Part shown: positions 1 through 64,000 of the stretch, piece after piece
How the letters are laid out: the number at the start of each line of letters is the position of its first letter
Position numbering within the stretch: the first letter of the stretch is position 1
NCBI RefSeq assembly: GCF_003991155.1
Contig: NZ_CP031293.1
Strand: one strand, 5' to 3'
DNA from: Escherichia coli
GTDB lineage: Bacteria; Pseudomonadota; Gammaproteobacteria; Enterobacterales; Enterobacteriaceae
DNA length: 64,000 nucleotides
Notes under the pieces: generated by a model
Database searches by the model: none
What the model was told of the DNA's origin: nothing
Seen by the model: the letters and a program-made list of their open reading frames with translations, nothing else
Position numbers and translations under genes: made by a program

Positions 1-631
1 TTACCTTGCGCTTCTCGCGGAAGATATTGAACGCGATATTCCCTACGATCCCGAACCCATTGGCAGATACAACGTCGCGCCGGGAACCAAAGTTCTTCTG
101 CTCAGTGAACGTGATGAACACCTTCATCTGGATCCGGTTTTCTGGGGATATGCTCCCGGATGGTGGGATAAACCGCCGCTGATTAACGCCCGCGTAGAAA
201 CTGCGGCCACCAGTCGTATGTTTAAACCGCTCTGGCAACATGGTCGGGCAATCTGTTTTGCCGATGGCTGGTTTGAGTGGAAAAAAGAAGGCGACAAAAA
301 ACAGCCTTATTTTATCTATCGCGCTGATGGACAACCTGTTTTTATGGCCGCGATAGGTAGCACACCGTTTGAGCGCGGTGACGAAGCCGAAGGATTTTTA
401 ATTGTCACTGCAGCAGCAGACCAGGGTCTGGTAGATATTCATGACCGCCGCCCGCTGGTTCTGTCGCCAGAAGCTGCACAGGAATGGATGCGGCAAGAGA
501 TTGGCGGTAAAGAAGCATCAGAAATTGCTACCAACGGCTGTGTGCCAGCAAACCAGTTCACCTGGCACCCGGTATCGCGCGCGGTGGGTAATATCAAAAA
601 CCAGGGAGCGGAGTTAATTCAACCGGTTTGA
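1..631 (+). CDS. yedK: SOS-response-associated peptidase YedK (SRAP), 5'-truncated by window start
   Basis: Frame continuous from window start; translation YLALLAEDIERDIPYDPEPIGRYNVAPG...MFKPLWQHGRAICFADGWFEWKK matches my recollection of YedK; stop at 631. Confidence 0.85.
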   Translation, partial: YLALLAEDIERDIPYDPEPIGRYNVAPGTKVLLLSERDEHLHLDPVFWGYAPGWWDKPPLINARVETAATSRMFKPLWQHGRAICFADGWFEWKKEGDKKQPYFIYRADGQPVFMAAIGSTPFERGDEAEGFLIVTAAADQGLVDIHDRRPLVLSPEAAQEWMRQEIGGKEASEIATNGCVPANQFTWHPVSRAVGNIKNQGAELIQPV

Positions 632-1035
632 TAAGCCAGGAGACTATTGATCAATAATACTGCGTCATAAGAAATCTCTATTAGACAAAGTAGACGCTCC
701 TTCCACATGCGCCACAAGAAACCTCTATTCCAGTGACACAATTACGCCTGATTATTTCCCTAGCCCGGAATATGAATAAAAACATCAACAAAGATTAAAT
801 TATTCAAACGTTACTGTTGCGTCTGCGGTCGTAACAACAACCGACCTGGTGATGCGTGTTAAAGGAGACACTCTGATGTTCAGGGGGGTTATCACGTATA
901 CGGATCGTGGATGGCAGAAAACAATCAGGATCAGGTATCCATTTTAAACCAGAAATTGAGTGAGTTTGCCCCATCCATGCCCCACGCTGTGGGATCGGAT
1001 GTAATTAAACAAGCATAGTCAACAGGTTACAAAAC

Positions 1036-1350
1036 CTACACCTGCATGGACATCACTTCCTGATACGCCGCCACCAGCTTATTACGCACCTGAATCCCCA
1101 TTTGCATTGAAACTGAGGCTTTTTGCATATCGGTCATCACATCGTTTAACGCCACGCCGGGTTCACCGAGGGTGAATTTTTCTGCCTGCGTGCGGGCGGC
1201 TGTTTGTGTATCGCTTATGCGATCGAGCGCGGCGTGCAGCTGCCCGGCAAAACTAATGGTCGGTTGTGGCAGTGATTCCTGCGCACGCGCACTCATCGCC
1301 GTAGCCTGTAACTGGCTGATAACCCCTTCAATCCCCTGTATCGCTGACAT
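1036..1350 (-). CDS. fliE: Flagellar hook-basal body complex protein FliE (104 aa)
   Basis: ORF 1036..1380 trimmed to Met11 ([15 protein letters not shown]...); divergent from fliF as in enterobacterial flagellar region. Confidence 0.93.
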
Positions 1351-1564
1351 TTTCGTCTCCCGAATAATTTCTGGTAGCAAAGCCTACCAGTAAGTCAATA
1401 AGACAAAGGCGCTAAATAGCAACAAAAAAACGGGTTTATTGGCGGATAGAAAAAAACGAAAGCACAAATAATGGCAGCGTCAATTTTTCGAGTTTGCTGA
1501 CCCGGGAGTGAGTCTTGTTCCACTTTGCCAATAACGCCGTCCATAATCAGCCACGAGGTGCGCG
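1351..1564. promoter_or_regulatory. fliE-fliF divergent intergenic region, expected to hold FlhDC-dependent class 2 flagellar promoters
   Basis: Position between divergently transcribed fliE and fliF; established flagellar regulon organisation; no motif was located precisely. Confidence 0.45.
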
Positions 1565-4889
<3,325 letters not shown>

Positions 4890-4890
<1 letters not shown>

Positions 4891-6263
4891 TGACCACGCG
4901 CCTGACTCGCTGGCTAACCACGCTGGATAACTTCGAAGCTAAAATGGCGCAGTTGCCTGCGGTACGTCGCTACGGGCGATTAACCCGCGCTACCGGGCTG
5001 GTGCTGGAAGCCACCGGATTACAATTGCCGCTCGGCGCAACCTGTGTGATTGAGCGCCAGAACGGCAGCGAAACTCACGAAGTAGAAAGCGAAGTCGTTG
5101 GCTTTAACGGTCAACGGCTGTTTTTAATGCCGCTGGAGGAAGTCGAAGGTGTCCTGCCCGGCGCGCGTGTTTATGCCAAAAACATTTCGGCAGAAGGGCT
5201 GCAAAGCGGCAAGCAGTTGCCGCTCGGTCCGGCGTTATTAGGTCGCGTTCTGGACGGCAGCGGTAAACCGCTTGATGGCCTCCCCTCCCCCGATACGACG
5301 GAAACCGGTGCGCTGATTACCCCGCCATTTAACCCATTGCAACGTACACCGATTGAACATGTGCTGGACACCGGCGTGCGCCCAATCAATGCCCTGCTTA
5401 CCGTCGGGCGCGGGCAGCGTATGGGGCTGTTTGCCGGGTCCGGAGTTGGTAAAAGTGTGCTGCTGGGGATGATGGCCCGTTACACCCGCGCCGATGTCAT
5501 TGTCGTGGGTTTGATTGGTGAACGAGGGCGCGAAGTAAAAGATTTTATTGAGAATATCCTCGGTGCCGAAGGACGTGCACGCTCCGTGGTGATTGCCGCT
5601 CCAGCGGATGTTTCTCCGCTCCTGCGAATGCAGGGTGCCGCCTATGCCACGCGCATTGCCGAAGATTTTCGCGATCGTGGTCAGCATGTGTTGCTGATTA
5701 TGGACTCCCTCACCCGCTACGCGATGGCCCAGCGTGAAATTGCGCTGGCGATTGGCGAACCACCTGCCACTAAAGGTTATCCACCGTCGGTGTTTGCCAA
5801 ATTACCGGCACTGGTCGAGCGTGCCGGAAATGGCATTAGCGGCGGCGGCTCGATTACCGCGTTTTATACCGTGCTCACCGAAGGCGATGACCAGCAGGAC
5901 CCCATTGCCGACTCCGCGCGGGCAATCCTCGACGGTCACATTGTGCTGTCTCGCCGACTGGCGGAAGCCGGGCACTATCCGGCTATCGATATTGAAGCGT
6001 CGATCAGCCGCGCAATGACGGCGTTGATCAGCGAGCAACATTATGCGCGAGTGCGCACCTTCAAACAGCTGTTGTCGAGTTTTCAGCGTAACCGCGATCT
6101 GGTTAGCGTCGGTGCGTATGCCAAAGGCAGCGATCCAATGCTCGATAAAGCCATCGCCCTGTGGCCGCAGCTGGAGGGCTATTTGCAACAAGGCATTTTT
6201 GAACGCGCGGACTGGGAAGCGTCTCTCCAGGGGCTGGAGCGTATTTTCCCGACAGTGTCATAA
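4890..6263 (+). CDS. fliI: Flagellum-specific ATP synthase FliI (457 aa)
   Basis: Walker A motif GSGVGKS, 457 aa, position in operon. Confidence 0.96.
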
Positions 6264-6281
6264 CCCAGGAGATAACGGCAG

Positions 6282-6725
6282 ATGGCAGAACATGGTGCGC
6301 TGGCGACCCTGAAAGATCTGGCAGAAAAAGAGGTAGAGGATGCCGCGCGCCTGCTGGGTGAAATGCGTCGCGGATGTCAGCAGGCGGAAGAACAGCTCAA
6401 AATGCTGATCGATTATCAGAATGAATATCGCAATAACCTCAATAGCGATATGAGTGCCGGGATGACCAGCAACCGCTGGATCAACTATCAGCAGTTTATC
6501 CAGACGCTGGAAAAAGCCATTACTCAGCATCGCCAGCAACTTAATCAGTGGACGCAGAAAGTTGACATTGCCCTGAACAGCTGGCGAGAAAAGAAACAAC
6601 GTTTGCAGGCCTGGCAGACACTGCAGGAACGGCAATCCACGGCGGCACTGCTTGCAGAAAACCGCCTCGATCAGAAAAAGATGGATGAGTTCGCCCAGCG
6701 CGCCGCCATGAGGAAACCTGAATGA
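6282..6725 (+). CDS. fliJ: Flagellar export chaperone FliJ (147 aa)
   Basis: 147-aa coiled-coil protein following fliI. Confidence 0.93.
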
Positions 6726-7849
6726 TTCGCATAGCGCCCTTGATTACCGCTGACGTTGATAACGCCACATTGCCTGGCGGCAAAGCCAGCGATGCTGCAC
6801 AAGATTTTCTCGCGTTGTTGAGCGAAGCATTAACAGGTGAGGCAACAACCGACAAAGCGACTCCCCAGTTGCTGGTGGCAACAGATAAGCCCACGGCAAA
6901 AGGCGAGCCGCTGGTCAGCGATATTCTTTCAGACGCGCAACAAGCAGATTTACTGATCCCTGTGGATGAAACACCGCCTGTCATCAACGACGAACAATCC
7001 ACATTAACACCGTTAACCACCGCTCAGACGATAACGTTGGCTGCGGCGGCTGACAACAATACGGCAAAAGACGAAAAAGCGGATGATCTGAATGAAGACG
7101 TCACCGCAAGCCTGAGTGCCCTTTTTGCGATGTTGCCGGGTTTTGACAATACGCCCAAAGTGACTGATGCACCGTCAACCGTGTTACCGACAGAGAAACC
7201 AACGCTTTTCACAAAACTGACTTCTGCGCAACTCACTACAGCACAGCCTGATGACGGCCCCGGCACGCCAGCTCAGCCATTAACACCGCTGGTAGCAGAA
7301 GCCCAGAGTAAAGCGGAAGTCATCAGCACGCCTTCGTCGGTGACCGCTGCCGCCAGCCCGCTAATCACTCCACACCAGACACAGCCACTGCCCACCGTCG
7401 CCGCGCCTGTTTTGAGTGCACCGCTGGGTTCTCACGAATGGCAACAATCATTAAGCCAGCATATTTCGCTGTTCACCCGCCAGGGGCAACAAAGTGCAGA
7501 GTTGCGTCTGCACCCACAGGATTTAGGTGAAGTGCAAATTTCCCTCAAAGTGGATGATAACCAGGCGCAAATCCAGATGGTTTCACCGCATCAGCACGTA
7601 CGCGCCGCCCTGGAAGCAGCGCTGCCGGTACTGCGTACGCAGCTGGCCGAAAGTGGCATTCAGTTAGGGCAAAGCAACATCAGTGGCGAAAGCTTTAGTG
7701 GTCAGCAGCAGGCCGCTTCCCAACAACAGCAAAGCCAACGCACAGCAAACCATGAACCTCTGGCGGGGGAAGACGACGATACGCTTCCGGTTCCCGTCTC
7801 TTTACAAGGGCGTGTAACAGGCAACAGCGGCGTTGATATTTTCGCCTAA
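6722..7849 (+). CDS. fliK: Flagellar hook-length control protein FliK (375 aa)
   Basis: 375 aa, Pro/Thr/Ala/Gln-rich, overlaps fliJ stop. Confidence 0.93.
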
Positions 7850-7953
7850 CGTCAGAGGTAGCACCGTAATCCGCGTCTTTTCCCCGCTTTGTTGCGCTCA
7901 AGACGCAGGATAATTAGCCGATAAGCAGTAGCGATACAGGAAGACCGCAACAC

Positions 7954-8418
7954 ATGACTGATTACGCGATAAGCAAGAAAAGCAAGCGATCGCTTTGGAT
8001 CCCGATTCTGGTATTCATTACCCTCGCGGCCTGTGCCAGCGCAGGTTACAGCTACTGGCATTCGCATCAGGTTGCCGCTGAAGACAAAGCGCAGCAACGC
8101 GTCGTGCCCTCCCCGGTCTTCTATGCGCTGGATACCTTTACAGTCAATCTGGGCGATGCGGATCGCGTGCTTTATATCGGCATAACCCTGCGACTGAAAG
8201 ATGAAGCTACCCGCTCGCGGCTGAGTGAGTATTTGCCGGAAGTCCGTAGCCGTTTGCTGTTACTGTTTTCGCGTCAGGATGCTGCCGTACTGGCGACAGA
8301 AGAAGGCAAGAAAAACCTGATTGCCGAGATTAAAACCACACTTTCCACCCCGCTTGTTGCCGGGCAACCGAAACAGGATGTCACCGACGTGCTGTATACC
8401 GCTTTTATTCTGCGATAA
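7954..8418 (+). CDS. fliL: Flagellar basal body-associated protein FliL (154 aa)
   Basis: 154 aa with single N-terminal TM helix; first gene of fliLMNOPQR. Confidence 0.93.
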
Positions 8419-8422
8419 CGAC

Positions 8423-9427
8423 ATGGGCGATAGTATTCTTTCTCAAGCTGAAATTGATGCGCTGTTGAATGGTGACAGCGAAGTCAAAGACGAACCGACG
8501 GCCAGTGTTAGCGGCGATAGTGACATTCGTCCGTACGATCCGAATACCCAACGACGGGTTGTGCGCGAACGTTTGCAGGCGCTGGAAATCATTAATGAGC
8601 GCTTTGCCCGCCATTTTCGTATGGGGCTGTTCAACCTGCTGCGCCGTAGCCCGGATATTACCGTCGGGGCCATCCGCATTCAGCCGTACCATGAATTTGC
8701 CCGCAACCTGCCGGTGCCGACCAACCTGAACCTTATCCATCTGAAACCGCTGCGCGGCACAGGGCTGGTGGTGTTCTCACCGAGTCTGGTGTTTATCGCT
8801 GTGGATAACCTGTTTGGCGGCGATGGACGCTTCCCGACCAAAGTGGAAGGCCGCGAGTTTACCCATACAGAACAGCGCGTCATCAATCGCATGTTAAAGC
8901 TGGCGCTTGAAGGCTATAGCGACGCCTGGAAGGCGATTAATCCGCTGGAAGTTGAGTACGTGCGTTCGGAAATGCAGGTGAAATTTACCAATATCACCAC
9001 CTCGCCGAACGACATTGTGGTTAACACGCCGTTCCATGTGGAGATTGGCAACCTGACCGGCGAATTTAATATCTGCCTGCCATTCAGCATGATCGAGCCG
9101 CTACGGGAATTGTTGGTTAACCCGCCGCTGGAAAACTCGCGTAATGAAGATCAGAACTGGCGCGATAACCTGGTGCGCCAGGTGCAGCATTCACAGCTGG
9201 AACTGGTGGCCAACTTTGCCGATATCTCGCTACGCCTGTCGCAGATTTTAAAACTGAAACCCGGCGACGTCCTGCCGATAGAAAAACCCGATCGCATCAT
9301 CGCCCATGTTGACGGCGTCCCGGTGCTGACCAGTCAGTACGGCACCCTCAACGGTCAGTATGCGTTACGGATAGAACATTTGATTAACCCGATTTTAAAT
9401 TCTCTGAACGAGGAACAGCCCAAATGA
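8423..9427 (+). CDS. fliM: Flagellar motor switch protein FliM (334 aa)
   Basis: ORF 8321..9427 trimmed to MGDSILSQAEIDALL start (334 aa), right after fliL stop. Confidence 0.93.
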   Translation: MGDSILSQAEIDALLNGDSEVKDEPTASVSGDSDIRPYDPNTQRRVVRERLQALEIINERFARHFRMGLFNLLRRSPDITVGAIRIQPYHEFARNLPVPTNLNLIHLKPLRGTGLVVFSPSLVFIAVDNLFGGDGRFPTKVEGREFTHTEQRVINRMLKLALEGYSDAWKAINPLEVEYVRSEMQVKFTNITTSPNDIVVNTPFHVEIGNLTGEFNICLPFSMIEPLRELLVNPPLENSRNEDQNWRDNLVRQVQHSQLELVANFADISLRLSQILKLKPGDVLPIEKPDRIIAHVDGVPVLTSQYGTLNGQYALRIEHLINPILNSLNEEQPK

Positions 9428-9837
9428 GTGACATGAATAATCCGGCCGATGACAACAACGGCGCAATGGACGATCTGTGGGCTGAAGCGTTGAGCGAGCA
9501 AAAATCAACCAGCAGCAAAAGCGCTGCCGACGCGGTGTTCCAGCAATTTGGCGGTGGTGATGTCAGCGGAACGTTGCAGGATATCGACCTGATTATGGAT
9601 ATTCCGGTCAAGCTGACCGTCGAGCTGGGCCGCACACGAATGACCATCAAAGAGTTATTGCGTCTGACGCAAGGGTCCGTCGTGGCGCTGGACGGTCTGG
9701 CGGGCGAACCGCTGGATATTCTGATCAACGGTTATTTAATTGCTCAGGGCGAAGTTGTCGTAGTCGCTGATAAATATGGCGTGCGGATCACCGATATCAT
9801 TACTCCGTCTGAGCGGATGCGTCGCCTGAGCCGTTAG
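9424..9837 (+). CDS. fliN: Flagellar motor switch protein FliN (137 aa)
   Basis: 137 aa; C-terminal SpoA-like region; overlaps fliM stop. Confidence 0.94.
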   Translation: MSDMNNPADDNNGAMDDLWAEALSEQKSTSSKSAADAVFQQFGGGDVSGTLQDIDLIMDIPVKLTVELGRTRMTIKELLRLTQGSVVALDGLAGEPLDILINGYLIAQGEVVVVADKYGVRITDIITPSERMRRLSR

Positions 9838-9839
9838 TG

Positions 9840-10205
9840 ATGAATAACCACGCTACTGTGCAATCTTCCGCGCCGGTATCTGCTGCGCCACTGCTGCAGG
9901 TGAGCGGCGCACTCATCGCCATTATTGCCCTGATCCTCGCTGCTGCCTGGCTGGTAAAACGGCTGGGATTTGCCCCGAAACGCACTGGCGTTAACGGTCT
10001 GAAAATTAGCGCCAGTGCTTCACTGGGCGCGCGTGAACGGGTTGTGGTTGTCGATGTGGAAGATGCACGGCTGGTGCTCGGCGTTACCGCAGGGCAAATC
10101 AATCTGCTGCATAAACTTCCCCCTTCAGCACCAACGGAAGAGATACCGCAGACCGATTTTCAGTCGGTTATGAAAAACTTGCTTAAGCGTAGCGGGAGAT
10201 CCTGA
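9840..10205 (+). CDS. fliO: Flagellar biosynthesis protein FliO (121 aa)
   Basis: Small single-TM protein between fliN and fliP; second Met of ORF chosen. Confidence 0.88.
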
Positions 10206-10942
10206 TGCGTCGTTTGTTGTCTGTCGCACCTGTCCTTCTCTGGCTGGTTACGCCCCTCGCCTTCGCGCAACTGCCGGGTATCACCAGCCAGCCGCTGCCT
10301 GGCGGTGGACAAAGCTGGTCGCTCCCGGTGCAGACGCTGGTGTTCATCACCTCGTTGACGTTTATTCCGGCAATTTTACTGATGATGACCAGTTTCACCC
10401 GCATCATCATTGTTTTTGGTTTATTGCGTAACGCGTTGGGAACACCCTCCGCGCCACCTAACCAGGTATTGCTGGGACTGGCGCTGTTTTTGACCTTTTT
10501 TATTATGTCGCCGGTGATCGATAAAATTTATGTCGATGCGTACCAGCCATTCAGCGAAGAGAAAATCTCAATGCAGGAGGCGCTGGAAAAAGGGGCGCAG
10601 CCGCTGCGTGAGTTTATGCTGCGTCAGACCCGTGAGGCGGATTTAGGGTTGTTTGCCAGACTGGCGAATACTGGCCCGTTGCAGGGACCTGAAGCTGTGC
10701 CGATGCGCATTTTGCTCCCGGCCTACGTGACCAGCGAGTTGAAAACCGCATTTCAGATAGGCTTCACGATTTTCATTCCTTTTTTGATTATCGACCTGGT
10801 GATTGCCAGCGTGTTGATGGCATTGGGGATGATGATGGTTCCCCCAGCCACCATTGCTCTGCCCTTTAAACTGATGCTGTTTGTACTGGTGGATGGCTGG
10901 CAATTGCTGGTCGGTTCGCTGGCGCAGAGCTTTTACAGCTAG
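10205..10942 (+). CDS. fliP: Flagellar export apparatus protein FliP (245 aa)
   Basis: 245 aa, signal peptide plus multiple TM segments, conserved FliP sequence. Confidence 0.95.
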
Positions 10943-10951
10943 AGAGGCAAA

Positions 10952-11221
10952 ATGACACCTGAATCGGTCATGATGATGGGGACTGAAGCGATGAAAGTCG
11001 CGCTGGCACTGGCTGCCCCACTGTTGCTGGTGGCGCTGGTCACGGGTCTTATCATCAGTATTTTGCAGGCCGCCACCCAGATTAACGAAATGACGCTGTC
11101 GTTTATTCCGAAAATCATCGCCGTATTTATCGCCATTATTATTGCCGGACCGTGGATGCTCAATCTGTTGCTGGATTACGTCCGCACCTTGTTCACTAAC
11201 CTGCCGTATATCATCGGGTAG
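10952..11221 (+). CDS. fliQ: Flagellar export apparatus protein FliQ (89 aa)
   Basis: 89-aa two-TM protein. Confidence 0.94.
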
Positions 11222-11229
11222 GCCGTACA

Positions 11230-12015
11230 ATGATGCAGGTAACAAGCGATCAATGGCTTTCCTGGTTAAGCCTGTACTTCTGGCCGTTACTGCGCGTGCT
11301 GGCGCTCATTTCTACCGCACCAATTCTGAGCGAACGCAGCGTGCCGAAACGGGTAAAACTGGGTCTGGCAATGATGATCACGTTCGCTATTGCCCCATCA
11401 TTACCTGCCAACGATGTTCCTGTTTTTTCGTTCTTTGCTCTGTGGCTGGCCGTGCAGCAGATCCTGATCGGCATTGCGCTTGGTTTTACCATGCAATTTG
11501 CCTTTGCCGCTGTGCGAACCGCTGGTGAAATTATCGGTCTGCAAATGGGGCTGTCATTTGCGACGTTTGTCGATCCGGCCAGCCATCTCAATATGCCCGT
11601 TTTAGCGCGTATCATGGATATGCTGGCGTTACTGCTGTTCCTGACATTTAACGGTCATTTATGGTTGATTTCACTGCTGGTCGATACCTTTCACACCCTG
11701 CCAATTGGTGGCGAACCGTTGAACAGCAATGCGTTTCTGGCACTCACCAAAGCAGGGAGTTTGATTTTCCTTAACGGGCTGATGCTGGCATTACCGCTCA
11801 TTACTCTGCTGCTGACCCTGAATCTGGCATTAGGCTTACTTAATCGTATGGCCCCGCAATTATCCATTTTTGTTATTGGATTTCCATTAACTCTGACTGT
11901 CGGTATCTCTTTAATGGCGGCATTAATGCCGTTAATTGCGCCTTTTTGCGAACATTTATTCAGTGAGATGTTTAATTTGCTGGCTGATATTATTAGTGAA
12001 TTGCCATTAATATAA
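11230..12015 (+). CDS. fliR: Flagellar export apparatus protein FliR (261 aa)
   Basis: 261-aa polytopic membrane protein, last gene of the operon. Confidence 0.94.
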
Positions 12016-12304
12016 TTCCGTAACGTTTATCATGTTATCCTAAGGATTATCCGAAAAATAATACCTACGAACATCTTCCAGGATACTCCTGCGGCGAAAT
12101 ATTTGTTTTAAGCTCACTCACATATCGCAACATTTACTTTACTTTAAGACAATTCCAGGCAAATTATACAACACTTTACGGGATAGTAAGTCCGCCTGAA
12201 AAATCGCGAGAGTGGCGCATTAGGTGACCCATGTTGTTCCGTTTAGTCATGATGAAATATTCAGGTAAGGGGAATTATCGTTACGCATTGAGTGAGGGTA
12301 TGCC

Positions 12305-12928
12305 ATGTCAACGATTATTATGGATTTATGTAGTTACACCCGACTAGGTTTAACCGGGTATCTGTTGAGTAGAGGGGTTAAAAAAAGAGAAATCAACGAC
12401 ATTGAAACCGTTGATGACCTTGCCATAGCTTGTGATTCACAGCGCCCTTCAGTGGTGTTTATTAATGAGGACTGTTTCATCCACGATGCTTCTAACAGTC
12501 AGCGTATCAAGCTCATCATTAATCAACATCCCAATACGTTATTTATCGTTTTTATGGCAATTGCCAATGTTCATTTTGATGAATATCTATTGGTCAGAAA
12601 AAATTTATTGATCAGTTCTAAATCGATTAAACCGGAATCTCTCGACGATATCCTTGGCGATATTCTGAAAAAAGAGACAACGATAACCTCGTTTTTAAAT
12701 ATGCCGACGTTATCATTGAGCCGAACCGAATCGAGTATGTTGCGAATGTGGATGGCAGGTCAGGGAACCATTCAAATCTCTGACCAAATGAATATCAAAG
12801 CCAAGACCGTTTCATCGCATAAAGGTAATATTAAACGTAAGATCAAAACGCATAATAAACAGGTTATCTACCATGTCGTCCGACTGACGGATAATGTGAC
12901 TAATGGTATTTTTGTCAACATGCGCTAA
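12305..12928 (+). CDS. rcsA: Capsule synthesis regulator RcsA (LuxR-type, 207 aa)
   Basis: 207 aa with C-terminal LuxR HTH; AT-rich upstream region; neighbours dsrB and dsrA. Confidence 0.93.
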
Positions 12929-12971
12929 CACATTCTGACTGGTGGTTTCCCACCAGTCAGGCTGAATTAGA

Positions 12972-13250
<279 letters not shown>

Positions 13251-13322
13251 CTATACTTAAGAGATGCCAGGCGGACTTAACGACTGGCGGCAACAACAGA
13301 GTAACGGTTGCGAGGAAAGATG

Positions 13323-13550
13323 ATGAAAACCGCAAAAGAGTACAGCGATACCGCAAAACGTGAGGTCAGCGTCGATGTCGATGCCCTGCTGGCGGCGATC
13401 AATGAAATTAGCGAAAGCGAAGTTCATCGCAGCCAGAACGATTCTGAACACGTTAGCGTCGATGGACGTGAATATCATACATGGCGTGAATTGGCGGATG
13501 CCTTCGAACTGGATATTCATGACTTCAGCGTCTCTGAAGTGAATCGTTGA
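13323..13550 (+). CDS. yodD: Small protein YodD (75 aa)
   Basis: ORF 13308..13550 trimmed to MKTAKEYSDTAKREV start. Confidence 0.85.
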   Translation: MKTAKEYSDTAKREVSVDVDALLAAINEISESEVHRSQNDSEHVSVDGREYHTWRELADAFELDIHDFSVSEVNR

Positions 13551-13563
13551 ATGCACAATAAAA

Positions 13564-13650
13564 AAATCCCGACCCTGAGGGGGTCGGGATGAAACTTGCT
13601 TAAGCAAGAAGCACTTAAAAAATTCGTTACACCAGGAAATCTGATGTGTT
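13564..13650 (-). ncRNA. dsrA: DsrA small regulatory RNA (Hfq-dependent; activates rpoS translation and antagonises H-NS)
   Basis: Reverse complement matches my recollection of DsrA, including the terminator hairpin CCCGACCCCCTCAGGGTCGGG plus U-run on the minus strand. Confidence 0.85.
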
Positions 13651-13829
13651 CATCACCTTATCCGCAATTTTTTTCGCTGACAAGAAAATATTCGTGATAT
13701 GAATGATTAACGCTACTTATGAATAGAAATGTGACGCGCGTCACCCCTTGGTGGCTCTGGCGTCAACGGGATCGCTCCCGAAAAAATCATCTTTGATAAT
13801 TTGTGCTGTTTTGAGAATCATCCTGGTAA

Positions 13830-16354
<2,525 letters not shown>

Positions 16355-16524
16355 CCTGACGACTCCAAACCTGCTTTTTTATGATTCTGGCATAACCCGG
16401 CGATAACGTACCGCAAAACAGCGATAATTTTATAATGGTGGCATGATAAGACGCGACTATCATTCATTGCAGGCATTGGCACACCAGGCCGGATGTGATC
16501 CGGCCTGGTGTTAATGATACCCTT

Positions 16525-16707
16525 TCAAACTTCTTCCGCAGAACGACTCCCCTCCCCCGGAACAAGCTCGGTTTCATGAAAAGCTTCCCGCTTGACCCCG
16601 TAACCGTCATACCAACGACACTCAACCATACCGCTGGAGTATCCAGTGACAATCATCCGCGGGCCGCCCTCTTTAACCGTAACTTCCTCACTAACCATAA
16701 AGCTCAT
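16525..16707 (-). CDS. yodC: Small protein YodC (60 aa)
   Basis: 60-aa ORF MSFMVSEEVTVKEGGPRMIVTGY... Confidence 0.8.
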   Translation of the reverse strand: MSFMVSEEVTVKEGGPRMIVTGYSSGMVECRWYDGYGVKREAFHETELVPGEGSRSAEEV

Positions 16708-16785
16708 ACTCGCCTCCTTTTTTCGAGTGAAACTTGTTCACCTTAGTTGAAGATGGCGAATTTTGCATAATAGCCTGTGCGAGTA

Positions 16786-17703
16786 TTAATGTGCCTGACC
16801 GCGCATTTTCGCTACGGCTTTCACTCCCAGCACCACGATGCCGCCGATGATAAATCCAAGAATCAGATTTAAAACAGTCGGTAATATCATCGCCACCACT
16901 GCACTTTGCTGCCCGGCGAAATGTTCAATGGCGTGATGCAACGGCGCAATACCATGTACCACAATCCCGCCGCCGACGAGGAACATCGCCAGCGTGCCGA
17001 CAATCGATAATGCTTTCATCAGCCAGGGCGCGATAATCAATAACCCTTTACCTAATGCCTGCATCAGCGCGCTGGATTTTTCCGCCAGCCAATACCCCAG
17101 GTCATCAATCTTAACGATAACCCCTACCAGACCGTAGACGCCCACGGTCACTACCAGCGCGATGCCTGAAAGCACCAGCACCTGATTAAGCAACGGTGCC
17201 TCTGCCACAATCCCCAGCGTGATGGCGACGATTTCCGCAGACAAAATAAAATCGGTACGAATCGCCCCTTTTATTTTGTCTTTTTCAAACTTCAGCGGAT
17301 CCTGCGCCGCCAGCTTCTCCAGACGCTGCTGACTCTGCGCCGGATCTTCTTTATGTTTACGCGCCTCCAGCATATGCAGCACTTTCTCTACCCCTTCAAA
17401 GCAGAGAAACGCGCCGCCAATCATCAACAGTGGCGTAATCGCCCACGGGATAAACGCACTGATGATCAGCGCCAGCGGCACCAGAATCACTTTATTGATC
17501 AGCGATCCTTTCGCCACGCCCCAGACCACGGGAAGTTCCCGGTTGGCGCGCACGCCTGAAACTTGTTGCGCATTGAGCGATAAATCATCCCCTAATACAC
17601 CGGCGGTTTTCTTCGCCGCCAGTTTGCCCATCACGGAGATATCGTCCAGCAGTGTGGCGATATCATCGAGCAACGTCAGTAAACTACTCCCGGCCAAAAG
17701 CAT
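16786..17703 (-). CDS. yedI: Inner membrane protein YedI (DUF808, 305 aa)
   Basis: 305-aa polytopic membrane protein, conserved position. Confidence 0.9.
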
Positions 17704-17875
17704 TCCCTCTCATTTTTATTTTTGAAGGGTGTAAGTATGAAGCAAAAACGGCAGCTCTGATACTTGCTTCACAGGTCAACATTTTTTTAACAATCAAGTG
17801 CAATTATATCTCTCGCCAGCAGAATGATTTTCACGTTTACTATGAACCACCTTTTTATTTCCACCGTGAGGGATT

Positions 17876-18808
17876 ATGCGTTTCCGCCAGTTGTTACCGC
17901 TTTTTGGCGCGCTGTTTGCGTTGTATATCATTTGGGGCTCAACCTATTTTGTCATTCGGATTGGAGTGGAAAGCTGGCCTCCATTAATGATGGCGGGCGT
18001 TCGATTCCTGGCAGCCGGTATTTTATTGCTGGCATTTTTGCTACTGCGCGGACACAAACTTCCCCCGCCACGTCCGCTGCTCAATGCCGTGCTGATTGGC
18101 CTGTTATTGCTGGCTGTCGGTAATGGCATGGTGACGGTTGCCGAACATCAAAATGTTCCTTCCGGCATCGCCGCCGTAGTGGTTGCAACCGTGCCCCTCT
18201 TTACCCTGTGCTTCAGCCGCCTGTTTGGCATTAAAACGCGCAAACTGGAATGGGTGGGTATCGCCATTGGGCTTGCCGGAATCATCATGCTCAATAGCGG
18301 TGGAAACTTAAGCGGCAATCCGTGGGGCGCGATTCTTATTTTAATCGGCTCGATTAGCTGGGCGTTTGGCTCGGTTTATGGCTCGGTTTATGGCTCGCGC
18401 ATTACCTTACCTGTAGGGATGATGGCGGGTGCGATTGAGATGCTGGCGGCTGGCGTGGTGTTAATGATTGCGTCGATGATTGCGGGTGAAAAACTGACGG
18501 CGCTCCCTTCCCTTTCAGGCTTCCTTGCGGTCGGCTATCTGGCGCTGTTTGGTTCGATTATCGCCATTAACGCTTATATGTATTTAATCCGCAACGTCAG
18601 TCCGGCTCTCGCCACCAGCTACGCCTACGTTAACCCGGTGGTTGCGGTCTTGCTGGGTACGGGACTGGGCGGCGAAACGCTGTCGAAGATTGAATGGCTG
18701 GCGCTCGGCGTGATTGTCTTCGCGGTGGTACTGGTCACGTTGGGAAAATATCTCTTCCCGGCCAAACCCGTTGTCGCGCCAGTTATTCAGGATGCATCAA
18801 GCGAGTAA
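17876..18808 (+). CDS. yedA: EamA/DMT-family transporter YedA (310 aa here)
   Basis: 10-TM DMT-family protein; contains an in-frame GSVY-GSVY tandem duplication (12-bp repeat near 18367-18390). Confidence 0.9.
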   Translation: MRFRQLLPLFGALFALYIIWGSTYFVIRIGVESWPPLMMAGVRFLAAGILLLAFLLLRGHKLPPPRPLLNAVLIGLLLLAVGNGMVTVAEHQNVPSGIAAVVVATVPLFTLCFSRLFGIKTRKLEWVGIAIGLAGIIMLNSGGNLSGNPWGAILILIGSISWAFGSVYGSVYGSRITLPVGMMAGAIEMLAAGVVLMIASMIAGEKLTALPSLSGFLAVGYLALFGSIIAINAYMYLIRNVSPALATSYAYVNPVVAVLLGTGLGGETLSKIEWLALGVIVFAVVLVTLGKYLFPAKPVVAPVIQDASSE

Positions 18809-19267
18809 ATGAATCCCCTGCGTGTCGATCTGCGCGCTGGCACCTTCGCCGCAGATCCACTCTTCCAGACGCTCGGTAAGCGCCGCATCCGTCAGCTTCT
18901 CGCGCCCACGTAACGCACACTCCCAGACAATCAGTACGCGCCAGCCAAGCTCCTGCAAGCGACTGATATCACGGCGATCCCGCTCAACATTTTTACCTAT
19001 CTTCTCCAGCCAGAACTCGGTTCGAGTCGCAGGCACTTTAAACAGATAGCAGTGATGATGATGCCAGAAGCAGCCATGGGTAAATATCACGCAGCGATAT
19101 TCATCAACGACAAAATCCGGGCGTCCGGGCAGACTGGCGTCCTGAACGCGAAACGCCAGGCCCTGCCCGGTTAACAGACTGGCGAGGCGCTTCTCTATCG
19201 CCGTATCACGCGTGGCAATCGCGCGCATATTTTTGCTGCGAGTGGCCTTATCGTGAACGTCGGCCAT
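18797..19267 (-). CDS. vsr: Very-short-patch repair endonuclease Vsr (156 aa)
   Basis: ORF trimmed to [17 protein letters not shown] start; overlaps 3' end of dcm in a different frame, the classic dcm-vsr arrangement. Confidence 0.92.
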
Positions 19268-20666
19268 GTTGTGCCTCTTGCTGACGCAACGCCACCGCCT
19301 GTTTGATTTTTGGCTCAAGCAGTTTTGCCACCGCGGCAAAGACCGGCACGACCACCGAGTTACCGAACTGGCGATAGGCCTGAGTGTCCGAAACCGGAAT
19401 GCGGAATTTCGCTTCTCCCGGCGCTTCAAAACCCATTAAGCGCGCGCATTCACGAGGCGTTAACCGACGTGGACGATGTTGCTGATTCAGCGGATCGTCA
19501 AAGTCTTTCTCACCCGTGGCCATATCCCAGCCGCGGTCGATTAAAATTTCCGCGCCATCCTTGTAATAACGCGCAGACAGCGTACGGGTGACGCTTTGCG
19601 GATTGTTCGGATAAACCATTCCATAACCGAAGCCGTTACCGCGCGCCTGATGTTTTTTCGCATATCGATAGAGGTACTTCCACAGCACCGGCGTCAGGAT
19701 ATATTTTGCCTCAACCATCGGGTCCAGCAGCTGCGCCAGCGTCACTCGCTGTGCAGGGAAACATTTGCTGATATCACGCAGAGTAAAATCGGCTTTCAGA
19801 TTCAGATCGCGACGAAAACCCACCAGCACGATGCGTTCACGGTGCTGCGGCAGGAAATGTTTACCATCGATGATTTTCGGATCGTCCGGCCCGTTATCTT
19901 CTGCATCAGCCACGTCATAGCCCAGTTCGTCCAGCGTCTGCATGATGATGCGGAACGTTTTACCCTGGTCGTGACTTTTCAGGTTTTTGACGTTTTCGAG
20001 CACAAACATCGCCGGACGACGCGCGTCGATAATGCGCACCACATCAAAGAACAGCGTGCCCTGGGTATCGCAGGCAAAACCGTGCGCCCGCCCGAGCGAG
20101 TTCTTTTTCGATACGCCAGCCAGCGAAAATGGCTGACAAGGAAAACCCGCCAGTAATACATCGTGTTCAGGAATGTGTTGACGAATATGTTCCGCCGCCG
20201 CCTCATCACTCACGCCTTCTTTATGGCTGAGGGTGATGTCGCGGATATCTTCATTAAAATGATGCGTCGCCGGGTCGCAATAATGGTTGGCTTTATAAGT
20301 GCGTACCGCATGTTTGTTCCATTCGCTGGTAAACACGCACTGTCCGCCAATCGATTCAAAACCGCGACGAATGCCGCCAATTCCGGCGAATAGATCGATA
20401 AAGCGAAACGCATAATGCGGATGATGTGCCGGTGGTTTGGGTAACAACGTTTGCAGATGGGCGAACTCTTTCTCACTTAAACGGTGCCATACCGAGTCAT
20501 TCGCCAGCGCACGTTTTAAAATTGCCGCGCTCCAGTGATTCTCACCCACACCATTAAGCTGCGCCACCAGCGTTTTAACATCATAAATTTGCAGCAGTTT
20601 CTCCAGCATTACCTGTGCGGCATTCCCGGTGCTGTATGAATCGGTTACTGATAAATTTTCCTGCAT
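19248..20666 (-). CDS. dcm: DNA-cytosine C5-methyltransferase Dcm (472 aa)
   Basis: C5-MTase motifs FAGIGG and PCQPFS; 472 aa. Confidence 0.95.
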
Positions 20667-20732
20667 AGATTTAACCGGCCATCTGAGATGGCCGACAGGT
20701 TAACATAATTACAGCCATTTAGGGCCACGCGC

Positions 20733-21428
20733 TCAGCCCGCGGGTGAAAACGCATCTATCACCTTGTGATCGACACCTTCATTCTCCCCCGCCAGTTCGG
20801 CACTGAGCTTCGCCATAAACTCGACTAAAAATTGCGCGTTGTGCTGCGCCAGCTGCTTGCCTCTTGCGGTTTGCATGGTTTGCGGTAGCTTCAGCAACTT
20901 AGTCTGGAAATGATCCAGCGCGTAGCGTTTATCATCAAGCGGACGATGCTGTGCGAACGGATCTTCACCATCAAACAGCGCCACGCCCAATGCCCCTGAA
21001 ACGGCAAACACGCGCGCCAGGCCAATCGCCCCCAGGGCTTCCAGCCGATCCGCATCCTGGACGATTTTAGCTTCCGTTGTTAAGGGGGCGATTTGCGCGC
21101 TGAAACTGTGAGCGGCAATGGCATGACAAACGGCCTCGATTTTCTCCGCCGGAAATTGCACGAACTCTTCACGGAGCAGGCGACGCGTCTCTTCTGCCGC
21201 CAGGATTGAAGAACGCTGCCGTTGTGGATGATCTTTCGCCAGGCTCACAATATCGTGAAAATAACAGGCGGTTAAAATCACCAGCATATCGACATCGTCA
21301 TCTGCCGCCAGCTTCTGTGCCGTAGCCCAGACGCGGCGAAAATGACATACGTCATGGGCCGCGTCCTGGTGCTGATGATGGTTTTTCAACCAGTTTTCGA
21401 ACTGTGCCTGCCAGTGTTGTAAGTCCAT
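20733..21428 (-). CDS. yedJ: HD-domain phosphohydrolase YedJ (231 aa)
   Basis: HD motif region (CHFRRVW ... HD); ORF trimmed to MDLQHWQAQ start. Confidence 0.88.
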
Positions 21429-21467
21429 ACGCGCTCCGTTGCCAAAGAGTCGCAACCTTAGCAGTTT

Positions 21468-21851
21468 TTATTCATAGCGTCTGCTACGTGCGGGACGAGG
21501 TCGGGTGTACCAGGCAATGCTGCCTAACAATGCCCCAACCAGAGCCATAAATAAAAAGCCGACCAATGCTCCTAACCACTTCCCCGCGGTAGATCCTAAA
21601 TCACTTTCAAATCCCGACACGGGGGCATCGGGGATCCGGCTCATTACCCAGATGTATCGCGCCATTGCCCAGACGAAATAGCCACACCATGTATAGAAAG
21701 CCCACAAAGCCAATTTGCCGCCAGGGCTGCGAGAGAGTCTCTCTTCCATCTTTGTCGAACCGTATTCCATTTTGAGATAACCCGGAAAATTCAGACTTAG
21801 AACTATTATGTGATAAAAGTCACATTTTTCCACATTGGATGAGCCAGTCAA
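21468..21851 (-). CDS. yedR: Inner membrane protein YedR
   Basis: Small two-TM protein downstream of yedJ; start codon uncertain. Confidence 0.75.
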   Translation of the reverse strand: MTGSSNVEKCDFYHIIVLSLNFPGYLKMEYGSTKMEERLSRSPGGKLALWAFYTWCGYFVWAMARYIWVMSRIPDAPVSGFESDLGSTAGKWLGALVGFLFMALVGALLGSIAWYTRPRPARSRRYE

Positions 21852-22398
21852 GACTCAATCATTTTTTGAACAAATAGATAATTTTTGCGCAATGGCAGTG
21901 AATACAGGAAAAATCGTTTTGAGCGATTTTATTTATCTTTGATATCGGCTTTATTAATTCATTCAATCAATATATTAGCACTGATTACAATTATACCTTT
22001 TTATTTTTCTGTGTCATGATGCCTCCGTTATTAGCCTTTTATCGTCTTGTTTATATTTTTTGGGCCGGCATGATGCCGGCTTTTTTTATGCCTTCATTAA
22101 TGTGCGCGTGATCACACCAGCCGTTTGGCGCAACAATCATTGATACCCCCCATGTTTCCGCTCAACTCATAACATATTGATATACATTTATAATTTTCAT
22201 GAATATTTATATTTAGAATTCATAATTCTGAATTATATCAAATAGATTAGAAACATTTTGAAATCTTTTAAATACATTTGTTACATGTAATCTTTAAAAT
22301 AAAATGAACTTCATAGAATAGTATCCAAATGTGCTTTTTTTTGGATAACGGCACTTATTGATATATTCATGAAGATTATAATCACAAGGGAATACATA

Positions 22399-23472
22399 AT
22401 GAAAAGAAAAGTTCTGGCAATGCTGGTCCCGGCGTTATTAGTTGCTGGCGCAGCAAATGCGGCTGAAATTTATAATAAAGATGGCAATAAAGTTGATTTC
22501 TACGGCAAGATGGTTGGCGAACGCATCTGGTCAAATACTGATGATAATAACAGCGAAAACGAAGATACCTCCTATGCTCGTTTCGGTGTTAAAGGTGAAA
22601 CCCAAATCACCAGCGAACTGACTGGTTTTGGTCAGTTTGAATACAACCTCGACGCCAGCAAGCCCGAAGGCTCTAATCAGGAAAAAACCCGTTTAACCTT
22701 CGCAGGTTTGAAATATAACGAGTTAGGATCTTTCGACTATGGTCGTAACTACGGTGTTGCTTATGATGCCGCAGCTTATACCGATATGTTAGTTGAATGG
22801 GGTGGTGATTCCTGGGCGTCCGCTGACAACTTCATGAACGGTCGTACCAACGGTGTTGCAACCTACCGTAACTCTGATTTCTTTGGTCTGGTTGATGGTC
22901 TGAATTTTGCTGTGCAATATCAAGGTAAGAACAGCAATCGTGGCGTTACTAAACAAAACGGTGATGGCTATGCGTTGTCTGTAGACTACAACATCGAAGG
23001 TTTTGGTTTTGTAGGTGCATATAGCAAATCTGATCGTACTAATGAACAAGCTGGTGACGGCTACGGTGATAACGCTGAAGTGTGGTCATTAGCAGCCAAG
23101 TATGATGCAAATAATATCTATGCAGCAATGATGTACGGTGAAACCCGCAACATGACCGTTTTGGCTAATGATCATTTTGCAAATAAAACCCAAAACTTTG
23201 AAGCTGTTGTACAGTATCAGTTCGACTTCGGTTTACGTCCGTCTTTAGGCTACGTATATTCCAAAGGCAAAGATCTTTATGCTCGTGATGGACATAAAGG
23301 TGTTGATGCTGACCGCGTAAATTATATCGAAGTTGGTACCTGGTACTACTTCAATAAGAACATGAACGTCTACACAGCATACAAATTTAACCTGCTGGAT
23401 AAAGACGATGCAGCGATTACCGATGCCGCAACTGATGACCAGTTTGCAGTTGGTATCGTCTACCAGTTCTAA
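22399..23472 (+). CDS. yedS: OmpC/OmpF-family general porin, intact YedS-type
   Basis: Signal peptide [21 protein letters not shown] then [15 protein letters not shown], typical porin beta-barrel sequence ending in F; lies between yedR and hchA. Confidence 0.85.
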
Positions 23473-23516
23473 TCAGCCAACGCGCCGCGGCGTGTTACTG
23501 TAAAACTTAACACTAG

Positions 23517-23552
23517 CCTGAGTTCGTCCCTCATCGAACTCAGGCTTTTTTA
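23517..23552 (+). terminator. Rho-independent terminator after porin gene
   Basis: Inverted repeat CCTGAGTTCG...CGAACTCAGG followed by T-run. Confidence 0.7.
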
Positions 23553-24063
23553 TTGGCATTTCATCTCCCTCTGCGGCACATGCAATTGCCAAAGCATATC
23601 GATACAGTACCTTACCCTGCCCCTGCTGGCACAATAACATCTACCCGCGACTCTTCCAGCCAACACCCAAATGCATTTCTTTATGAATTAATCTGCAACA
23701 AAACCGCCTCCCATACAGAAATATTTGCAAAAAAAGTGCATGGAAAAAGCTTTTTCTCTACCAATCCGGGATATAAATATTCATCAGCACCACAATATTC
23801 CACAGCACTAAATCTCTCCCTGCCGCCCCGTACCTCTGATAATGGTCTAAAATCATTGAGGCCACTTGCGACGACGTTGTTCAATAAGGAAAATTTGGCG
23901 TGAATAATATTCAACACCAGTGCAGCATCATCATTACATACTTACACCCGCCGACTACCGCTTTCGATATATTGACTCAATTTTCCAGCCTGGTTAAAAA
24001 TAGCGACCAGCTCAGTCGCAAATATAGTGACTACCCTAACTAAGCAACAACAAGGAATACACT

Positions 24064-24915
24064 ATGACTGTTCAAATAAGTAAAAATCCGCAGGTCGATA
24101 TTGCTGAAGATAATGCCTTCTTCCCTTCAGAATATTCGCTTAGCCAATATACCAGTCCCGTCTCTGATCTTGATGGCGTGGACTACCCAAAACCGTATCG
24201 CGGTAAACATAAAATTCTGGTGATCGCCGCGGACGAACGTTATTTGCCGACCGATAACGGCAAACTTTTTTCGACCGGTAACCATCCGATTGAAACGTTG
24301 CTGCCGTTGTATCATCTCCATGCTGCAGGTTTCGAATTCGAAGTGGCGACGATTTCCGGTCTGATGACCAAGTTTGAATACTGGGCTATGCCACACAAAG
24401 ATGAAAAAGTAATGCCATTCTTTGAGCAGCATAAATCGTTGTTCCGTAATCCGAAGAAACTCGCGGATGTTGTCGCCAGCCTCAACGCAGACAGCGAATA
24501 TGCAGCAATCTTTGTTCCTGGTGGTCATGGCGCACTTATTGGTTTACCTGAAAGCCAGGACGTGGCTGCCGCTTTACAGTGGGCAATCAAAAATGACCGT
24601 TTTGTTATCTCCCTTTGCCACGGCCCGGCGGCTTTTCTGGCGCTTCGCCACGGCGATAACCCACTGAATGGTTATTCTATTTGCGCATTCCCAGACGCCG
24701 CAGACAAACAAACGCCAGAGATAGGCTATATGCCGGGTCATCTCACCTGGTACTTCGGCGAAGAGCTGAAGAAAATGGGCATGAACATCATTAATGACGA
24801 CATCACCGGGCGAGTACATAAGGACCGTAAAGTTCTCACCGGCGACAGTCCTTTCGCAGCGAATGCGTTGGGTAAACTGGCGGCGCAGGAAATGCTGGCA
24901 GCTTACGCGGGTTAA
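24064..24915 (+). CDS. hchA: Glyoxalase III / protein deglycase Hsp31 (283 aa)
   Basis: 283 aa, DJ-1/PfpI-class sequence with catalytic Cys context SLCHGPAA. Confidence 0.93.
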   Translation: MTVQISKNPQVDIAEDNAFFPSEYSLSQYTSPVSDLDGVDYPKPYRGKHKILVIAADERYLPTDNGKLFSTGNHPIETLLPLYHLHAAGFEFEVATISGLMTKFEYWAMPHKDEKVMPFFEQHKSLFRNPKKLADVVASLNADSEYAAIFVPGGHGALIGLPESQDVAAALQWAIKNDRFVISLCHGPAAFLALRHGDNPLNGYSICAFPDAADKQTPEIGYMPGHLTWYFGEELKKMGMNIINDDITGRVHKDRKVLTGDSPFAANALGKLAAQEMLAAYAG

Positions 24916-24949
24916 TCCCTGTTACATTGTAATGTAAGCGTATAATCAA

Positions 24950-24988
24950 TCGCAGCCACGTTAATACTCACGACGTGGCTGCGTTTTT
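24950..24988. terminator. Hairpin terminator between convergent hchA and hprS
   Basis: GCAGCCACG...CGTGGCTGC stem followed by TTTTTT. Confidence 0.65.
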
Positions 24989-25022
24989 TCACGGTTAATT
25001 TATGGCGTACTGAAGCCCGATG

Positions 25023-26381
25023 TTAATTTCTTTGCGGTAACGTAATCCGGAACACATTATGCTTATTGAGATAGTGATACGTAGCACTTCCCCCATGCAA
25101 TTCGGCAATCGCTTTGACTAAAGAAAGACCAAGTCCCTGACCTACGGAATGACGCGAATTATCTCCCCGCCAAAATCTACGGAAGAGTTTTTCAGGCTCA
25201 TGAATTTTCGTTCCAGGACTGGCGATATCAATATTAAGAGAACCGTTGGTATCAAGAAAACTGGTTATCTGAATACGCGATTTTTCTGGCGAATATCGAA
25301 TAGCGTTAACAATAAGATTCGATAACATTCGTTGTAGTAAAATTTTATCCGCAAAGATGTGCTGATTGCACTCGACCTTAAAGCAAATCTCTTTCTCGTC
25401 TGAAAGGTATTCAAGATAGTCCAACAAATTTTCGACTTCATTATTGAGAGAAAGCGAGTCCAGTTTCACCAAAACATTATTTTTATCTGCCCTGGCAAGA
25501 AACAGTATGTTCTCTGTTAACCGCGAAATATTTTCCAGCTCTTCAATGTTTCCGGCAATTGTTTTTTGATATTCAGCGATACTTCTGGTTTGACTGAGCG
25601 TAACCTGATTATGACCCAGTAATGCATTAATTGGCGTTCTAAGTTCATGAGCGAGATCGTCAGCAAACTGACTTAGACGCTCAAAATCTTTGACTAAAGC
25701 TTGGTGCATTTTATTCAACGCCTGCCCAAGAGGTTTTAGTTCTCTCGGTAATGCGCTAACCTCAACAGGCTCTCGGCTATCGTTATAATTCAGCGCTTCC
25801 GTTACACCACTCAACTTTTTGATCTCTCGTAACCCCGTTCTGATTAACAACGGACTTAATACTGAGCACAGTATAATGGCGACAATGCAAATTATAATGC
25901 TATTAATTTTATACTGTTCAAGCATGTTATGTCTGGCTGAAGCCAATTTAGCCACAGTAACCGTTAATGATGGCGAAACTTCATCAATATTAATTCGTAA
26001 AGCATCTATCTCTGTGTCATTAATAATGCTTCTGTAAATGCCAGCTGCGCTAATTGTCTCACTAGCAGGTATGTTATTTAACATGCCATCACTGACATTT
26101 GTCCGGTTAACAATTTTATTGATGCCATCACCATGAATGATCAAGATATCCTGACTAACATCCATCATCCGGTTAAAGTACACAGGTAACGTATCTGGAT
26201 TTACCCCATCAATTAACAACTGCTTGATCTGCGCTGTCCGGTTAATGAGTGTTGTATCATCGCGCCATTTCAACTCACTTGCCAGGCCATTATAGAGAGT
26301 CCAGACAATTCCAGCGCCAGCAACAGACAGCAGCAATATAAAAAGCAAGGTTAAACGGACGGTTATAGATAATCTTTTCAT
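25023..26381 (-). CDS. hprS: Two-component sensor histidine kinase HprS/YedV (452 aa)
   Basis: Two TM segments, HAMP, H-box LAHELRTP, HATPase C-terminus. Confidence 0.92.
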   Translation of the reverse strand: MKRLSITVRLTLLFILLLSVAGAGIVWTLYNGLASELKWRDDTTLINRTAQIKQLLIDGVNPDTLPVYFNRMMDVSQDILIIHGDGINKIVNRTNVSDGMLNNIPASETISAAGIYRSIINDTEIDALRINIDEVSPSLTVTVAKLASARHNMLEQYKINSIIICIVAIILCSVLSPLLIRTGLREIKKLSGVTEALNYNDSREPVEVSALPRELKPLGQALNKMHQALVKDFERLSQFADDLAHELRTPINALLGHNQVTLSQTRSIAEYQKTIAGNIEELENISRLTENILFLARADKNNVLVKLDSLSLNNEVENLLDYLEYLSDEKEICFKVECNQHIFADKILLQRMLSNLIVNAIRYSPEKSRIQITSFLDTNGSLNIDIASPGTKIHEPEKLFRRFWRGDNSRHSVGQGLGLSLVKAIAELHGGSATYHYLNKHNVFRITLPQRN

Positions 26382-27052
26382 TATTTTTTTACCGCTACGA
26401 ATGAATAGCCCATCCCCCGGATTGTGGCGATTAGCTTTTCAGGAAAAGGATCATCAACTTTTGCGCGGAGCCTGCGAATGGCGACGTCCACCGTATTGGT
26501 ATCACTATCAAAGTTGATTCCCCAAATTTCACTCGCAATAACCGTTCTGGGGATAATCTCGCCAGCTCTGGAGGCCAGTAGCCAAAGTAACTGAAACTCC
26601 TTGCGCGTCAGTGTAATACTGATATTGTCCCTGCTCACACTTTGACTAACAGAGTCCATTCTTAAGCCGCTGATTTCTAATGATGAATTCAGAGCGTGAT
26701 GTTGCCTTAATTGTGCCCGAACCCTTGCCAGCAACTCAGAAAATGAAAAAGGTTTTACCAGATAATCATTTGCTCCACTGTCCAGCCCTCTGACTCTGTC
26801 ATCGACAGAATCCCTTGCAGTAAGGCAAATAACAGGGGTTTGCTTTGCTGTTCTTAACGTTTGTAAGATCTGCCAGCCATCCATACCCGGAAGCATAATA
26901 TCCAGAATGATCAATGCATAATCATCCTTCAGCGCAAGATAAAGCCCATCTCTGCCATCTGAAACGGCATCAATGACATAACCCGCTTCGGAAAGCCCCT
27001 GCGTTACCCATTCCTGGGTCCTTTGATTATCTTCAATAAGTAGAATCTTCAT
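26381..27052 (-). CDS. hprR: OmpR-family response regulator HprR/YedW (223 aa)
   Basis: ORF trimmed to MKILLIEDN start; receiver plus winged-helix domain; stop overlaps hprS start. Confidence 0.92.
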   Translation of the reverse strand: MKILLIEDNQRTQEWVTQGLSEAGYVIDAVSDGRDGLYLALKDDYALIILDIMLPGMDGWQILQTLRTAKQTPVICLTARDSVDDRVRGLDSGANDYLVKPFSFSELLARVRAQLRQHHALNSSLEISGLRMDSVSQSVSRDNISITLTRKEFQLLWLLASRAGEIIPRTVIASEIWGINFDSDTNTVDVAIRRLRAKVDDPFPEKLIATIRGMGYSFVAVKK

Positions 27053-27184
27053 GAAAATAATATGCCATAAATCATATGTTATAGAAACAGCCTGGTTCAT
27101 TACAAAATTGTAATGCTGCTGTAAGGTTACCCTGGACGTTTTTTCGCTATCCTCAAAACTCATTCACATGACAAGGATATAAAC

Positions 27185-27598
27185 ATGTTAAAGCGTTATT
27201 TAGTACTCTCCGTAGTAACGGCTGCATTTTCATTACCTTCTTTGGTTTATGCCGCACAACAAAACATTCTTAGCGTGCACATTTTGAACCAGCAAACAGG
27301 AAAACCCGCTGCCGACGTGACAGTCACTCTTGAAAAGAAAGCGGATAACGGCTGGTTACAACTTAATACCGCCAAAACAGATAAGGATGGACGAATTAAG
27401 GCACTGTGGCCCGAGCAAACTGCGACTACTGGCGATTACCGTGTCGTATTTAAAACCGGGGACTATTTCAAGAAACAAAATCTTGAAAGTTTCTTCCCTG
27501 AGATCCCCGTTGAATTTCATATTAATAAAGTGAACGAGCATTATCATGTGCCTTTGTTACTCAGCCAATATGGGTATTCAACCTATCGTGGCAGTTAA
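27185..27598 (+). CDS. hiuH: 5-hydroxyisourate hydrolase (transthyretin-like periplasmic protein) HiuH/YedX
   Basis: 137 aa with signal peptide, C-terminal YRGS motif of the transthyretin/HIUase family. Confidence 0.92.
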
Positions 27599-27700
27599 TG
27601 CATAAATATGTAAAAGCAGATCTCTGCTACTGTTAGGGAGGACACTCCCTGACAGATTAACAATAAACGGCTCTTGCTGGCTAAAGACAAAAAAGTGTGA

Positions 27701-28711
<1,011 letters not shown>

Positions 28712-29347
28712 ATGCGTCTGACAGCAAAACAGGTGACATGGCTGAAAGTTTGCCTGCATCTTGCCGGATTGTTGCCGTTTCTCTGGCTGGTCTGGGCGAT
28801 TAATCACGGTGGACTGGGTGCCGATCCGGTGAAAGATATTCAGCATTTTACCGGTCGCACTGCACTGAAATTTTTGCTGGCGACCTTGTTAATCACACCT
28901 CTGGCACGCTACGCAAAACAGCCGTTATTGATACGCACTCGCCGCCTGTTAGGATTATGGTGCTTTGCCTGGGCGACACTGCATTTAACCAGTTACGCAT
29001 TGCTGGAGCTGGGCGTGAATAATCTGGCGTTATTAGGTAAGGAGTTAATTACCCGGCCTTATTTAACGTTAGGTATTATCAGCTGGGTAATTTTGCTTGC
29101 GTTAGCGTTCACTTCAACCCAGGCGATGCAGCGAAAACTCGGCAAACACTGGCAACAGTTGCATAACTTCGTCTATCTTGTCGCGATCCTGGCCCCAATA
29201 CATTATCTGTGGTCAGTGAAGATTATTTCACCGCAGCCACTCATCTACGCTGGGCTGGCTGTACTGCTTTTAGCCTTACGGTATAAGAAGTTGCTTTCCC
29301 TTTTCAACCGGTTACGCAAGCAGGCCCACAACAAATTATCTCTATAA
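28712..29347 (+). CDS. msrQ: Methionine sulfoxide reductase haem-binding membrane subunit MsrQ/YedZ (211 aa)
   Basis: Polytopic membrane protein immediately after msrP. Confidence 0.93.
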
Positions 29348-29380
29348 CTTCATATTGCCGACAAACTTCGCGTTATCCCG

Positions 29381-29411
29381 GCCGGATGCGGCGCGAGCGC
29401 CCTATCCGGCC
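29381..29411. repeat. REP (repetitive extragenic palindromic) element
   Basis: GCCGGATGCGGCGCGAGCGCCCTATCCGGCC, classic E. coli REP consensus-like palindrome. Confidence 0.7.
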
Positions 29412-29604
29412 CACACAGATCGCATCAGGTTATGTTTCGTTTGTCATCAACCTTTCATCACCAGAATAATTTATTTTATTTCAATAAGATAGTTCAATAC
29501 ACCTGAGAATACCATGCTCTCATTTCCTAATGAGTTGTTGCATTTTTTCATATGTTACAATATAACATTACACATCATGTACATTAACTCTGGAGGAAAC
29601 TGTT

Positions 29605-30255
29605 TTGGCGATTCGTCTTCATAAACTGGCTGTTGCTTTTGGTGTCTTTATTGTCAGCGCTCCTGCCTTTTCGCATGGTCATCACTCACACGGCAAACCT
29701 TTAACAGAGATCGAACAAAAAGCTGCTAATGGTGTTTTTGATGATGCCAATGTACAAAATCGAACGCTCAGTGACTGGGATGGAGTCTGGCAATCCGTTT
29801 ATCCTTTACTGCAAAGTGGCAAACTTGACCCCGTCTTTCAGAAGAAAGCGGATGCAGATAAAACTAAAACATTTGCTGAAATTAAAGATTATTATCACAA
29901 AGGTTATGCGACAGATATCGAGATGATTGGCATTGAGGACGGCATTGTTGAATTCCATAGAAATAATGAAACAACATCCTGCAAATATGATTACGATGGA
30001 TACAAAATACTCACCTATAAATCAGGCAAGAAAGGCGTTCGTTACTTATTCGAATGTAAAGATCCTGAAAGCAAAGCCCCTAAATATATTCAATTTAGCG
30101 ATCATATAATTGCACCACGAAAATCATCTCATTTTCACATTTTTATGGGTAATGATTCCCAGCAATCTTTATTGAATGAAATGGAAAACTGGCCAACGTA
30201 TTATCCCTATCAGTTGAGTAGCGAAGAAGTAGTCGAGGAGATGATGTCTCATTGA
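29605..30255 (+). CDS. zinT: Periplasmic zinc/cadmium-binding protein ZinT/YodA (216 aa)
   Basis: Signal peptide then His-rich HGHHSHGKP motif; 216 aa. Confidence 0.93.
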
Positions 30256-30343
30256 TTTTTTTGCGCTGACTTCAATTATTTAACAGAACAGTGCCTGGTA
30301 GTAACGACAATAATTTACCAAGACAAATAAATAAGACAAACTC

Positions 30344-30377
30344 AGACACGCTCATGCTTGAGACGTGTCTTTTTTAT
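30344..30377 (+). terminator. Rho-independent terminator downstream of zinT
   Basis: AGACACG...CGTGTCT hairpin followed by TTTTTTATT. Confidence 0.7.
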
Positions 30378-40438: not shown

Positions 40439-41011
40439 ATGACAATGGAAATACTTACAGCAATTCTTGTTATCATTACAGGAATTTATGCATTTTTGAC
40501 ATACAAGATGTCGAGAATAAGCGAACGAACAGCTCAGATAATGAATGAGCAAACCGAGGCAATGTCTCGTCCTTATATAATAATCCAGCCAATGGTAAGA
40601 CCTCACTCGCAATTCCTATACCTGAAAATTTATAATAGCGGTAAGACACCAGCCTTGAATGTAAAATTAGAATTAGATAAGGATTTTTATCAGTTCGATG
40701 AACCAACTAAAAACCTAAAAGAAACAAGTGTTTTTACATCAACTATTGATAGCTTAGCGCCCAATCAAGAGTTATTCTTCGCCCTTGGTCAAGGTTGGGT
40801 TATTTTTGGAGAATCCAAAAACCCTTTACCACAACAATTTACAATAACTGCAACGTATAGTTATATGAATAAAGAAGTTGTTGAAAAAAACAATATAGAC
40901 TTAAGCCCTTTCATGCAAAGTGAAGGTGAGAAAAATCCTATTGTTGAAGAGCTTGAAAGAATAAGAAAAACTCAAGAAAAATTGATGAAGGTATCTAACA
41001 AATCGATATAA
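40439..41011 (+). CDS. Hypothetical membrane-anchored protein (190 aa)
   Basis: N-terminal hydrophobic helix ILTAILVIITGIYAFL then soluble domain; RBS AGGAG upstream. Confidence 0.55.
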   Translation: MTMEILTAILVIITGIYAFLTYKMSRISERTAQIMNEQTEAMSRPYIIIQPMVRPHSQFLYLKIYNSGKTPALNVKLELDKDFYQFDEPTKNLKETSVFTSTIDSLAPNQELFFALGQGWVIFGESKNPLPQQFTITATYSYMNKEVVEKNNIDLSPFMQSEGEKNPIVEELERIRKTQEKLMKVSNKSI

Positions 41012-41104
41012 TAAAATATCATTCACCACATTAAATGAAATACAATTCATGCCCCTTCTGTCACTTTCCACAGCGTAGCAGGGGCATTTTGATCCAGCAT
41101 CCTT

Positions 41105-41635
41105 TTAGTTAGCTTTCCAACCATTACTGGTCTTAACTAAATTCATGGCACTATCAGCAGGTTCATTCATCCCTTTAACGCTGGCGAAGGCTTTTTTGTC
41201 AATCCAGCCCGGAACGTCAACCAGCTTCCACGTATAAGTCACGCGAACTACTTTCTGATTACCGTTTCCCGGCTCAGTCCATTCCTTAATCTCGTCAACA
41301 GCACGACGACCAACACAGGCACCGTCTGTTGTGCTCCAGACTTTGGCTTTTTTGCCTTCCTCTGTTATCCCTAATACATTCGAATCATAACCCTGCTCAA
41401 AAACCATCAGGCCCTGCTCAATAAAACCATCGAGGATCACTGAATTCGTCCCTGTGCCAGTCGAATCAAGTCGTGGCTTGGCAAGACAGATGGGGAAGCT
41501 GGTGTTATTGTTATCCAGCGAGAAGCAGTATTTGTCTTGCCCAATCTTGGCATTAATCGCTTTCTCAAACTCACCTTTCTCACCACATCCCGCCAGTGTC
41601 AGAGTTGCGCCTACAACGAGTAAAATCTTCTTCAT
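41105..41635 (-). CDS. Lipoprotein (lipobox LAGC)
   Basis: MKKILLVVGATLTLAGC signal/lipobox; ORF 41105..41659 trimmed to Met9. Confidence 0.6.
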   Translation of the reverse strand: MKKILLVVGATLTLAGCGEKGEFEKAINAKIGQDKYCFSLDNNNTSFPICLAKPRLDSTGTGTNSVILDGFIEQGLMVFEQGYDSNVLGITEEGKKAKVWSTTDGACVGRRAVDEIKEWTEPGNGNQKVVRVTYTWKLVDVPGWIDKKAFASVKGMNEPADSAMNLVKTSNGWKAN

Positions 41636-42054
41636 CTGCTTATCCATCCTGATAATCAAAATTGCGTATGTTTTTTGACCTAATCCGGTCAGGGCTAGAG
41701 TTGTTGCGGGATCCGGCTGATATCACATGGCAAAATCACCGCTTAACCAATTGATAGGATTCAATTCTTTTTGAGGCTCGTCATATCGTTTAAAACGATC
41801 AAAAACAACCATATGATAGTTTTTAACTATCATAAATTGATATTCGATCGATTATAACAATTAATAACCGATCGATATCGCGATTTCAATCGTTATAATC
41901 TATCAATAACTCATTATCGATCTTTTATATCGATCATTATTTCAAGTTCTGATAGCCTTGCAACGCCGAGACCGACGCCATGAGTTTGGTGCAGTAGGAC
42001 GTATAAAACGAAGCAAAGCTCTGTGAGCGGGTTCAGTCTCTTTAACTCATTTAC

Positions 42055-42543
42055 ATGGAGGAAGTAAGAGTGGAAGCAACAAGTATCGTTTTTTTAGTGG
42101 TGCTCTTCGTCATTATCATGACCGCAGCAGTTATACAGAAGAAAAAGCACTACAACAGCTTTACGGAAGTTCTGGACGGCGACATTATTTCGTATGAATG
42201 CCAGCAGACAGGTATTGTAATTGATACTCAAAAACATACTGTCCGTATTTTCAATAAAGATAAAGACAGCACATATACTTTTGATGAAATCCGGGAAATA
42301 AATTATACGCTTTCAGAGGGTGGTAAGTTTTACGGCAATGGAACATTACGAGGTATGAATAATGCGGCTATTGCTAACTGGAGAGAACAACTTTCAGCGA
42401 ATAAACGGTCTGGCCTAAATATTTTAACCGATGATATTAAAAATCCCATGTGGAAAGTTAATGTTCCCCTGAAAAATAAAAGCACTTCAAATCACGAACT
42501 TTGTGAGCGATGGATGCTGGTATTTAAAAAGTATGTTTTCTGA
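42055..42543 (+). CDS. Hypothetical membrane-anchored protein (162 aa)
   Basis: N-terminal TM segment SIVFLVVLFVIIMTAAVI; RBS GGAGGAAG upstream. Confidence 0.55.
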   Translation: MEEVRVEATSIVFLVVLFVIIMTAAVIQKKKHYNSFTEVLDGDIISYECQQTGIVIDTQKHTVRIFNKDKDSTYTFDEIREINYTLSEGGKFYGNGTLRGMNNAAIANWREQLSANKRSGLNILTDDIKNPMWKVNVPLKNKSTSNHELCERWMLVFKKYVF

Positions 42544-42574
42544 GTCTCACCTTTCATCTATTTATGGAACAAAA

Positions 42575-42952
42575 ATGAAAAAATTATTACTTGCTATTTT
42601 TATCATATTACCACTTGGTGGCTGTACGGTTCATGGTAATAAATCCCTAACTGATGAAAATCATCAAACGGTTAAATTAAAAATCGTCAAGGGGAAAACT
42701 ACCCAACAAGAAATTCTTGCTGCCTTTGGAGAGCCTCAGACACGCGCTACGAATGATGGGCAGGAGATGTGGAACTACTCAAGTATGACGGGAGAAAGCC
42801 AACTATCTAACTACATACCGGGCCTTGCTCTATTGACCAATAGCAGCACGGCACACATTAAATCACTGGATATCTGGTTTAAGGGTGATGTTGTGGAACG
42901 TTATGATTTTCGTCAGACTGCAAGTAAGACATCTCGTGGCCTGCTTGATTAA
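42575..42952 (+). CDS. Small lipoprotein (about 125 aa)
   Basis: MKKLLLAIFIILPLGGC lipobox; ORF 42503..42952 trimmed. Confidence 0.6.
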   Translation: MKKLLLAIFIILPLGGCTVHGNKSLTDENHQTVKLKIVKGKTTQQEILAAFGEPQTRATNDGQEMWNYSSMTGESQLSNYIPGLALLTNSSTAHIKSLDIWFKGDVVERYDFRQTASKTSRGLLD

Positions 42953-43001
42953 TATGTGTATATATAGGCCACAAATAGTTGTGGCCCTTTTCCGTTATCA
43001 T

Positions 43002-43613
43002 CTATTTTTGTTTATATAAATCGTAGGAACTTAATTTTTTAGATTTCTCATAGGCATTTTCAATGTATAAAGATACATCTGCTAAAAATCGGTCTTCTTC
43101 TATCAATGAAATATAAGAACCAGTCAATTGATCATATGATTTGCACTCAGGGCAACAATATTTATCTTCTGAAGTTAAATTAAACCTATTATTATTAATA
43201 ATGTCATATAGTTCAGTTGTGTCAATAGTTCTTGATGAACATCCATCAGGCTTGATTGAAGAAGATACTAACCAGTCATAGCTATTATTAACCTTCATTA
43301 TCACACCAACAATGCCATTAGTTCGGGAAGTGGTTCCTCCTCTCTTGTATTCTTTCAATGCATATTCAATTTCCCAGTCAATCCATTTACTTTTAATCAT
43401 ATTCGGGGAAATAATAACGATTAAAACAGATGTCCCGAAAATCATATTTTTAAGATTGTTCTTTATATTATCTACTGTTGTATTACTTATATCAGGAGAC
43501 TCCGATGTTTCCCCTTTATAGTAAACAGCATCATCACCTAATGCCTTGACAATTTTGTCTCTTAAATCCTGTGCTTCACTATATTTATATGATATGAATG
43601 TTTCATGAGCCAT
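43002..43613 (-). CDS. thsB: Thoeris ThsB, TIR-domain protein (203 aa)
   Basis: N-terminal FISYKYSEA... TIR-like beginning, about 200 aa, immediately downstream of SIR2-SLOG gene. Confidence 0.75.
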   Translation of the reverse strand: MAHETFISYKYSEAQDLRDKIVKALGDDAVYYKGETSESPDISNTTVDNIKNNLKNMIFGTSVLIVIISPNMIKSKWIDWEIEYALKEYKRGGTTSRTNGIVGVIMKVNNSYDWLVSSSIKPDGCSSRTIDTTELYDIINNNRFNLTSEDKYCCPECKSYDQLTGSYISLIEEDRFLADVSLYIENAYEKSKKLSSYDLYKQK

Positions 43614-43629
43614 AACTTCACCTAATATA

Positions 43630-45066
43630 TTATTTATTCAGTTTGTTTATGATTTTTATTACAACTTCTATTGTTTTTTTTACCGAAAAATCTTTTTCAG
43701 TAAGCTCAGACAAATCATTATATATCCATTCATTACTTCCATAATATTTCTTAGGATCTTGTGATATTTGTTCAAATATATATTTAGACATATACCCGGT
43801 ATTGGGTAAAGGAATTGGTACAAGGCCATGTTGAACAGCAATCTCAAACTCTCTAAATACTCCCCTAGCATTTACTATATCATTATTTTCCTCTTGTTTA
43901 TTTCCAAAAATAAACAATGCAATACCACCAAGAGGAATCATTCTCTGTCTATACTCCTCCCAAAGTTCTTGAATATCTTTCCCCTTACTGACAGTTTGTG
44001 GAAATGGTCTAACAATGAGCTGTTCTTCTGATAATTTATCTGGCCTACTATAAATTGCATCCAACGCACCATTTATCACAGAACTTCCGACGCCCCATCC
44101 AAATCCATTCACTATCCTATAATTATTCTTTATAATCTCATATGCTAATGTGTGAATAAAATCTAATGCTTTAGGTCTTTCAAGATCCCCATATTTTTCT
44201 GCACTACCAGAAATAAATATCGTTTTCTTTTTAAATGATTGCTCTATCTTAGCTAGAATTTTAGGGATGTCAGAATATTCATCTATTAATAATACTTGTA
44301 TACCAAATCTCTTGAGATCATCGATTCGCAGTTTTTGTTTTCTGATCTTATAATTTACTGTTTCTTCATCATCTAGGGAATTATTAGCCTCATTCTTCAT
44401 AAAGCAATAGTGTGTCCTCTTGTCCCCAGAATGAGTATACAAACGACTCAAAATGTAATCCAGATTTGGGTCGGTAAAACTAAACCCTATGAATAGAAAG
44501 GTTTTTGATATTAAATCTCCGCTAAGTGCGGTGATAAATGAAGCGTGTGTTCTGTAGTATTTTTCATACTGCTCTTTATATAAAATAGCCTTGGATGGGG
44601 ACGAAATATCACCATGCATTTTATATACTATCGCGTCTCGCTTAGGTCGTGTTGTATTTAAATCATCTATGTTTCTTTTTACATCTGCAATTTTGTAAAC
44701 TTTCCGCAGACTATCTTCAATTAAAGTGTCATAGTTTGTTGTCCAAAATGTCTTAATCGGTAAACGAGCAATTATATTATGAACCTCTGATGGCTCGGCT
44801 TGCTCAGAAAACTCTTCGATTATCTTCCTTGTGAGTTTTGTAGCCCCTTTCTTTTCATTAACATGAAATTGAGCAAGCGATATTAGATCGTCTTCTTTAT
44901 TAATGTCTAAACTAAGCTCTTCTGCTATATCGCTAAGTAATTCTTTCCAATCAACATAACCTTGACTTTTAGACATTCCTGCGCCAGAAAAAATAGCAGC
45001 ACAATCATTTTCAAGATCTTTAACAAAATCTTTTATGAAAACTTCAATTTCATTACTAAACGTCAT
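43630..45066 (-). CDS. thsA: Thoeris ThsA, SIR2-SLOG NADase effector (478 aa)
   Basis: N-terminal SIR2-like motifs (FSGAGMS, TTNYD, MHGD) and C-terminal SLOG-like glycine-rich region (FISGSAEKYG...GFGWGVGSSVINGALD); start set at MTFSNEIEV with GGAG RBS. Confidence 0.8.
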   Translation of the reverse strand: MTFSNEIEVFIKDFVKDLENDCAAIFSGAGMSKSQGYVDWKELLSDIAEELSLDINKEDDLISLAQFHVNEKKGATKLTRKIIEEFSEQAEPSEVHNIIARLPIKTFWTTNYDTLIEDSLRKVYKIADVKRNIDDLNTTRPKRDAIVYKMHGDISSPSKAILYKEQYEKYYRTHASFITALSGDLISKTFLFIGFSFTDPNLDYILSRLYTHSGDKRTHYCFMKNEANNSLDDEETVNYKIRKQKLRIDDLKRFGIQVLLIDEYSDIPKILAKIEQSFKKKTIFISGSAEKYGDLERPKALDFIHTLAYEIIKNNYRIVNGFGWGVGSSVINGALDAIYSRPDKLSEEQLIVRPFPQTVSKGKDIQELWEEYRQRMIPLGGIALFIFGNKQEENNDIVNARGVFREFEIAVQHGLVPIPLPNTGYMSKYIFEQISQDPKKYYGSNEWIYNDLSELTEKDFSVKKTIEVVIKIINKLNK

Positions 45067-45274
45067 TACACTTATCTCCATTTTAACTATTATTCCCAAA
45101 AGTAGAGAATAAACCTTTCAACCGGAGTTCATGAAACAGCATCTAAAAATATTCTGCCGGATACGAGTAAAATCATACTGGATATAAAAACAGTTGTCGA
45201 GAACTAAAACAATTGAAAACATGGCCAGATGGCATAGATAATATTACATACGAAAATTATTAACCAGATAATAT

Positions 45275-46237
45275 TCACGATGGTGATGTTTCATCGGACA
45301 TCCTTACATTATAAAGAAAAACCAGATGCATATTTACATCATTTCTTTTCTTAAAATAGCTATAACGCTGGAGGCTCAGCCATTTTGATGTTGCCAATAC
45401 GTATGGGCAGCCCTCCTTCCTGCTGGCACAACTTCTTAATGGATTGCCACTCCGCTTTTCAGACTCCATGTGAGAAGTGAGCGAATCAAAAGCACCGTCG
45501 GCTACGACGATGGTAGGTTCTTCATCTGTTTCATTGCCGATCGACTCCGTATTTGTGCTTTCAGCACGTTCTTCTTCCAGTTCAGCCAGACTCGCTTTCA
45601 GCTCATCAAGGCTGCTGGCTGCGTCTTTTGGTGCATAGAAGAACAGCCCGCTAATGAAGATGGCTTCCATAACCTCTCTAAAAGAAAACGAGGTATCGCC
45701 ATAAACAAAGCAACTGTGCTTGGAACTCTTCACACCCGATACGTTTTTCTTCAGCAAACCGTCTTTCGGTGAAGTCATTAATGTCTGTTTGCTATAGAGG
45801 ATTACAGGAAGATTTTTAATTTGTTGAACATCGCCGCTGATACTCCAGCGTTCTTTATCTCCTTTGATAAAGCCGGAAGCATCACAGCTACTTTCTATGT
45901 CAAACTCATCAGTCGGGAAGCGCTCGCGATTAAAATAGGTCGAAAAATCCTCCCCTTCTTCCATATCCTGACGCTTGTAAGCGCGATAAACCGAGCTTCG
46001 ACGGTCAATTCCGATCCATTCAATATCCCATGCCGTTGGCCCGGACGGTTTTCTTACCTCATCTATATAAGCACCAACATCTCTGTCCAGATAAGCTGCT
46101 AACAAAGCCTTCCATGGTTCTATTGCCAGAAAGATACTTGCCAGCGTTGTTCCTTCTTCAATCAGAACGGTATGGTGGAAGAACCGGAGAAGAAAGAACG
46201 GATCGGTATTGGCTATGACGTTCTGGATGGATAGCAA
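45275..46237 (-). CDS. Hypothetical protein (320 aa), co-oriented immediately upstream of thsA
   Basis: Long ORF with higher GC than neighbours; acidic central segment; no family recognised. Confidence 0.5.
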   Translation of the reverse strand: MLSIQNVIANTDPFFLLRFFHHTVLIEEGTTLASIFLAIEPWKALLAAYLDRDVGAYIDEVRKPSGPTAWDIEWIGIDRRSSVYRAYKRQDMEEGEDFSTYFNRERFPTDEFDIESSCDASGFIKGDKERWSISGDVQQIKNLPVILYSKQTLMTSPKDGLLKKNVSGVKSSKHSCFVYGDTSFSFREVMEAIFISGLFFYAPKDAASSLDELKASLAELEEERAESTNTESIGNETDEEPTIVVADGAFDSLTSHMESEKRSGNPLRSCASRKEGCPYVLATSKWLSLQRYSYFKKRNDVNMHLVFLYNVRMSDETSPS

Positions 46238-46369
46238 TGGAACGGCAGCGGTTTCATCGTAATTGGATTGAAACCGTAGTATTGCATCGGAACAAAAATT
46301 AACTTACCTTCCATTGCTCATCCTTCTCCTGTAGTTATCAGACTAAATATTTTACCAGATCATAGGTTA

Positions 46370-46756
46370 TTATCGCATTTTGCTTTTTACTGATTCATAT
46401 TCGTTGGTGTGATCCTTAAAAGTGCTTATTGCTTTGGGCAATGACCTGTTAAATAAACCATTAATCTCCTGTGATGCTTTTCCGTTTCTGACAACCATAA
46501 TATATCCAAGAGTCAGATCTTGTCTTATCATTGGATTCAATGATTCTATACCTATGCTAATCCCCGTATTTTTGTATTTAGCAACCGGATACCCAACTGA
46601 ACTATGGATAACAATATTGCCGCTATCTGCAAGCCTTGATAACATTCTGTCGCTGTATATCGATTTTCTTAAATCCTCTAAAACAGGGATATAGTGTTTA
46701 TCCATTGTTCCTGTTAAAGTTGTAGGTATATAGATCTTTGTTTTTATTTTTAGCAT
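46370..46756 (-). CDS. Hypothetical protein (128 aa)
   Basis: ORF co-oriented with downstream cluster; start uncertain. Confidence 0.4.
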   Translation of the reverse strand: MLKIKTKIYIPTTLTGTMDKHYIPVLEDLRKSIYSDRMLSRLADSGNIVIHSSVGYPVAKYKNTGISIGIESLNPMIRQDLTLGYIMVVRNGKASQEINGLFNRSLPKAISTFKDHTNEYESVKSKMR

Positions 46757-46883
46757 GATATTTTCCTGTTATTGTTTTTATTTAATACCATGCAACTGAT
46801 CGTAATATCAAAGATATTTATTATGTTCAATATAACTTTTAAAACATCTGCGATTTTATAGTTTCTTCACTCATCTGTGTGAG

Positions 46884-47108
46884 TTATGAAACCAAACGAA
46901 TATAAATATTTTTCAACCTGTCTTTATCACAACGACTTACAGACTCTGATAACAGATAATGACTATAATTATTGACACAAATATTGTTGCCGTTTTCAAG
47001 GGTTAATTTCAATCCAAGTTCTGTATCTTCAACTTTGTTTATAATACAGATCATAAATGGTGTTTTGTCATGTGGATGGAAGAGTGTGATCATTTTGATA
47101 TTGTTCAT
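46884..47108 (-). CDS. Hypothetical small protein (74 aa)
   Basis: Short ORF at head of minus-strand cluster. Confidence 0.3.
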   Translation of the reverse strand: MNNIKMITLFHPHDKTPFMICIINKVEDTELGLKLTLENGNNICVNNYSHYLLSESVSRCDKDRLKNIYIRLVS

Positions 47109-48022
47109 TGTGTTTGTCCTTTTTTATTTATTACTGGTTAATACTCTATCGCAAGTGTAAAAATCAAATATATTTTCATTTATTAATGATTTTACTTCTT
47201 ATTATTAAACTTCTTTTTGAAAAGATTTTTATCTCTGTGCTTATGCACGGCTACGCCCTAAAACTGACATTTTGTATTTTATTTTACTACTATGAGGTAA
47301 TAAGTGAATGTATTCGATCATAGTCAGATCTATTTTCCTTTTAACTTTTAATTCGGTTCCTATGTTTGAACATAGCATTCCTCCTCTGACATATAGCATT
47401 TGCTCTTAAATGTATAGGAAAACTATATCTTTAGTAGCAGCACTTCGTGATTGTTGCCAACAATCACTTTGCTGAACAGGGCTTGTCCCTGTTAATTATG
47501 GATTTATCCAAAAAAAGATCGCGTCGAAGACGCATATAAAGTAAAAGGAAAATTAATTAAGCTCTCACAGTAAATGCAGCGGTTCGTGATTGTATGCAAC
47601 AATCACTTCGCTGTAATAACATAGTAAGGAAGATAAAGTTCAATAACGTTAGTAGGTGCCATTTATATAAGACACCAATCAACTAAAAAGAAGAACTGTT
47701 TTCTATATTTCATCCTTTTAAACGTCATCCAAAGCTTCGCTATTTGAATAATGAAGAAGAAAAATGCTCTCAAGCCAGTTATAGCTTAAAACAAAGTACG
47801 CACTCTCGGGAGTTAAAGTCCCGAATCCCGGTACTTAAGATGATAATCATTATCAATAATAAAAAATAATACAGCTCCTATTTTTACTTATTTCAGAACT
47901 TGAAGTTTTTAATAACCAAACTTCAAGTATTATTATTTTTATAAAAACTGCACTTAAAATATTGACTAACTAAAAATAGTACGTTATCTACTTTATATAA
48001 AAAGAATAAAGGGGAAAGTATT

Positions 48023-48568
48023 ATGTTAGATAATAAAATAAAAAAATCAAGAAGAGGTCTACCTCGCCATGTAAAAAACCCATTCCTTAATGATACAAAT
48101 ATACATACAAAAACAGGTATCAGACGTATCACAACAGGAAAAGATCGCTTAGCCGTAGTAAATGAAAATACAGGAGAACAGGTTGGGCATGGTGGTTTCT
48201 TTCAGTCAATGGAAGTAGACAAGACACAGTTCGTGAAGCTTTATGTGGATGGCGTATCAGCTATTGAGGGTTTATCCTCATCCGGTAAGAAAGTATTTAA
48301 GATACTGTATCTTGCTATTAGAGACAATAAAGATACAGATACGATATTAATGTCATTCGATATTGTTGATCAAGAGATTGTAAAAATATCAAGAACGACA
48401 TATTTCAAAGGGATGAAAGAACTTGCTGACAAGAAATTTATTGCTGAGACCATGATACAGAACTATTATTTTATTAATCCAGACTATATGTTTAATGGTG
48501 ATCGTTTAACTTTCATGAAAACTTATTACTTGAAGGGTAAAAAGAAAACAGCGAATAATAAAAATTAA
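48023..48568 (+). CDS. Hypothetical protein, possible winged-helix DNA-binding / replication-initiator-like protein (181 aa)
   Basis: RBS GGGGAAAG upstream; basic N-terminus and a central segment that reads like a wHTH; weak call. Confidence 0.45.
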   Translation: MLDNKIKKSRRGLPRHVKNPFLNDTNIHTKTGIRRITTGKDRLAVVNENTGEQVGHGGFFQSMEVDKTQFVKLYVDGVSAIEGLSSSGKKVFKILYLAIRDNKDTDTILMSFDIVDQEIVKISRTTYFKGMKELADKKFIAETMIQNYYFINPDYMFNGDRLTFMKTYYLKGKKKTANNKN

Positions 48569-48722
48569 TTACCAACGGGAAAACAGGTTAAAAAATCGCC
48601 GTAATAAACTACGATTACATTAAAGGTATTTTCTTGCCAAGAGAGAAACATCACCAATTTGACACCTGAACCATATCTCGTAATATAAATATATCAACCA
48701 TTTTATTTACGAGGTATTTCTT

Positions 48723-49202
48723 ATGAGAAAAGTAAAAACAGACAACAGTGATTTAATCGAATACGTAAATACAGTTAAAGAACTAAAAAATCACATTCCA
48801 ATAGAAGAATACAGAAATGAATATCGTAAACTGCGTTCCGATGATATTCCATTGGTTAAAGCTCAGAAATTTAAATCTGCCCATACCGAACTTCGCAGAC
48901 TTGAAAAAAAGAGAGAGTCTCTTATTGAATACTTTATTGACGAGTTAAATCCCATCAGCAGTTCAAAAGCTAACACATCAGCGAGATCAACTAGTAATCT
49001 CGATTTATTTAACGAACGCGTGTTATACCGTAAGGCTATTTCAGAAAAGAGTGATGAAGAAATAGTAGCCTTGGTCATAAAACAACGCACAGAAGCCGCT
49101 GTTGAGTTCCAACGTTCAATTGAACATAGTCTTGAGCAACTATCTCGTATCTCGTCAGAGTTCGAACCAGCAAGCCAAAAGCGCAGGAAAATGTCTCTTT
49201 AA
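48723..49202 (+). CDS. Hypothetical coiled-coil protein (159 aa)
   Basis: ORF with charged, helical-looking sequence. Confidence 0.45.
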   Translation: MRKVKTDNSDLIEYVNTVKELKNHIPIEEYRNEYRKLRSDDIPLVKAQKFKSAHTELRRLEKKRESLIEYFIDELNPISSSKANTSARSTSNLDLFNERVLYRKAISEKSDEEIVALVIKQRTEAAVEFQRSIEHSLEQLSRISSEFEPASQKRRKMSL

Positions 49203-49359
49203 AACGACTCTATGCTATTCGTGTGAAATGTGATGTATTAGATTGCTTATGCAATAATGTTTACTATATTATTTACTGACTGTTTTTTTTGATTTTTCCA
49301 ACAGCACCGTAAGCATTATTTTTATTAATCGCCTATTTTAAAACACCGGATGACATACT

Positions 49360-49764
49360 ATGAGTGAAGCTCTCAAGGCACTGAACAATATTCGTACACT
49401 TCGCGCACATGCTCGTGAAACAGATCTGACAACTCTGGAAGAGATGCTGGAAAAGCTCTCTGCTGTCGTTGAAGATCGCCGTGAGGAAGAAAATTCAGCC
49501 CGTAAAGAACAAGAAGAACGTCAGGCTAAACTGGAAGCCTTCCGCCAGAAATTGTTAGAAGACGGTATCGATCCTACAGAACTACTCGCTGCTGTTAGTT
49601 CATCCCAGCCTAAAGCCAAATCAACTCGTGCTCCTCGTCCTGCTAAATACAAATATACAGATGAAAACGGTAATGAGCAGACTTGGACGGGTCAGGGCCG
49701 TACTCCTAAAGCAATCGCCGCTGCTATCGAAGCTGGTAAGACACTGGAAGACTTTGCAATCTAA
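49360..49764 (+). CDS. H-NS-family nucleoid-associated protein (horizontally acquired paralog, Hfp/Hns2-like; 134 aa)
   Basis: [33 protein letters not shown]...[13 protein letters not shown] closely parallels H-NS N-terminal dimerisation and C-terminal DNA-binding motif. Confidence 0.88.
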
Positions 49765-49827
49765 CCGCTACAGCATATCCGGGCTTCACTGTTCTCAAGA
49801 TAACAGGCCCGGAAAATATTCGATTTT

Positions 49828-50208
49828 TCATCCAAGGCTATCCCAGTCTGGCAGGTTGTTAACGACCTTTCGCCACCAATGATACGCAGCCATAAGAACA
49901 CCAAAACAAATACCTGCGACGACGCTTGAGACAAATGCAGTGCCCGGTTGTATCCCTGTATCCTTCCAAGTAAAAAACCACATACAGATCCCCCATGCCG
50001 GACCAAACCATCCACCCATCAACAAAGTGATTTGCCAGAATGAGGCAAAAGGTAGCGGTGGTATCTTGAGTCCAGCTTTCCATGCGAGGTGTAGCAAAGG
50101 AGGGGCATAATTACTTCGCCACATCTTCTTGCTTTCCATGATGGCAATAGCGTGTTTCTTTTTAGCTTCAAAGCCCATACGGTTCCCTCCAGCTCCACCT
50201 TTACTCAT
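49828..50208 (-). CDS. Hypothetical small membrane protein (126 aa)
   Basis: Hydrophobic, Trp-rich segments (WQITLLMGGWFGPAWGICMWFF). Confidence 0.45.
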   Translation of the reverse strand: MSKGGAGGNRMGFEAKKKHAIAIMESKKMWRSNYAPPLLHLAWKAGLKIPPLPFASFWQITLLMGGWFGPAWGICMWFFTWKDTGIQPGTAFVSSVVAGICFGVLMAAYHWWRKVVNNLPDWDSLG

Positions 50209-50282
50209 CTATCGATAAAAAGCCACAATAGACAATAATGATTATCAATTCCATGTATGTAAGTCAAAAATAACTCAAATAG

Positions 50283-50525
50283 TCATTCCTTTAGATCTTC
50301 TGGCGAAACCCGGTCACATGCCATTTTCTCAAGCATTCTTTGTAATCTTTTCATTTTCAACTTACGCGCTTTTTTCTCACCAATCTCCTGATAGTATTCT
50401 TCACGACGTTCGTTGACCACGCTCCTGAAATTTTTCAAAAGCTGTTCAAGTGTTTTGATGTCAGTAGTTGCGGCTTCCGCTTGGATTTTTTTATACATAT
50501 ACATCACATGAAATTCATCGATCAT
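50283..50525 (-). CDS. Truncated H-NS-like protein (H-NST-like, 80 aa; dimerisation domain only)
   Basis: TLEQLLKNFRSVVNERREEYYQEIGEKKARKL resembles the H-NS N-terminal oligomerisation helix and lacks any DNA-binding domain. Confidence 0.65.
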   Translation of the reverse strand: MIDEFHVMYMYKKIQAEAATTDIKTLEQLLKNFRSVVNERREEYYQEIGEKKARKLKMKRLQRMLEKMACDRVSPEDLKE

Positions 50526-50598
50526 TTTTTAGCTCCTTGAATAGACAAATAATATTTGTTATCAGCCCCAAGAAGGGGCCGATAGACACCAGAACATA

Positions 50599-50955
50599 TC
50601 AACATATTGATTCCGCCAGAACCGTATAATGCATTTTGGCTAATGCCTGCTTAACCCCCTTAAAATCCACCTCAGATAGTTTTTCAGCCGCGTTCTTTTT
50701 CCATGCTTTTTTCAGAAGATGTTTCTCCGCATTTCTCATCGCCAGATCGATTAGCCTACAGACAAACTCATGATCCATTACATGCGTTATAATCATATTA
50801 CTGGTCGTTTTATCCTTTGAGTTAAAAAGCTCCGCGTAGATATGCAAGGACACAACATAAAAGATTTCAGTATTTTTATTTTTAAATGTATTCATTGGCT
50901 TTTCCTTTTGGTTAATATTAAAAATGAAATGCTGTAGCATTAGCGGTATACACAC
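50599..50955 (-). CDS. Hypothetical protein
   Basis: ORF, start uncertain (possible Met21). Confidence 0.4.
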   Translation of the reverse strand: MCIPLMLQHFIFNINQKEKPMNTFKNKNTEIFYVVSLHIYAELFNSKDKTTSNMIITHVMDHEFVCRLIDLAMRNAEKHLLKKAWKKNAAEKLSEVDFKGVKQALAKMHYTVLAESIC

Positions 50956-51242
50956 TTATAGACAATCCAAAGCTGACGAAGGTGTTGTTTTACCTTACTG
51001 TGGCTTACTTCTCCATAAATCCGATTCCTTTGGTCTTCTTCTGTGTCATCATAAAAATGATATCTCGTTTTTTTAATGATACTTTCCATAATGTCATTCA
51101 TATTGTATTTATTGTTGAGAAAATAATAAAAATCATCTGGTGCATTCCTCTGCAATTCGTCCATATAGTTCCTAAAATAACATTCGGCTTGTTCAATAAA
51201 CTGTTTTGTCGTAATAAGTTCTATCTTCATATTCTTCTCCAT
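50940..51242 (-). CDS. Hypothetical protein (100 aa)
   Basis: ORF co-oriented with alpA-like gene. Confidence 0.4.
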   Translation of the reverse strand: MEKNMKIELITTKQFIEQAECYFRNYMDELQRNAPDDFYYFLNNKYNMNDIMESIIKKTRYHFYDDTEEDQRNRIYGEVSHSKVKQHLRQLWIVYKCVYR

Positions 51243-51311
51243 TATTATTTAGGATAATAAAATGCCCTGTGCGAACAGTTATCTGTTCGACACGAGATCT
51301 TGTTTCTGTTT

Positions 51312-51530
51312 TTATGCAGCGTTCTGGCGTGAGTTTCGAATAGTCGTTTCAATCCATTCATCAATCTCACTTTCAACAAAAGCAACACACCTCGGACCTA
51401 TTTTTACTCTGTCAGGAAAGTTTCCTTCCTTAATACGCTCATATAAAGTCGTGCGACTGAATCCCACTCGATTTAAAACATCAGGAACGCGGATAAATCG
51501 TTTTACGCTGGTTTCAATATTTTCTTTCAT
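51312..51530 (-). CDS. alpA: AlpA-family phage/island transcriptional regulator (excisionase-like HTH), about 72 aa
   Basis: KRFIRVPDVLNRVGFSRTTLYERIKEGNFPDRVKIGPRCVAFVESEIDEWI matches the AlpA/MerR-like HTH pattern; start trimmed to MKENIET. Confidence 0.75.
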   Translation of the reverse strand: MKENIETSVKRFIRVPDVLNRVGFSRTTLYERIKEGNFPDRVKIGPRCVAFVESEIDEWIETTIRNSRQNAA

Positions 51531-51745
51531 TGTCTGTCCTCTATTATTGTAAGTAATCTCTATGAGATTTCGCTTTTCTCTATGTTGTTTCGACGTGAAC
51601 AATGATAGCGATTTTGCTTATGGTAATTTAGGGACGTTCAAAGAAGTTTTTTTTGAAAAATTCGAAGGGGCACGGATGGAAAGATAACGGTTAACACTGG
51701 ATGAGATCACGTTCGCTCGGAGCGAACGTAACCCTTTTACTTGGC

Positions 51746-52639
51746 TTATTTTTTCTTATTCCTGTCGTCTTCTACATGCTTTTCAACAGGGGAGTCTTTC
51801 AAGTGGTTGTTTTCCATCATGTAATCTTCAAGCGATTTCAGATAGCTCGCATCCGTCAGAAAAGCCATTGCTAACGGGTAGTCCGTTGCCTTTAGCATTC
51901 CTTCATCACGATCGTTGTCGCTGTCCTCGTGAAGCAGCGAAGAAATCAGTGAAAGCGGGATTTTAATGCCGTTATCTTCTCCCCAGAAGATCAGGTCCAT
52001 CATCGGGATAAGACGATATTCAATGATTTTTCTGAATGTGCTTTTGCCGAAACGATACTCTCTTGGCGCTGGAGACTTCATCTTAAGCTGTCTCTTCCAT
52101 TGAGGGATCAGCACTTTCAGATGTTCAATGATTTCTTCAGTTGATGCCTCTTCCAGATGAATATCGACAGTAATGCGTGAAAGATTATTAAGGGATGTTT
52201 CTTTTAGATACTCGGACAGAAATTCGGATTCGCTTAACGCGGAAAGCTCAGGCGTGGCTTCGGTTAATGCCAGCGTTTTCGCATAAAATTGCGCGTGGCT
52301 TCGTGTCGTAGGATTTACCGCGTAGGTTCTGGCAAGCTCATGTCCAAGGGTAGCGGTATCACCACTGAAAAAGATTTCACCGCTGAGGATCTTGTTGCGG
52401 TAATCATCCAGCATTAATCGGTTAAAGGTAGGTATGGTGTTCCGGCTCAACAACATTCTGTAAGCCAAGATACGCCGCTCAACCTCAACATAAAACTGCT
52501 GTAAGGTGAGTTTCTCTATCGCCTCATATCGTTCCACATCAAACCATGCTTCCAGTGCTTTCCTGATTTCACTTCTTTTCATCCATCCTCCAACAATCCA
52601 TTTCCTTTGATATATCTTCACAGGATCCGTTTGGAACAA
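51746..52639 (-). CDS. Hypothetical protein (297 aa) adjacent to serU
   Basis: ORF with RBS; no family recognised. Confidence 0.5.
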   Translation of the reverse strand: MFQTDPVKIYQRKWIVGGWMKRSEIRKALEAWFDVERYEAIEKLTLQQFYVEVERRILAYRMLLSRNTIPTFNRLMLDDYRNKILSGEIFFSGDTATLGHELARTYAVNPTTRSHAQFYAKTLALTEATPELSALSESEFLSEYLKETSLNNLSRITVDIHLEEASTEEIIEHLKVLIPQWKRQLKMKSPAPREYRFGKSTFRKIIEYRLIPMMDLIFWGEDNGIKIPLSLISSLLHEDSDNDRDEGMLKATDYPLAMAFLTDASYLKSLEDYMMENNHLKDSPVEKHVEDDRNKKK

Positions 52640-52860
52640 TTGAAGTTCAACTGTTTTGTCATCAGAGACGGGGGAATGGCTAAGTTGTTGTTAAGAGTGT
52701 GAACTCGAGAGCATAAAAGTGGATGCCCGACGCGCGGCAAAATGGTAAAAAACAGCATCAGTAGTAAGAAAAATTGAGCGAGAGAAAGGAATTTTAATGC
52801 AGGGATTTATGCATGACAAAATCAAAAATACTTTGTAAGTGATTGATTTTGTTGAATGAT

Positions 52861-52950
52861 TGGCGGAGAGAGGGGGATTTGAACCCCCGGTAGAGTTGCC
52901 CCTACTCCGGTTTTCGAGACCGGTCCGTTCAGCCGCTCCGGCATCTCTCC
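52861..52950 (-). tRNA. serU: tRNA-Ser (anticodon CGA)
   Basis: Reverse complement GGAGAGATGCCGGAGCGGCTGAACGGACCGGTCTCGAAAACCGG...GGTTCAAATCCCCCTCTCTCCGCCA has long variable arm and CGA anticodon. Confidence 0.92.
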
Positions 52951-53043
52951 GTTCAGATGGTTGCCATGATGCCAGGAAATTTGGCATTTTAACAGTCCCT
53001 GTCCGTGCAATTTTGTTCAAGTGACGAGTTTGCGAGCAAAACG

Positions 53044-53841
53044 ATGATTAAGTGGCCCTGGAAAGTACAAGAATCAGCACATCAAACTGCCCTTCCCTGG
53101 CAGGAAGCACTATCGATCCCCCTTTTAACGTGTCTGACGGAACAGGAACAAAGCAAATTAGTCACTCTTGCCGAACGTTTTTTACAGCAAAAGCGGCTTG
53201 TTCCTTTACAGGGCTTTGAACTGGATTCATTAAGAAGCTGCCGGATAGCACTTCTATTTTGCCTACCCGTTCTGGAGTTAGGACTGGAATGGCTGGATGG
53301 TTTTCATGAAGTCTTAATTTATCCTGCGCCATTTGTGGTCGATGATGAATGGGAAGACGATATCGGTCTGGTGCATAACCAACGTATTGTTCAGTCAGGT
53401 CAGAGCTGGCAGCAAGGGCCTATCGTTTTGAACTGGTTGGATATACAAGATTCTTTTGATGCTTCTGGTTTTAACCTGATTATTCATGAAGTCGCTCATA
53501 AGCTGGACACCCGTAACGGCGATCGCGCCAGCGGAGTTCCCTTTATTCCGTTGCGTGAGGTTGCTGGCTGGGAACACGATCTTCATGCTGCAATGAACAA
53601 CATTCAGGAAGAAATCGAATTGGTTGGCGAGAATGCGGCGAGCATCGATGCTTATGCTGCCAGTGATCCTGCTGAATGTTTTGCCGTACTTTCTGAATAT
53701 TTCTTTAGCGCCCCAGAACTTTTTGCTCCTCGTTTCCCTTCATTGTGGCAACGTTTCTGCCAATTTTATCAACAAGATCCTTTGCAGAGACTGCATCACG
53801 CTAATGATACAGACTCGTTTTCGGCGACGAATGTTCATTAA
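53044..53841 (+). CDS. mtfA: Mlc titration factor / zinc-dependent peptidase MtfA (265 aa)
   Basis: ORF trimmed to MIKWPWKVQ start; HEXXH motif IHEVAHKLD. Confidence 0.92.
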
Positions 53842-53941
53842 TTAACAACTTTGCAGATTAATTAACCAATTGAAATGACTTATGAAATTTATTGTTGACA
53901 GACAAGGTACCGCTAAGTAATATGCGCCCCGTTCACACGAT

Positions 53942-54017
53942 TCCTCTGTAGTTCAGTCGGTAGAACGGCGGACTGTTAATCCGTATGTCACTGGTTCGAG
54001 TCCAGTCAGAGGAGCCA
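53942..54017 (+). tRNA. asnT: tRNA-Asn (anticodon GTT)
   Basis: TCCTCTGTAGTTCAGTCGGTAGAACGGCGGACTGTTAATCCGTATGTCACTGGTTCGAGTCCAGTCAGAGGAGCCA, 76 nt. Confidence 0.93.
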
Positions 54018-54183
54018 AATTTTAGTCTTGAGACATCTCTATAAGTCTCAGGATAGTTAAAAAACAAGAACTTATCTTTACCCGGTTGTCTCGCAAGAGG
54101 CTGCTGGGTTTCTTGACATCCATAGTTTTTAGGGGCCTAATCAGGGGCCTCACGGTTCGGTGAGCAAACGGAGCCCCCACGCT

Positions 54184-55446
54184 ATGGCATTAACAGACAC
54201 CGCTATTCGCAAGACTAAACCCTCTGACAAACCCTTCAAAATGACGGACAGTTCTGGACTGTACCTGTTGATCAAACCTAACGGCTCAAAACTCTGGTAT
54301 ATGAAGTACCGCATCGACGGCAAAGAGAAGAAACTGGCCTTTGGCCCCTACCCGGAGATCTCCCTGTTGCAGGCTCGCCGCCTGCGCGAAACAGCACGCA
54401 ATAACATTCATGCAGGCGTCGATCCGGCTGCGGTGAAGCAAACCGAGAAACAGAAGAGGAAAAACGGGCAGACGTTCAGCCAGATCGCCATCAACTGGCA
54501 TAGCGAGCATAAACGCTGGTCTGAGCATTACGCGAAAACGGTTATGCGCAGGCTGGAAATGTACGTTTTCCCGGATATCGGGGATCGCCTTATCGAGGAG
54601 ATCGAAACGGAGGATTTGTTATTCACGTTGCGCAAGGTAGAGAGTAAAGGCTTTCTGGAAATCACCGCGCGGCTGAAAAACTACGTCACCGATATCATGC
54701 ACTACGCGATGAAAAAGAAACTGCTCAAAGCGAACCCGGCGCTGTATCTGGACGGTGAGTTTGCCGCGCCAGAAACCAGTCACTACCCGGCCCTGTCGCT
54801 GGATAAGTTGCCTGAGCTTTTATCCCGGACAGAGAATTACTGCGGCAGGCTGCTGACGAAATACGCCCTCAAACTTTCGCTGCTGTTTTTCGTGCGCTCC
54901 AGCGAGCTACGTTTTGCCCGCTGGAGTGAAATCGACTGGCAGCAAAAACTGTGGGTGATCCCGGAAGAACGCGAGCAGATCGAAAACGTGCGCTTCTCTT
55001 ACCGGGGGGCGAAAATGAAAATCCAGCACATTGTGCCGCTGTCGGATCAGGCGATTGCGATACTGAAGCAGATCGAGGCCCTCTCCGGGCATCTGGCCTT
55101 TATTTTTCCCGGCGAATACGACCAGAACAAGTGCATGAGCGACAACACCGTCAACAAGGCGCTGCGCGTGATGGGTTACGACACCAAAAAGGATATCTGC
55201 GGGCATGGCTTCCGGGCAATGGCCTGTAGTGCGCTGAGCGAATCGGGATTATGGAGCAAAGAAGCCATTGAAAAGCAGATGAGCCACCAGGAAAGAAACA
55301 GCGTCCGTGCTGCCTATATTCACAAGGCTGAATATCTGGAGGAACGGATCGAGATGATGCAGTGGTGGTCAGATTATCTTGATGCAAACAGTGACGGGTA
55401 TGTCTCGGCTTACCAGTATGCCCGCCGCCTAAAACAGGCGTCGTAA
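54184..55446 (+). CDS. P4-like tyrosine integrase of asnT-associated island
   Basis: MALTDTAIRKTKPSDKPFKMTDSSGLYLLIKPNGSKLWYMKYR N-terminus typical of P4-family integrases; directly downstream of the tRNA 3' end. Confidence 0.9.
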   Translation: MALTDTAIRKTKPSDKPFKMTDSSGLYLLIKPNGSKLWYMKYRIDGKEKKLAFGPYPEISLLQARRLRETARNNIHAGVDPAAVKQTEKQKRKNGQTFSQIAINWHSEHKRWSEHYAKTVMRRLEMYVFPDIGDRLIEEIETEDLLFTLRKVESKGFLEITARLKNYVTDIMHYAMKKKLLKANPALYLDGEFAAPETSHYPALSLDKLPELLSRTENYCGRLLTKYALKLSLLFFVRSSELRFARWSEIDWQQKLWVIPEEREQIENVRFSYRGAKMKIQHIVPLSDQAIAILKQIEALSGHLAFIFPGEYDQNKCMSDNTVNKALRVMGYDTKKDICGHGFRAMACSALSESGLWSKEAIEKQMSHQERNSVRAAYIHKAEYLEERIEMMQWWSDYLDANSDGYVSAYQYARRLKQAS

Positions 55447-55569
55447 GTTAACAAAGCATCAGAGGGGGAAAAGGTATATTCCCCCTTTGTGCGTTTCAAA
55501 TGTCGATGCTGACTGTAGCTTTTAAACTAAATTACTGGATAAAAAGTAGCTTTTAAGCTACTATCTTTT

Positions 55570-55743
55570 ATGAAAACGATAAAGACCTACATAACTGCCG
55601 ACGGGCGAGATCTGTATGCAGAGTTTTTTAAAGGGTTACGCAACCCCATCGCGAAGGCAACGATCGCTTCCCGGATCAACCGGATGGCTTCGGACAATTT
55701 TGGCGACCATAAGCCCTGCCGGGAAGGTGTCTGGGAACTGTAG
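55570..55743 (+). pseudogene. Addiction-module killer-type toxin gene (RelE/ParE superfamily), 3'-truncated by IS insertion
   Basis: MKTIKTYITADGRDLYAEFFKGLRNPIAKATIASRINRMASDNFGDHKPCREGVWEL then stop inside the IS left end. Confidence 0.6.
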
Positions 55744-55746
55744 TGG

Positions 55747-57709
<1,963 letters not shown>

Positions 57710-57988
57710 ATCTCGTTCTCCTTCATAACATTCCAGATTCCAGAGGTACTTCGTGCTGCTATAACGTACCCGACAACCGGAACACCGGGACAGACAATGG
57801 ATGCGGTATTCGGTTATAAAACGGTATATATTTAAATAGTGAACACCATGAGCGTAATATATTTATTTGATGAATGTATTGATGAAAGGAAAATTGCTTT
57901 TTAGCTATTATCGGCGGGTGTATAATTTAGTCCGTTTTTTTCAAATAAATAATCGCAAATAGCATCTGATGCCACTGAGGACGCAGGT

Positions 57989-58780
57989 ATGAATTTCAGA
58001 CCAGCAGTATATTTATGTGCAGCAACATTTTTACTGGCTGGCTGTGCGCCACGCTCCCCCATTGATGCGAAGAAAACGGGCGCATCCGCCAAAGAGAGCA
58101 GCATCAGCAAAAACACAACGGCACAACTGACCGATAAAGATATTTTTGGCAATGAAACCACGCTGGCAGTTTCTGAGGAAGATATTCAGGCAGCACTGGA
58201 AGGCGAAGCGTTCCGCGTGCCGCTGAATTCACCCGTGATTCTGGTTCAATCCGGTAGCCGCGCACCGGAGGCCATGATGCAGCAGGAAATGAGTAAATAT
58301 TATACCGTTGCCACATTCTCCGGTATCCCGGACAGACAAAAACCTGTGACCTGTAACAAAGACAAAAACAAAGATAAAAGCGAGAACCAGGATGTTGCTG
58401 TTGTTGAGAATATGAACTGGATGCAGGCACTGCGTTTTGTGGCTGCAAAAGGACATCAGAAATCGATTATTGTTTACCAGGATACGTTGCAGACAGGAAA
58501 ATATGACTCTGCGCTGAAATCAACAGTGTGGTCAGATTATAAAAATCAAAAACTAACTGACACAATGTCATTACGTTTTTTGGTTCGCTTCACTCTGGTG
58601 GATGTGGCAACTGGCGAGTGGGCTACCTGGTCACCTGTAAATTATGAGTCCAGAGTTATCTTCCCTCAGACTGAAAAAAAGGGTGCAATCACTACCGATG
58701 TGACAGAGCAACAAATCACCCAGCTTAAGCAGAAAACATACGCAGCAATGACCAGGGATCTGGTGAACCGCTATCAGTAA
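57989..58780 (+). CDS. Lipoprotein (263 aa)
   Basis: Signal/lipobox FLLAGCAP; Lys/Asp-rich central region. Confidence 0.6.
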
Positions 58781-58988
58781 GCAACATCCCCCTTACCTGC
58801 CGCTAATAAATAGTGGCGGCAGGCACTGGCACGAAAAACTCCCTGATGCTGACGATTATTAAACATCTTTCTGGTATTTTCTGTTGCAAACCATCCCATT
58901 CATAGCATATCAGTATCCATCATTTTAAATTTACAGTGATTGTATGCCTCAAAGCTAATCGCTTCCGATGATGGTGCCCGCAATAAAT

Positions 58989-59288
58989 TTAATCGGAATC
59001 GTCTTCTGTATCCTCCTCATATGAATCCCTGACGGTCCCCAGTTTTGTATTGCCATTGGCAGGCGTCCCATCTCCCATCAGAACGTCGATGTCATAGCCA
59101 GGATATTGTTTCTTTATATTGCGTTTGAACTCTGAGACCGTCGAATCATTTTTGGACATTTTCACCCGCTGATATTGTGGCATATCTTTTTTATCACCCC
59201 GGACGTCCTTACCATCGGGTGTTTTGAAGCGAACATCAAATCCCTGTACATCCCAGATTTTCTTTTCAACATTTTTTACTAATGGCAT
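58989..59288 (-). CDS. Hypothetical small protein (99 aa) downstream of hcp
   Basis: ORF with acidic C-terminal tail. Confidence 0.45.
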   Translation of the reverse strand: MPLVKNVEKKIWDVQGFDVRFKTPDGKDVRGDKKDMPQYQRVKMSKNDSTVSEFKRNIKKQYPGYDIDVLMGDGTPANGNTKLGTVRDSYEEDTEDDSD

Positions 59289-59340
59289 TTTTATTCTCTC
59301 TTCAGAAAATTACACTAAATCAAAAAAAGTATCGCTATTC

Positions 59341-59820
59341 TTAATAGAGTCTCTCTTCCCATAAGCTATATGCACTGGTTCCTGCAACACAGTGCTCCTG
59401 AGTAATACTTTCATAGGTGAATGATATGGCCTCTTCTGGTTGTCCCTGGCTATTGTTGACAGTGTGCGGCACAATATGCTTTATGCTGGCAATGCGGGCG
59501 TTAATCAGCTTCACTTTGAAATACAGCTCGTTAATACCAAAACGGTTGGTGCGGTAATACTCAAAATCACAGGTCAGACACTCATTTTCGCTGATAGCCT
59601 TACTCAACAAAGGGGAAGATTTATCCACGGGTTTCTGAATAATGAGCGCTTGATGATTCACGTTTTGTGCACGGGTTAATCCGTGGCTGAGTCCCAGCAC
59701 CATGATCTGATCCATATGCGCAATCTGCGCTTTGTTCCCAATAGATGCCAGTGATGAACAGCCTGCGGAGATCAGCCCCTGGAGATCGCCGTTCAGTGTC
59801 AGGTAAACAGGATTTGCCAT
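59341..59820 (-). CDS. hcp: Type VI secretion system tube protein Hcp (159 aa)
   Basis: MANPVYLTLNGDLQG...KPVDKSSPLL...ISFTYESITQEH pattern characteristic of the Hcp family. Confidence 0.8.
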   Translation of the reverse strand: MANPVYLTLNGDLQGLISAGCSSLASIGNKAQIAHMDQIMVLGLSHGLTRAQNVNHQALIIQKPVDKSSPLLSKAISENECLTCDFEYYRTNRFGINELYFKVKLINARIASIKHIVPHTVNNSQGQPEEAISFTYESITQEHCVAGTSAYSLWEERLY

Positions 59821-59841
59821 ATTAAGCTCCTTGGTCCGGGG

Positions 59842-61197
59842 TTATTTCCCGACCCCTTTATCAATAATTGCCGTTTCCGGTAGAGAGTGATTTTTCAGCA
59901 ACAACCAGCGACTTAACACGCCGTCCAGCCGCTCGTTAATCTGTTTTTCCAGTACGTCGGTATTCTGCCCCTGCGCACGGGCGTCCTGGTACTGCGTCAG
60001 CAGCGACTCAACGGGTGTTTCCTGCCCCAGCCCCCGCTCCGCCTGCCAGATAACATTTTTGATGTAGGAAAGGGTTACCCCCTCTTTCTCACGTTTCATC
60101 ACGAGGTCTGCAAAGGCATGTAAGTCCTGGCGGGCCTGTAACCAGCCGCGTAACTGTGGACTACTCTGCGCACGAGTTTTCAGCGTCTCATTCCACTGTG
60201 CGGTGGCCTGCTGCTGTTGCAGACTCTCCGGCCAGCGGCTGTCGGCGGTACGCGCCATCTGTAAGCCCGTATTCAGCGGCTGAACAGGTGAAGCATCAAG
60301 GAGTTGCTGTAGCCTGCGCTCATAGTTTTCCAGCTCAGGCGACACAAGCCAGACTGTCGCAGCGCCCTGCGCGGTATCGCTGACCTGGGTGAGTTGTTGC
60401 TGCATGGGAGAGACCAGCCACCACCAGAGAGCGGCGGCAACAGCCCCGGAGCAGAGAACACCCGCGATAAAACCTTTCACCGCACTGCCCTGCTTTGCCA
60501 CACTGGTCGGTGGCGTACTGTCAGCCAGGCTGCGCACCTCCACCTTCATCTCCGGCAGTTCAGGCAGCGGCGGCATCACCGTTTCGGTTGCTGGCGTAAT
60601 ACCGTTTTCCGGGGCATAAATCAGCGTTCTGACCGTGGTCTGTGCGGTGTGTTCAACGCTGCTTTTCGGCTGCGGCTCAAGTCGTTTACGCGTGTTCTGA
60701 ACAAAATAAAGCAGGTTTTCCACGCGCGGCTGGCGCTTCAGTTCCACCTGCTGGAGCTTGTCACAGATAAGCTGTAGTGCCCGTTCCGTGCGATATAACA
60801 GAGGCAGGTCAGCCTCCACAAAGGATATCTGCTGGCGCAGGATATTCCCGGTGCGGGTGTTGAACCAGTCCAGCATCTCGGTCCGCGCCGGGCCGCCCTG
60901 CGGCCAGAAGTTATCCCACTCGTGAGTGACCATCGCCGCCAGCAATTCCGCCCCTTCGCAGAATCCCGCCAGCCCCTGTGTCCGGGTCCGGGCCAGCGTG
61001 TAGTAGGTGGCGGTATGCAAATCCACCCCGTTGGCCTTAAATATCGCCAGCGCCAGCGACTCCACCAGTTTCCAGTTCAGCTCCGGCTGCGACGGGTGGC
61101 TGGCCTTGTTGATTTCCTCGCGGATGGCGCTGAACTCTGGCAGGCCACGCGGGTCACTGCCGGTAACGATAGTTTGTGTCAGTACGTTATTGCTCAT
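59842..61197 (-). CDS. Type VI secretion TssA/VasL-family protein (ImpA N-terminal domain with internal TM segment)
   Basis: N-terminal ImpA-like region (DPRGLPEFSAIREEINK...NWKLV...LLAAMVTHEWDNFWPQ), hydrophobic segment FIAGVLCSGAVAAALWWWLV; start set at MSNNVLTQ with GAGGAG RBS just after tssM stop. Confidence 0.7.
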   Translation of the reverse strand: MSNNVLTQTIVTGSDPRGLPEFSAIREEINKASHPSQPELNWKLVESLALAIFKANGVDLHTATYYTLARTRTQGLAGFCEGAELLAAMVTHEWDNFWPQGGPARTEMLDWFNTRTGNILRQQISFVEADLPLLYRTERALQLICDKLQQVELKRQPRVENLLYFVQNTRKRLEPQPKSSVEHTAQTTVRTLIYAPENGITPATETVMPPLPELPEMKVEVRSLADSTPPTSVAKQGSAVKGFIAGVLCSGAVAAALWWWLVSPMQQQLTQVSDTAQGAATVWLVSPELENYERRLQQLLDASPVQPLNTGLQMARTADSRWPESLQQQQATAQWNETLKTRAQSSPQLRGWLQARQDLHAFADLVMKREKEGVTLSYIKNVIWQAERGLGQETPVESLLTQYQDARAQGQNTDVLEKQINERLDGVLSRWLLLKNHSLPETAIIDKGVGK

Positions 61198-61207
61198 CCC
61201 TGTCTCC

Positions 61208-64000: not shown

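Follow-up and report, generated by a model that had tools for sequence, protein, structure and literature searches.

The short yedK-fliE interval of an Escherichia coli chromosome is very probably a reduced relic of a phage that integrated at the 3' end of fliE

Results

Layout of the yedK-fliE interval

In the stretch of E. coli DNA analysed here (the window, 64 kb in length), the stop codon of yedK (TGA) lies at 629-631 and that of fliE, on the minus strand, at 1036-1038, leaving an interval of 404 bp (632-1035) between the two genes; this agrees with the gap of about 400 bp given in the initial annotation. The features of the interval and its surroundings are listed in Table 1. The initial annotation had also described the interval as holding no remnant genes, and this description does not stand: an intG-type integrase remnant is present at 869-1018, together with scraps of the yedL/yedN spacers at 648-690, 691-757 and 758-860. 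Many RefSeq chromosomes, among them that of strain 2016C-3878, match positions 1-1800 with 100% identity; in 2016C-3878 the order annotated by PGAP is yedK, an integrase pseudogene ("incomplete, missing N-terminus") corresponding to window 869-1018, and fliE. The G+C content is 0.42 in the interval and 0.40 over 648-860, compared with 0.52 in yedK and 0.55 in fliE. The short yedK-fliE interval is an ordinary, common and already annotated difference between strains.

Table 1. Features at the yedK-fliE locus (window coordinates)
Feature	Position	Strand	Remarks
yedK 3' part (SOS response-associated peptidase)	1-631	+	94.9% identical to K-12 yedK
Spacer, 16 bp (TAAGCCAGGAGACTAT), presumed host DNA	632-647		last stretch common to the window and B2-type genomes
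Scrap A' (43 bp)	648-690		also upstream of yedL in K-12; holds repeat copy 1 (661-682)
Scrap B (67 bp)	691-757		94% identical to K-12 L002 3153-3219, between convergent yedL and yedN; holds repeat copy 2 (708-729)
Scrap C (103 bp)	758-860		upstream of yedN in yedN-bearing strains (K-12 L002 about 4432-4535)
Integrase remnant, intG-type	861-1018	+	last 49 codons 869-1015, stop TAG 1016-1018
Phage arm, 17 bp (TCAACAGGTTACAAAAC)	1019-1035		between the integrase stop and the att core, inside the phage alignment
att core, 20 bp (CTACACCTGCATGGACATCA)	1036-1055		fliE stop codon and last 17 coding bases (five full codons, part of a sixth)
fliE (flagellar hook-basal body protein), intact, 104 aa	1036-1350	-	
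fliF	1565-3223		

Comparison with K-12 MG1655

The window was compared with K-12 MG1655 by local blastn, a global MAFFT alignment having misplaced the short scraps; L002 denotes the K-12 locus used as the reference for coordinates. In K-12 the genes follow one another as yedK, yedL, yedN (a pseudogene), intG (a pseudogene, b1936, "cryptic prophage PR-G") and fliE, with an interval of 2,210 bp; this MG1655 annotation bears out the gene order given in the initial annotation, except for a separate yedM, none being listed in the copy of the record used. Three collinear pieces were recovered, in which window 1-690 corresponds to L002 1860-2549 (94.9%), 691-757 to L002 3153-3219 (94%) and 754-1800 to L002 4432-5465 (96.1%). 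Two blocks are found only in K-12. The first, of 603 bp (L002 2550-3152; window junction 690/691), is a yedL cassette in which the gene is preceded by 51 bp and followed by 72 bp, the latter including a hairpin followed by a T-run. The second, of 1,212 bp (L002 3220-4431; window junction at about 757/758), comprises yedN and 79 bp upstream of it. Accordingly, neither yedL, which encodes a GNAT acetyltransferase, nor the espR-like LRR gene or pseudogene yedN has a counterpart in the window. It had been proposed that this strain lacks the accessory patch of K-12; the pairwise blastn alignment upholds this for the yedL and yedN blocks, which are missing, and not for the intG remnant, which falls within the 754-1800 alignment and is retained along with the three short scraps.

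Two smaller differences lie close to fliE. Eleven bases (ACAAGCATAGT, window 1008-1018) are kept in the window, in the yedL-bearing, yedN-less genome L006, in B2 strains and in the phage described below, but are missing from K-12 and from L007. Their loss removes the stop codon of the integrase, and this is probably why the intG pseudogene of K-12 is annotated as running into fliE. In addition, the codon for Ser102 of FliE is TCC in the core of the window, whereas it is AGC in K-12.

The integrase remnant and phage IdasGreatGrand

The 49-codon tail at 869-1015 is matched by 172 phage records; of the 15 matches listed, each one in an annotated record lies on an integrase gene. Escherichia phage IdasGreatGrand (PP925829.1; locus L092) matches best, with 95.4% DNA identity over 195 bp between window 861-1055 and L092 3001-3195, and with 91.8% amino-acid identity (tblastn) between the tail and residues 386-434 of the 434-aa phage integrase. 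The alignment spans the 3' end of the integrase gene, its stop codon, the 17-bp spacer and the 20-bp core; the core of the window (1036-1055) is identical to the attP core of the phage (L092 3176-3195), and homology to the phage ends exactly at 1055, with full divergence beyond. Because the homology covers integrase, spacer and core in one run (861-1055), this segment is read as the integrase-proximal junction (attL) of a prophage, with the attachment core lying within the 3' end of fliE. On the yedK side, phage matches start only at 861, and no phage or integrase homology was detected in scrap C (758-860). A resemblance of the tail to IntD of DLP12 was considered and dropped, since tblastn showed no similarity.

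The full IdasGreatGrand integrase matches the Pfam families PF12167 (Arm-DNA-bind_2) and PF00589 (Phage_integrase), and no Pfam family was matched by the 49-aa remnant. Judged from its sequence, the remnant is a tail without complete arm-binding and catalytic domains and cannot be active as an integrase. Among E. coli genomes the tail exists in two allelic forms, with or without the 11 bp and with TCC or AGC in the core, and these do not cleanly track the yedL/yedN haplotypes described below, pointing to recombination or to repeated phage visits.

The 3' end of fliE as a phage attachment site

Occupied sites in other strains were examined for the arrangement of core copies around the foreign DNA. 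In UPEC 26-1 (L010), a B2 strain, the interval is 4.3 kb long and carries an nmpC/ompC-like porin gene, ybcM, ybcL, emrE and a scrap of integrase; the DNA of this island shows 85-92% identity to that of DLP12, a K-12 prophage. It is bounded by direct copies of the core, one of which is the end of fliE, while the other (19/20 identical) starts 17 bp after the yedK stop codon, so that the ancestral spacer between yedK and fliE would have been only 16 bp long. Window 1-647 corresponds to segment 155-801 of UPEC 26-1, and the B2 copy of the core begins at the very next base; the foreign DNA of the window and K-12 types thus begins exactly at the nucleotide where the yedK-side core copy of B2 strains starts. 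The B2-type yedK-side junction occurs in about 470 of 5,426 complete E. coli genomes. A yedK-side copy of the core is absent in the window and K-12 types, and a search of the 64-kb window for a second copy with up to 3 mismatches returned only the one at fliE.

A complete prophage at this site was found in strain UTAK-1 (L093), where 38.7 kb of phage DNA abut fliE and include a full integrase gene (98.4% to the phage) and an excisionase gene. At the far end of this prophage lie a second copy of the core, the old integrase tail, an intact gene for a 379-aa LRR protein (a yedN homologue) and yedK. A full-length integrase gene abutting fliE is present in six genomes. These comparisons show that an IdasGreatGrand-type tyrosine integrase recombines the 20-bp core, which forms the end of fliE, and that the phage copy of the core restores the gene. 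The 3' end of fliE is a real phage attachment site and is still in use. An unoccupied site was sought with a synthetic 68-mer representing the empty junction, and none of the 5,426 complete E. coli genomes covers at least 80% of it; in the window, 388 bp separate the 16-bp spacer from the fliE stop codon.

The Ser102 codon of FliE switches between serine codon families at this site, with TCC in the window and in IdasGreatGrand and AGC in K-12 and several other genomes. In UTAK-1, the recent integration has moved the AGC copy of the core to the opposite end of the prophage. The TCC/AGC polymorphism may mark which phage last supplied the end of fliE.

In the O157-like strain 105 (L003, 1649-5700), the interval measures 4,173 bp, and a unit of about 1.96 kb (yedL'-B-espR-int') occurs in it twice in tandem, giving rise to espR3 and espR4; the resulting O157-type arrangement is yedL-espR3-[int'+yedL']-espR4-int'. 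In this strain a truncated GNAT gene has become joined to an incomplete copy of the integrase tail.

Haplotypes among complete E. coli genomes

The frequency of each form was measured in 5,426 complete RefSeq E. coli genomes. The double junction of the window (probe 661-790, at least 80% covered) was found in 1,015 of them, at an identity of at least 99% in 1,014. The scar left at the yedL junction (probe 661-757) was present in 1,014 genomes and the yedN-less junction (probe 691-800) in 1,147, while the yedL block was detected in 1,314 genomes and the yedN/espR block in 1,541, with 84-100% identity among the matches listed. By subtraction, about 132 genomes carry yedL and not yedN (examples L006 and L007), about 360 carry yedN and not yedL (examples L008 and L009) and about 1,180 carry both, the O157-type tandem duplication included; roughly half of the genomes have the B2-type island or something else. 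All four combinations of presence and absence of yedL and yedN were observed. The yedL scar is nested within the yedN-less set (1,014 of 1,147), and no haplotype combining the scar with yedN was seen. Since practically every genome with the yedL scar also lacks yedN, the most parsimonious course is that yedN was lost first and yedL afterwards.

Polarity was also sought outside E. coli. A scan for YedK in species-representative genomes gave 80 loci, among which fliE lay within the yedK flank only in an E. coli-like contig and in Franconibacter, so that no polarity was gained. Outside Escherichia yedK is not beside fliE, indicating that its position is lineage-specific. Several Enterobacteriaceae, such as Citrobacter gillenii, Enterobacter hormaechei, E. 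cloacae and Kosakonia sp. S29, carry two yedK/SRAP paralogues.

A repeat beside the yedL junction

A 22-nt imperfect direct repeat (661-682 and 708-729, 19/22 identical) flanks the yedL junction of the window, its copies lying 8 and 17 bp outside that junction. These copies stand 650 bp apart in K-12, with yedL between them. The yedN-bearing genomes without yedL (L008 and L009) hold a single copy, with A'-like sequence to its left and B-like sequence to its right. Both copies and the 25 bp between them are kept in the window, and the yedL junction therefore looks like the scar of an internal deletion, not like a place where yedL had never been. The only length difference between the window and L006 is one clean indel of 603 bp. 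Deletion microhomology was found at neither of the two window junctions; a TAGAC/TTAGAC match at the yedL junction was considered and rejected, because both copies and the intervening AAAG survive.

Search for a function of the interval

The interval was scanned for elements that might act on its neighbours or be expressed. No match at E<=1 was obtained with the covariance models of Rfam 15 over 400-1700, no promoter-like or terminator-like site was found by scanning 632-1035, and the RNA downstream of yedK or of fliE folds no better than shuffled sequences (z = -1.0 and +0.6). The short open reading frames of the interval are unremarkable, and the one at 911-1018 (35 aa) is the in-frame tail of the integrase. 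These data indicate that the interval is without detectable function and is simply DNA downstream of two convergent genes.

Other variable regions of the window

Several other parts of the window differ from K-12. An island of about 21.9 kb (window about 30939-52860) that is absent from K-12 lies at the tRNA-Ser gene serU (52861-52950) and resembles an integrative mobilisable element: it encodes a tyrosine integrase (31103-32323), RepL and a MobQ relaxase (38338-39819), as well as a PilV shufflon adhesin, two H-NS paralogues and a type IV pilin. The same island carries, on the minus strand at 43002-45066, a type I Thoeris anti-phage pair, composed of ThsA (SIR2/STALD, 43630-45066; E = 8e-203 against PADLOC ThsA1) and ThsB (TIR, 43002-43613; E = 3e-85). 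A second island (about 54090-64000) adjoins the tRNA-Asn gene asnT (53942-54017), where K-12 has yeeJ. It contains an integrase gene (54184-55446), a truncated RelE/ParE toxin gene and an IS3 element, as well as type VI secretion genes for Hcp (59341-59820), a VasL-domain protein and TssM, the last running from 61208 past the end of the window. At 30255-30478, about 220 bp replace about 1 kb of K-12 DNA with yodB, a cytochrome b561 homologue, and yodB appears to be absent from this strain. In the region of the K-12 yedS porin pseudogene, about 530 bp (22928-23458) have no megablast alignment to K-12, where the region measures about 655 bp; this may represent a different allele or state of yedS.

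Discussion

The interval between yedK and fliE in the window is neither clean nor a site that was never occupied; it is a further-decayed version of the region known from K-12. Very probably, foreign DNA came in when a phage integrated at the end of fliE, and the interval is what survives of it in its most reduced form. A prophage would have become established between fliE and yedK and then decayed. The K-12 lineage would have kept the integrase tail as intG, with the EspR-like LRR pseudogene yedN and the GNAT acetyltransferase gene yedL in the same place; going by their position, yedL and yedN may have been cargo of the same ancient prophage. In the lineage of the window, the yedN block (1,212 bp) would have been lost first and the yedL block (603 bp) later; what remains is the core, the integrase tail, scraps A', B and C (43, 67 and 103 bp) and 16 bp of presumed host spacer. 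By nesting and parsimony, the form seen in the window would have arisen through two successive deletions. No description of an attachment site at the 3' end of fliE was found in the searchable literature.

Other histories of the locus have to be weighed against this one. The 404-bp form could be ancestral and never occupied, with yedL, yedN and intG gained in K-12 by later insertion; the yedL block (promoter, coding sequence, hairpin then T-run) and the yedN block do resemble self-contained cassettes, and the junctions show no deletion microhomology, as would suit later insertion. However, the integrase tail and phage arm are already in the window, so that its site was occupied; the scar junction is nested in the yedN-less set and was not seen together with yedN; and yedN alleles that differ by up to 15% among the matches listed speak for an old residence, all of which makes an ancestral short form very improbable. 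On a smaller scale, the 603-bp indel itself may have arisen by insertion instead of deletion, in view of the lack of microhomology and the odd 22-nt repeat pair beside the junction. Alternatively, yedL and yedN could be a small islet that has no connection with the prophage and arrived on its own (e.g., by way of the 22-nt repeat); the lineage of the window would then have lost them, or in part never possessed them, regardless of how the prophage decayed. This is a possibility to be taken seriously, though we hold it to be somewhat unlikely. It would fit the result that no YedN/EspR-like protein was matched in 50,697 phage records (tblastn with an intact protein as the query), the presence on a plasmid (H120) of a GNAT gene 82% identical to yedL, and the 22-nt direct repeat that brackets yedL and is single in yedL-less, yedN-bearing genomes, much like an att site or target duplication. 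Nevertheless, yedL and yedN lie wholly between the presumed boundary of host and foreign DNA (647/648) and the integrase tail, in O157-like genomes the tail and yedL'-espR have been duplicated as a single unit, and neither gene has a mobility gene of its own.

Two further explanations concern the short form as it stands today. An assembly collapse or other artefact is excluded for practical purposes, with hardly any chance left to it, because 1,015 independent complete RefSeq genomes, produced in many laboratories, share this double junction. Retention of the scraps by selection for a function, whether as a terminator of fliE or yedK, a small RNA or a small protein, could be argued from the identity of at least 99% at the junction in 1,014 genomes and from the open 35-aa reading frame at 911-1018; however, such identity is expected within closely related lineages, the reading frame is the integrase tail, and the Rfam, promoter, terminator and folding analyses all went against it, so that we regard selected function as improbable. 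A different kind of effect is also conceivable, if rather unlikely. On this view the phage would supply the final 20 bp of fliE along with all the DNA downstream, and each integration would rewrite them (compare the TCC/AGC codons and the 11-bp indel); differences in decay, from 404 bp up to over 4 kb or a live prophage, could then give E. coli lineages different 3' ends of fliE, terminators or read-through from yedK. If that were true, measurable effects on flagellar gene expression would follow.

The decay of phage DNA into the short interval is of little importance for biology at large. It does illustrate that an apparently clean intergenic gap can be the end state of prophage decay, here with an exact scar common to about 19% of the complete E. 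coli genomes. For prophage annotation it is useful to know that the 3' end of fliE is a live attachment site, and the history of the locus is useful when calls of presence or absence of the "virulence factors" espR3 and espR4 are read in genome surveys.

The prophage e14 in icd is the textbook case of integration at the 3' end of a protein-coding gene for which the incoming phage provides a replacement end. The fliE site resembles this class in that the core is located within the coding 3' end, the protein sequence (MSMQV*) is preserved by the phage copy and the displaced copy is found at the far side of the prophage, as in UTAK-1; it differs in that the target is fliE, the segment of identity is only 20 bp long and the window keeps no second copy of the core. 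In relation to the phage itself, IdasGreatGrand has the full 434-aa integrase and an excisionase, whereas the window has the integrase tail only. The "cryptic prophage PR-G" of K-12 occupies the same locus, with the integrase cut off at the same point (about residue 383-386) and with scraps A', B and C at 94-96% identity, but has the 603-bp yedL and 1,212-bp yedN blocks that the window lacks. The B2-type island shares with the window the integrase tail from 888 onward, the core and the 16-bp spacer; in contrast, it holds 4.3 kb of other cargo and has kept both copies of the core. Lastly, the espR3/espR4 locus of the O157:H7 type likewise lies between yedK and fliE, and its genes, which are absent from the window, are intact and homologous to yedN, the pseudogene of K-12 (about 85% DNA identity).

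Follow-up and report, generated by a model that had tools for sequence, protein, structure and literature searches.

An in-frame 12-bp tandem duplication in the Escherichia coli exporter gene yedA as a probable marker of one clonal haplotype

The window analysed in this study is a stretch of 64,000 nucleotides of Escherichia coli DNA in which the genes yedI-yedA-vsr-dcm occur in the same order as in K-12. The vsr-dcm pair is convergent to yedA, and the 3' ends of the yedA and vsr coding sequences overlap by 12 bp (18797-18808). A preliminary description made from the nucleotide sequence had named the gene yedA, and both this synteny and the family match of the product bear the name out. The product scores 503 bits against the NCBIfam equivalog NF008432 ('drug/metabolite exporter YedA'), for which the cut-off is 270, with residues 1-295 aligned on profile positions 3-293/294. 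The EamA domain PF00892 is on record for this product and for its homologues, and the protein is, by family and by predicted fold, most probably an EamA-type exporter of the drug/metabolite transporter (DMT) superfamily. Comparison with E. coli strain 2016C-3878 gave no mismatches over 1-38440 and three over 29524-64000 of the window. The annotation of that strain at the duplicated locus is likewise yedA, and the 310-aa protein is already catalogued in public databases as WP_061092998.1. The features annotated in the window are listed in Table 1.

Direct reading of the window found two copies of GGCTCGGTTTAT arranged head-to-tail inside yedA (18368-18391) and followed by GGCTCG, the codons across 18360-18400 being GCG TTT GGC TCG GTT TAT GGC TCG GTT TAT GGC TCG CGC. 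Tandem Repeats Finder reported a single array here (18367-18397) with a period of 12, 2.6 copies, 100% matches and no indels. The unit had originally been named as GGCTCGGTTTAT, which starts at 18368, and the duplication placed at 18367-18390; that span covers the repeat shifted by one base and reads TGGCTCGGTTTA twice. Apart from this shift the repeat is real as described. It had also been described as in-frame, giving GSVY-GSVY and a 310-aa product, and the open reading frame agrees on each count as the protein reads SWAF-GSVY-GSVY-GSR at residues 161-175, with F164 preceding and R175 following the repeat.

The yedA repeat is the only perfect tandem duplication with a period of at least 12 in the 64-kb window, where a first-order Markov simulation expects 0.017 such duplications. 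The chance expectation for its 19 consecutive period-12 matches is 2e-7, and the repeat is genuine rather than a chance occurrence. Scans for promoters, terminators and inverted repeats around the repeat revealed no feature created by the duplication, and no promoter-like sites were found within 18150-18650. A second small perfect tandem repeat is present in yedA, namely GCTGGCG in two copies (period 7, 18442-18455) coding for part of M-L-A-A-G; repeats of this period and size occur at the chance rate in the window (about 5 observed, 5.2 simulated).

Table 1. Positions of yedA, its repeat units and other features annotated in the 64,000-nucleotide window.
Feature	Position	Strand	Remarks
Integrase gene fragment	869-1018		Between yedK and fliE
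DsrA sRNA	13564-13650	-	Expected position
yedA coding sequence	17876-18808	+	310 aa including the duplication; from ORF list; NF008432; WP_061092998.1 in strain 2016C-3878
Repeat copy 1, GGCTCGGTTTAT	18368-18379	+	Codons G165 S166 V167 Y168
Repeat copy 2, GGCTCGGTTTAT	18380-18391	+	Codons G169 S170 V171 Y172; K-12, 980-2 and WP2-W18-ESBL-08 have only one of the two copies
Partial third copy, GGCTCG	18392-18397	+	Codons G173 S174
RseX sRNA	21998-22087	+	Expected position
Tyrosine integrase of island	31103-32323		Annotation transferred from 2016C-3878
MobQ relaxase of island	38338-39819		Annotation transferred from 2016C-3878
TIR-domain gene of island	43002-43613	-	Next to SIR2-family gene
SIR2-family gene of island	43630-45066	-	
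tRNA-Asn	53942-54017		
Second integrase	54184-55446		After tRNA-Asn
IS3-family transposase	55747-56924		
isrC match (Rfam)	56806-56928	-	145 bits; at 5' end of the IS3 transposase gene
Type VI secretion Hcp	59341-59820		
Type VI secretion TssM	from 61208		

Direct alignment with the yedA alleles of K-12 (DH5alpha) and strain 980-2 gave a clean gap of 12 bases, both alleles encoding products of 306 aa. The K-12 protein is therefore four residues shorter, in agreement with the preliminary description, which had given about four. K-12 YedA shares the gene, the locus and the predicted ten-helix fold with the window protein and is 99% identical to it outside the insertion; the differences are an additional GSVY where transmembrane helix 6 (TM6) ends, plus L65P and A72V. 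The allele of strain WP2-W18-ESBL-08 (WP_063624916.1, 306 aa) also has a single copy of the unit. When one copy is taken out of the window yedA, only one difference from this allele is left, a synonymous GGA/GGC at codon 30, compared with 24 differences from K-12.

The single-copy relatives 980-2 and WP2-W18-ESBL-08 read TGGCTCGGTTTATGGCTCG at this site, in which the 7-bp direct repeat TGGCTCG occurs twice, 12 bp apart. This spacing equals the length of the duplicated unit and the two repeats exactly bound it, the downstream member being represented in the window by T18391 together with 18392-18397. The first repeat reads TGGCTCA in K-12 (TCA instead of TCG), leaving a slippage substrate of only 6 bp. 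Replication slippage typically leaves a duplication as long as the distance between two short direct repeats that were already there. From this pattern and from established knowledge we infer that the second copy arose by slippage during replication or by a comparable misalignment at microhomologies. Microhomology-mediated short tandem duplications are known from bacterial coding sequences and the yedA repeat fits among them with nothing unusual. Slippage across 7-bp repeats could be illustrated by it in a textbook; only the site and the fixation in one clone are specific to this case.

The region around yedA is a recombination mosaic, as follows from its near-identity to WP2-W18-ESBL-08 at 12.0-20.4 kb with divergent flanks. 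Between 12,000 and 20,370 the two sequences differ at three single positions, of which two lie in 12-14 kb and one in yedA, and by the 12-base indel, whereas 8-12 kb and the region from 20.4 kb onward are 1-2% divergent, and far more so at the porin gene (22399-23472), where the 23-kb bin holds about 155 differences. This porin gene is 1,074 bp long in the window and 1,116 bp in both 980-2 and WP2-W18-ESBL-08. The divergent blocks might argue for import of the yedA allele by recombination from a divergent donor. However, the allele lies within the nearly identical block of about 8 kb and, without the second copy, is one synonymous base away from that of its relative, which makes a divergent donor unnecessary. 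An assembly or sequencing artefact would likewise have to explain how the identical sequence came to be present in 31 independent complete assemblies and in hundreds of contigs, and we regard an origin by either artefact or import as extremely improbable.

The distribution of the duplication was determined with a 121-base probe across the repeat in a set of 5,426 complete E. coli genomes. The site was matched in 5,364 genomes, 31 of which carry the duplication (100% match). The other 5,333 are without the second copy, as their match to the probe spans 109 bases, 12 short of 121. Alignment with reference alleles, the check suggested in the preliminary description, thus finds the second copy missing in nearly all genomes with the site as well as in K-12 and 980-2. 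A further search of the complete E. coli genomes used window 8000-30000 (22 kb) as a haplotype query at a threshold of at least 99% identity. Exactly 31 genomes passed (99.9-100% identical), and these are without exception the carriers of the duplication; the next-best genome is 98.6% identical. Since probe and haplotype retrieve the same 31 genomes, every complete genome with this haplotype has two copies.

No single-copy revertants were found on the same 22-kb haplotype among the complete genomes. A three-copy allele was also not found, as a synthetic three-copy probe gave no end-to-end match in a single piece in the 5,426 genomes; the identity bands of this probe carry no information, since BLAST broke the alignments into pieces. 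Perfect tandem repeats such as this one, with 2.6 units, may act as hypermutable contingency (phase-variable) loci in which the copy number switches frequently. Such switching is difficult to reconcile with 31 carriers out of 31 having exactly two full copies and with the lack of longer or reverted alleles. In addition, the 12-bp unit is a multiple of three and its slippage could not switch the reading frame. We therefore give almost no credence to a phase-variable role.

Sequence types are published for three of the 31 carriers, counting complete genomes only, and all three are ST457, namely MRY15-117 and MRY15-131 (PMC5430464) and CREC-544 (PMC5884925). The carriers were obtained from humans, cattle, pigs, sheep, poultry, dogs, a cat, mink, wastewater and surface water on several continents. 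The exact 310-aa sequence is also present on 425 contigs and in 813 index blocks of a larger protein collection, with constant neighbours where these were read, and the yedA genes of three further carrier loci that we fetched are identical to that of the window. Taken over the complete genomes, this distribution indicates a duplication that is fixed in one clonal haplotype (ST457 in the typed carriers) and marks it, instead of varying freely between strains, and it points to a single origin. The preliminary description had spoken of a small slipped-strand polymorphism; the slippage is upheld by the 7-bp TGGCTCG repeat in the relatives, while the notion of a variable site gives way to that of a clonal marker. 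The 7-bp substrate is present, unduplicated, in at least the 45 genomes that agree with the probe in everything but the duplication, and the window contains 145 direct repeats of at least 7 bp at periods 8-30. Both counts argue that the event was rare and not driven by the site.

A second region was considered as an independent marker of the lineage but was rejected. The 22-kb asd-gnt-ugp-livF block, located 2.5 Mb away (2016C-3878, 4,100,000-4,122,000), is about 100% identical in 41 genomes which comprise all 31 carriers and ten non-carriers. At least one of these non-carriers, LWY24, is published as ST93 (PMC8025056); our literature look-up found no published sequence types for the other non-carrier relatives. 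Such a distribution implies that the block was probably shared recently across sequence types. As it is not specific to the lineage, it cannot show whether any ST457 genome is without the duplication.

The position of the insertion in the protein was examined by aligning the variant to K-12 YedA together with 99 proteins that each represent a 50%-identity cluster (33-72% identical). None of the 100 diverse homologues has residues in the four inserted columns, and natural length variation among them starts only after residues 174-180. The flanking positions are highly conserved (W162 in 96/101 sequences, G169 in 94/101, and S or T at position 170 in 96/101). The segment, previously described as membrane-proximal, can be placed more precisely at the C-terminal end of TM6, within the conserved W-A-x-G-S motif, which is free of indels and the best conserved of the family. 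The absence of length changes in homologues, together with the 93-95% conservation of the flanking W, G and S/T, makes the site look structurally constrained.

AlphaFold2 models built on these alignments gave a pLDDT of 91.8 for the variant and 92.8 for the wild type, with a pTM of 0.89 for both. TM6 spans residues 149-169 in the wild-type model and 149-173 in that of the variant, and the next helix starts at 182 instead of 179, three residues later in variant numbering. The four inserted residues are therefore modelled as one extra helical turn. Helix geometry gives a lengthening of about 6 Å with a net rotation of about 40 degrees for four residues; the W-A-F-G-S-V-Y segment stays intact, and the displaced part is the G-S-R-I-T-L-P that follows it. 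Local confidence is reduced just after the insertion, the block 171-180 averaging 85 as against 95-96 in the wild type. AlphaFold2 is insensitive to destabilising changes. With a constrained site and this local drop in confidence, the reading that the insertion is tolerated is a weak one.

The yedA protein had no match at E<=0.01 among the sequences of the PDB, and the fold was therefore placed by AlphaFold2 and Foldseek. The variant model has ten long helices in a DMT fold, and matches at a probability of 1.00 were found to YddG (5i20), the triose-phosphate translocator TPT (5y78) and LicB (7paf). Among bacterial structures the model agrees best with that of YddG, the structurally characterised DMT amino-acid exporter of bacteria (TM-score 0.74-0.82, about 21% identity). 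It is nevertheless a different gene without the duplication, and is too distant to be found by the PDB sequence search. In the model figure of one paper, YedA appears beside YddG as a tryptophan exporter (PMC11562630). The physiological substrates and the role of YedA are poorly defined.

Other natural yedA alleles show sporadic in-frame deletions of 4, 7, 10, 11, 13 and 19 residues (entries P0077-P0118 of the protein collection). These occur in single isolates or small clusters and some fall within helices. One of them, P0095, is without FGSVYGSRIT at the site of the duplication. The 302-aa entry P0078 was considered as a reciprocal deletion of GSVY but was rejected, as alignment placed its four-residue deletion in LAFL of TM2. 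Because in-frame deletions recur sporadically, yedA looks dispensable in nature, and the deletions suggest that purifying selection on the gene may be weak.

These observations have a bearing on whether the insertion inactivates YedA, in which case GSVY would mis-register TM6 against its partner helices and yedA would effectively be a cryptic pseudogene in this lineage. The constrained site, with none of the 100 homologues changed in length there and W162, G169 and S/T170 highly conserved, would be in keeping with inactivation, as would the local drop in pLDDT and the apparent dispensability of the gene. On the other hand, the W-A-F-G-S-V-Y motif is whole on the N-terminal side, the extra turn is added at a helix end that adjoins a loop of variable length in homologues, and AlphaFold2 keeps the fold. 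There is also no sign of secondary decay, the yedA reading frame being annotated intact in all listed carriers, although this has little power in a young clone. We consider inactivation to be a serious alternative, although less likely than not.

The opposite proposal is that the extra turn of TM6 alters the gating or the substrate range of YedA and so aided the success of multidrug-resistant ST457. The insertion does fall in a conserved motif of a substrate-translocating helix, and its fixation in 31/31 complete genomes of the haplotype from many hosts and several continents could be read in this way. Any neutral founder mutation is, however, expected to be fixed in a clone. Moreover, none of the 5,333 other genomes has acquired the duplication independently, although the 7-bp substrate is present in at least the 45 mentioned above. 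Our literature search found no papers joining yedA with ST457, and one source calls the contribution of YedA to antimicrobial resistance unknown (bioRxiv 10.64898/2026.03.06.710075). An adaptive role is thus very improbable. Further literature matches to the name 'yedA' concern a pecM-like gene in Tn1721-type transposons and the first name of an author, and are irrelevant here.

The explanation that we prefer starts from an ancestral allele with TGGCTCG twice, 12 bp apart, between which a misalignment would have produced the 12-bp in-frame duplication once. The duplicated allele would then have been passed on vertically in one clonal E. coli lineage with its copy number unchanged. In the protein, the extra GSVY is predicted to lengthen TM6 by about one turn and to shift the following R-I-T-L-P loop outward while the ten-helix DMT fold is kept. 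We assign a probability of roughly 0.88 to this explanation as a whole, that is, a single slippage origin, vertical clonal inheritance, and an extension of TM6 by about one turn with the fold intact. As to its effect, our best guess is that the allele goes back to a founder mutation, neutral or mildly impairing, in a dispensable gene, and that it probably reached fixation by hitch-hiking with the clone and not by selection.

The 12-bp length difference can be scored by PCR, and the allele thus marks one clonal E. coli haplotype (ST457 in the typed carriers) in a clean, stable and easily assayed way. Service as a lineage marker is, at most, the only practical value of the duplication, and its interest grows only if the extra helical turn proves to alter or prevent the export activity of YedA.

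Several other features were found in the remainder of the window. An integrative island of about 21 kb (approximately 31,100-52,860) lies between zinT and tRNA-Ser(cga) (52861-52950, minus strand). Besides the integrase and the relaxase, it contains, by annotation taken over from strain 2016C-3878, genes for a PilV shufflon-type adhesin, a BfpA-like type IV pilin, TraD and RepL, and two H-NS-like genes. The second integrase, which follows tRNA-Asn, is succeeded by a truncated RelE/ParE toxin gene and the IS3-family transposase. The type VI secretion genes, which include one with a VasL domain, run off the end of the window. Within the island, the adjacent SIR2-family and TIR-domain genes resemble a Thoeris-type anti-phage defence pair.

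Follow-up and report, generated by a model that had tools for sequence, protein, structure and literature searches.

The window, the 64,000-nucleotide stretch of Escherichia coli DNA analyzed here, carries at the yedS locus an intact gene that very probably encodes a functional minor, nonspecific porin of an OmpK35-like lineage with the loop-3 motif VEWGG. Its expression is probably low or conditional. The product is considered a functional general diffusion porin because of its predicted structure, its conserved pore residues and dN/dS ratios of 0.07 to 0.12.

An intact porin gene at the yedS locus

The original prediction was that of an intact yedS-type porin gene, encoding a 367-aa protein with a signal peptide and a terminal Phe and followed by a clean terminator. 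The ORF listing and the raw sequence showed an uninterrupted porin ORF with zero internal stops (Table 1). The full-length match of its product to Pfam Porin_1 (PF00267; E = 6e-122, 407.7 bits versus a gathering score of 23.7), which covers residues 27 to 357 on profile positions 1 to 337, indicates a real gene rather than a chance ORF. The signal peptide was found, as was the terminal Phe (the translation ends in ...GIVYQF). The hairpin of the terminator spans positions 23515 to 23546 and is followed by TTTTTT; it is conserved in K-12. The observation was therefore confirmed apart from the length, since translation from the ATG at 22399 gives 357 aa. The figure of 367 aa corresponds to a mechanical ORF begun at an upstream ATG at 22369, which adds 10 aa. 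That ATG is without a Shine-Dalgarno site and is used neither by PGAP nor by any homologue, and all relatives of the porin begin at MKRK. An identical coding sequence is annotated by PGAP as "porin" (WP_000824361.1, 357 aa) in E. coli 2016C-3878 (NZ_CP029747.1; from a human rectal swab, USA), to which positions 22100 to 23700 of the window match at 100%. The window corresponds, in reverse complement, to positions 1598524 to 1662523 or thereabouts of that record.

Table 1. Positions of the porin gene and the associated features in the window
Feature	Position	Strand	Basis or remark
rseX small RNA gene with its own terminator (22062-22082)	21998-22087	+	Rfam RF01401, 96.7 bits versus a gathering score of 50, E = 2e-13
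CRP box (TAATGTGCgcgtgaTCACAcc)	22098-22118		The two half-sites are conserved between the window and K-12
Very AT-rich promoter/5' leader region	22150-22398	+	GC content
Shine-Dalgarno-like AAGGGA	22386-22391	+	7-nt spacer to the ATG at 22399; read from the sequence
Porin precursor CDS, named class A allele of the yedS locus	22399-23472	+	357 aa plus stop
Signal peptide, 21 aa, cleavage after ANA, then AEIYNK	22399-22461	+	Read from the sequence
Mature 336-aa 16-strand beta-barrel, hypervariable allelic part of the locus	22462-23469	+	AF2 model and allele alignment
Intrinsic terminator	23515-23552	+	12-bp stem with 7 GC pairs, 8-nt loop, then T run

The gene order in this region is yedI, yedA, vsr, dcm, yedJ, drpB (yedR), rseX, the porin gene, hchA, hprS and hprR. 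The position of the porin gene, between rseX/drpB (yedR) and hchA, is that of the yedS locus, with the same layout as in K-12. The statement that yedS is disrupted in K-12 proved correct: MG1655 yedS (b4496) is annotated as a pseudogene, flagged by PGAP as "frameshifted; internal stop," and its translation runs into an in-frame TAG around codon 162 and changes frame around codon 221. The gene in the window is thus of the yedS type as far as its locus and its intactness are concerned, but it is not an undamaged form of the K-12 gene. Alignment to the K-12 region gave 97 to 100% DNA identity for the flanks and the signal peptide, whereas the mature protein was only 62% identical to that of an intact K-12-type allele (strain MB64, 397 aa); as a yardstick, OmpC and OmpF are 65% identical to each other. 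This divergence, the placement in a different clade of the neighbor-joining tree and saturated dS ruled out a repaired K-12 yedS. The gene is rather a different, OmpK35-like allele type at the same locus. It shares the locus, the rseX, leader and signal-peptide DNA, and the terminator with yedS, be it the b4496 pseudogene or the functional YedS of clinical isolates, and both proteins belong to the OmpF/OmpC family. However, the K-12-type protein has 395 to 397 aa, a PEFGG motif and OmpN-OmpC-like features, while the window protein has 357 aa, shorter loops L4 to L7, a VEWGG motif and OmpK35-like features.

Most E. coli strains normally have an intact porin at this locus, and it is already known, the identical protein being present in RefSeq. 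Disrupted copies were found in K-12 and O157 (pseudogenes) and in strain EC2 (frameshifted, beside IS30). Because the locus decays repeatedly in E. coli, its porin must be dispensable, at least in some lineages.

Elsewhere in the window, an integrative/mobilizable island of about 22 kb, absent from K-12, lies between zinT and tRNA-Ser (about 31100 to 52950). Its PGAP annotation lists a tyrosine integrase, a MobQ relaxase and RepL, as well as a BfpA-like type IV pilin that comes with a PilV shufflon adhesin; two genes of the H-NS family are also annotated. Inside this island, on the minus strand (43002 to 45066), a SIR2-family gene (43630 to 45066) adjoins a TIR-domain gene (43002 to 43613), a pair that looks like a Thoeris-type anti-phage defense system. 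Another strain-specific island, with an integrase beside tRNA-Asn, occupies positions from about 54180 to 64000 and contains type VI secretion genes (tssM, a VasL-domain gene and Hcp), an IS3 element and a RelE/ParE toxin fragment.

Predicted fold and pore of the window protein

The window protein is none of OmpF, OmpC and PhoE, because its NCBIfam scores were below all three curated cutoffs (OmpF, NF007446, 449.3 versus 583; OmpC, NF007841, 431.6 versus 484; PhoE, NF007544, 423.6 versus 599). Alignment to these porins, which had been proposed as a check, placed it in the same family with the same eyelet residues, but with only 59 to 62% identity to OmpF, OmpC, PhoE and OmpN, as well as at a different locus. 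The Pfam family, the fold, the type of signal peptide and the C-terminal motif are likewise shared with these four proteins. The best match in both sequence and fold was OmpK35 of Klebsiella pneumoniae (PDB 5o77 and 9hn1), together with Omp35 of K. aerogenes (5o78), at 66 to 68% identity. OmpK35 could be aligned with the window protein from end to end (505 bits), and OmpF and OmpC of E. coli matched less well. OmpK35 is the major OmpF-type porin of Klebsiella and is encoded at another locus.

An AF2 model was built from a 31-sequence alignment (mean pLDDT of 80.7, pTM of 0.77). It predicted 16 strands and a long L3 (residues 119 to 148) with a short helix. Foldseek returned OmpK35 (5o77) as the best PDB match, with TM scores of 0.89/0.94 and 66% identity, and the TM scores of the model to the crystal structures of OmpK35, OmpF and OmpC ranged from 0.85 to 0.94. 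All seven OmpF eyelet residues (K16, R42, R82, R132, D113, E117 and D121) are conserved in the alignment. The loop-3 motif is VEWGG instead of the canonical PEFGG (P116V and F118W), so that pore size and selectivity are not simply transferable from OmpF. The same motif is common to OmpK35 and to the porins found at the syntenic locus of Enterobacter, Citrobacter, the K. oxytoca group and E. fergusonii, and it is a clade variant that does not disqualify the protein as a general diffusion porin. The 10 residues of the loop-3 core and the eyelet residues are identical in OmpK35 and the window protein, in contrast to the extracellular loops L1 and L4 to L8, which differ (0 to 60% identity). Judged from these features, the window protein has the predicted anatomy of a general diffusion porin.

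From these features, we infer the following route to a working pore. The 21-aa signal peptide would direct the precursor to Sec for export, with the ...VYQF beta-signal at the C terminus serving for BAM assembly. The mature chain of 336 aa would adopt a barrel of 16 strands in which loop 3 is predicted to fold inward as the constriction, with the OmpF eyelet charges all in place; as with related porins, the barrels presumably assemble into trimers. Small hydrophilic solutes, including beta-lactams, could then diffuse passively through the pore.

Allele classes and relatives of the yedS-locus porin

The whole drpB-hchA interval of the window was aligned with those of K-12 and four other E. coli alleles. 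Among these six alleles, none of the 63 signal-peptide columns was variable, against 63% of the columns in the mature-coding region; the proportion was 6.2% in the intergenic region upstream and 8.5% in the region downstream. The divergence begins near position 22469 and ends near 23458. The mature region is an island of ancient divergence within ordinary E. coli DNA.

At least five allele classes exist at the yedS locus of E. coli. The mature-coding core of each class was searched against 5,426 complete E. coli genomes, and for classes B to E, genomes with one match covering at least 80% of the class core were counted. Class A, that of the window (357 aa), was found at an identity of at least 95% in 740 genomes, or about 14% (706 at an identity of at least 99%). 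The corresponding numbers were about 893 for class B (371 aa), 1,140 for class C (352 aa), 1,662 for class D, the K-12 type (395 to 397 aa), and 366 for class E (387 aa). No match, even to the flanks of the locus, was obtained in 534 of the 5,426 genomes.

Proteins of different classes are 55 to 70% identical to one another. Between class A and classes C, D and E, the strands show 62 to 75% identity, and the divergence is greatest in L1, L2 and L4 to L8, where identity is 0 to 33% for L1, L5 and L7 and reaches at most 57% for the other divergent loops (L2, L4, L6 and L8). The loop-3 motif is PEFGG in class D and PVFGG in class E. The dS value was 0.56 for class A versus class B and above 1, i.e., saturated, for class A versus every other class or genus, whereas divergence in the flanks amounts to just a few percent. 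Class B has a mosaic relationship to class A: the two are identical up to about position 22642, after which most 60-nt windows show 64 to 97% identity, with a minimum of 15% across an insertion in loop 6. The GC content of the window gene is 43%, below the E. coli average, and that of all five classes is 43 to 47%.

A class B porin is found at the yedS locus of enteroaggregative E. coli (EAEC) 042 (WP_000824355.1, 371 aa). It is 87% identical to the window protein and also has VEWGG in loop 3; the two proteins are identical over the first ~90 residues, with one change in the first 150, but the 042 protein differs by a 14-aa insertion in loop 6 and by diverged loops L5 to L7. A sixth, "phylogenetically distinct porin" of EAEC 042, Ec042-2121, has been described as being of unknown function (Chaudhuri et al. 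2010, PMC2808357). Its status as an extra porin and the order of the locus tags suggest that Ec042-2121 is the yedS-locus porin of this strain.

The naming of these proteins is not uniform. PGAP calls the class D and class E alleles "ompC: porin OmpC," pseudogenes included, and those of classes A to C "porin." Intact class D proteins, which are very common in E. coli and Shigella, variously appear as "porin OmpC," "outer membrane protein yedS," "protein S1" or "protein N." As a consequence of the PGAP label, many E. coli genomes seem to contain ompC twice, which can mislead surveys of the pangenome or of resistance genes.

In E. hormaechei, Citrobacter, Klebsiella and E. fergusonii, homologues with 74 to 86% identity lie directly after dcm-yedJ(-drpB). 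For the nearest homologues outside E. coli, identity was 86% in E. fergusonii, 80% in both E. hormaechei and Citrobacter, and 75% in the K. oxytoca group. In a neighbor-joining tree, classes A, B and C grouped with OmpK35 and these nearest homologues, and classes D and E grouped with OmpN and OmpC. Both major lineages predate the species E. coli. When species-representative genomes were searched for the exact DNA of the E. coli signal peptide, intact class D-like genes (82 to 92% identity) were found in E. albertii, E. whittamii and two other Escherichia species. The same search found two short contigs of a Collinsella metagenome-assembled genome (Map_57_008) that look like Escherichia contamination. 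One carries a class B porin at 100% identity; the other, which is Escherichia-like, carries a sixth allele type of 365 aa, about 64% identical to any other class, which shows that allele classes beyond the five exist.

E. fergusonii has two tandem porin genes after drpB, followed by a TrkH-like gene before hchA. The first product (361 aa) is 86% identical to the window protein, and the second (369 aa) is PhoE/OmpN-like and 58% identical to it. The idea that the allele classes are leftovers of an ancestral tandem pair gained no support, since the second E. fergusonii porin shares only 61 to 62% identity with classes D and E, and PhoE and OmpN are closer to it.

Strong purifying selection acts on the window porin. 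Between classes A and B, dN/dS was 0.12 overall and 0.19 in the outer loops, and between class A and E. fergusonii it was 0.07. In these two comparisons, the strands gave 0.03 to 0.04 (0.04 versus class B), and loop 3 had no amino acid replacement. Nine class A matches taken at even spacing down the ranking aligned gap-free over 986 of 986 nt and were all annotated as "porin." Read together with the predicted structure, these results indicate that the gene can encode a working general diffusion porin.

The window gene represents one of at least five very old classes placed behind a constant promoter, leader and signal-peptide region. One tentative reading, to which we give somewhat less than even weight, regards the yedS locus as a "porin cassette" site of long standing. 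An expression module that stays constant (rseX, the CRP box, the AT-rich leader, the identical signal peptide and the terminator) would be combined there with interchangeable and very old barrel lineages, some of them shared across species or genera, that are kept by frequency-dependent selection exerted by phages, colicins or antibodies. Classes A and B would then be the ancestral syntenic lineage and the K-12 type a replacement. In the literature searched, we found no explicit account of a multiclass, trans-species allele structure with constant flanks at this locus, at most a passing mention. This allele structure is the only part of the analysis with some novelty value, which we rate modestly.

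Expression, alternative explanations and significance

The rseX gene lies directly upstream of the porin gene on the same strand, and MG1655 rseX occupies the same relative place. RseX represses the ompA and ompC mRNAs. An anti-porin small RNA gene thus adjoins a spare porin gene, an arrangement kept in K-12. The predicted duplex between RseX and the downstream porin had an energy (-20.6) equal to the shuffle mean (p = 0.41), whereas the control with ompC, which we take to be a reported RseX target, gave p = 0.014; an action of RseX on the downstream porin is not supported by this result. Warner and colleagues are said to have reported, in 2013, MicF control of functional YedS. The 5' seed of MicF (nt 1 to 33, MG1655) was therefore paired with the region from -40 to +30 of the window gene, with ompF as a positive control. 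Pairing at the initiation region reached -7.7 kcal/mol, no better than shuffled sequences (average of -10.7, p = 0.87), compared with -27.1 kcal/mol (p < 0.001) for ompF; with full-length MicF, the calculation was not informative for ompF either. Direct MicF control at the initiation region is thus without pairing support in the leader of the window allele.

The CRP box is situated after the rseX terminator and ahead of the porin leader. A perfect TATAAT (22189 to 22194), spotted by eye and a weak promoter candidate, follows about 90 bp downstream of the box. The K-12 counterpart of the box, at 2033766, has been footprinted with CRP in vitro as a high-affinity site (Kd of about 4.9 nM) and attributed to yedS (2026 Footprint-seq preprint, PMC12871828). 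By analogy, the CRP box may have a regulatory role for the window porin. The sole same-strand match in a consensus scan, TTGTTA-16-TAAAAT (22278 to 22305), is another weak candidate. Upstream of the porin gene, the scan found no more promoter sites than in shuffled sequence, and the promoter assignment is therefore weak. The GC content of the leader falls to 16% at 22200 to 22299 and is 27% at 22300 to 22399.

Codon preference was assessed by two simple ratios, the C-ending fraction for Asn, Tyr, Phe, Asp, Ile and His and the share of CTG among Leu codons. The window gene (0.46 and 0.35) has a weak codon bias that resembles those of phoE (0.36 and 0.61) and ompN (0.44 and 0.63), far from the much stronger bias of ompC (0.87 and 0.89) and ompF (0.71 and 0.78). 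The weak codon bias and the very AT-rich upstream region suggest low or conditional expression, which would probably resemble that of the quiescent porins OmpN and Salmonella OmpS1 and OmpS2. OmpS1 is a minor porin behind AT-rich silenced DNA, and a similar behavior might be expected here; its silencing by H-NS is relieved by LeuO (PMC4264507), and its expression depends on OmpR, with StpA also involved in the silencing. One study equates yedS with ompS1 ("yedS (ompS1)," PMC2731931); this equivalence comes from annotation and literature, and the "S1" annotation attaches to class D, not to class A of the window.

Other explanations differ from a functional general diffusion porin in what they make of the same gene. 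The ORF could be intact but cryptic, i.e., permanently silenced in the manner of H-NS and drifting toward the pseudogene state seen in K-12, with no role in permeability or as a receptor. We consider this unlikely. The pseudogenes at the same locus in K-12, O157 and EC2 are consistent with it, as are the weak codon bias, the extremely AT-rich upstream DNA and the lack of a convincing sigma-70 promoter in the upstream scan, and the adjacent rseX has been reported to be repressed by H-NS and StpA (PMC8313858). Against it stands the strong purifying selection, across a long divergence, seen in the strands and in the unchanged loop 3. The gene is also intact at the syntenic site in several genera, and the nine sampled class A genomes were without indels. 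In addition, a porin "50% homologous to K-12 YedS," of unstated allele class, was detected among the membrane proteins of a Shiga toxin-producing E. coli strain (PMC9731836).

A recent import of a foreign ompF/ompK35-type gene from Klebsiella or Enterobacter, which would make the gene an accessory one and not a yedS allele, is very improbable and was rejected. It could be suspected from the GC content, from OmpK35 of Klebsiella as the best solved-structure match, and from the 80% identity of the nearest non-Escherichia relatives, those of Enterobacter and Citrobacter. But this 80% is also the closest that any foreign protein comes, and dS is saturated, so that any import would not be recent. 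The GC content is similarly low in all five E. coli classes, the flanks, rseX, leader, signal peptide and terminator are 97 to 100% identical to those of K-12, no mobile-element genes or scars flank the gene, and the relatives at the same dcm-yedJ-adjacent position point to positional orthology. A specialized channel, either PhoE-like with phosphate or anion selectivity or substrate specific, has next to no probability in our estimate, even if the scores below the OmpF, OmpC and PhoE cutoffs and the noncanonical loop-3 motif might hint at one. The eyelet charges are as in OmpF and OmpC, both the fold and the pattern of loops correspond to the large general channel OmpK35, and the net charge of the mature protein (-18) is not PhoE-like. 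At the position just before OmpF R132, which we take to be aligned with the anion-selectivity lysine K125 of PhoE, both the window protein and OmpF have G, whereas PhoE has K (NGR/VGR/TKR). A functional general diffusion porin with low or conditional expression is therefore the explanation we prefer.

A functional yedS in clinical E. coli has been linked to carbapenem susceptibility (Warner et al. 2013, as cited in passages of PMC4048246, PMC8537846 and PMC11267920), and the intergenic region between yedS and yedR has served as a marker of host source (PMC11267920). The "yedS" of wild strains is not one protein, and studies of carbapenem susceptibility, phage host range or host source must consequently name the allele class. 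The effects on antibiotic permeability and phage receptors suggested in the original prediction would be reasonable for any porin. In Klebsiella, the wide OmpK35 channel is important for the entry of beta-lactams. If expressed in an ompC/ompF-deficient clinical strain, class A could matter for the entry of carbapenems and cephalosporins. With constant flanks around a highly diverged barrel, the yedS locus may offer a neat natural setting in which to study how surface proteins come under diversifying or balancing selection.

Follow-up and report, generated by a model that had tools for sequence, protein, structure and literature searches.

A conserved array of OxyR-type half-sites and GATC motifs on a mobilizable Escherichia coli island is a probable epigenetic switch homologous to Salmonella opvAB

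The window, that is, the whole 64-kb stretch of DNA that was analysed, belongs to an Escherichia coli chromosome and holds an island of ~22 kb between zinT and tRNA-Ser (serU), with a G+C content of 38% (against 50% in the flanking DNA) and copies of a 14-bp direct repeat at 30925 and 52861, beside tRNA-Ser. According to the RefSeq annotation of an identical island, its genes encode a tyrosine integrase, PilV, a type IV pilin, a TraD-like protein, a MobQ relaxase, RepL, two H-NS-family proteins and an AlpA-type regulator. This content agrees point for point with the gene set published for EARL (ROD21-like) islands, namely a P4-like integrase at a tRNA with direct repeats, an AlpA-type RDF, MobA/MobQ, a TraD-like protein, a type IV pilin together with PilV, and one or more H-NS homologues (PMC6035254). 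The element is a serU-integrated mobilizable island of the ROD21-like (EARL) type, which differs from the usual EARL islands in its integration at serU rather than tRNA-Asn, and its H-NS homologue is the counterpart of Hfp from the UPEC serU island. The PIME family, described in a preprint, is a different island family and not relevant here. The cargo slot in the window comprises the DUF4755 gene, a lipoprotein gene, a type I Thoeris system and two unknown genes; the version of the island in ATCC 25922 carries tcpC. An Rfam search of 30000-54000 returned nothing besides tRNAs.

A lipoprotein gene and a gene for a DUF4755 membrane protein diverge from an intergenic region of 395 bp and 28% G+C, which contains the segment 41785-41935. 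Five GATC motifs, read directly from the sequence, start here at 41797, 41846, 41870, 41919 and 41932 (within 136 bp), bearing out a sequence-only reading that had reported at least five within ~160 bp; the stretch 41797-41935 is the densest GATC cluster of the window, and a sixth GATC at 41710 lies outside the array. The window contains a single 140-bp stretch with five GATC, namely the array, against an expectation of 0.5 per 140 bp from the window-wide density (Poisson P ~1.7e-4; ~0.08 such stretches expected). For the 211-bp segment 41740-41950, the local composition (28% G+C) likewise predicts 0.5 GATC against the 5 observed, and five were reached in 456 of 20,000 dinucleotide-preserving shuffles of this segment, a harsh control that retains the AT, TC, CG and GA dinucleotides composing the motif. 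The two perfect palindromes announced by the same reading are present, each with an unpaired centre: ATCGTTTAAAACGAT at 41785-41799 (7-bp arms, one central base), which begins 5 bp before the start assigned to the cluster by that reading, and GATAGTTTTTAACTATC at 41815-41831 (7-bp arms, 3-nt centre), the arms of which reach 9 bp as ATGATAGTT/AACTATCAT. The membrane-protein gene that it had placed downstream is the DUF4755 gene. The features of the locus, with half-site scores out of ten as defined below, are as follows.

41105..41635, minus strand: lipoprotein gene (176 aa, lipobox), the constant leftward neighbour of the array, divergent
41743..41772, no strand: conserved left block, TTAACCAATTGATAGGATTCAATT(A/C)TTTTT, with most columns conserved to 90% or more in 28 non-redundant arrays
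41749..41784, minus strand: candidate leftward promoter predicted from conservation, with -35 ATGACG (reverse complement of 41779-41784), a 17-nt spacer, -10 AATCCT (reverse complement of 41756-41761) and TSS at ~41749
41754-41768, no strand: half-site L0, weak but in phase, ATAGGATTCAATTCT, 7/10, in the left block and 31 bp from site A
41785..41799, no strand: half-site A, OxyR-type, ATCGTTTAAAACGAT, 8/10, consensus positions 100% conserved
41816..41830, no strand: half-site B, ATAGTTTTTAACTAT, 10/10, counterpart of opvAB OBS_A
41847..41861, no strand: half-site C, ATCGATTATAACAAT, 8/10, overlapped by GATC2 (41846-41849), counterpart of opvAB OBS_B/GATC2
41870..41873, no strand: GATC3, between C and D, 19 bp upstream of D, counterpart of opvAB GATC3
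41872..41899, plus strand: alternative promoter-like site in the array, TCGATA-16-TATAAT, 10/12 matches, not conserved in most relatives
41889..41903, no strand: half-site D, ATCGTTATAATCTAT, 9/10, counterpart of opvAB OBS_C
41920..41934, no strand: half-site E, ATCTTTTATATCGAT, 7/10, counterpart of opvAB OBS_D/GATC4
41930..41965, plus strand: rightward promoter predicted by PWM, with -35 TCGATC at 41930-41935, extended -10 TGATAGCCT at 41950-41958 and TSS at ~41965
42070..42543, plus strand: DUF4755 membrane protein gene, first rightward gene, with an N-terminal hydrophobic helix
42575..42952, plus strand: lipoprotein gene (125 aa, phrog_3135), second rightward gene

The unit iterated in this region, as identified with a repeat finder, is a dyad of 15 bp, ATMGnTnnnAnCKAT (in short form ATMG-N7-CKAT, positions 6 and 10 being T and A), with copies at 41785, 41816, 41847, 41889 and 41920. 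Their start-to-start distances of 31, 31, 42 and 31 bp are multiples of the helical turn and place the copies on one helix face; with the weak site at 41754 included, the series becomes 31/31/31/42/31 bp, giving five to six units in all. The ATCGAT(C) repeats of the sequence-only reading exist as strings (ATCGAT occurs four times, at 41847, 41871, 41916 and 41929) but not as a true iterated unit, which is the dyad in its 31/42-bp phase. The strings recur because the ends of the weaker half-sites, ATCG/CGAT, share letters with the overlapping GATC. The sequence-only reading did not identify the OxyR half-site motif, on which an understanding of the region depends.

Half-sites were scored across the 64-kb window at the ten specified positions of the OxyR dimer consensus ATAGnTnnnAnCTAT, which is used, together with the 31-32-bp spacing of the reduced-OxyR binding mode, in PMC2909390 and PMC4856963. 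The scores are 7 at 41754, 8 at 41785, 10 at 41816, 8 at 41847, 9 at 41889 and 7 at 41920; the site at 41816 is the sole 10/10 match to ATAGnTnnnAnCTAT in the window and that at 41889 one of two scoring 9/10. Four of the 30 sites in the window with at least 8/10 fall in the array, in phase, and four half-sites of this quality within 211 bp arose in only 10 of 20,000 dinucleotide shuffles. The array thus comprises, as in known Dam/OxyR switches, at least two sites like ATAGnTnnnAnCTAT about 31-32 bp apart, with GATC within or beside the weaker half-sites: GATC1 (41797-41800) overlaps the right end of A, GATC2 lies in C, and GATC4 (41919-41922) and GATC5 (41932-41935), 13 bp apart, bracket E. 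Compared by eye, none of the Lrp, Fur, FNR, TrpR, PurR and DnaA consensus sequences fits the dyads. The left block contains the candidate -10 of the predicted leftward promoter, as well as a TTGAT-N4-TTCAA element that resembles an FNR/CRP-type site.

A sensitive BLAST search of the intergenic region against plasmid-labelled records produced hits in Yersinia, Klebsiella, Morganella and Salmonella that were confined to the non-coding array. To these we added a search of one genome per bacterial species for the pattern CGATC-N15/16-ATAG-N7-CTAT-N15/16-GATCG; this GATC-dyad-GATC triad occurs at 120 loci or more, often several per genome, and all but two of the 80 titles among the matches listed belong to Enterobacterales or Orbales, which are presumed to be Dam+ and OxyR+. 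Altogether, 33 instances (the window, Salmonella opvAB and the loci recovered by BLAST or by the pattern) share the site pattern with invariant spacing, site A being degenerate at opvAB. In a phylogenetic footprint of 28 non-redundant arrays from ~20 genera, consensus positions are 93-100% conserved against 52-77% for the free spacer positions. GATC3 is conserved in 28/28, GATC4 in 27/28 and GATC5 in 22/28 of these arrays, although the search pattern specified none of the three. It did specify GATC1, GATC2 and site B, whose 28/28 conservation is therefore partly ascertainment; the latter three are also found in 8/8 relatives recovered by BLAST alone. Complementarity between the dyad arms is restricted to the consensus positions and involves a single pair type with no compensatory change, which is the signature of a protein dimer site and not of a selected hairpin.

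The genetic context of the array is constant on one side and variable on the other. In every island context, the array lies directly upstream of a leftward operon that encodes one or two lipoproteins, after which there is usually a gene for a 91-aa membrane protein whose cysteines are clustered; the first leftward start codon is 112-183 bp left of site B. Array and lipoprotein operon also occur together in a second island type (L008 and L126), with a different relaxase and no RepL. By contrast, three arrangements are found to the right: DUF4755 and/or the 125-aa lipoprotein on the plus strand, as in the window; a convergent 110-aa gene, beyond which ~900 bp of non-coding DNA lead to repL; or no annotated feature before repL. 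Cargo-free islands have no correctly oriented protein gene right of the array, a point against the switch interpretation; there, the predicted rightward promoter would face repL across ~1 kb of DNA that codes for no protein and contains paired hairpins. Similarity between island lineages ends within a few bases past site E, and the array therefore marks the edge of the cargo slot. It is present in 684 of 5,426 complete E. coli genomes, in every case on the chromosome, and identical in many strains. The flanking genes code for lipoproteins and membrane proteins, which are typical targets of phase variation; as for what these envelope proteins do, searches of Pfam, NCBIfam, PHROGs and PADLOC gave only matches at the lipobox level or to families of unknown function.

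The closest known system to the array is the control region of opvAB in Salmonella. The BLAST match, which was obtained independently of any hypothesis, covers 41792-41905 of the window (74% identity over 114 bp, E 4e-8) and lies in Salmonella between yeiP/yeiW and setB, followed by a 40-aa ORF (OpvA), with -35 GTGAAT and -10 TAAAAT. These features coincide with those published for the promoter region of opvAB (STM2209-STM2208; PMC3350482), and the Salmonella match is the opvAB control region. In a global alignment, array and opvAB are identical at 102 of 148 positions, a score reached by 0 of 1,000 shuffles; through opvAB, the array is homologous in sequence to a proven Dam/OxyR switch. The opvAB region comprises four OxyR half-sites, OBS A-D, centred at -148, -116, -75 and -43 (spacing 32/41/32) and four GATC; OxyR binding was established there by EMSA and footprinting, OFF and ON lineages display opposite, OxyR-dependent methylation, and SeqA and HU act as ancillary factors (PMC4856963). 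In E. coli, expression from the opvAB cassette is reported to be bistable (PMC6677893), and host factors are therefore sufficient.

The two regions are alike in the order, strength pattern and spacing of four half-sites and in the placement of four GATC. Specifically, sites B-E of the window score 10/8/9/7 against 10/8/10/7 at opvAB, the half-sites are spaced by 31/42/31 bp against 32/41/32 bp, and GATC1-4 by 49/24/49 bp against 50/23/50 bp. Beyond this common core, the window possesses one or two extra in-phase sites on the left (A and L0), a fifth GATC and the conserved block with its candidate divergent promoter, and its promoter-proximal site E is centred at approximately -38 relative to the predicted rightward promoter rather than at -43. 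The genes presumed to be controlled differ as well: the window array has neither an OpvA nor an OpvB homologue as a neighbour, and no homologues of either were found beside other arrays, so that the control region alone is shared. A 2026 opvAB study reports the operon to be absent from enteric bacteria other than S. enterica; in contrast to this restriction, the window array resides on a mobile island and recurs in many genera.

Candidate promoters face both sides of the array. The rightward one (PWM score 6.3) was found independently in the window and in ATCC 25922, with its -10 at 41953-41958 and a TGnTAnnnT element whose distance from the last GATC is that seen in P22 gtr. There, the extended -10 (TGnTACACT) occupies the positions 18-26 nt past the final GATC, and transcription starts 33 bp past GATC4; the TGATAGCCT of the window keeps this register after GATC5, and its TSS is therefore predicted at ~41965, a position to be read as a prediction in AT-rich DNA. 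Many relatives have TTGCTA-17-TARAGT on the plus strand seven bases after site E, where the window has TGATAGCCT instead, and because the rightward promoter differs in this way, the logic of activation and repression may differ between lineages. Also on the plus strand, a TTAACC-17-TATTTT in the left block is common to many relatives, while the TCGATA-16-TATAAT site inside the array may be lineage-specific or a chance occurrence.

On the minus strand, the PWM scan yielded no positionally conserved promoter that reached threshold, and the leftward promoter, which scores below it, is put forward as a tentative candidate from conservation and geometry. Its CGTCAT (41779-41784) abuts site A, and both this hexamer and the gap-free 17-nt spacing are kept in all island arrays. 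The geometry mirrors that of opvAB, with the centre of site A at -43, where opvAB has OBS_D; read leftward, GATC1 stands at the distal end of the proximal weak site and the strong site B 31 bp behind it, as in a mirrored promoter-proximal half of opvAB. Most likely, judging from this arrangement of sites, the array would act as a bidirectional switch with the lipoprotein operon as its conserved target and the first cargo-slot genes as an additional one, since the leftward operon is its constant partner in every genetic context.

The P22 gtr region has the triad of window sites A-B-C, A(8)-B(10)-C(8), in which a strong central site devoid of GATC is flanked ~31-32 bp away on either side by weaker sites carrying GATC (PMC2909390). 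Its OxyR(C) half-site with a double GATC takes the form of window site E, with two GATC 13 bp apart in a half-site that overlaps the -35, which in the window is a predicted one. Conversely, BLAST detected no similarity between gtr and the window; gtr comprises three sites, with its four GATC arranged as two pairs, whereas the window has five to six sites and a GATC pair at E only, and upstream of the promoter-proximal pair the next site follows at 42 bp in the window but at 32 bp in gtr. The 42-bp gap between C and D does not fit a simple toggle of the gtr AB/BC type. The operator core of E. coli K-12 agn43 (flu), TTATCGATCGTTTATATCGATCGAT, is close to TTATCGATCTTTTATATCGATCATT at site E of the window and nearly identical to that site in the form TTATCGATC-N-TTTATATCGATC, and it too has GATC inside OxyR half-sites ~32 bp apart. 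At agn43, a single OxyR site with three GATC lies downstream of the transcription start and OxyR is known only as a repressor; the window array is much longer and located between divergent genes. Fimbrial switches of the Dam/Lrp type, such as pap, share the phase of ~3 turns between regulator sites, GATC within sites, divergent flanking genes and the epigenetic ON/OFF logic predicted for the array. They differ in that the window half-sites have a 7-bp spacer, as opposed to the 9-bp spacer of the Lrp consensus YAG-N9-CTR, and in that papI/papB-like genes are lacking.

Motif identity, phasing, homology, conservation pattern and synteny point jointly to a DNA-methylation-dependent OxyR epigenetic switch of the agn43/gtr/opvAB family that is built into the island backbone, a reading to which we assign a probability of roughly 0.77. 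E. coli possesses both Dam and OxyR, and the window, as part of an E. coli chromosome, is in a host that provides the two. In the mechanism we infer by homology, host OxyR (LysR-type) would bind as a dimer of dimers, in the extended 'reduced-form' mode, each time occupying two 15-bp half-sites at a spacing of ~31 bp. Sites B and D, the strong ones, are free of GATC, and the weaker sites A, C and E carry GATC1, GATC2 and GATC4/5, respectively. A Dam-methylated GATC would block OxyR at that half-site and bound OxyR would block Dam; from this mutual exclusion, two or more mutually exclusive heritable patterns of occupancy and methylation would result, switchable after replication. By analogy with gtr, the rightward promoter, which would lead to the DUF4755 and 125-aa lipoprotein genes, would be OFF when OxyR on D and E overlaps the -35 and GATC4/5 are unmethylated, and ON when GATC4/5 are methylated and OxyR is displaced to the upstream sites. 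A mirror image of this arrangement may face the leftward lipoprotein operon, with A abutting the -35-like hexamer, B 31 bp behind and GATC2 beyond. The methylation patterns, the direction of control and bistability itself are thus predictions of the model, as are OxyR binding and the promoter positions. The sequence-only reading had likened the region either to Dam-regulated phase-variable promoters or to replication and partition iterons; the first suggestion gains support, at the sequence level, from homology and from an architecture matching opvAB, gtr and agn43, and the second is not supported by the observations set out below.

The best-surviving alternative, which we nevertheless consider improbable, is that the array is the operator of another dimeric regulator (the AlpA-like HTH protein of the island, its H-NS paralogues, a RepL-like wHTH protein, or a regulator from a helper plasmid) and that its likeness to OxyR sites and GATC clusters is incidental. 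T-N11-A dyads are common to many LysR-type regulators, and the island codes for several DNA-binding proteins, yet no LysR-type gene is among them. Conservation of site A and the left block extends past the positions of the OxyR consensus, which suggests extra constraints that such a regulator may explain; on the other hand, site B matches the OxyR-specific consensus at 10/10 positions, and GATC3, outside any half-site, is nonetheless conserved in all 28 arrays, which argues for selection on GATC itself. Moreover, the array is found in islands of differing gene content, such as L008 without RepL or H-NS genes, and host OxyR is what operates the same array at opvAB, a locus devoid of the island proteins. 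Given this proven homologue, another regulator is less economical than OxyR.

Less probable still is a vegetative replication origin for RepL, with iterons and a methylation-controlled AT-rich region in the manner of P1 oriR or oriC, or a centromere-like partition site. The AT-richness (28% G+C), the clustered GATC and the helical phase of the repeats would all suit an origin, as would the position of the array 1.3-1.6 kb upstream of repL in cargo-free relatives and the role of SeqA as an ancillary factor at opvAB. However, the dyads are spaced by 31/42 bp and are not the tandem direct repeats typical of iterons (~17-22 bp long, at ~22-bp spacing), no DnaA box with one mismatch or fewer occurs in 41600-42100, and the array is separable from repL: it is present in the RepL-less islands L008 and L126 and at the chromosomal opvAB locus, and in many islands 3-7 kb of cargo separate it from repL, whereas it never parts from the lipoprotein operon. 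As for partition, no parA, parB or parR is annotated in the island, nor are partition genes annotated in related islands. The least credible alternative takes the palindromes for hairpins of single-stranded DNA or RNA (an oriT, a single-strand initiation site or a structured RNA leader): the region does fold better than shuffles as ssDNA (z = -4.8) and the island, with its MobQ relaxase, is mobilizable, but inner stem positions outside the protein consensus pair in only 5-15 of 28 arrays without compensatory pair types, the RNA fold is not significant (z = -1.7) and finds no Rfam match, the array occurs with unrelated relaxases and at opvAB, and better oriT-like hairpins exist elsewhere, at 47437-47613.

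Returning to the Dam/OxyR switch, searches of the literature turned up neither a description of this array nor any case of ROD21/EARL/serU islands under Dam/OxyR control. Judged by its sequence, the array is apparently a new, unreported member of the Dam/OxyR phase-variation switch family, and the features that set it apart are its five to six predicted half-sites, five GATC, divergent gene arrangement and location in the backbone of a mobile element. A more sweeping picture, possible although rather unlikely, would have the array act as a bidirectional toggle of the island-family backbone, whose methylation memory would set envelope display and replication/transfer competence cell by cell; opvAB would then be a captured one-sided remnant, and the triads, at least 120 in number, an unexplored Dam/OxyR regulon across Enterobacterales.

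The Dam/OxyR switches characterised so far are few (agn43, gtr and opvAB). Our results imply that a homologous and more elaborate candidate switch is fixed in the backbone of a mobile island family found in ~13% of complete E. coli genomes, those of ATCC 25922 and Nissle 1917 included, and in many other Enterobacterales, and that the origin of the opvAB control region would be traceable to such islands. The succession GATC, weak dyad, 31 bp, perfect dyad, 31 bp, weak dyad, GATC provides a search signature for candidate epigenetic switches. For the bacteria that carry these islands, envelope proteins encoded beside slots for defence or virulence cargo (Thoeris here, tcpC in ATCC 25922) may be produced in a subpopulation of cells only.

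The island, a mobilizable element of about 22 kb that resembles ROD21, is delimited by a 14-bp direct repeat, TGGCGGAGAGAGGG, at 30925 and 52861 (window 30925-52874), and the copy at 52861 overlaps the 3' end of tRNA-Ser (52864-52950, minus strand). Its G+C content is 38%, against 50% in the flank. The features considered here are the following:

31103-32323, integrase gene of the island
43002-43613, minus strand, ThsB, a TIR protein
43630-45066, minus strand, ThsA, a SIR2-SLOG/STALD protein
47437-47474 and 47576-47613, a 38-nt unit present twice in the non-coding region (about 1.2 kb) upstream of repL
54160-55446, second integrase gene, after tRNA-Asn

Given its position after tRNA-Asn, the second integrase gene therefore marks the start of another island. 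ThsB and ThsA together form a complete Thoeris system of type I (43002-45066, minus strand), an anti-phage defence that occupies the variable cargo slot immediately to the right of the GATC-rich array of OxyR-type half-sites and is convergent with the DUF4755-lipoprotein pair. A second slot, adjoining mobQ, carries different TIR cargo in relatives: in ATCC 25922 this is tcpC together with one TIR and one macro-domain gene, in M9682-C1 one TPR gene and one TIR gene. Each 38-nt unit upstream of repL contains a strong hairpin (GTGATTGT-N5-ACAATCAC; single-stranded DNA fold, z = -5.3), and in relatives from Klebsiella and E. coli the DNA preceding mobQ has sequence resembling these units. The units are candidates for the oriT of the island, for a single-strand initiation site or for an origin.

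To the left of the array, the conserved left block contains TTGAT-AGGA-TTCAA (window 41751-41764), which matches 9 of 10 positions of the FNR-type dyad consensus, TTGAT-N4-ATCAA, and is kept in most island arrays. This element might provide an added anaerobic or CRP-family input, or may merely be part of a promoter. Elsewhere in the window, two overlapping pairs of OxyR-like half-sites (7-8/10, spacing 32-33 bp) occupy intergenic DNA (22190-22256) that precedes the ORF at 22369-23472, with no GATC cluster at that location; they may reflect chance or an ordinary operator of the OxyR or LysR type.

In ROD21 devoid of the RepL-like gene SEN1990, oafB was the only gene outside the island with changed expression, and it belongs to a gtr operon, which is itself a phase-variable locus under Dam/OxyR control (PMC10655114). 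The change upon SEN1990 deletion could be a clonal ON/OFF artefact, or it could hint at cross-talk, for example through titration of OxyR by the multi-site array of the island.

Beyond these islands, more than 120 loci from Enterobacterales and Orbales (L011-L130) carry the triad of GATC, weak dyad, perfect dyad, weak dyad and GATC. Among the matches listed, the neighbours of the triad include small HTH_3 regulators (16 loci), acs (8 loci), LuxR-type regulators, PapD-like fimbrial chaperones, membrane proteins of unknown function and a 1260-aa protein with a signal-like N-terminal sequence. One locus (L047, SAAR01000351.1) has all five sites of an enterobacterial-type array and lies on a 3.4-kb contig of a Firmicutes metagenome-assembled genome labelled Erysipelotrichia, a contig that is probably enterobacterial and mis-binned. 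The triad loci outside the islands seem to make up an extensive, uncharacterised group of candidate Dam/OxyR switches.

Follow-up and report, generated by a model that had tools for sequence, protein, structure and literature searches.

Two adjacent genes on the minus strand were found at positions 43,002 to 45,066 of the window, which is the whole 64,000-nucleotide stretch of Escherichia coli DNA analyzed here, and both open reading frames lay where the earlier note had placed them. The genes and the signals around them were as follows:

43630..45066, minus strand: thsA, encoding a 478-aa effector with a SIR2 NADase domain (residues ~1-260) and a ligand-sensing SLOG/STALD domain (residues 266-475)
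43002..43613, minus strand: thsB, encoding a 203-aa predicted TIR sensor and signal synthase, with a TIR core (residues ~1-105) and a C-terminal extension (residues ~106-203)
42955..45363: Thoeris cargo cassette of 2409 bp and 32% GC, without homology to sister serU islands (blastn against two sister islands)
45172..45200, minus strand: promoter-like site TCGACA-17-TATGAT upstream of thsA and inside the cassette, a consensus match only
42967..42986: hairpin rich in GC, GGCCACAA-ATAG-TTGTGGCC, in the interval where the lipoprotein gene and thsB converge

The open reading frame of thsA extended over 489 codons (43630-45099, minus strand), and the ATG at 45066, preceded by a GGAG Shine-Dalgarno sequence, gave the protein of 478 residues. 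The thsB gene followed downstream on the same strand after a gap of 16 bp and possessed its own ribosome-binding site (AGGTGA). The same two coding sequences were annotated by RefSeq in identical genomes under the generic names SIR2 family protein and TIR domain-containing protein. The site at 45172..45200 was only a candidate promoter, and promoter-like sites in the region were no more frequent than in shuffled sequence. The hairpin was a probable terminator; it was specific to the cargo, and a different hairpin occupied that place in the sister islands. Furthermore, a search for a third cassette gene found no ORF of at least 50 aa in the 297 bp upstream of thsA, and the Rfam search of the whole window gave no match inside the cassette. 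The 320-aa ORF at 45275-46237, upstream of thsA, was rejected as a third component: it is a backbone gene that also occurs in Thoeris-free islands, it is frameshifted here, and it matched no defence family.

Judged from their sequence, the two genes very probably form an intact anti-phage system, type I Thoeris, which the E. coli chromosome carries on a mobile island. ThsA matched the PADLOC ThsA model PDLC00407 over its full length (E = 8.2e-203). The SIR2 domain that the earlier note had read at the N-terminus was recovered by Pfam as SIR2_2 (residues 106-232, E = 3.1e-29), and the C-terminal SLOG domain as STALD (PF18185, residues 266-475, model positions 1-210 of 211, E = 2.4e-71). In addition, ThsA aligned end to end with the solved ThsA proteins 8wc0, 6lhx, 8bto and 7uxt, the PDB matches having E-values of 8e-191 for 8wc0 and 7e-136 for 6lhx, and its identity was ~60% to the E. 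coli ThsA (8WC0) and 47% to the Bacillus cereus ThsA (BcThsA). The alignment to characterised ThsA that had been proposed as a check on the catalytic Asn/His showed both residues to be kept: N111 and H151 corresponded to the catalytic N112 and H152 of BcThsA. Mutation of these residues in BcThsA abolished the NADase activity, and N112A abolished defence as well (PMC7272460). Two other assignments were considered and rejected. A type II Thoeris reading was set aside, as Pfam gave no Macro match in ThsA and the best PADLOC models were STALD-type ThsA; a DSR2 reading was also dropped, since the NCBIfam Dsr2 match was confined to the SIR2 domain (residues 5-201) and scored 68 bits where the cutoff is 1400.

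ThsB begins with MAHETFISYKYS, in which FISYKYS, the TIR-like motif noticed earlier, occupies residues 6-12, and both Pfam and PADLOC assigned the protein to the TIR family. It matched the PADLOC ThsB model PDLC00428 over its full length (E = 2.6e-85), while the Pfam matches were ThsB_TIR (E = 1e-11), TIR_2 (E = 3e-6) and TIR (E = 6e-4). The structure 9vyl, ThsB1 of B. dafuensis (BdThsB1), was matched by sequence (E = 3e-18) and was also the best Foldseek match (TMq 0.79) of the AlphaFold model of ThsB, whose confidence was moderate (pLDDT 68); it was followed by ThsB-Tad3 (9b7d), EcThsB (8wcf), BcThsB (6lhy), and plant and animal TIR domains. BdThsB1, the nearest characterised ThsB, shared only 28% identity with the protein. 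Among 24 homologues of 63-90% identity, S75-x-W77-x3-E81 was invariant, as were C125, C154 and C157 in the C-terminal extension, and ThsB belongs to a distinct and very widespread 203-aa subfamily bearing these cysteines. From its alignment to the Glu of EcThsB and BdThsB1, E81 is likely to be the catalytic glutamate. It was equated with E85 of BcThsB by motif position and not by direct superposition; the E85Q mutant shows that residue to be essential for defence.

The earlier note had regarded assignment of the two proteins to non-SIR2 and non-TIR families as evidence against a Thoeris pair. The outcome was the opposite, with the 478-aa protein placed in SIR2_2 and STALD/ThsA and the 203-aa protein in ThsB_TIR/ThsB. 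The order and sizes of the genes were like those of type I Thoeris, as had been claimed, and the domains and catalytic residues agreed as well. Chance was excluded by the long ORFs in DNA of 32% GC together with the profile E-values (8e-203 for ThsA and 2.6e-85 for ThsB) and the Pfam matches. The literature searched contained no characterisation of, or experiment on, the thsA-thsB operon, and 8WC0 was mentioned only incidentally.

The signal, the trigger, the depletion of NAD+ and the phage range would be those suggested by characterised homologues. By this analogy, ThsB would remain inactive until a phage-derived cue is detected, whereupon its TIR site, with E81 as the catalytic residue, would make an isomer of cyclic ADP-ribose from NAD+, 3'cADPR being the most probable. 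The isomer would then bind the SLOG pocket of ThsA (S286, G287, S288, F355, Q357, R373, K390, G402 and E406), and the ThsA tetramer would be reorganised or would form filaments. Finally, the SIR2 site (N111/H151) would open and hydrolyse NAD+ to exhaustion, so that phage replication could no longer be supported, which would amount to abortive infection. An abortive phenotype should not be assumed for the window system, because the related type II Thoeris on a sister E. coli island does not act like a classical abortive-infection system (bioRxiv 10.64898/2026.01.22.701046).

The nature of the signal was considered further from the ligand pocket. In BcThsA, 3'cADPR is contacted by S290, R371, K388, G289, G399, E403 and Q359 (bioRxiv 10.1101/2022.05.07.491051), and the further pocket residues S288 and F357 were also identical in the window protein. 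Of the ten BcThsA positions compared (S288, G289, S290, L326, F357, Q359, R371, K388, G399 and E403), nine were identical. The sole difference was at the adenine-stacking position, where L326 is replaced by W324, and a Trp is likewise found in the E. coli ThsA 8wc0. The ligand preference of ThsA is therefore unproven. It is conceivable, though quite unlikely, that the system is a signalling variant within type I, in which the nucleotide made by ThsB and preferred by ThsA is not 3'cADPR but, for example, 2'cADPR or a different ADPR derivative. Besides the Trp, the distinct 203-aa subfamily of ThsB with its Cys-bearing extension and the several cADPR isomers reported for type I systems (bioRxiv 10.64898/2026.01.22.701046) speak for such a variant. 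However, the other nine pocket residues are as in BcThsA, L326 contacts the ribose of the ligand through its backbone amide, stacking on the adenine is still feasible for a Trp (bioRxiv 10.1101/2022.05.07.491051), and BcThsA is activated by the product of BdTIR1.

The operon was acquired horizontally as a cargo cassette of low GC, which occupies a variable slot of a larger element, and homology to the sister islands ended at the stop codons of both flanking backbone genes. The features of this element were as follows:

30925..52874: mobilizable island integrated at serU, ~21.9 kb, 38% GC, bounded by a 14-bp direct repeat
52861..52950, minus strand: tRNA-Ser(CGA) gene serU, the 3' end of which is the integration site
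31103..32323, plus strand: tyrosine recombinase/integrase of the island
38338..39819, plus strand: MobQ-family relaxase of the island backbone (annotation of an identical locus)
48023..48568, plus strand: RepL-type replication/maintenance protein of the island backbone (annotation of an identical locus)
39898-40380 and 40439-41011: the two genes of slot 3, encoding 160 aa and 190 aa, the latter with an N-terminal hydrophobic stretch

The location on a serU island given by the earlier note was correct, as indicated by the tRNA gene, the 14-bp direct repeat TGGCGGAGAGAGGG at 30925-30938 and 52861-52874, and the uninterrupted empty site in K-12 E. coli. Its description as a defence island was overstated. 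The backbone genes mark the island as an integrative mobilizable element, which also encodes a TraD-like protein, a type IV pilin/PilV and H-NS (two H-NS-family genes), and a PADLOC scan of ~30 further ORFs, from the island and the neighbouring asnT region, recognised no defence gene. A DpdH-like match on the MobQ relaxase was weak and partial (E = 2.8e-6) and was discounted, and NCBIfam gave only sub-threshold lipoprotein and glyoxalase matches for ten neighbour proteins. A weaker version of the description was supported, in that one variable slot of the sister islands holds either type II Thoeris or a retron RT.

Since the cassette is the cargo of a mobilizable element with an integrase, MobQ and RepL, and the content of the slot is swapped between sister islands, its main beneficiary could be the island itself, for which it would be a stabilisation or addiction module or a weapon against competing mobile elements, with protection from lytic phage being secondary. 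This was considered very unlikely: the sequence suggested no toxin-antitoxin arrangement, and all characterised SIR2-SLOG/TIR pairs are phage-triggered. Such a role would also be compatible with an anti-phage Thoeris system; the two do not strictly exclude each other.

The exact operon was present in 48 of 5426 complete E. coli genomes (at least 99.8% identical). Both reading frames were undamaged in 47 of these genomes and kept every key residue, and in the remaining one thsA was split by an IS3 element. The insertion and the frameshift in the flanking 320-aa backbone gene might indicate an operon that is silent or decaying and has no current function; moreover, xenogeneic silencing is plausible because the island is AT-rich and carries two H-NS-family genes. 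The intactness of the pair in nearly all carriers argues against this, and there is only a slight chance that it is so. Beyond E. coli, the thsA-thsB pair was also adjacent in Cupriavidus and Cellulophaga, so that the pairing is conserved in more than one phylum, while the ThsB homologue of Serratia fonticola had no adjacent ThsA.

The serU island of uropathogenic E. coli (UPEC) was integrated at the same tRNA gene, and its backbone blocks were 84-96% identical to those of the window island. The sister islands, including the tcpC island of UPEC, held other cargo in the Thoeris slot, such as a ComEA-family protein in strain F11, and their type II Thoeris or retron lay in a different slot. This slot 3, downstream of mobQ, was occupied by type II Thoeris in UPEC, where the effector matched Macro-type ThsA models of PADLOC, and by a retron RT resembling type VI in a further relative. 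For the two slot-3 proteins of the window, Pfam gave only a sub-threshold YunG-like match (E = 0.003) and noise, and tblastn against plasmids gave few distant matches that did not co-occur, with an uninformative context on a Vibrio plasmid. The serU element might represent a family of modular mobilizable islands in which two or more immunity slots have exchangeable contents, and the window pair at 39898-40380 and 40439-41011 would then be a new anti-phage system; as a whole this reading is unlikely. The slot-2 genes (35833-37798) and the ComEA-family protein of F11 might be further anti-phage systems.

The sister island of UPEC strain F11 carries tcpC, and so reportedly does the CFT073-type serU island, which has been classed as a pathogenicity island (PMC5521745). 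This raised the alternative that the TIR protein acts on the host as a virulence factor, the role first described for TcpC, rather than sensing phage. Such a role is extremely unlikely. ThsB is not a homologue of TcpC: the TcpC model PDLC00417 was absent from its PADLOC match list, by which a TcpC-like reading was rejected, and the N-terminal region of the 307-aa TcpC is missing. Furthermore, translation of ThsB is linked to that of a SIR2-SLOG effector, the pair has homologues in Cupriavidus and in Bacteroidota from the environment, and even TcpC is by now regarded as the ThsB1 component of a type II Thoeris (PMC11204291).

With the assignment to type I Thoeris, two generically named RefSeq genes of E. 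coli gain a specific and testable function, and a native enterobacterial type I Thoeris is added whose ThsB subfamily differs from that of the solved E. coli system. The family of serU 'pathogenicity islands' appears as a mobilizable carrier that swaps immune cassettes: type I Thoeris occupies one slot in the present lineage, and relatives have a retron or type II Thoeris (tcpC) in another. Knowledge of how Thoeris works is unchanged, and the practical value lies in a guide to which unassigned island genes to try for phage defence.

Compared with known systems, the type II Thoeris of UPEC (TcpC as ThsB1, ThsB2 and a TM-macro ThsA; strains CFT073, F11 and ATCC 25922) belongs to the same island family and likewise provides TIR-based signalling immunity. 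It differs in its TM-macro effector, which is not SIR2-SLOG, and in its signal of the His-ADPR/IAD type. Its genes lie directly downstream of mobQ, where the window holds the two genes of no known family. The type I reference system of B. cereus MSX-D12 (BcThsA, 6LHX/8BTO; BcThsB, 6LHY) has the same domain and gene order, the same catalytic N/H and nine of the ten pocket residues; it differs by L326 in place of W324, and the window host is Gram-negative. BcThsB was undetectable from the window ThsB by sequence and gave a weak fold match (TMq 0.44). Among solved structures, TIR1 of B. dafuensis FJAT-25496 (BdThsB1, 9VYL) was closest to the window ThsB, with similarity along the full length that took in the C-terminal extension, although the Cys positions were only partly shared in the pairwise alignment. 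TIR1 and its SIR2-SLOG ThsA provide phage defence, and TIR1 makes a cADPR isomer that activates ThsA; ThsB is encoded by two genes in the B. dafuensis operon and by a single gene in that of the window. The E. coli Thoeris EcThsA/EcThsB (8WC0/8WCF) comes from the same species and is of the same type I, with a SIR2-SLOG ThsA followed by a TIR ThsB. EcThsA shares 59-60% identity with the window ThsA over the full length and has Trp at the adenine-stacking position as well. However, EcThsB (155-160 aa) and the window ThsB (203 aa) belong to different subfamilies (E = 0.069 by sequence, TMq 0.55 by fold), and the EcThsA/EcThsB pair lies in a P2-like prophage, at a hotspot flanked by ogr and gene D, in contrast to the serU mobilizable island of the window pair. 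The operon is an ordinary case of the well-known type I Thoeris, correctly recognised as such, and is itself a new member.

Both open reading frames described in the earlier note were found on the minus strand, and the operon was laid out as follows:

43630-45099 (-), long thsA ORF, 489 aa from a TTG
45066 (-), ATG start of thsA used by RefSeq, giving 478 aa and preceded by GGAG
43002-43613 (-), thsB ORF, 203 aa, beginning MAHETFISYKYS
42967-42986, GC-rich hairpin just beyond the thsB stop
45172-45200, candidate promoter-like site about 110 bp upstream of thsA

The two genes were separated by 16 bp, and thsB had a ribosome-binding site of its own (AGGTGA). Promoter-like sites were no more frequent in this region than in shuffled sequence; therefore, 45172-45200 is a candidate only. 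The window is a piece of E. coli chromosome. Many complete genomes of the species contained the 2.4-kb region around thsA-thsB with 100% identity, and the annotated equivalent, NZ_CP041996.1, had the same gene order as the window.

The PADLOC ThsA model matched ThsA over its full length (E=8e-203). Pfam matches to SIR2_2 over residues 106-232 (E=3e-29) and to the SLOG family STALD (Sir2- and TIR-associating) over residues 266-475 (E=2.4e-71) agreed with the earlier reading of an N-terminal SIR2 and a C-terminal SLOG domain. Furthermore, ThsA aligned end to end with the solved E. coli ThsA 8wc0 (E=8e-191, about 60% identity) and the B. cereus ThsA 6lhx (E=7e-136, 47% identity). In B. cereus ThsA, N112 and H152 are required for NAD+ cleavage, and N112A also kills defence (PMC7272460); the equivalents are N111 and H151, so the catalytic Asn/His pair that the earlier note wished to see aligned was present. 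The 3'cADPR contacts in the B. cereus SLOG domain are S290, R371, K388, G289, G399, E403, L326 and Q359 (bioRxiv 10.1101/2022.05.07.491051), and S288 and F357 are conserved pocket residues (PMC7272460). Nine of these ten positions were identical in ThsA, the exception being L326, which was replaced by W324; the same Trp occurs in 8wc0. Membership of the DSR2 family was also considered. The NCBIfam Dsr2 match was partial, covered the SIR2 domain only and lay far under the cutoff; therefore, ThsA does not belong to that family.

The TIR reading of the 203-aa protein was likewise upheld: the PADLOC ThsB model PDLC00428 matched it with E=2.6e-85, and Pfam ThsB_TIR, TIR_2 and TIR all matched. Among solved structures, the only strong relative by sequence was 9vyl (E=3e-18). 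A structure was predicted from an alignment of 24 sequences obtained by homology search, with moderate confidence (pLDDT 68, pTM 0.73). With this model, the top Foldseek match in the PDB was 9vyl, "BdThsB1 with NAD" (TMq 0.79), followed by a ThsB-Tad3 complex, EcThsB 8wcf, B. cereus TIR and ThsB structures, and plant and animal TIR domains. ThsB is a member of the BdThsB1-like subfamily. The motif S75-K-W77-I-D-W-E81 was invariant in the 24-sequence alignment, and E81 aligned with the Glu of EcThsB and of BdThsB1; the corresponding E85Q in B. cereus ThsB abolishes defence (bioRxiv 10.1101/2021.01.06.425286). In the same study, B. dafuensis TIR1 and its SIR2-SLOG ThsA protected against phi29 and SBSphi11, and lysates of infected cells expressing this TIR1 activated B. 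cereus ThsA (bioRxiv 10.1101/2021.01.06.425286). The C-terminal half of ThsB, which is probably the sensing half, held three cysteines (C125, C154 and C157) that were also invariant in the alignment, suggesting a putative metal or structural site.

The homologue search with ThsB returned 2332 proteins at E <=1e-5 from Proteobacteria and Bacteroidota. The best 120 of the 2332 were nearly all 203 aa long (range 202-218), with 63-90% identity, and came from Enterobacterales, Cupriavidus and several Bacteroidota genera. In Cupriavidus and Cellulophaga, the ThsB homologue (65-66% identity) lay directly downstream of a SIR2_2 plus STALD protein of 477 aa and 480 aa, respectively, with 56% and 52% identity to ThsA; therefore, the pair travels as a unit. 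By these identities, the sensor ThsB is no less conserved across phyla than the effector ThsA, and indeed more so. In Serratia fonticola, a 76%-identical ThsB homologue (gene 5001-5612 of the compared locus) occurred without an adjoining SIR2-SLOG ThsA. Its neighbours (5788-10268) were an LD_cluster2 (SLOG-like) protein, a 404-aa TIR_2 protein and an LD_cluster2-patatin protein, and the locus is a possible TIR-signalling system whose effector would be of another kind, a phospholipase.

A SIR2 plus SLOG ThsA defines type I Thoeris (bioRxiv 10.64898/2026.01.22.701046). In the published type I model, ThsB senses infection and its TIR domain turns NAD+ into 1''-3' gcADPR (3'cADPR); the isomer occupies the SLOG pocket, the ThsA oligomer is altered, and NAD+ depletion by SIR2 aborts the infection (PMC7272460, PMC11204291, bioRxiv 10.1101/2022.05.07.491051, 10.1101/2021.01.06.425286). 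ThsA and ThsB have every sequence feature that this model demands. By analogy, ThsB would detect the infection, and its TIR domain would convert NAD+ into a cADPR isomer, 3'cADPR. The isomer would bind the SLOG pocket and change the ThsA oligomer, and the SIR2 domain would then drain NAD+, so that infection would be aborted. With L326 changed to Trp and a ThsB of a distinct subfamily, the preferred isomer might be another one. In addition, type II Thoeris on a sister island causes growth arrest without NAD+ loss (bioRxiv 10.64898/2026.01.22.701046); therefore, the phenotype of the type I operon should not be presumed. A literature search for this particular operon found no paper.

The operon lies on the serU island, whose main features were as follows:

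52861-52950, tRNA-Ser(CGA), serU, followed by mtfA and tRNA-Asn (serU-asnT region)
30925-30938 and the 3' end of serU, 14-bp direct repeat TGGCGGAGAGAGGG
31103-32323, integrase
33057-35130, PilV, type IV pilin and TraD-like protein
38338-39819, MobQ
48023-48568, RepL
32325-33054, 35833-37798, 39652-41104 and 42955-45363, variable slots 1 to 4
39898-40380 (+), slot-3 gene 1, 160 aa, without recognised family
40439-41011 (+), slot-3 gene 2, 190 aa, N-terminal hydrophobic stretch, without recognised family

In K-12, both flanks were contiguous around one repeat copy (an empty site); therefore, the island is a clean 21.9-kb insertion. Its annotated content comprised a tyrosine recombinase, PilV, a type IV pilin, a TraD-like protein, a MobQ relaxase, RepL, two H-NS-family proteins and several DUF proteins, and this make-up suggests an integrative mobilizable element. 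According to a 2017 paper (PMC5521745), the serU island has neither mobilisation nor transfer genes; the current annotation of this island and of the UPEC F11 island contradicts this. About 400-600 bp upstream of repL, a 38-nt repeat occurred in two copies (47437-47474 and 47576-47613; 84% identical, 139 bp apart), each with the palindrome GTGATTGTTG/CAACAATCAC inside; the repeats may be a replication origin, an oriT or a regulator-binding site of the island. Ahead of the att repeat, the match to K-12 was limited to the adjoining 461 bp; yodB (cytochrome b), which in K-12 separates zinT from serU, was missing or replaced (30256-30477). The asnT site is occupied by HPI in many ExPEC strains. 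In the window, it held a T6SS island (54160-63934) with a second integrase adjoining tRNA-Asn, a truncated RelE/ParE toxin gene, an IS3 element, the sRNA isrC (56806-56928) and type VI secretion genes (Hcp, a VasL-domain protein and TssM).

Compared with three sister islands, the backbone blocks were 84-96% identical (the UPEC tcpC island), with four variable slots between them. Slot 4 held the Thoeris genes; homology ended at the stop codons of the two flanking genes, which encode a SEN1984-family lipoprotein and a 320-aa backbone protein. In this slot, F11 carried a ComEA-family protein and CUVET16-559 a DUF4238 pseudogene, and each alternative cargo had its own hairpin. The GC content was 32% in the cassette, 38.6% in the remaining island and 52% in the core chromosome. 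The 320-aa backbone gene (45275-46314, -), directly upstream of thsA and outside the cassette, was frameshifted in the window lineage (a RefSeq pseudogene) and intact in F11; a family search with it gave no match.

The view that this is a defence island stood in part. In F11, slot 3, downstream of mobQ, held TcpC/ThsB1-ThsB2-TM-macro ThsA, which PADLOC recognised as Thoeris. The CFT073 counterpart has been characterised as type II Thoeris (PMC11204291), and in ATCC 25922 the type II system was shown to defend and is flanked by mobQ (bioRxiv 10.64898/2026.01.22.701046). A more distant relative carried a retron-type RT and an HTH protein in this slot. However, in about 30 ORFs of the island and its neighbourhood, PADLOC recognised no further defence protein, and NCBIfam and Pfam added nothing for the unassigned island genes. 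The slot-3 pair itself had no PADLOC, NCBIfam or significant Pfam match. Both genes were present in 70 complete E. coli genomes, and their distant plasmid homologues did not co-occur. As immune systems occupy this slot in relatives, position does count for something; the pair, a candidate on that ground only, is rather unlikely to be a novel defence system.

Of 5426 complete E. coli genomes, 48 had the exact thsA-thsB operon, which was chromosomal every time. In one of them, AR13438 (931-3703 of the compared locus), an IS3-family element splits thsA into two ORFs, which is a natural inactivation. A further 78 genomes had a more distant thsA-like sequence (60-80% nucleotide identity), often part of the gene only. 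In the single example that was examined, E. coli E423 (5981-7896 of its locus), it lay at the ogr-D hotspot, within a P2-like prophage adjoining tRNA-Leu. The ThsA of this prophage cassette matched the 8WC0 sequence, whereas its ThsB partner was the 155-aa, 8WCF type. Since the solved E. coli Thoeris is thus carried by a P2-like prophage, mobile elements of at least two kinds bear type I Thoeris in E. coli, and their ThsB partners are unrelated. The modular-island context is useful and incremental, and a specialist would not find the system surprising: the window operon is a member of an established family whose mechanism and E. coli representatives are already known.

Follow-up and report, generated by a model that had tools for sequence, protein, structure and literature searches.

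The ssi/sso signals fall into several families, namely RSF1010 ssiA/ssiB, the G4-type, the phiX174-type (PriA), the ABC-type (a DnaA-box hairpin) and the rolling-circle sso, and they are built as hairpin clusters of about 40-100 nt. The RSF1010 oriV carries a pair of hairpin ssi sites, ssiA and ssiB, which are nearly identical, about 40 nt long and located on opposite strands. MOBQ oriTs usually abut the relaxase gene, and relaxosome accessory sites extend over hundreds of bp in F, RP4 and R388. The consensus reported for MOBQ oriTs is NWACCNNTAAGTGCGCCCTYNN (PMC3832669), and that of the NES/MobA-type relaxase family is a hairpin followed by ..GCGCCCT (PMC3832669, PMC10333310).

Published work on the ROD21-like (EARL) islands has remarked on the long non-coding region that lies upstream of the SEN1990 homologues (PMC10655114). 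The ROD21/EARL literature that we searched does not define an oriT, dissect this region or mention palindromes in it, and it leaves the establishment of the incoming strand unexplained. These islands carry virulence and defence cargo, as in ROD21 of Salmonella Enteritidis, ICEKp258.2 of K. pneumoniae ST258 and the serU island of uropathogenic E. coli and Nissle 1917, and Thoeris is a further case in the island studied here. Below, we describe a pair of palindromes in this island, within a 64-kb stretch of E. coli DNA (64,000 nucleotides of contig NZ_CP031293.1), to which we refer as the window.

Results

The palindromes are located in the gap 47109-48022, bordered by a minus-strand ORF (46884-47108) and by the gene at 48023, with the Thoeris genes (TIR, SIR2) farther left on the minus strand, exactly where a sequence-only reading had placed them (Table 1). 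The same reading had described two near-identical palindromic direct repeats about 140 bp apart, each with a near-perfect inverted repeat and the first followed by the hairpin AACAGGG-CTTGT-CCCTGTT, and our analysis agreed with it on all these points. A repeat search of the window returned a single direct-repeat family with two copies of 38 nt, 84% identical and 139 nt apart from start to start. The core TTCGTGATTGT-N3-CAACAATCACTT occurred exactly twice in the window with up to three mismatches, against 0.00 expected from 100 shuffles, and a relaxed form of the inner palindrome was also found only twice. Both copies contain the inverted repeat GTGATTGT-N5-ACAATCAC, which in copy 1 extends to 10+1+10 nt, and the half-site centres of the inner inverted repeat are 13 bp apart. 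Folded as single-stranded DNA, the copies reached -10.1 and -11.1 kcal/mol (z = -3.5 to -4.4, equalled by 0 of 200 shuffles), each as a 13-bp stem (5+8 bp) broken by a conserved asymmetric 4x2 internal loop, and the local hairpins were kept when the 381-nt stretch was folded as a whole (z = -5.9).

Table 1. Features of the palindrome module and of the island genes discussed in the text (positions in the window)
Feature	Position	Strand	Details
Ti-type TraD relaxosome accessory homologue	35526-35831	-	Pfam TraD PF06412, E = 8.9e-11
MobQ relaxase	38338-39819	+	NCBIfam MobQ 5e-74; Pfam MobA_MobL 8e-54; presumed nick-region enzyme
Putative oriT nick region	47237-47259	+	hairpin GTGC-ttat-GCAC, then GGCTACGCCCT; from sequence
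15-mer GCACGGCTACGCCCT	47245-47259	+	unique in window
Two GATC sites and 13-mer-like GATCTATTTTCCT	47316-47339		between nick region and copy 1; read from sequence
hp0	47413-47427		weak conserved hairpin TATAG-gaaaa-CTATA; from alignments
Palindrome copy 1	47437-47474	+	outer stem CAGCA/TGCTG; internal loop 4x2 (CTTC/TT); inner arms 47447-47454, 47460-47467
hp2	47475-47493	+	AACAGGG-cttgt-CCCTGTT; abuts copy 1; DNA fold -6.0 kcal/mol
hp3 (ATGGATTTATCCA)	47498-47511		short palindrome TGGAT-tt-ATCCA; invariant in 36/37 aligned cores
hp4	47511-47534	-	intrinsic-terminator-like GCGTC-gaa-GACGC (47521-47533) and T-run; from terminator scan
Palindrome copy 2	47576-47613	+	outer stem CAGCG/CGCTG; inner arms 47586-47593, 47599-47606
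RepL-like winged-helix gene, SEN1990 (ROD21) homologue	48023-48568	+	Pfam RepL E = 1.9e-5; RefSeq RepL

The palindromes were present in 765 of 5426 complete E. coli genomes (14%), at a median of one and a maximum of six places per genome, and these places were chromosomal and never on a plasmid. This genome-wide search spoke against a dispersed REP/ERIC-like repeat, which had been named as an alternative, since the usual single place per genome always belonged to the same island module. CFT073 and Nissle 1917 are carriers of this module, which we found in about 40 Enterobacterales species, in ROD21-like (EARL) mobilizable islands encoding MobQ and TraD. No match to the palindrome region was found in the phage collection. 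In PLSDB (72,556 records, blastn sensitivity) no true plasmid matched, with F, R100, R6K, ColE2 and RSF1010 unconfirmed as members of that collection; the matches obtained were island copies in one Klebsiella and one Yersinia plasmid and in two chromosome-like E. coli records. As only island copies matched, they gave no link to IncI or other helper plasmids, and the lack of blastn similarity to plasmids indicated no homology to known ssi elements. A literature search with sequence strings returned primer coincidences only; the module is unannotated and absent from the literature searched.

We then compared the copies across relatives (individual loci are denoted by L numbers). In an unbiased metagenome and viral sample, copy 1 was present in all 99 true module instances and copy 2 in 85 of the 93 testable modules; four metagenome matches to the hp2/hp3 anchor were excluded as unrelated, two of them lying inside a pyrophosphatase-motif-like reading frame. 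Yersinia and the loci that have no right-hand rep gene lacked copy 2, which is dispensable in some lineages. Among 60 unique variants, the inner 8-bp arms were nearly invariant and the loops freely variable. Pair 5 of the outer stem covaried (A-T in 28 variants, G-C in 17, G.T in 9). In every variant the internal loop had 4 nt on one side against 1-2 nt on the other, which makes the outer arms asymmetric about the dyad, with an offset of 2 nt in 60 of 60. According to a hand tally of the printed loop list (58 variants), loop positions 4-5 were A in 44 and 48 cases, and the mirror positions were T in only 16 and 22. By the A-rich 3' side of the loop and the asymmetric internal loop, each copy is polar. 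When a sample was anchored on hp2/hp3 alone, 54 and 56 of its 60 unique variants had the exact arms, and the arm invariance is therefore no artefact of the search.

The alignment supported the local-hairpin structure, with 93.9% of cells paired versus 30-52% in slid controls and six pairs changed on both sides versus 1.7 in shuffles. An early impression of a G.T excess, taken as a sign of plus-strand folding, was undone by the full count of 14 G.T versus 32 A.C (14 versus 11 without one terminal pair), and the wobble-pair counts do not identify the folded strand. RNAalifold preferred a long-range pairing between copy 1 and copy 2. We rejected this as a general form, since several lineages lack copy 2 and the local hairpins persist in the DNA folds.

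In all instances, the palindromes lie inside a conserved non-coding module of about 400 nt, in which a small hairpin with GCACGGCTACGCCCT is followed, after 49-194 nt, by copy 1, hp2, ATGGATTTATCCA, a minus-strand terminator hairpin and usually copy 2; the sequence 3' of copy 2 is specific to the type of Rep-like gene. The sequence-only reading had missed this larger module, with its nick-like 15-mer, third palindrome and terminator. The hp0 hairpin was paired in 83.7%, often with C.A as the terminal pair, and its DNA fold reached only -1.4 kcal/mol. Compensatory changes were seen in hp2 of L008 (CAGTG/CACTG) and of L018 and L044 (GGAG/CTCC), and the hp4 stem covaried (G-C in 22 sequences, U-A in 13); the covariation is modest and, for hp2 and hp4, compatible with symmetric duplex sites. 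The hp3 palindrome, always 8 nt past hp2, includes TTATCCAAA (47503-47511), which we take to be a variant of the DnaA box. The left half of hp3, outside this DnaA-like box, is invariant and box positions 8-9 are variable, so that the hp3 palindrome is more likely the selected unit. The GATC pairs recur at the same module position in relatives, and GATCTATTTTCCT presumably resembles the oriC 13-mer, a likeness that we treat as a mere lead for an oriV reading.

The terminator scan of the region found one site (0.3 expected), that of hp4, which in L028 lies 29 nt past the stop codon of a minus-strand truncated hns gene and is thus the terminator of that operon. Conservation in the module is lowest between hp4 and copy 2, where a 24-nt insertion is found. 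A minus-strand promoter-like site, ATTACA-17-TACAAT (47617-47589), overlaps copy 2; in other lineages it reads TGGACA-16-TACAAT in the alignment, and the -10-like TACAAT is repeated in many copy 2 variants. The promoter scan of the region returned six sites versus 6.0 in shuffles. At the 3' edge of copy 2, the homology between island types breaks abruptly, and tandem duplications of either the nick-to-copy-1 unit or the copy 1-hp2-hp3 unit were present in L010, L014, L024, L045, L054 and L056. Relative to the AlpA/att end, the module is oriented in L028 as it is elsewhere, though rep is on the other side and inverted there, and it is also present where rep-like genes flank both sides (L011, L012). 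In the relative L062, a degenerate palindrome-hp2-hp3 unit lies just upstream of traD.

In its sequence, 47237-47259 is most likely the MOBQ-type oriT nick region of the island, an assignment supported by the NES/MobA-like relaxase and by the family consensus of a hairpin and ..GCGCCCT; we infer that the 15-mer is the nick site and the plus strand the transferred strand. In most loci the 15-mer was invariant or differed at no more than two positions, and it always lay 5' of copy 1 and on its strand. A sample whose anchor was independent of the 15-mer contained it in 79 of 90 testable instances. An inverted repeat (GTGC-nnnn-GCAC) stands directly 5' of the nick core GGCTACGCCCT on the same strand. 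Relatives have an additional inverted repeat, ATGAGCtaacGCTCAT, just 5' of the 15-mer, which covaries in L036, and the deletion variant L024 retains the hairpin and CGGCTTCGCCCT. The CGCCCT core and a few other positions are all that the putative nick core shares with the MOBQ consensus TAAGTGCGCCCTY. Within three mismatches of the 13-nt MOBQ consensus, the window had 20 sites (26.7 expected by chance), the 15-mer not among them, and no significant match to the canonical consensus was found in the 64 kb. The 15-mer is also not adjacent to relaxase or accessory genes, mobQ being 7.4 kb away in the window and about 12 kb away in L062. The mobQ-traD intergenic region has conserved hairpins of its own and could be the true oriT instead.

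The genes of the island include a P4-type integrase, an AlpA-like factor, MobQ, TraD, a type IV pilin, PilV, H-NS paralogues, a SEN1990-like gene and TIR cargo. The island has PilV, pilin or TraY variants of its own, and six downstream minus-strand genes are oriented toward the putative nick site. The relaxase on which a MOBQ-type oriT depends is thus encoded on the same element, as well as in L062, and it matched NES (PDB 4HT4, 7e-24) and RSF1010 MobA (2NS6, 1e-8). The C-terminal 285 aa of MobQ are of low complexity and without a primase match, which led us to reject a relaxase-primase fusion of the RSF1010 type. No primase was found in MobQ or the other scanned proteins, and none is annotated in the island. 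A conserved 89-aa protein encoded beside the gap had no Pfam, NCBIfam or PHROG match; its AlphaFold model (pLDDT 85) is a small beta-barrel with two helices, and it gave no significant match in the PDB (best E-value 0.19). We rejected this protein as a binder or accessory factor, as several loci with perfect palindromes have its gene as a pseudogene or in truncated form.

The Rep-like proteins beside the module have diverged to 15-17% identity while the arms are invariant, and this makes them unlikely readers of the arms. Iterons would be expected to co-vary with the type of the adjacent initiator; the palindromes do not, and separate type-specific repeats exist, such as the units of about 22 bp (TTTCCTGTACGGAAA) 3' of copy 2 in L009 and the four CTGACnnnnnGTCAGGAA units that adjoin the left-hand rep of L028, L011 and L012.

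Discussion

We tentatively read the palindromes as a single-strand hairpin signal in the leading end of the transferred island strand. This is our best reading, and we hold it to be somewhat more probably wrong than right. MobQ would nick in the 15-mer region and the plus strand would be transferred 5' to 3', and the first few hundred bases to enter the recipient would contain copy 1, hp2 and the ATGGATTTATCCA palindrome, joined in most islands by copy 2. Each copy could then fold in the single strand into the stem with the 4x2 internal loop, and the invariant stem sequence might be read by a conserved protein of the host, the helper plasmid or the island. The hairpins would serve the establishment of the incoming strand, most likely as an ssi-like signal at which synthesis of the complementary strand would be loaded or primed; this strand would be needed before the tyrosine integrase of the island could use double-stranded attP. 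This reading is supported by the linkage to the 15-mer, which shares the strand of copy 1 and always lies 5' of it, and by the orientation and persistence of the module regardless of rep position (L028, L011, L012). It is weakened by the lack of an island primase, the dispensability of copy 2 and the distance of the 15-mer from mobQ.

The sequence-only reading had offered operators for a dimeric regulator, recombination sites or structured RNA elements. The sequence of the inner inverted repeat is itself invariant and near-perfect over 8 bp, which is typical of base-specific duplex recognition, and the palindromes could be duplex sites for a relaxosome accessory protein (TraD or a partner), a helper or a host factor that would organise oriT or regulate nearby promoters. 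The degenerate unit upstream of traD in L062 could mean a regulatory or relaxosome duplex site, copy 2 overlaps the minus-strand promoter-like site in an operator-like manner, and accessory sites spanning hundreds of bp are known elsewhere. However, a symmetric dimer would leave the 2-nt offset of the outer arms in every variant and the covariation of pair 5 unexplained. Two-fold symmetry is confined to the inner arms and does not extend to the whole conserved site, the loop is polar, and the half-site centres are 13 bp apart. The copies are also at least 100 nt from the promoter-like sites of both flanking genes and overlap neither, the site under copy 2 being a weak one from a scan at shuffle level; the distance to the nick motif varies (49-194 nt), so there is no fixed phasing. 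We consider duplex sites in general an improbable, though serious, alternative, and the operator for a dimeric regulator is disfavoured by the offset arms, the polar loop, the lack of overlap with flanking promoters and the divergence of the Reps. Invariant arms, variable loops, a covarying outer stem and polarity would fit a protein-read DNA hairpin better than a symmetric operator. Among sites known to us, those of CRP, LexA, IHF, matS and SlmA were considered and none fits. For recombination sites or breakpoints, serving module exchange, multimer resolution or inversion, the support is indirect: island types abruptly cease to be similar where copy 2 ends on its 3' side, and several loci have tandem unit duplications. 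The copies are direct and not inverted, they have no co-varying recombinase, ordinary unequal crossing-over between repeats accounts for the duplications, and we know of no resemblance beyond chance to dif/cer, res or shufflon sfx cores; such a function is very improbable.

The usual position of the module upstream of a Rep-like gene brings to mind a part of an oriV, used by the adjacent RepL-like/winged-helix initiator after excision, in which the hairpins would prime or structure the DNA beside a DnaA box and an AT/GATC-rich unwinding region. The presumed likenesses of TTATCCAAA to a DnaA box and of GATCTATTTTCCT to the oriC 13-mer would suit this, as would the Rep-specific iterons of L009, the CTGACnnnnnGTCAGGAA units by the left-hand rep and the precedent of the paired hairpin ssi sites in RSF1010 oriV. 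However, the module is the same for every Rep type, keeps its orientation in L028 and persists without a right-hand rep; the invariance of hp3 extends past the DnaA box, in which positions 8-9 vary, and a RepB'-type primase is absent. Deletion of SEN1990 left the copy number of ROD21 unchanged, at about one island copy per chromosome (PMC10655114), and we regard an oriV function as distinctly unlikely. The last possibility is that the structures act in RNA, either in a long plus-strand leader of rep or in a short minus-strand RNA running from copy 2 to the hp4 terminator. Of the structured element proposed by the earlier reading, the hairpin geometry stood, conserved and with a covarying outer stem; for the RNA part, Rfam 15 gave no match on either strand of 44000-52000 at E <= 1. 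As RNA, the region folds well on both strands (z = -4.8 and -5.8), hp4 with its T-run is terminator-like and TACAAT recurs in many copy 2 variants. Against this, RNA helices seldom combine invariant stems with free loops, the body of the would-be small RNA (hp4 to copy 2) is the least conserved and insertion-bearing stretch with copy 1 outside it, and L028 has no plus-strand gene after the module and uses hp4 as the terminator of a converging operon. With promoter-like sites at shuffle level, we give an RNA function little credence. DNA is favoured over RNA by the invariance of the stems and by the orientation of the module, which goes with the putative nick site and not with any gene.

Should the palindromes be a single-strand signal, the copy 1-hp2-ATGGATTTATCCA unit, with copy 2 as a spare, might represent a previously unrecognised class of establishment signals for integrative mobilizable elements; we think this unlikely, if worth stating. 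Such a signal, a sequence-specific DNA hairpin tag, would sit among the first few hundred transferred bases and be read by a protein not encoded by the island, for which the host primase, PriA or a primase injected into recipients by an IncI-type helper are candidates. The island would then parasitise not only the pilus of its helper but also the helper's strand-conversion machinery. The 15-mer nick core and the hairpin cluster form a concrete, conserved and testable candidate for a cis-acting transfer region. If confirmed, it would make the mobility of ROD21-like islands predictable and trackable, and would add a new sequence family to the few single-strand DNA signals used after conjugation.

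Comparison with known systems

The gene set of the island matches that of the EARL islands ROD21, ICEKp258.2 and the E. coli serU island with hfp (PMC6035254, PMC10763509); it differs from those described in its location at tRNA-Ser and its Thoeris genes. Like the MOBQ oriT systems (RSF1010/R1162 MobA, NES of pLW1043/pSK41 and Ti TraA), it has a MobA_MobL/MobQ relaxase together with a Ti-type TraD, and the layout of its 15-mer is similar, with a C-rich core that ends in CGCCCT and, on the same strand, an inverted repeat to its 5' side (PMC3832669, PMC10333310). Unlike those oriTs, the site lies 7.4 kb from mobQ and shares few consensus positions beyond CGCCCT. To our knowledge, none of the described minimal MOBQ oriTs has a pair of 38-nt hairpins 50-330 nt 3' of nic.

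With Frpo, the island shares hairpins in the presumed leading region by oriT that would fold in the transferred strand, and six minus-strand genes oriented toward the nick site, as leading-region genes are (PMC11541004). However, Frpo is one long imperfect hairpin that rebuilds a -35/-10 pair, whereas the island stems have 13 bp. No such pair within one duplex was found at the palindromes, where the promoter-like site of copy 2 spans hairpin and flank, and the nearest downstream gene, rep, is wrongly oriented for transcription from the transferred strand. We rejected a Frpo-type single-stranded DNA promoter, as the long -35/-10-rebuilding hairpin is absent.

The ssi/sso signals differ from the island hairpins in that ssiA and ssiB are on opposite strands and the island copies on the same one, and in that the island has neither sequence similarity to plasmids (PLSDB) nor a cognate primase. 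As to strand specificity, the island elements are polar and fixed in orientation to the nick motif, with wobble counts silent on the folding strand. The likeness to ssi signals lies in stable single-stranded DNA hairpins (-10.1 and -11.1 kcal/mol, with hp2 at -6.0 kcal/mol) forming a compact, polar cluster with near-identical duplicates, as in ssiA/ssiB, in the overlap of hp3 with a DnaA-box-like sequence, as in the ABC-type, and in the functional need to turn transferred single strands into duplex.

Two palindromes within one non-coding module

The repeat search returned one direct-repeat family with two members of 38 nt each, 84% identical and 139 nt apart from start to start, which bore out the pair of near-identical palindromes described in the sequence-only reading; the extra hairpin that it had placed after the first copy (hp2) was likewise present. 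The core pattern had 2 matches in 64 kb even with 3 mismatches allowed and none in 100 shuffles, and a relaxed pattern of the inner palindrome found only the same two sites in the window. Four parts make up each copy, an imperfect palindrome of compound build: outer arms, an internal loop with 4 nt on its 5ʹ and 2 nt on its 3ʹ side, inner arms and a centre of 5 nt. As single-stranded DNA the copies were predicted to fold with -10.1 and -11.1 kcal/mol, and 0 of 200 shuffles folded as well.

Features of the island stretch around the two palindromes, in window positions
Feature	Position	Sequence	Remark
PilV tip adhesin and major pilin	about 33000-35200
mobQ-upstream (mobQ-traD) gap	37689-38337	TCCCGCCttacGGCGGGA, GCCCttacGGGC, ACACTGCgtaGCAGTGT then GTGGGGTCTACC	conserved GC-rich hairpins
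Thoeris (TIR + SIR2)	43002-45066
ORF next to the 74-aa ORF	46370-46756 (-)
74-aa ORF	46884-47108 (-)		beside the gap
Nick-like region	47237-47259	GTGC-ttat-GCAC then GGCTACGCCCT	small hairpin
15-mer	47245-47259	GCACGGCTACGCCCT
Variable AT-rich stretch	between 15-mer region and 47413		50-190 nt; GATC sites
Weak hairpin	47413-47427
Copy 1	47437-47474 (+)	outer arms CAGCA/TGCTG; inner arms GTGATTGT/ACAATCAC
hp2	47475-47493	AACAGGG-cttgt-CCCTGTT	adjoins copy 1, no gap
hp3	47498-47510	ATGGATTTATCCA	invariant; itself a short palindrome
hp4	47521-47533		A-run in front
Spacer, hp4 to copy 2			poorly conserved; 24-nt insertion in some lineages
Copy 2	47576-47613 (+)	outer arms CAGCG/CGCTG; inner arms GTGATTGT/ACAATCAC
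Compound hairpin	47790-47838	AAGTAC..TCGGGA-gttaaag-TCCCGA..GTACTT	conserved; RepL-type-specific part of gap
Fur-box-like site	47836-47854	TAAGATGATAATCATTATC	about 170 nt upstream of RepL-like gene
Six minus-strand genes	49828-52600		H-NS gene to tRNA end

Alignments of diverse loci indicated that both palindromes are parts of a single conserved non-coding module, which runs from a small hairpin with a nick-like motif (the 15-mer) through copy 2. In these alignments the 15-mer was essentially invariant, and in most relatives a further inverted repeat, ATGAGCtaacGCTCAT, lies just 5ʹ of it. Immediately 3ʹ of copy 2 the sequence is specific to the type of the downstream Rep-like gene, and some of these type-specific regions have tandem repeats of their own, e.g. 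TTTCCTGTACGGAAA units in L009. Tandem duplications in L014, L045, L054, L010, L024 and L056 give three to five palindromes; the duplicated unit is either the nick motif with copy 1, the second 15-mer ending in CCCC, or copy 1-hp2-hp3.

The compound hairpin in the RepL-specific part of the gap has a longer outer stem in L007 (AAGTACCG/CGGTACTT) and may be bound by the RepL-like protein or serve as its origin. The Fur-box-like site agrees at 16/19 positions with the Fur-box consensus GATAATGATAATCATTATC; the window lineage has it (as do L002 and L003), whereas in L004-L008 it is degraded.

Distribution and hairpin geometry

The 923-bp gap had matches in 779 of 5426 complete E. coli genomes, chromosomal in all, and the 86-nt stretch with copy 1 and hp2 in 765 of them, including CFT073 and Nissle 1917, at a median of one place per genome; no annotated feature lay beneath the 86-nt match. 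An exact-pattern scan, which used one genome per species and required exact arms, found the pattern in about 40 Enterobacterales species (Serratia, Pectobacterium, Dickeya, Yersinia, Cedecea, Buttiauxella and Salmonella arizonae among them), with a few chance matches elsewhere. The phage collection gave no match, and in the plasmid collection the pattern was present only as an island inside a plasmid or in a mislabelled chromosome. Given this distribution, in the same islands, the motif is not the dispersed REP/ERIC-like repeat that the earlier reading had named as grounds for refutation.

Since the species scan had demanded exact arms, we ran a second census on viral and metagenome contigs, anchored on the 3ʹ arm of hp2 plus ATGGATTTATCC and ignoring the palindromes. 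It gave 103 matches, and exclusion of 4 unrelated sequences left 99 true modules. Copy 1 was found in all 99, copy 2 followed in 85 of 93 testable modules and the 15-mer preceded in 79 of 90; of 60 unique variants, 54 kept GTGATTGT unchanged as the left arm and 56 kept ACAATCAC unchanged as the right arm.

The geometry was compared in 60 unique palindrome variants of the first set. The inner arms barely vary, the loops are almost free (32 different sequences), and the fifth outer pair is A-T in 28, G-C in 17, G.T in 9 and A.C in 4. The internal loop has 4 nt against 1-2 nt in 60/60 variants and, as a result, the outer arms are complementary but shifted by 2 bp about the inner-arm dyad. An intrastrand stem whose internal loop is asymmetric readily accounts for this shift, for which the binding of a two-fold symmetric dimer to duplex DNA would give no reason. 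Polarity is seen in the loop as well: in a hand tally, positions 4 and 5 were A in 44/58 and 48/58 variants, whereas the mirror positions were T in only 16/58 and 22/58. Operators for a dimeric regulator, as had been proposed, are thus disfavoured.

In a 37-sequence alignment the local-hairpin structure had 93.9% of cells paired, versus 30-52% in slid controls, and 6 pairs were changed on both sides, versus 1.7 +/- 0.9 in shuffles; the covariation was mainly in hp2 and hp4. Wobble-compatible mismatches numbered 14 on the plus strand and 32 on the minus strand, or 14 versus 11 without one terminal pair, and these counts single out neither strand as the one that folds. The invariant stems with free loops argue for a DNA helix whose bases are specifically read, and against an RNA helix.

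The module and the transfer genes of the island

The gap lies in an E. coli chromosome, within an island at tRNA-Ser, some 22 kb long, that encodes a P4-type integrase, PilV, a type IV pilin, a Ti-type TraD, a MobQ relaxase, Thoeris, a RepL-like gene (48023), DUF4756, H-NS paralogues and an AlpA-like gene. ROD21-like (EARL) islands have the same gene set (PMC6035254, PMC10763509), and SEN1990 of Salmonella ROD21 corresponds to the 48023 gene. Thoeris is cargo between mobQ and the module, and relatives carry other defence cargo at its position (a restriction endonuclease, ApeA or a TIR protein). The PilV adhesin and pilin are IncI-type mating components of the island's own, and relatives at ssrA have a lone DotA/TraY gene (L062:22979-25636). 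No full secretion system was found in these mobilizable islands, and its lack beside such components suggests that they may remodel the pilus or exclusion target of an MPF-I helper, by analogy with SGI1 and IncC plasmids.

The 74-aa ORF is a shortened form of a conserved 89-aa protein, predicted as a small beta-barrel with two helices, whose model had no significant structural match. In Dickeya, Brenneria and Pectobacterium this protein and the next ORF form a single fusion (about 228 aa), and several E. coli islands have its gene as a pseudogene. The six minus-strand genes (DUF6404, truncated H-NS, two unknowns, AlpA-like HTH, DUF6387) are all directed at the putative nick site, the orientation that early expression from a transferred single strand would call for.

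The Rep-like proteins encoded downstream all belong to the winged-helix class, and because only 15-17% identity remains between types they are poor candidates for reading the invariant arms. In Cedecea L028, and also in L039 and L060, the RepL-like gene and four iterons lie left of the 15-mer, inverted, copy 2 is absent and the module abuts a converging minus-strand operon, truncated hns through alpA. In L011 and L012, Rep-like genes stand to the left and to the right of the module. Its orientation relative to the 15-mer and the AlpA/att end was constant in every case. In L028 the stop codon of the minus-strand gene is followed 29 nt further on by hp4 and its T-run, which explains hp4 as the intrinsic terminator of that operon; a terminator scan of the window found the same site. 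L062, a related island at ssrA with MobQ, TraD and the lone DotA/TraY gene, has a third, degenerate copy 1-hp2-hp3 unit just upstream of traD. Overall, the unit goes with transfer functions and not with any particular replication gene. The iteron-like repeats of L028 (3360-3460, four of about 22 bp, CTGACnnnnnGTCAGGAA) stand beside a 254-aa RepL-like gene, and CTGACnnnnnGTCAGGAA repeats also occur in the left part of the gap in L011 and L012.

The relaxase has a MobA_MobL domain, with the staphylococcal NES relaxase (E = 7e-24) and RSF1010 MobA (E = 1e-8) as closest solved relatives. The MOBQ-class oriT consensus is a hairpin followed by ..TAAGTGCGCCCTY (PMC3832669), with NcgtNtaAgtGCGCcCTta in Gram-positive plasmids of that class (PMC10333310). 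The island motif shares the hairpin layout and the CGCCCT core but agrees with the consensus only partly. The inverted repeat flanking the 15-mer covaries in L036, and a natural deletion in L024 retains a hairpin and CGGCTTCGCCCT. We regard the 15-mer as a likely, though putative, nick region. Counting against it, besides the partial match, are its distance of 7.4 kb from mobQ and the gap upstream of mobQ, whose hairpins are common to the window and the distant relative L062; this gap may instead contain the oriT, or may control mobQ. The EARL-island literature examined contained no oriT definition.

Possible function of the hairpin cluster

HUH relaxases nick the strand that has the inverted repeat 5ʹ of nic, and this strand enters the recipient 5ʹ end first. 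On this basis the plus strand would be transferred, with the palindromes within its first 180-350 nt. An integrative element has to turn double-stranded before its tyrosine integrase can use attP. Annotation and domain and structure searches found no primase encoded by the island or fused to its relaxase. Considering this need and the lack of a primase, the simplest reading would be that the leading-end hairpin cluster, which is compact, polar and sequence-specific, serves as a strand-establishment signal, by priming or protein loading. Within MOBQ systems there is a precedent in RSF1010, whose primase uses a pair of hairpin sites, nearly identical and about 40 nt long; rolling-circle plasmids, too, need their sso for mobilization. 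We propose this role of the cluster tentatively, as possible rather than probable.

The invariant inverted repeat and the palindrome-unit copy near traD would also suit a site at which a conserved protein of the relaxosome, the helper or the host binds duplex DNA, a reading that we consider somewhat unlikely, as the copies are asymmetric and polar and their distance to the 15-mer varies. That the module is part of an oriV could be argued from its GATC sites, from the DnaA-box-like TTATCCAAA and from rep being usually nearby. However, the module is independent of Rep type and position, and deletion of SEN1990 leaves the ROD21 copy number unchanged (PMC10655114), so that we judge an oriV improbable.

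We would rate an RNA element similarly low. Transcription from the promoter-like site on the minus strand of copy 2 to the terminator at hp4 would yield an RNA of about 70 nt, but its body is the least conserved stretch, copy 1 would lie outside it and Rfam had no match. Of the structured RNA suggested from sequence alone, the conserved hairpin geometry held, while the reading of a DNA helix is favoured over RNA. Recombination sites, to which the homology break after copy 2 and the tandem duplications might point, seem very improbable.

A single-strand promoter of the Frpo type was also considered and rejected: unlike that system (PMC11541004), the island stems have only 13 bp, no -35/-10 pair falls in one duplex and the next gene is wrongly oriented. 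Neither Rfam nor the plasmid or phage collection had a counterpart of these sequences, and none turned up in the searchable literature; hairpins beside oriT are a familiar kind of element, but this sequence family and its architecture are undescribed. The mobilization and establishment of ROD21-like islands thereby become a question open to direct experiment.

Follow-up and report, generated by a model that had tools for sequence, protein, structure and literature searches.

A probable Hfp/H-NST silencer and anti-silencer pair in an Escherichia coli serU genomic island

The DNA analysed here, referred to as the window, is a 64,000-nucleotide stretch of Escherichia coli contig NZ_CP031293.1. 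Our analysis shows that it encodes a full-length H-NS paralogue and a truncated H-NS protein which together are very probably the hfp (hnsB)/hnsT silencer and anti-silencer module of the serU genomic island of E. coli. What we established directly is how similar the sequences are, which domains they contain, the island setting and the allele; for the protein interactions and their effect on silencing we draw on published work with near-identical proteins. The hfp/hnsT pair, its convergent layout, the dominant-negative action of H-NST and the Hfp-H-NS heteromers are already known, having been described by Williamson & Free 2005 (as reported in PMC3897749 and PMC7074111), Müller 2010, Levine 2014 and Piña-Iturbe 2018/2020. 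The reference loci used for comparison were the serU island of UPEC 536, island IE3 of EPEC E2348/69, and hns and stpA of K-12. The features of the pair and of its immediate surroundings are as follows.

49360-49764, plus strand: hfp (hnsB), full-length 134-aa H-NS paralogue (ORF list, Pfam, identity to 536 Hfp)
49778-49813, no strand assigned: GC-rich hairpin between the hfp and DUF6404 stop codons (folding energy -16.9 kcal/mol; z -2.86 relative to shuffled sequence)
49828-50178, minus strand: DUF6404 family gene in the gap between hfp and hnsT, sharing the hnsT strand and lying downstream of that gene (annotated in RefSeq for an identical genome; phrog_31022, E 6.8e-41)
50283-50525, minus strand: hnsT, 80-aa truncated H-NS (H-NST) with the N-terminal oligomerisation domain only, Ala16 allele (ORF list, Pfam)
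50533-50538, minus strand: Shine-Dalgarno sequence AAGGAG, 7 nt before the hnsT ATG (read from the sequence)
50599-51230, minus strand: two small conserved genes upstream of hnsT, at 50599-50895 and 50940-51230 (RefSeq; phrog_19730, phrog_38005)

An earlier note on this DNA had claimed a full-length H-NS family protein of 134 aa, and this was confirmed at 49360-49764 on the plus strand. The protein has both Pfam H-NS domains, Histone_HNS_N (PF22470, E 2.4e-24) and the C-terminal Histone_HNS (PF00816, E 7.3e-17), and thus belongs to the same two-domain family as K-12 H-NS and StpA. It is matched by the NCBIfam models for H-NS (E 3.6e-52) and StpA (E 2.4e-49), with scores under the cut-offs of both equivalogs, namely 175.9 bits against 211 for H-NS (NF008193) and 166.9 bits against 202 for StpA (NF007656). 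Hence the protein is a third paralogue, neither hns nor stpA. We considered that the gene might be the chromosomal hns or stpA and ruled this out on these scores, on its island location and on its 94% identity (8 substitutions) to Hfp/H-NSB of UPEC 536; identity to the K-12 proteins is 62% for H-NS and 55% for StpA. The substitutions relative to 536 Hfp are at residues 17, 24, 34-36, 78, 80 and 86, and none of the eight falls inside the TWTGQGRTP motif, which is present in the window protein. The 94% identity together with the shared flanking genes of the serU island identifies the window gene as orthologous to 536 Hfp (ECP_1927), and Hfp of 536 and of CFT073 has the same length, the same two domains and the same position and orientation within the serU island. 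As judged from its sequence, the window Hfp carries every feature of a functional silencer.

The 134-aa Hfp of 536 is encoded on a 23-kb island of 38% GC that is flanked by serU-associated direct repeats; K-12 lacks Hfp, which was gained by horizontal transfer (PMC2814080). Published work on 536 Hfp has found that it forms heteromers with H-NS, that hfp is repressed by H-NS, and that Hfp complements hns phenotypes, with Hfp phenotypes seen mainly when hns is deleted as well (PMC2814080).

The 80-aa protein has a single Pfam match, to Histone_HNS_N (PF22470, residues 1-79, E 2.6e-11). The Pfam search gave no match to the C-terminal domain PF00816, the TWTGQGRTP motif is absent, and the alignment to H-NS stops at the equivalent of H-NS residue 77. 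The NCBIfam H-NS model matches positions 5-75 (E 8.3e-7), and the solved H-NS 1-83 chain 3NR7 is matched over H-NS residues 9-78 (E 6.7e-6). Alignment to H-NS N-terminal domains, which the earlier note had set as a check on this protein, is thus found with Pfam, NCBIfam and 3NR7 alike. The protein had been described as resembling the H-NS oligomerisation helix only; it is indeed restricted to the N-terminal part, though it corresponds to the whole domain (H-NS 1-77) and not to a single helix. Residues 1-55 align with H-NS 1-55, including Ala16 in both proteins, Ala18, Leu26, Leu30 and the RREE motif, and after a 3-residue insertion residues 59-80 align with H-NS 56-77, including Asp68, Pro72 and Leu75 of H-NS. 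Identity to the N-terminal domains of H-NS, StpA and Hfp is 27-33%. Over all 80 residues it rises to 96% for H-NST of 536 (3 substitutions) and 91% for H-NST of EPEC E2348/69 (7 substitutions, 5 of them between residues 50 and 80).

An AF2 model of H-NST (mean pLDDT 85) has helices at residues 2-18 and 23-70 and a 3-residue helical stub at 75-77 after Pro75, a layout which we take to be that of helices 1-3 and only the start of helix 4 in the H-NS 1-83 structure (3NR7). A Foldseek search of the PDB with this model gave no match at E ≤ 0.001 and did not recover 3NR7, the two-helix model being too featureless for Foldseek, and our argument on the fold uses sequence profiles and secondary structure only. 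An N-terminal domain of about 80 aa, the lack of a linker and of a DNA-binding domain, the identity to the founding members, Ala16 and the location in an island of the P4-integrase type at serU, which with asnW is one of the two sites expected for an H-NST island, together place the protein among the H-NSTs. The UPEC (CFT073 and 536) and EPEC H-NSTs resemble it in being 80 aa long, in having the N-terminal H-NS domain only and in belonging to the same island family. Neither the 134-aa nor the 80-aa ORF arises by chance, and RefSeq already labels both products as H-NS family proteins. The proposed pairing of an island H-NS paralogue with an H-NST-type antagonist therefore stands, since both are near-identical alleles of the defining proteins (94% for Hfp; 96% and 91% for H-NST) in the same serU setting.

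The two genes converge, and 518 bp separate their stop codons. The earlier note had placed a convergent 80-aa gene about 500 bp from hfp, and its coordinates and orientation were exact; what it missed is that the gap holds the DUF6404 gene and the hairpin. The DUF6404 gene occupies the same position in UPEC 536. The hairpin at 49778-49813 is probably a transcription terminator that would part the two convergent units. A promoter and terminator consensus scan found no sigma-70 consensus promoter immediately before either hfp or hnsT, and the region has no excess of promoter-like sites (5, where shuffled sequence gives an expectation of 8.8). The order of the two small genes upstream of hnsT is kept in 536 and in EPEC IE3. 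Just upstream of hfp and on its strand are a RepL-like replication/maintenance gene (48023-48568, plus strand) and a DUF4756 gene (48723-49202, plus strand). PADLOC gave no defence-system match for DUF6404, DUF4756 or RepL.

The pair lies in an AT-rich island of about 22 kb at the tRNA-Ser gene serU, spanning about 30925-52874, with a GC content of 30-44% against about 50% outside. Its borders and the island features that we refer to below are as follows.

30925-30938, no strand assigned: left 14-bp direct repeat, TGGCGGAGAGAGGG (exact repeat search)
31103-32323, plus strand: tyrosine integrase at the island start (annotation)
43002-43613, minus strand: ThsB (TIR) (PADLOC, E 2.6e-85)
43630-45066, minus strand: ThsA (SIR2 and STALD-type domain) (PADLOC, E 8e-203)
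51312-51530, minus strand: AlpA-type HTH excisionase/regulator, the recombination directionality factor (RDF) of the island (PHROG excisionase families, E ~2e-12)
51746-52582, minus strand: DUF6387 gene, conserved RDF companion (annotation, PHROG search; PMC6035254)
52861-52950, minus strand: tRNA-Ser (CGA) serU, the integration site; the last 14 nt at its 3' end are the right-hand copy of the direct repeat, at 52861 (ARAGORN, repeat search)

Across the window the order is yedK, fliE-fliR, rcsA, dsrB, zinT, the island of about 22 kb, serU, mtfA, asnT and a second island. The window is chromosomal and all but identical to E. coli strain AR Bank #0349: the initial 31 kb align without a mismatch and the final 34.8 kb with 3. 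The RepL-like and DUF4756 genes, together with the MobQ relaxase, TraD and PilV/type IV pilin genes of the island, point to a mobilisable, plasmid-like ancestry. ThsB and ThsA form a type I Thoeris anti-phage system in a cargo slot of the island (43002-45066, minus strand). The second island, at the tRNA-Asn gene asnT (53942-64000 of the window), holds an integrase, a RelE/ParE fragment and an IS3 element followed by type VI secretion genes of 58-60% GC (Hcp, VasL, TssM, TssA, VasI, TssH); in UPEC 536 the asnT site is occupied by the yersiniabactin HPI. A short integrase pseudogene fragment at about 869-1018, between yedK and fliE (RefSeq, identical genome), has a similar counterpart in E2348/69 and may be the scar of an earlier insertion.

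The gene order of the 536 island is that of the window: DUF4756, hfp, DUF6404, hnsT, the two small genes, the AlpA-type HTH gene (RDF), DUF6387 and serU. Nucleotide identity to 536 is 96% over 48656-52900 and 84-97% across the remaining backbone, and the cargo segments differ. The 536 island lacks the Thoeris pair ThsA/ThsB of the window; its TIR cargo consists of the virulence gene tcpC together with one further TIR gene and one macro-domain gene, and lies in a different variable segment. The two small genes, the AlpA-type RDF and DUF6387 are neighbours of hnsT in both EPEC and UPEC, and integration at serU is shared with the UPEC H-NST. IE3 of EPEC has been reported to encode H-NST (PMC7074111), and we find its hnsT in the same module without a full-length paralogue. 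Hence the full-length paralogue is a variable part of the module, and hnsT with the RDF genes is the conserved part. In IE3 the places of DUF6404 and hfp after hnsT are taken by an 80-aa hypothetical gene of another kind and by a PIN-domain gene (3681-4215 of the IE3 locus).

Further counterparts are the EARL (ROD21-like) islands of Enterobacteriaceae, of which the serU island has been described as a related derivative (PMC7074111). EARL islands likewise encode H-NS homologues of 132-134 aa and 78-90 aa in opposite directions, and among the 33 related EARL islands with a full-length homologue, 14 were reported to pair it convergently with a short one (PMC6035254). Further likenesses are low GC content, a relaxase, type IV pilus genes and an RDF accompanied by a gene of about 840 bp (PMC6035254). 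The EARL islands differ in using another integrase and in integrating at Asn-tRNA sites.

This arrangement bears on the possibility that the pair primarily regulates the island itself, that is its excision, its transfer and cargo such as Thoeris, with Hfp silencing the AT-rich island after transfer and H-NST lifting the silencing. The position of hnsT in the attachment-site-proximal module, on the same strand as the excisionase gene, is consistent with such a role, as are the conservation of this RDF-proximal module in 536 and EPEC IE3 while the cargo varies, the low GC content of the island, and reviews that have proposed a 'stealth' role of this kind (PMC6035254, PMC7074111). However, effects of H-NST and Hfp are documented for genes outside the island, which makes an island-only role too narrow (PMC7074111, PMC2814080), and IE3 carries hnsT in the absence of hfp. 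We therefore regard a primary role in regulating the island as possible though somewhat doubtful.

The mechanism that we favour for the silencer and anti-silencer pair extends from the published behaviour of its close relatives. Hfp would use its C-terminal domain to bind AT-rich DNA and its N-terminal domain to co-oligomerise with chromosomal H-NS, and would so act as an auxiliary silencer. H-NST appears to keep dimerisation site 1 (helices 1-3, with Ala16, Leu26 and Leu30). It has neither a linker nor a DNA-binding domain, and helix 4 seems to be cut short at its C-terminal end, which would leave site 2 (the end of helix 3 plus helix 4) incomplete. By analogy with its counterparts it would join H-NS and probably also Hfp and StpA. 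A complex containing H-NST would then hold a subunit that is unable to prolong the head-to-head/tail-to-tail filament or to contact DNA in the usual way. Silencing would consequently be weakened, which is the dominant-negative behaviour found in published experiments on H-NST. H-NST of EPEC is known to derepress proU and bgl via heteromers with H-NS (PMC3897749; PMC7074111). A functional analogy may be drawn to phage T7 gp5.5 and other H-NS-binding anti-silencers, in which a small protein attaches to the oligomerisation region of H-NS and so lifts silencing (PMC3897749). These proteins are not homologous to H-NST, which is itself an H-NS N-terminal domain.

Arg60 and Arg63 may in addition give H-NST some weak DNA binding, to which these two residues have been found to contribute (PMC3897749). 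Levine et al. observed that H-NST shifts LEE1 and LEE3 DNA in EMSA and that the R60Q and R63Q mutants bind worse and act less (PMC3897749). Since the window H-NST has both arginines within a Lys/Arg-rich stretch at 51-63, it is conceivable that H-NST mainly binds DNA through Arg60, Arg63 and its basic C-terminal third, and helps other anti-silencers to displace H-NS/Hfp at particular promoters instead of poisoning H-NS oligomers. We consider this improbable. Pfam finds no recognisable DNA-binding domain in H-NST, and A16 mutants that lose oligomerisation lose DNA binding too, so that the two activities are not separable (PMC3897749). Furthermore, there are no LEE genes among the annotated features of the window, and the known DNA targets are therefore not at hand.

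Whether H-NST poisons H-NS oligomers in this way would depend on its allele. The A16V change abolishes the activity of EPEC H-NST, and UPEC H-NST, with Val16, is non-functional (PMC3897749). Codon 16 is GCG (Ala) in the window and GTG (Val) in 536. The window protein shares Ala16, Leu30, Arg60 and Arg63 with the active EPEC H-NST; Arg54 is likewise the EPEC residue, against His54 in 536, and Asn32 is private to the window allele, position 32 being Lys in EPEC H-NST, 536 H-NST and H-NS. Because it carries Ala16 and not the Val16 of the inactive UPEC allele, the window H-NST is predicted to be an active antagonist.

The alternative is that the 80-aa gene is an inert relic like the Val16 H-NST of UPEC CFT073 and 536, which would leave Hfp, a spare silencer, as the one component of consequence. 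Such a reading could appeal to the overall identity of the protein, which is higher with the 536 allele, reported as inactive, than with the active one of EPEC, to the private Asn32 and to the result of the consensus scan, in which no promoter was detected for hnsT. Yet the active residue, Ala, stands at position 16, the one position demonstrated to determine whether H-NST works; Arg54 also agrees with EPEC, and the hnsT ORF is intact and preceded by a strong AAGGAG ribosome-binding site. Its distribution also speaks against a relic. The exact window H-NST protein occurs on at least 1000 contigs, and among 5426 complete E. coli genomes the window (Ala16) haplotype was counted in 167, the 536/Nissle 1917 (Val16) haplotype in 169 and the EPEC haplotype in 14, so that the window allele cannot be called rare. 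The counts come from megablast with 55-nt queries that have the variant base at their centre, where a mismatch prevents seeding. Each is a lower bound, since seeding is equally lost through a further mismatch close to codon 16. Collectively these observations make an inert H-NST unlikely.

The full 1.5-kb module was found at ≥80% coverage in 276 genomes. We had also considered the size of the protein cluster (1491 members at the 90% identity level) as a measure of prevalence, and dropped it when unrelated 98-aa proteins proved to be mixed in. The 98-aa contaminants are encoded by the next gene upstream of hnsT (50599-50895, minus strand); the mixing looks like a clustering artefact, with fused gene calls perhaps its cause.

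The Ala16/Val16 polymorphism predicts, from sequence, that about half of the Hfp-carrying serU islands encode an active anti-silencer. We raise as a tentative proposal, which may well not hold, that the serU island exists in two about equally common states, one with Hfp and an inactive Val16 H-NST (CFT073, 536 and Nissle 1917) and one with Hfp and a predicted active Ala16 H-NST (the window), a single codon switching between 'silencer only' and 'silencer plus anti-silencer'.

The earlier note had further linked the pair to host genes of the window, rcsA and the flagellar regulon among them, and this part is unsupported. In all E. coli that we examined serU adjoins fliE-R and rcsA. This holds even for E2348/69, where no island occupies serU, and the proximity of rcsA and the fli genes is therefore incidental. 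With respect to the flagellar link, the hfp single mutant of UPEC 536 is as motile as the wild type (PMC2814080, Table 2). Any effect of the pair on rcsA or the fli genes would be a general trans effect via H-NS.

The reading made from sequence had thus correctly recognised a known regulatory module, to which it added little that is new. The pair was described in 2005-2010 and is the founding example of an island H-NS paralogue accompanied by a truncated antagonist; such paralogues and antagonists are an established route by which mobile DNA tunes xenogeneic silencing. In the literature examined we found no experiments on the combination of an active Ala16 H-NST with Hfp at serU. If the proposed codon-16 switch is real, it could alter the expression of island cargo, Thoeris here and TcpC elsewhere, and of the host H-NS regulon. 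Strains with the island variant described here probably carry an active H-NST, unlike CFT073 and 536, and regulatory conclusions drawn from those two strains may therefore not transfer to them.

Follow-up and report, generated by a model that had tools for sequence, protein, structure and literature searches.

At the 3' end of the serine tRNA gene serU, in a 64-kb stretch of Escherichia coli DNA (hereafter the window), lie two genes of which neither encodes an integrase. The original prediction, made from the sequence alone, described the pair as an AlpA-type regulator and a 297-aa protein pointing away from the tRNA, and this agrees with the coordinates, the strands and the position of serU. 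The layout is nevertheless ordinary: it is the excision-factor end of a known mobile island that has its integrase at the far end. Because the integrase is found there and the element has already been described, the apparent anomaly of a tRNA without an integrase beside it disappears. Only one thing is unusual: the end that carries the intact tRNA is that of alpA and DUF6387, not that of the integrase.

The serU-adjacent genes and the limits of the island

The window has 100% identity to the chromosome of E. coli strain 2016C-3878. Both ORFs were found in it on the minus strand (Table 1). For the 297-aa protein, encoded by ORF 51746-52639, a homology search had been proposed, and it returned DUF6387 (PF19924) as the sole Pfam match (E 1.8e-53; 182 bits against a cut-off of 28.9 bits), covering positions 1-258 of the 258-position profile from residue 20 of the ORF; recombinase homology was absent, and no tyrosine or serine recombinase domain or fold was found. 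ORF 51312-51602 matches Phage_AlpA (PF05930; E 2e-18; 66.5 bits against a cut-off of 21 bits). The longest ORFs of both genes open at TTG, but translation more likely begins at ATG codons that have good Shine-Dalgarno sequences before them: ATG 52582 (GGAGGA), for a DUF6387 protein of 278 aa, and ATG 51530 (GAGGA), for an AlpA-type protein of 72 aa, with RefSeq in agreement on both. The 297-aa ORF thus exists as such, but the length does not hold for the protein.

Table 1. Features of the serU island and its two junctions in the window
Feature	Position	Strand	Basis or remark
Distal att core, displaced serU end TGGCGGAGAGAGGG	30925..30938	+	direct repeat D17; K-12 homology ends here
Left att arm (int upstream region)	30939..31102	+	conserved with Affinibrenneria locus L006
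P4-type tyrosine integrase, serU type, 406 aa	31103..32323	+	Arm-DNA-bind_3, Phage_int_M, Phage_integrase (Pfam)
AlpA-family ORF	51312-51602 (longest); 51312-51530 (72 aa)	-	Phage_AlpA PF05930 (Pfam)
Perfect palindrome ACGTTCGCT-CCG-AGCGAACGT, 9-bp stem	51709..51729	-	DUF6387-alpA spacer, just past the DUF6387 stop
DUF6387 ORF	51746-52639 (longest); 51746-52582 (278 aa)	-	PF19924 (Pfam)
Right att arm (DUF6387 upstream region)	52583..52860	-	alignment with tRNA-Ser(UGA)-type islands
Proximal att core, last 14 nt of serU	52861-52874	-	direct repeat
serU, tRNA-Ser(CGA)	52861-52950	-	ARAGORN, Rfam tRNA

Since serU is on the minus strand, its 3' end faces DUF6387 and alpA, which are the first genes past it and are transcribed in the same direction, away from the tRNA. 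No integrase lies between serU and the pair. A scan for terminator-like sites in the gap from serU to DUF6387 gave none, so that read-through from the tRNA into DUF6387 is possible, and the interval 50900-53100 holds nothing that matches a known RNA family in Rfam besides the tRNA. Of 5,426 complete E. coli genomes, 380 (about 7%) have this segment next to serU. Downstream of alpA, at 50599-51242 on the minus strand, are two small genes (100 and 118 aa as longest ORFs) that match unannotated PHROGs only and are 95% conserved with IE3 and ROD21 (SEN1996/1997; PMC3198454).

The limits of the island were set by alignment to the empty site of K-12, in which the window segments 30478-30938 and 52861-54024 are contiguous, with 14 bp duplicated. 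The 14-bp repeat is the last 14 nt of serU and occurs exactly twice in the 64 kb, against 0.01 copies expected. Together, the repeat pair and the K-12 comparison define an island of 21.9 kb at 30939-52860, with which a low-GC stretch coincides. The idea that an expected integrase had been replaced by other genes does not survive: an intact P4-type integrase gene starts 164 bp inside the distal repeat, about 19 kb from DUF6387-alpA, and the order int ... alpA-DUF6387 has been published for the ROD21-like (EARL) islands (PMC6035254; PMC10763509). No further recombinase or internal att site is annotated in the island.

Each end carries an arm region next to its core, and both arms are present in 385 of the 5,426 complete genomes. 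The left arm contains two exact copies of TGTYCGRYARTG, at 30952 and 31016, which are conserved in the Affinibrenneria locus and are candidate arm-type sites with a presumed binding role; window-wide, the motif is not significantly enriched with one mismatch allowed. In the right arm, blocks common to serU- and serT-type islands lie next to the core (CAAAATCAA / TTGATTTTG, and TGCAT[A/T]AAA twice), and they overlap a promoter-like TTGTCA-17-TAAAAT at 52819-52791, upstream of DUF6387. These promoter and binding-site assignments come from consensus matches and conservation only.

Between the arms, besides int and the serU-adjacent pair, are a VOC-family gene, pilV, a type IV pilin gene, traD, a MobQ relaxase gene and a ThsA/ThsB pair, and further genes encode RepL, DUF4756, a full-length H-NS homologue (134 aa), DUF6404, a truncated H-NS (80 aa) and the two small proteins. 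A full conjugation system is absent from the island annotation. The pair at 43002-45066 on the minus strand is a Thoeris type I system, with ThsB (TIR, E 1.4e-85) and ThsA (SIR2, E 8e-203), and it occupies the place of tcpC and other TIR and macro-domain genes in CFT073, a swap of TIR-based cargo.

Outside the island, yodB is absent: at 30256-30477, between zinT and the serU flank, 222 bp stand in place of 995 bp of K-12, a replacement independent of the island. On the other side, at 53942-64000, asnT precedes a second P4-type integrase gene (54160-55446), with a RelE fragment and an IS3 element after it and a type VI secretion cluster beyond these; CFT073 has the yersiniabactin HPI in this place.

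The serU island and its relatives

The island is the published E. coli "serU island", a relative of the EARL islands. The serU island was reported for UPEC CFT073, 536 and Nissle 1917 (Williamson and Free 2005, as cited in PMC7074111) and is the source of Hfp/H-NSB, H-NST and TcpC (PMC7074111; PMC8835471). The window island has the insertion at the 3' end of serU with its repeat, an integrase of the serU type and homologues of Hfp/H-NSB and H-NST; no tcpC is annotated in it, and tcpC is cargo that does not define the boundary. Relative to CFT073 and Nissle, nucleotide identity is 96% for the integrase gene and 97% for alpA plus DUF6387. The gene order from serU to zinT is identical in the CFT073 locus, where the island likewise runs serU-DUF6387-alpA-...-H-NST-DUF6404-Hfp-DUF4756-RepL ... 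MobQ-TraD-pilS-pilV-...-int. The cargo differs, with ThsA/ThsB and the VOC gene in the window and tcpC, a second TIR gene, a macro-domain gene and others in CFT073.

The serU island has been described as a relative of EARL that differs from them in integrase and site (PMC7074111; PMC3198454), and SEN1970 and SEN1999 of ROD21 are 25% and 40% identical to their serU-island counterparts (PMC3198454). EARL were described in 2018 as having an integrase at one end and an RDF (recombination directionality factor) with an 843-bp unknown gene at the other (PMC6035254; PMC10763509). The 843-bp gene of PMC6035254 is annotated as DUF6387 in ICEKp258.2, and the two-ended architecture, this protein included, is therefore already published. 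ROD21, ICEKp258.2 and IE3 all have a P4-type integrase gene at one end and genes for an AlpA-type RDF and DUF6387 at the other, both ends pointing inward, and they share MobQ/TraD, pilS/pilV and H-NS homologues with the window island.

The EARL islands differ in that they target tRNA-Asn, have a repeat of 24-37 bp and place the intact tRNA against int, whereas the window island targets tRNA-Ser, has a repeat of 14 bp and places the tRNA against DUF6387. In IE3, the order is tRNA-Asn → int ... alpA ← DUF6387 ← and then the 24-bp repeat; in the window, it is the 14-bp repeat, then int → ... alpA ← DUF6387 ← and finally ← serU. An EARL island is recognized by a ROD21-type integrase gene directly downstream of tRNA-Asn, and here the integrase is distal, at a tRNA-Ser, and only 27% identical to that of IE3. 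For AlpA, the amino acid identity to the IE3 homologue is 67%.

The two islands are mosaics of one another. Identity of 89-97% is found over an int ORF that is a pseudogene in IE3, pilV-pilS-traD, mobQ, a lipoprotein/DUF4755 block and the stretch that runs from H-NST as far as alpA's last 65 nt; the breakpoint is at 51376, within alpA. What differs as a set is the integrase specificity, both arms, DUF6387 (40% amino acid identity) and the N-terminal three quarters of AlpA. The joint difference of integrase, arms and AlpA would fit a specificity-matched set; given that DUF6387 sits between alpA and the arm, its co-replacement proves no functional link. Decay is evident in IE3 (E2348/69; L013 20001-20225 and L027 5317-6787), in which the serU-type integrase gene and mobQ are pseudogenes, and its alpA has an ACG start codon (PMC8844411).

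Two better-known systems offer comparison. In KplE1, HK620 and Sf6, the integrase (IntS) and the RDF (TorI, an AlpA-like winged-helix protein) are likewise not co-transcribed, and in KplE1 IntS and TorI repress the integrase promoter, which overlaps attL (PMC2951348); these elements differ in having no DUF6387 partner and in an integrase gene that abuts the tRNA (argW). CP4-57, with intA-yfjH-alpA, and phage P4, with int/vis, also keep an AlpA-family factor close to a P4-type integrase, and in CP4-57 an unrelated gene, yfjH, lies between intA and alpA. They differ in that YfjH is encoded on the opposite strand and all the genes are at the tRNA-proximal end. Homology of DUF6387 to YfjH was ruled out (hhalign probability 0.3%).

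DUF6387 as a companion of integrase and AlpA genes

When 1.84 billion representative proteins were searched with a profile, 407 DUF6387 clusters came up, and all of the 120 full-length members that were aligned match PF19924 only; a related-locus search with a 12-sequence alignment gave eight loci. Flanks were informative in 18 lineages. In 15 of these, the gene after DUF6387 on the same strand belongs to the AlpA family, at a distance of 120-220 bp, and in eight a P4-type int is the immediate upstream neighbour on that strand. Loci that are contiguous from the tRNA onward include tRNA-Gly→int→DUF6387→AlpA→AlpA (L022) and tRNA-Phe→int→DUF6387→AlpA (L024), and the cassette is also seen in prophage-like contexts (L018, L035). 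Judged by gene order, the contiguous cassette with int beside the tRNA is the common form, of which the EARL/serU layout is a permutation. Three lineages are exceptions: the one of L029 and L030, described below, has neither int nor AlpA; L025 has int upstream but no recognisable AlpA gene downstream; and L026 has no AlpA gene, while its upstream sequence is too short for int to be judged.

The junctions of the window island recur separately. Mangrovibacter and Citrobacter youngae have tRNA-Ser(UGA)→DUF6387→AlpA, the same junction as in the window, and Affinibrenneria has the left junction, with the repeat, the conserved arm and an integrase that is 81% identical. In the Affinibrenneria salicis locus (L006 480-1270), four tandem copies of the tRNA-Ser(GGA) 3' end and its downstream flank lie upstream of int, two of them with an inserted hairpin-like segment, and int, DUF6387 and alpA all point the same way, int and DUF6387 being separated by only 46 bp. 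The DUF6387 gene of Mangrovibacter plantisponsor (L009 10001-10813) is truncated to 84 codons. Hafnia and Kluyvera have another permutation, in which int is divergent from DUF6387 and right beside it. These loci were considered as simple tandem EARL arrays, which was ruled out, since no tRNA-Asn or tRNA-Ser fragment longer than 9 nt lies between int and DUF6387.

Two further arrangements were observed. In L035 (194-3037, on a 4.9-kb contig), int is followed by a tRNA-like gene, called as tRNA-Ile with anticodon TAT, and then by DUF6387, which may be a further permutation or possibly an excised or tandem form. In L029 and L030 (2146-4875), DUF6387 occurs without int or AlpA; its neighbours on the two sides are an ankyrin-like gene and one for a D12 adenine methyltransferase, and a TraW-like gene is near.

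DUF6387 is a real gene under strong purifying selection, with dN/dS of 0.04-0.11 against five orthologues, 0.04 against CFT073, and tighter constraint than alpA. The 278-aa protein is all-alpha and acidic (pI 5.6), whereas AlpA (pI 9.0) and Int (pI 9.8) are basic. An AlphaFold2 model built on the 120-sequence alignment has pLDDT 89.5 and pTM 0.82, compared with pLDDT 64 for an earlier model on the 12-sequence alignment, and a fold search gave no structural match to it. W13, F14, Y19, R37, R163 and D196 are near-invariant across the family. A literature search found no published test of SEN1999 or DUF6387.

What the protein does can be put only tentatively. An accessory role, as the conserved third protein of the int-DUF6387-AlpA cassette and an accessory or regulator of excision or of alpA expression acting via protein contacts, is possible and is the role we would suggest, at somewhat short of even odds; the acidic charge and the lack of a detectable DNA-binding fold make protein contacts the most likely mode of action. 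It is rather unlikely that DUF6387 is an obligatory third protein of the module, with a novel fold, that may set directionality or couple excision to a signal.

A somewhat doubtful alternative is that DUF6387 is a passenger beside att, expressed early or constitutively for establishment, anti-defence or exclusion, and that only AlpA and Int excise the island. Positions next to att commonly hold accessory genes, and the same low pI would suit a passenger, as would the failure to detect a DNA-binding or enzymatic fold. The one lineage that has DUF6387 between the ankyrin-like gene and an orphan D12 methyltransferase, without int or AlpA, is also in keeping with it, and the 120-220-bp spacer before alpA, with its own conserved palindrome, suggests separate control. 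Against this, even relatives with only 24-29% identity keep DUF6387 between int and alpA, while the rest of the element shifts from island to prophage-like content, PADLOC gives no match for DUF6387, and the gene is hardly ever seen on plasmids (7 of 72,556 records, of which several are probably chromosomal) or in phage genomes. An accessory role in excision or in alpA expression is rated as slightly likelier than that of a passenger.

A probable split recombination module and its alternatives

The window probably contains one integrative mobilizable island at serU whose recombination module was split by integration. Site-specific recombination at the final 14 bp of serU would have brought the island in, leaving int and one arm at the end with the displaced tRNA fragment and DUF6387, AlpA and the other arm at the intact tRNA. 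Int would recombine the 14-bp cores, such that attL x attR yields a circular island, in which, from the geometry, int and DUF6387-alpA would be adjacent and divergent across attP. That the tRNA abuts alpA/DUF6387 is explained by the tRNA-Ser-specific integrase lineage, in which the polarity of the core relative to int is opposite to that of canonical P4-type elements.

The 72-aa AlpA-family protein is a predicted RDF that falls in a PHROG annotated as "excisionase and transcriptional regulator". By analogy with SEN1998 of ROD21, TorI and AlpA, it would bind the att arms, chiefly the arm on its own side, and help Int to form an excisive complex. The proposal that such a protein is an excision factor is reasonable, and the idea has already been studied in a homologue: SEN1998 binds attR of ROD21 at 0.7 uM and attL at 3.5 uM (PMC8844411). 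Since the published EARL layout puts the RDF gene opposite int, attR is presumably the arm on the side of SEN1998. F24, Y30, P39 and R47 (SEN1998 numbering), residues named as important in TorI (PMC8844411), are present in the 72-aa translation. Deletion of SEN1998 lowers ROD21 excision only slightly, to 4.4-6.6% from 4.8-7.7%, and IE3 excises with its AlpA start codon mutated (PMC8844411), so that, by analogy, the AlpA-type protein may be dispensable for excision. A role for DUF6387 as a directionality factor would explain both the weak effect of the SEN1998 deletion and the excision of IE3 with a crippled alpA.

Expression of the module may be tied to the same sites. The candidate promoters of int and DUF6387 lie within the arms, where the recombination proteins would bind; those proteins probably modulate the expression of both genes too, which would be an autoregulation like that of KplE1 (PMC2951348). 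The palindrome in the DUF6387-alpA spacer has an invariant stem and a variable loop in seven of seven Ser-type loci, and palindromes akin to it (GTTCAC/GTGAAC) are found in distant DUF6387 loci; it could be an alpA operator or an RNA hairpin.

The predicted attP junction, GAATGAT-TGGCGGAGAGAGGG-TCTAAATTT, is absent as an exact 30-mer from JGI metagenomes and IMG/VR, and a synthetic attP of 417 bp has no contiguous match in the 5,426 E. coli genomes, in which every match to the island is at serU and no second location was found; these searches thus gave neither an excised circle nor a tandem array. It could be argued from the lack of a junction or second location in these genomes, from the incomplete conjugation genes and from the IE3 pseudogenes of the relaxase and the serU-type integrase that the island is a decaying remnant, fixed at serU and unable to excise, with alpA and DUF6387 kept for regulatory cross-talk or by inertia. 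This is improbable, given that int, alpA and DUF6387 are intact both in the window and in CFT073, with a DUF6387 dN/dS of 0.04 between them, and that the island is found in only about 7% of genomes. The replacement of tcpC by Thoeris genes implies recent exchange, and the related IE3, ICEKp258.2 and ROD21 excise (PMC6035254; PMC10763509), with ROD21 also transferring by conjugation (PMC3976249). Intact genes, constraint and cargo replacement thus argue against a dead remnant, as far as sequence comparison can tell.

The original prediction had suggested that the pair may be the regulatory end of a separate element. Even with an integrase 19 kb away, tandem EARL arrays reported at one tRNA (PMC6035254) and the divergent int immediately beside DUF6387 in Hafnia and Kluyvera, such an element, next to or within another island and with its own integrase missing or elsewhere, is extremely unlikely, because the only two core copies in 64 kb bracket exactly the DNA that K-12 lacks as a single 21.9-kb insertion, the island has no annotated internal att site or second recombinase, the end-to-end layout recurs in CFT073 and in 385 genomes, and EARL islands share the two-ended layout (PMC10763509).

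A single island with a split recombination module thus remains the preferred reading. To the published two-ended layout, the present analysis adds the contiguous tRNA→int→DUF6387→AlpA cassette of distant relatives, a confident all-alpha model without a structural match and the strong purifying selection on DUF6387. Many Gammaproteobacterial islands have DUF6387 together with P4-type integrases and AlpA-type factors, among them islands of UPEC, EPEC, Salmonella Enteritidis and K. pneumoniae ST258. If DUF6387 controls excision, it would be a new component of a system thought to need only Int, an RDF and host factors, and it would bear on the movement of islands that carry virulence and defence genes.
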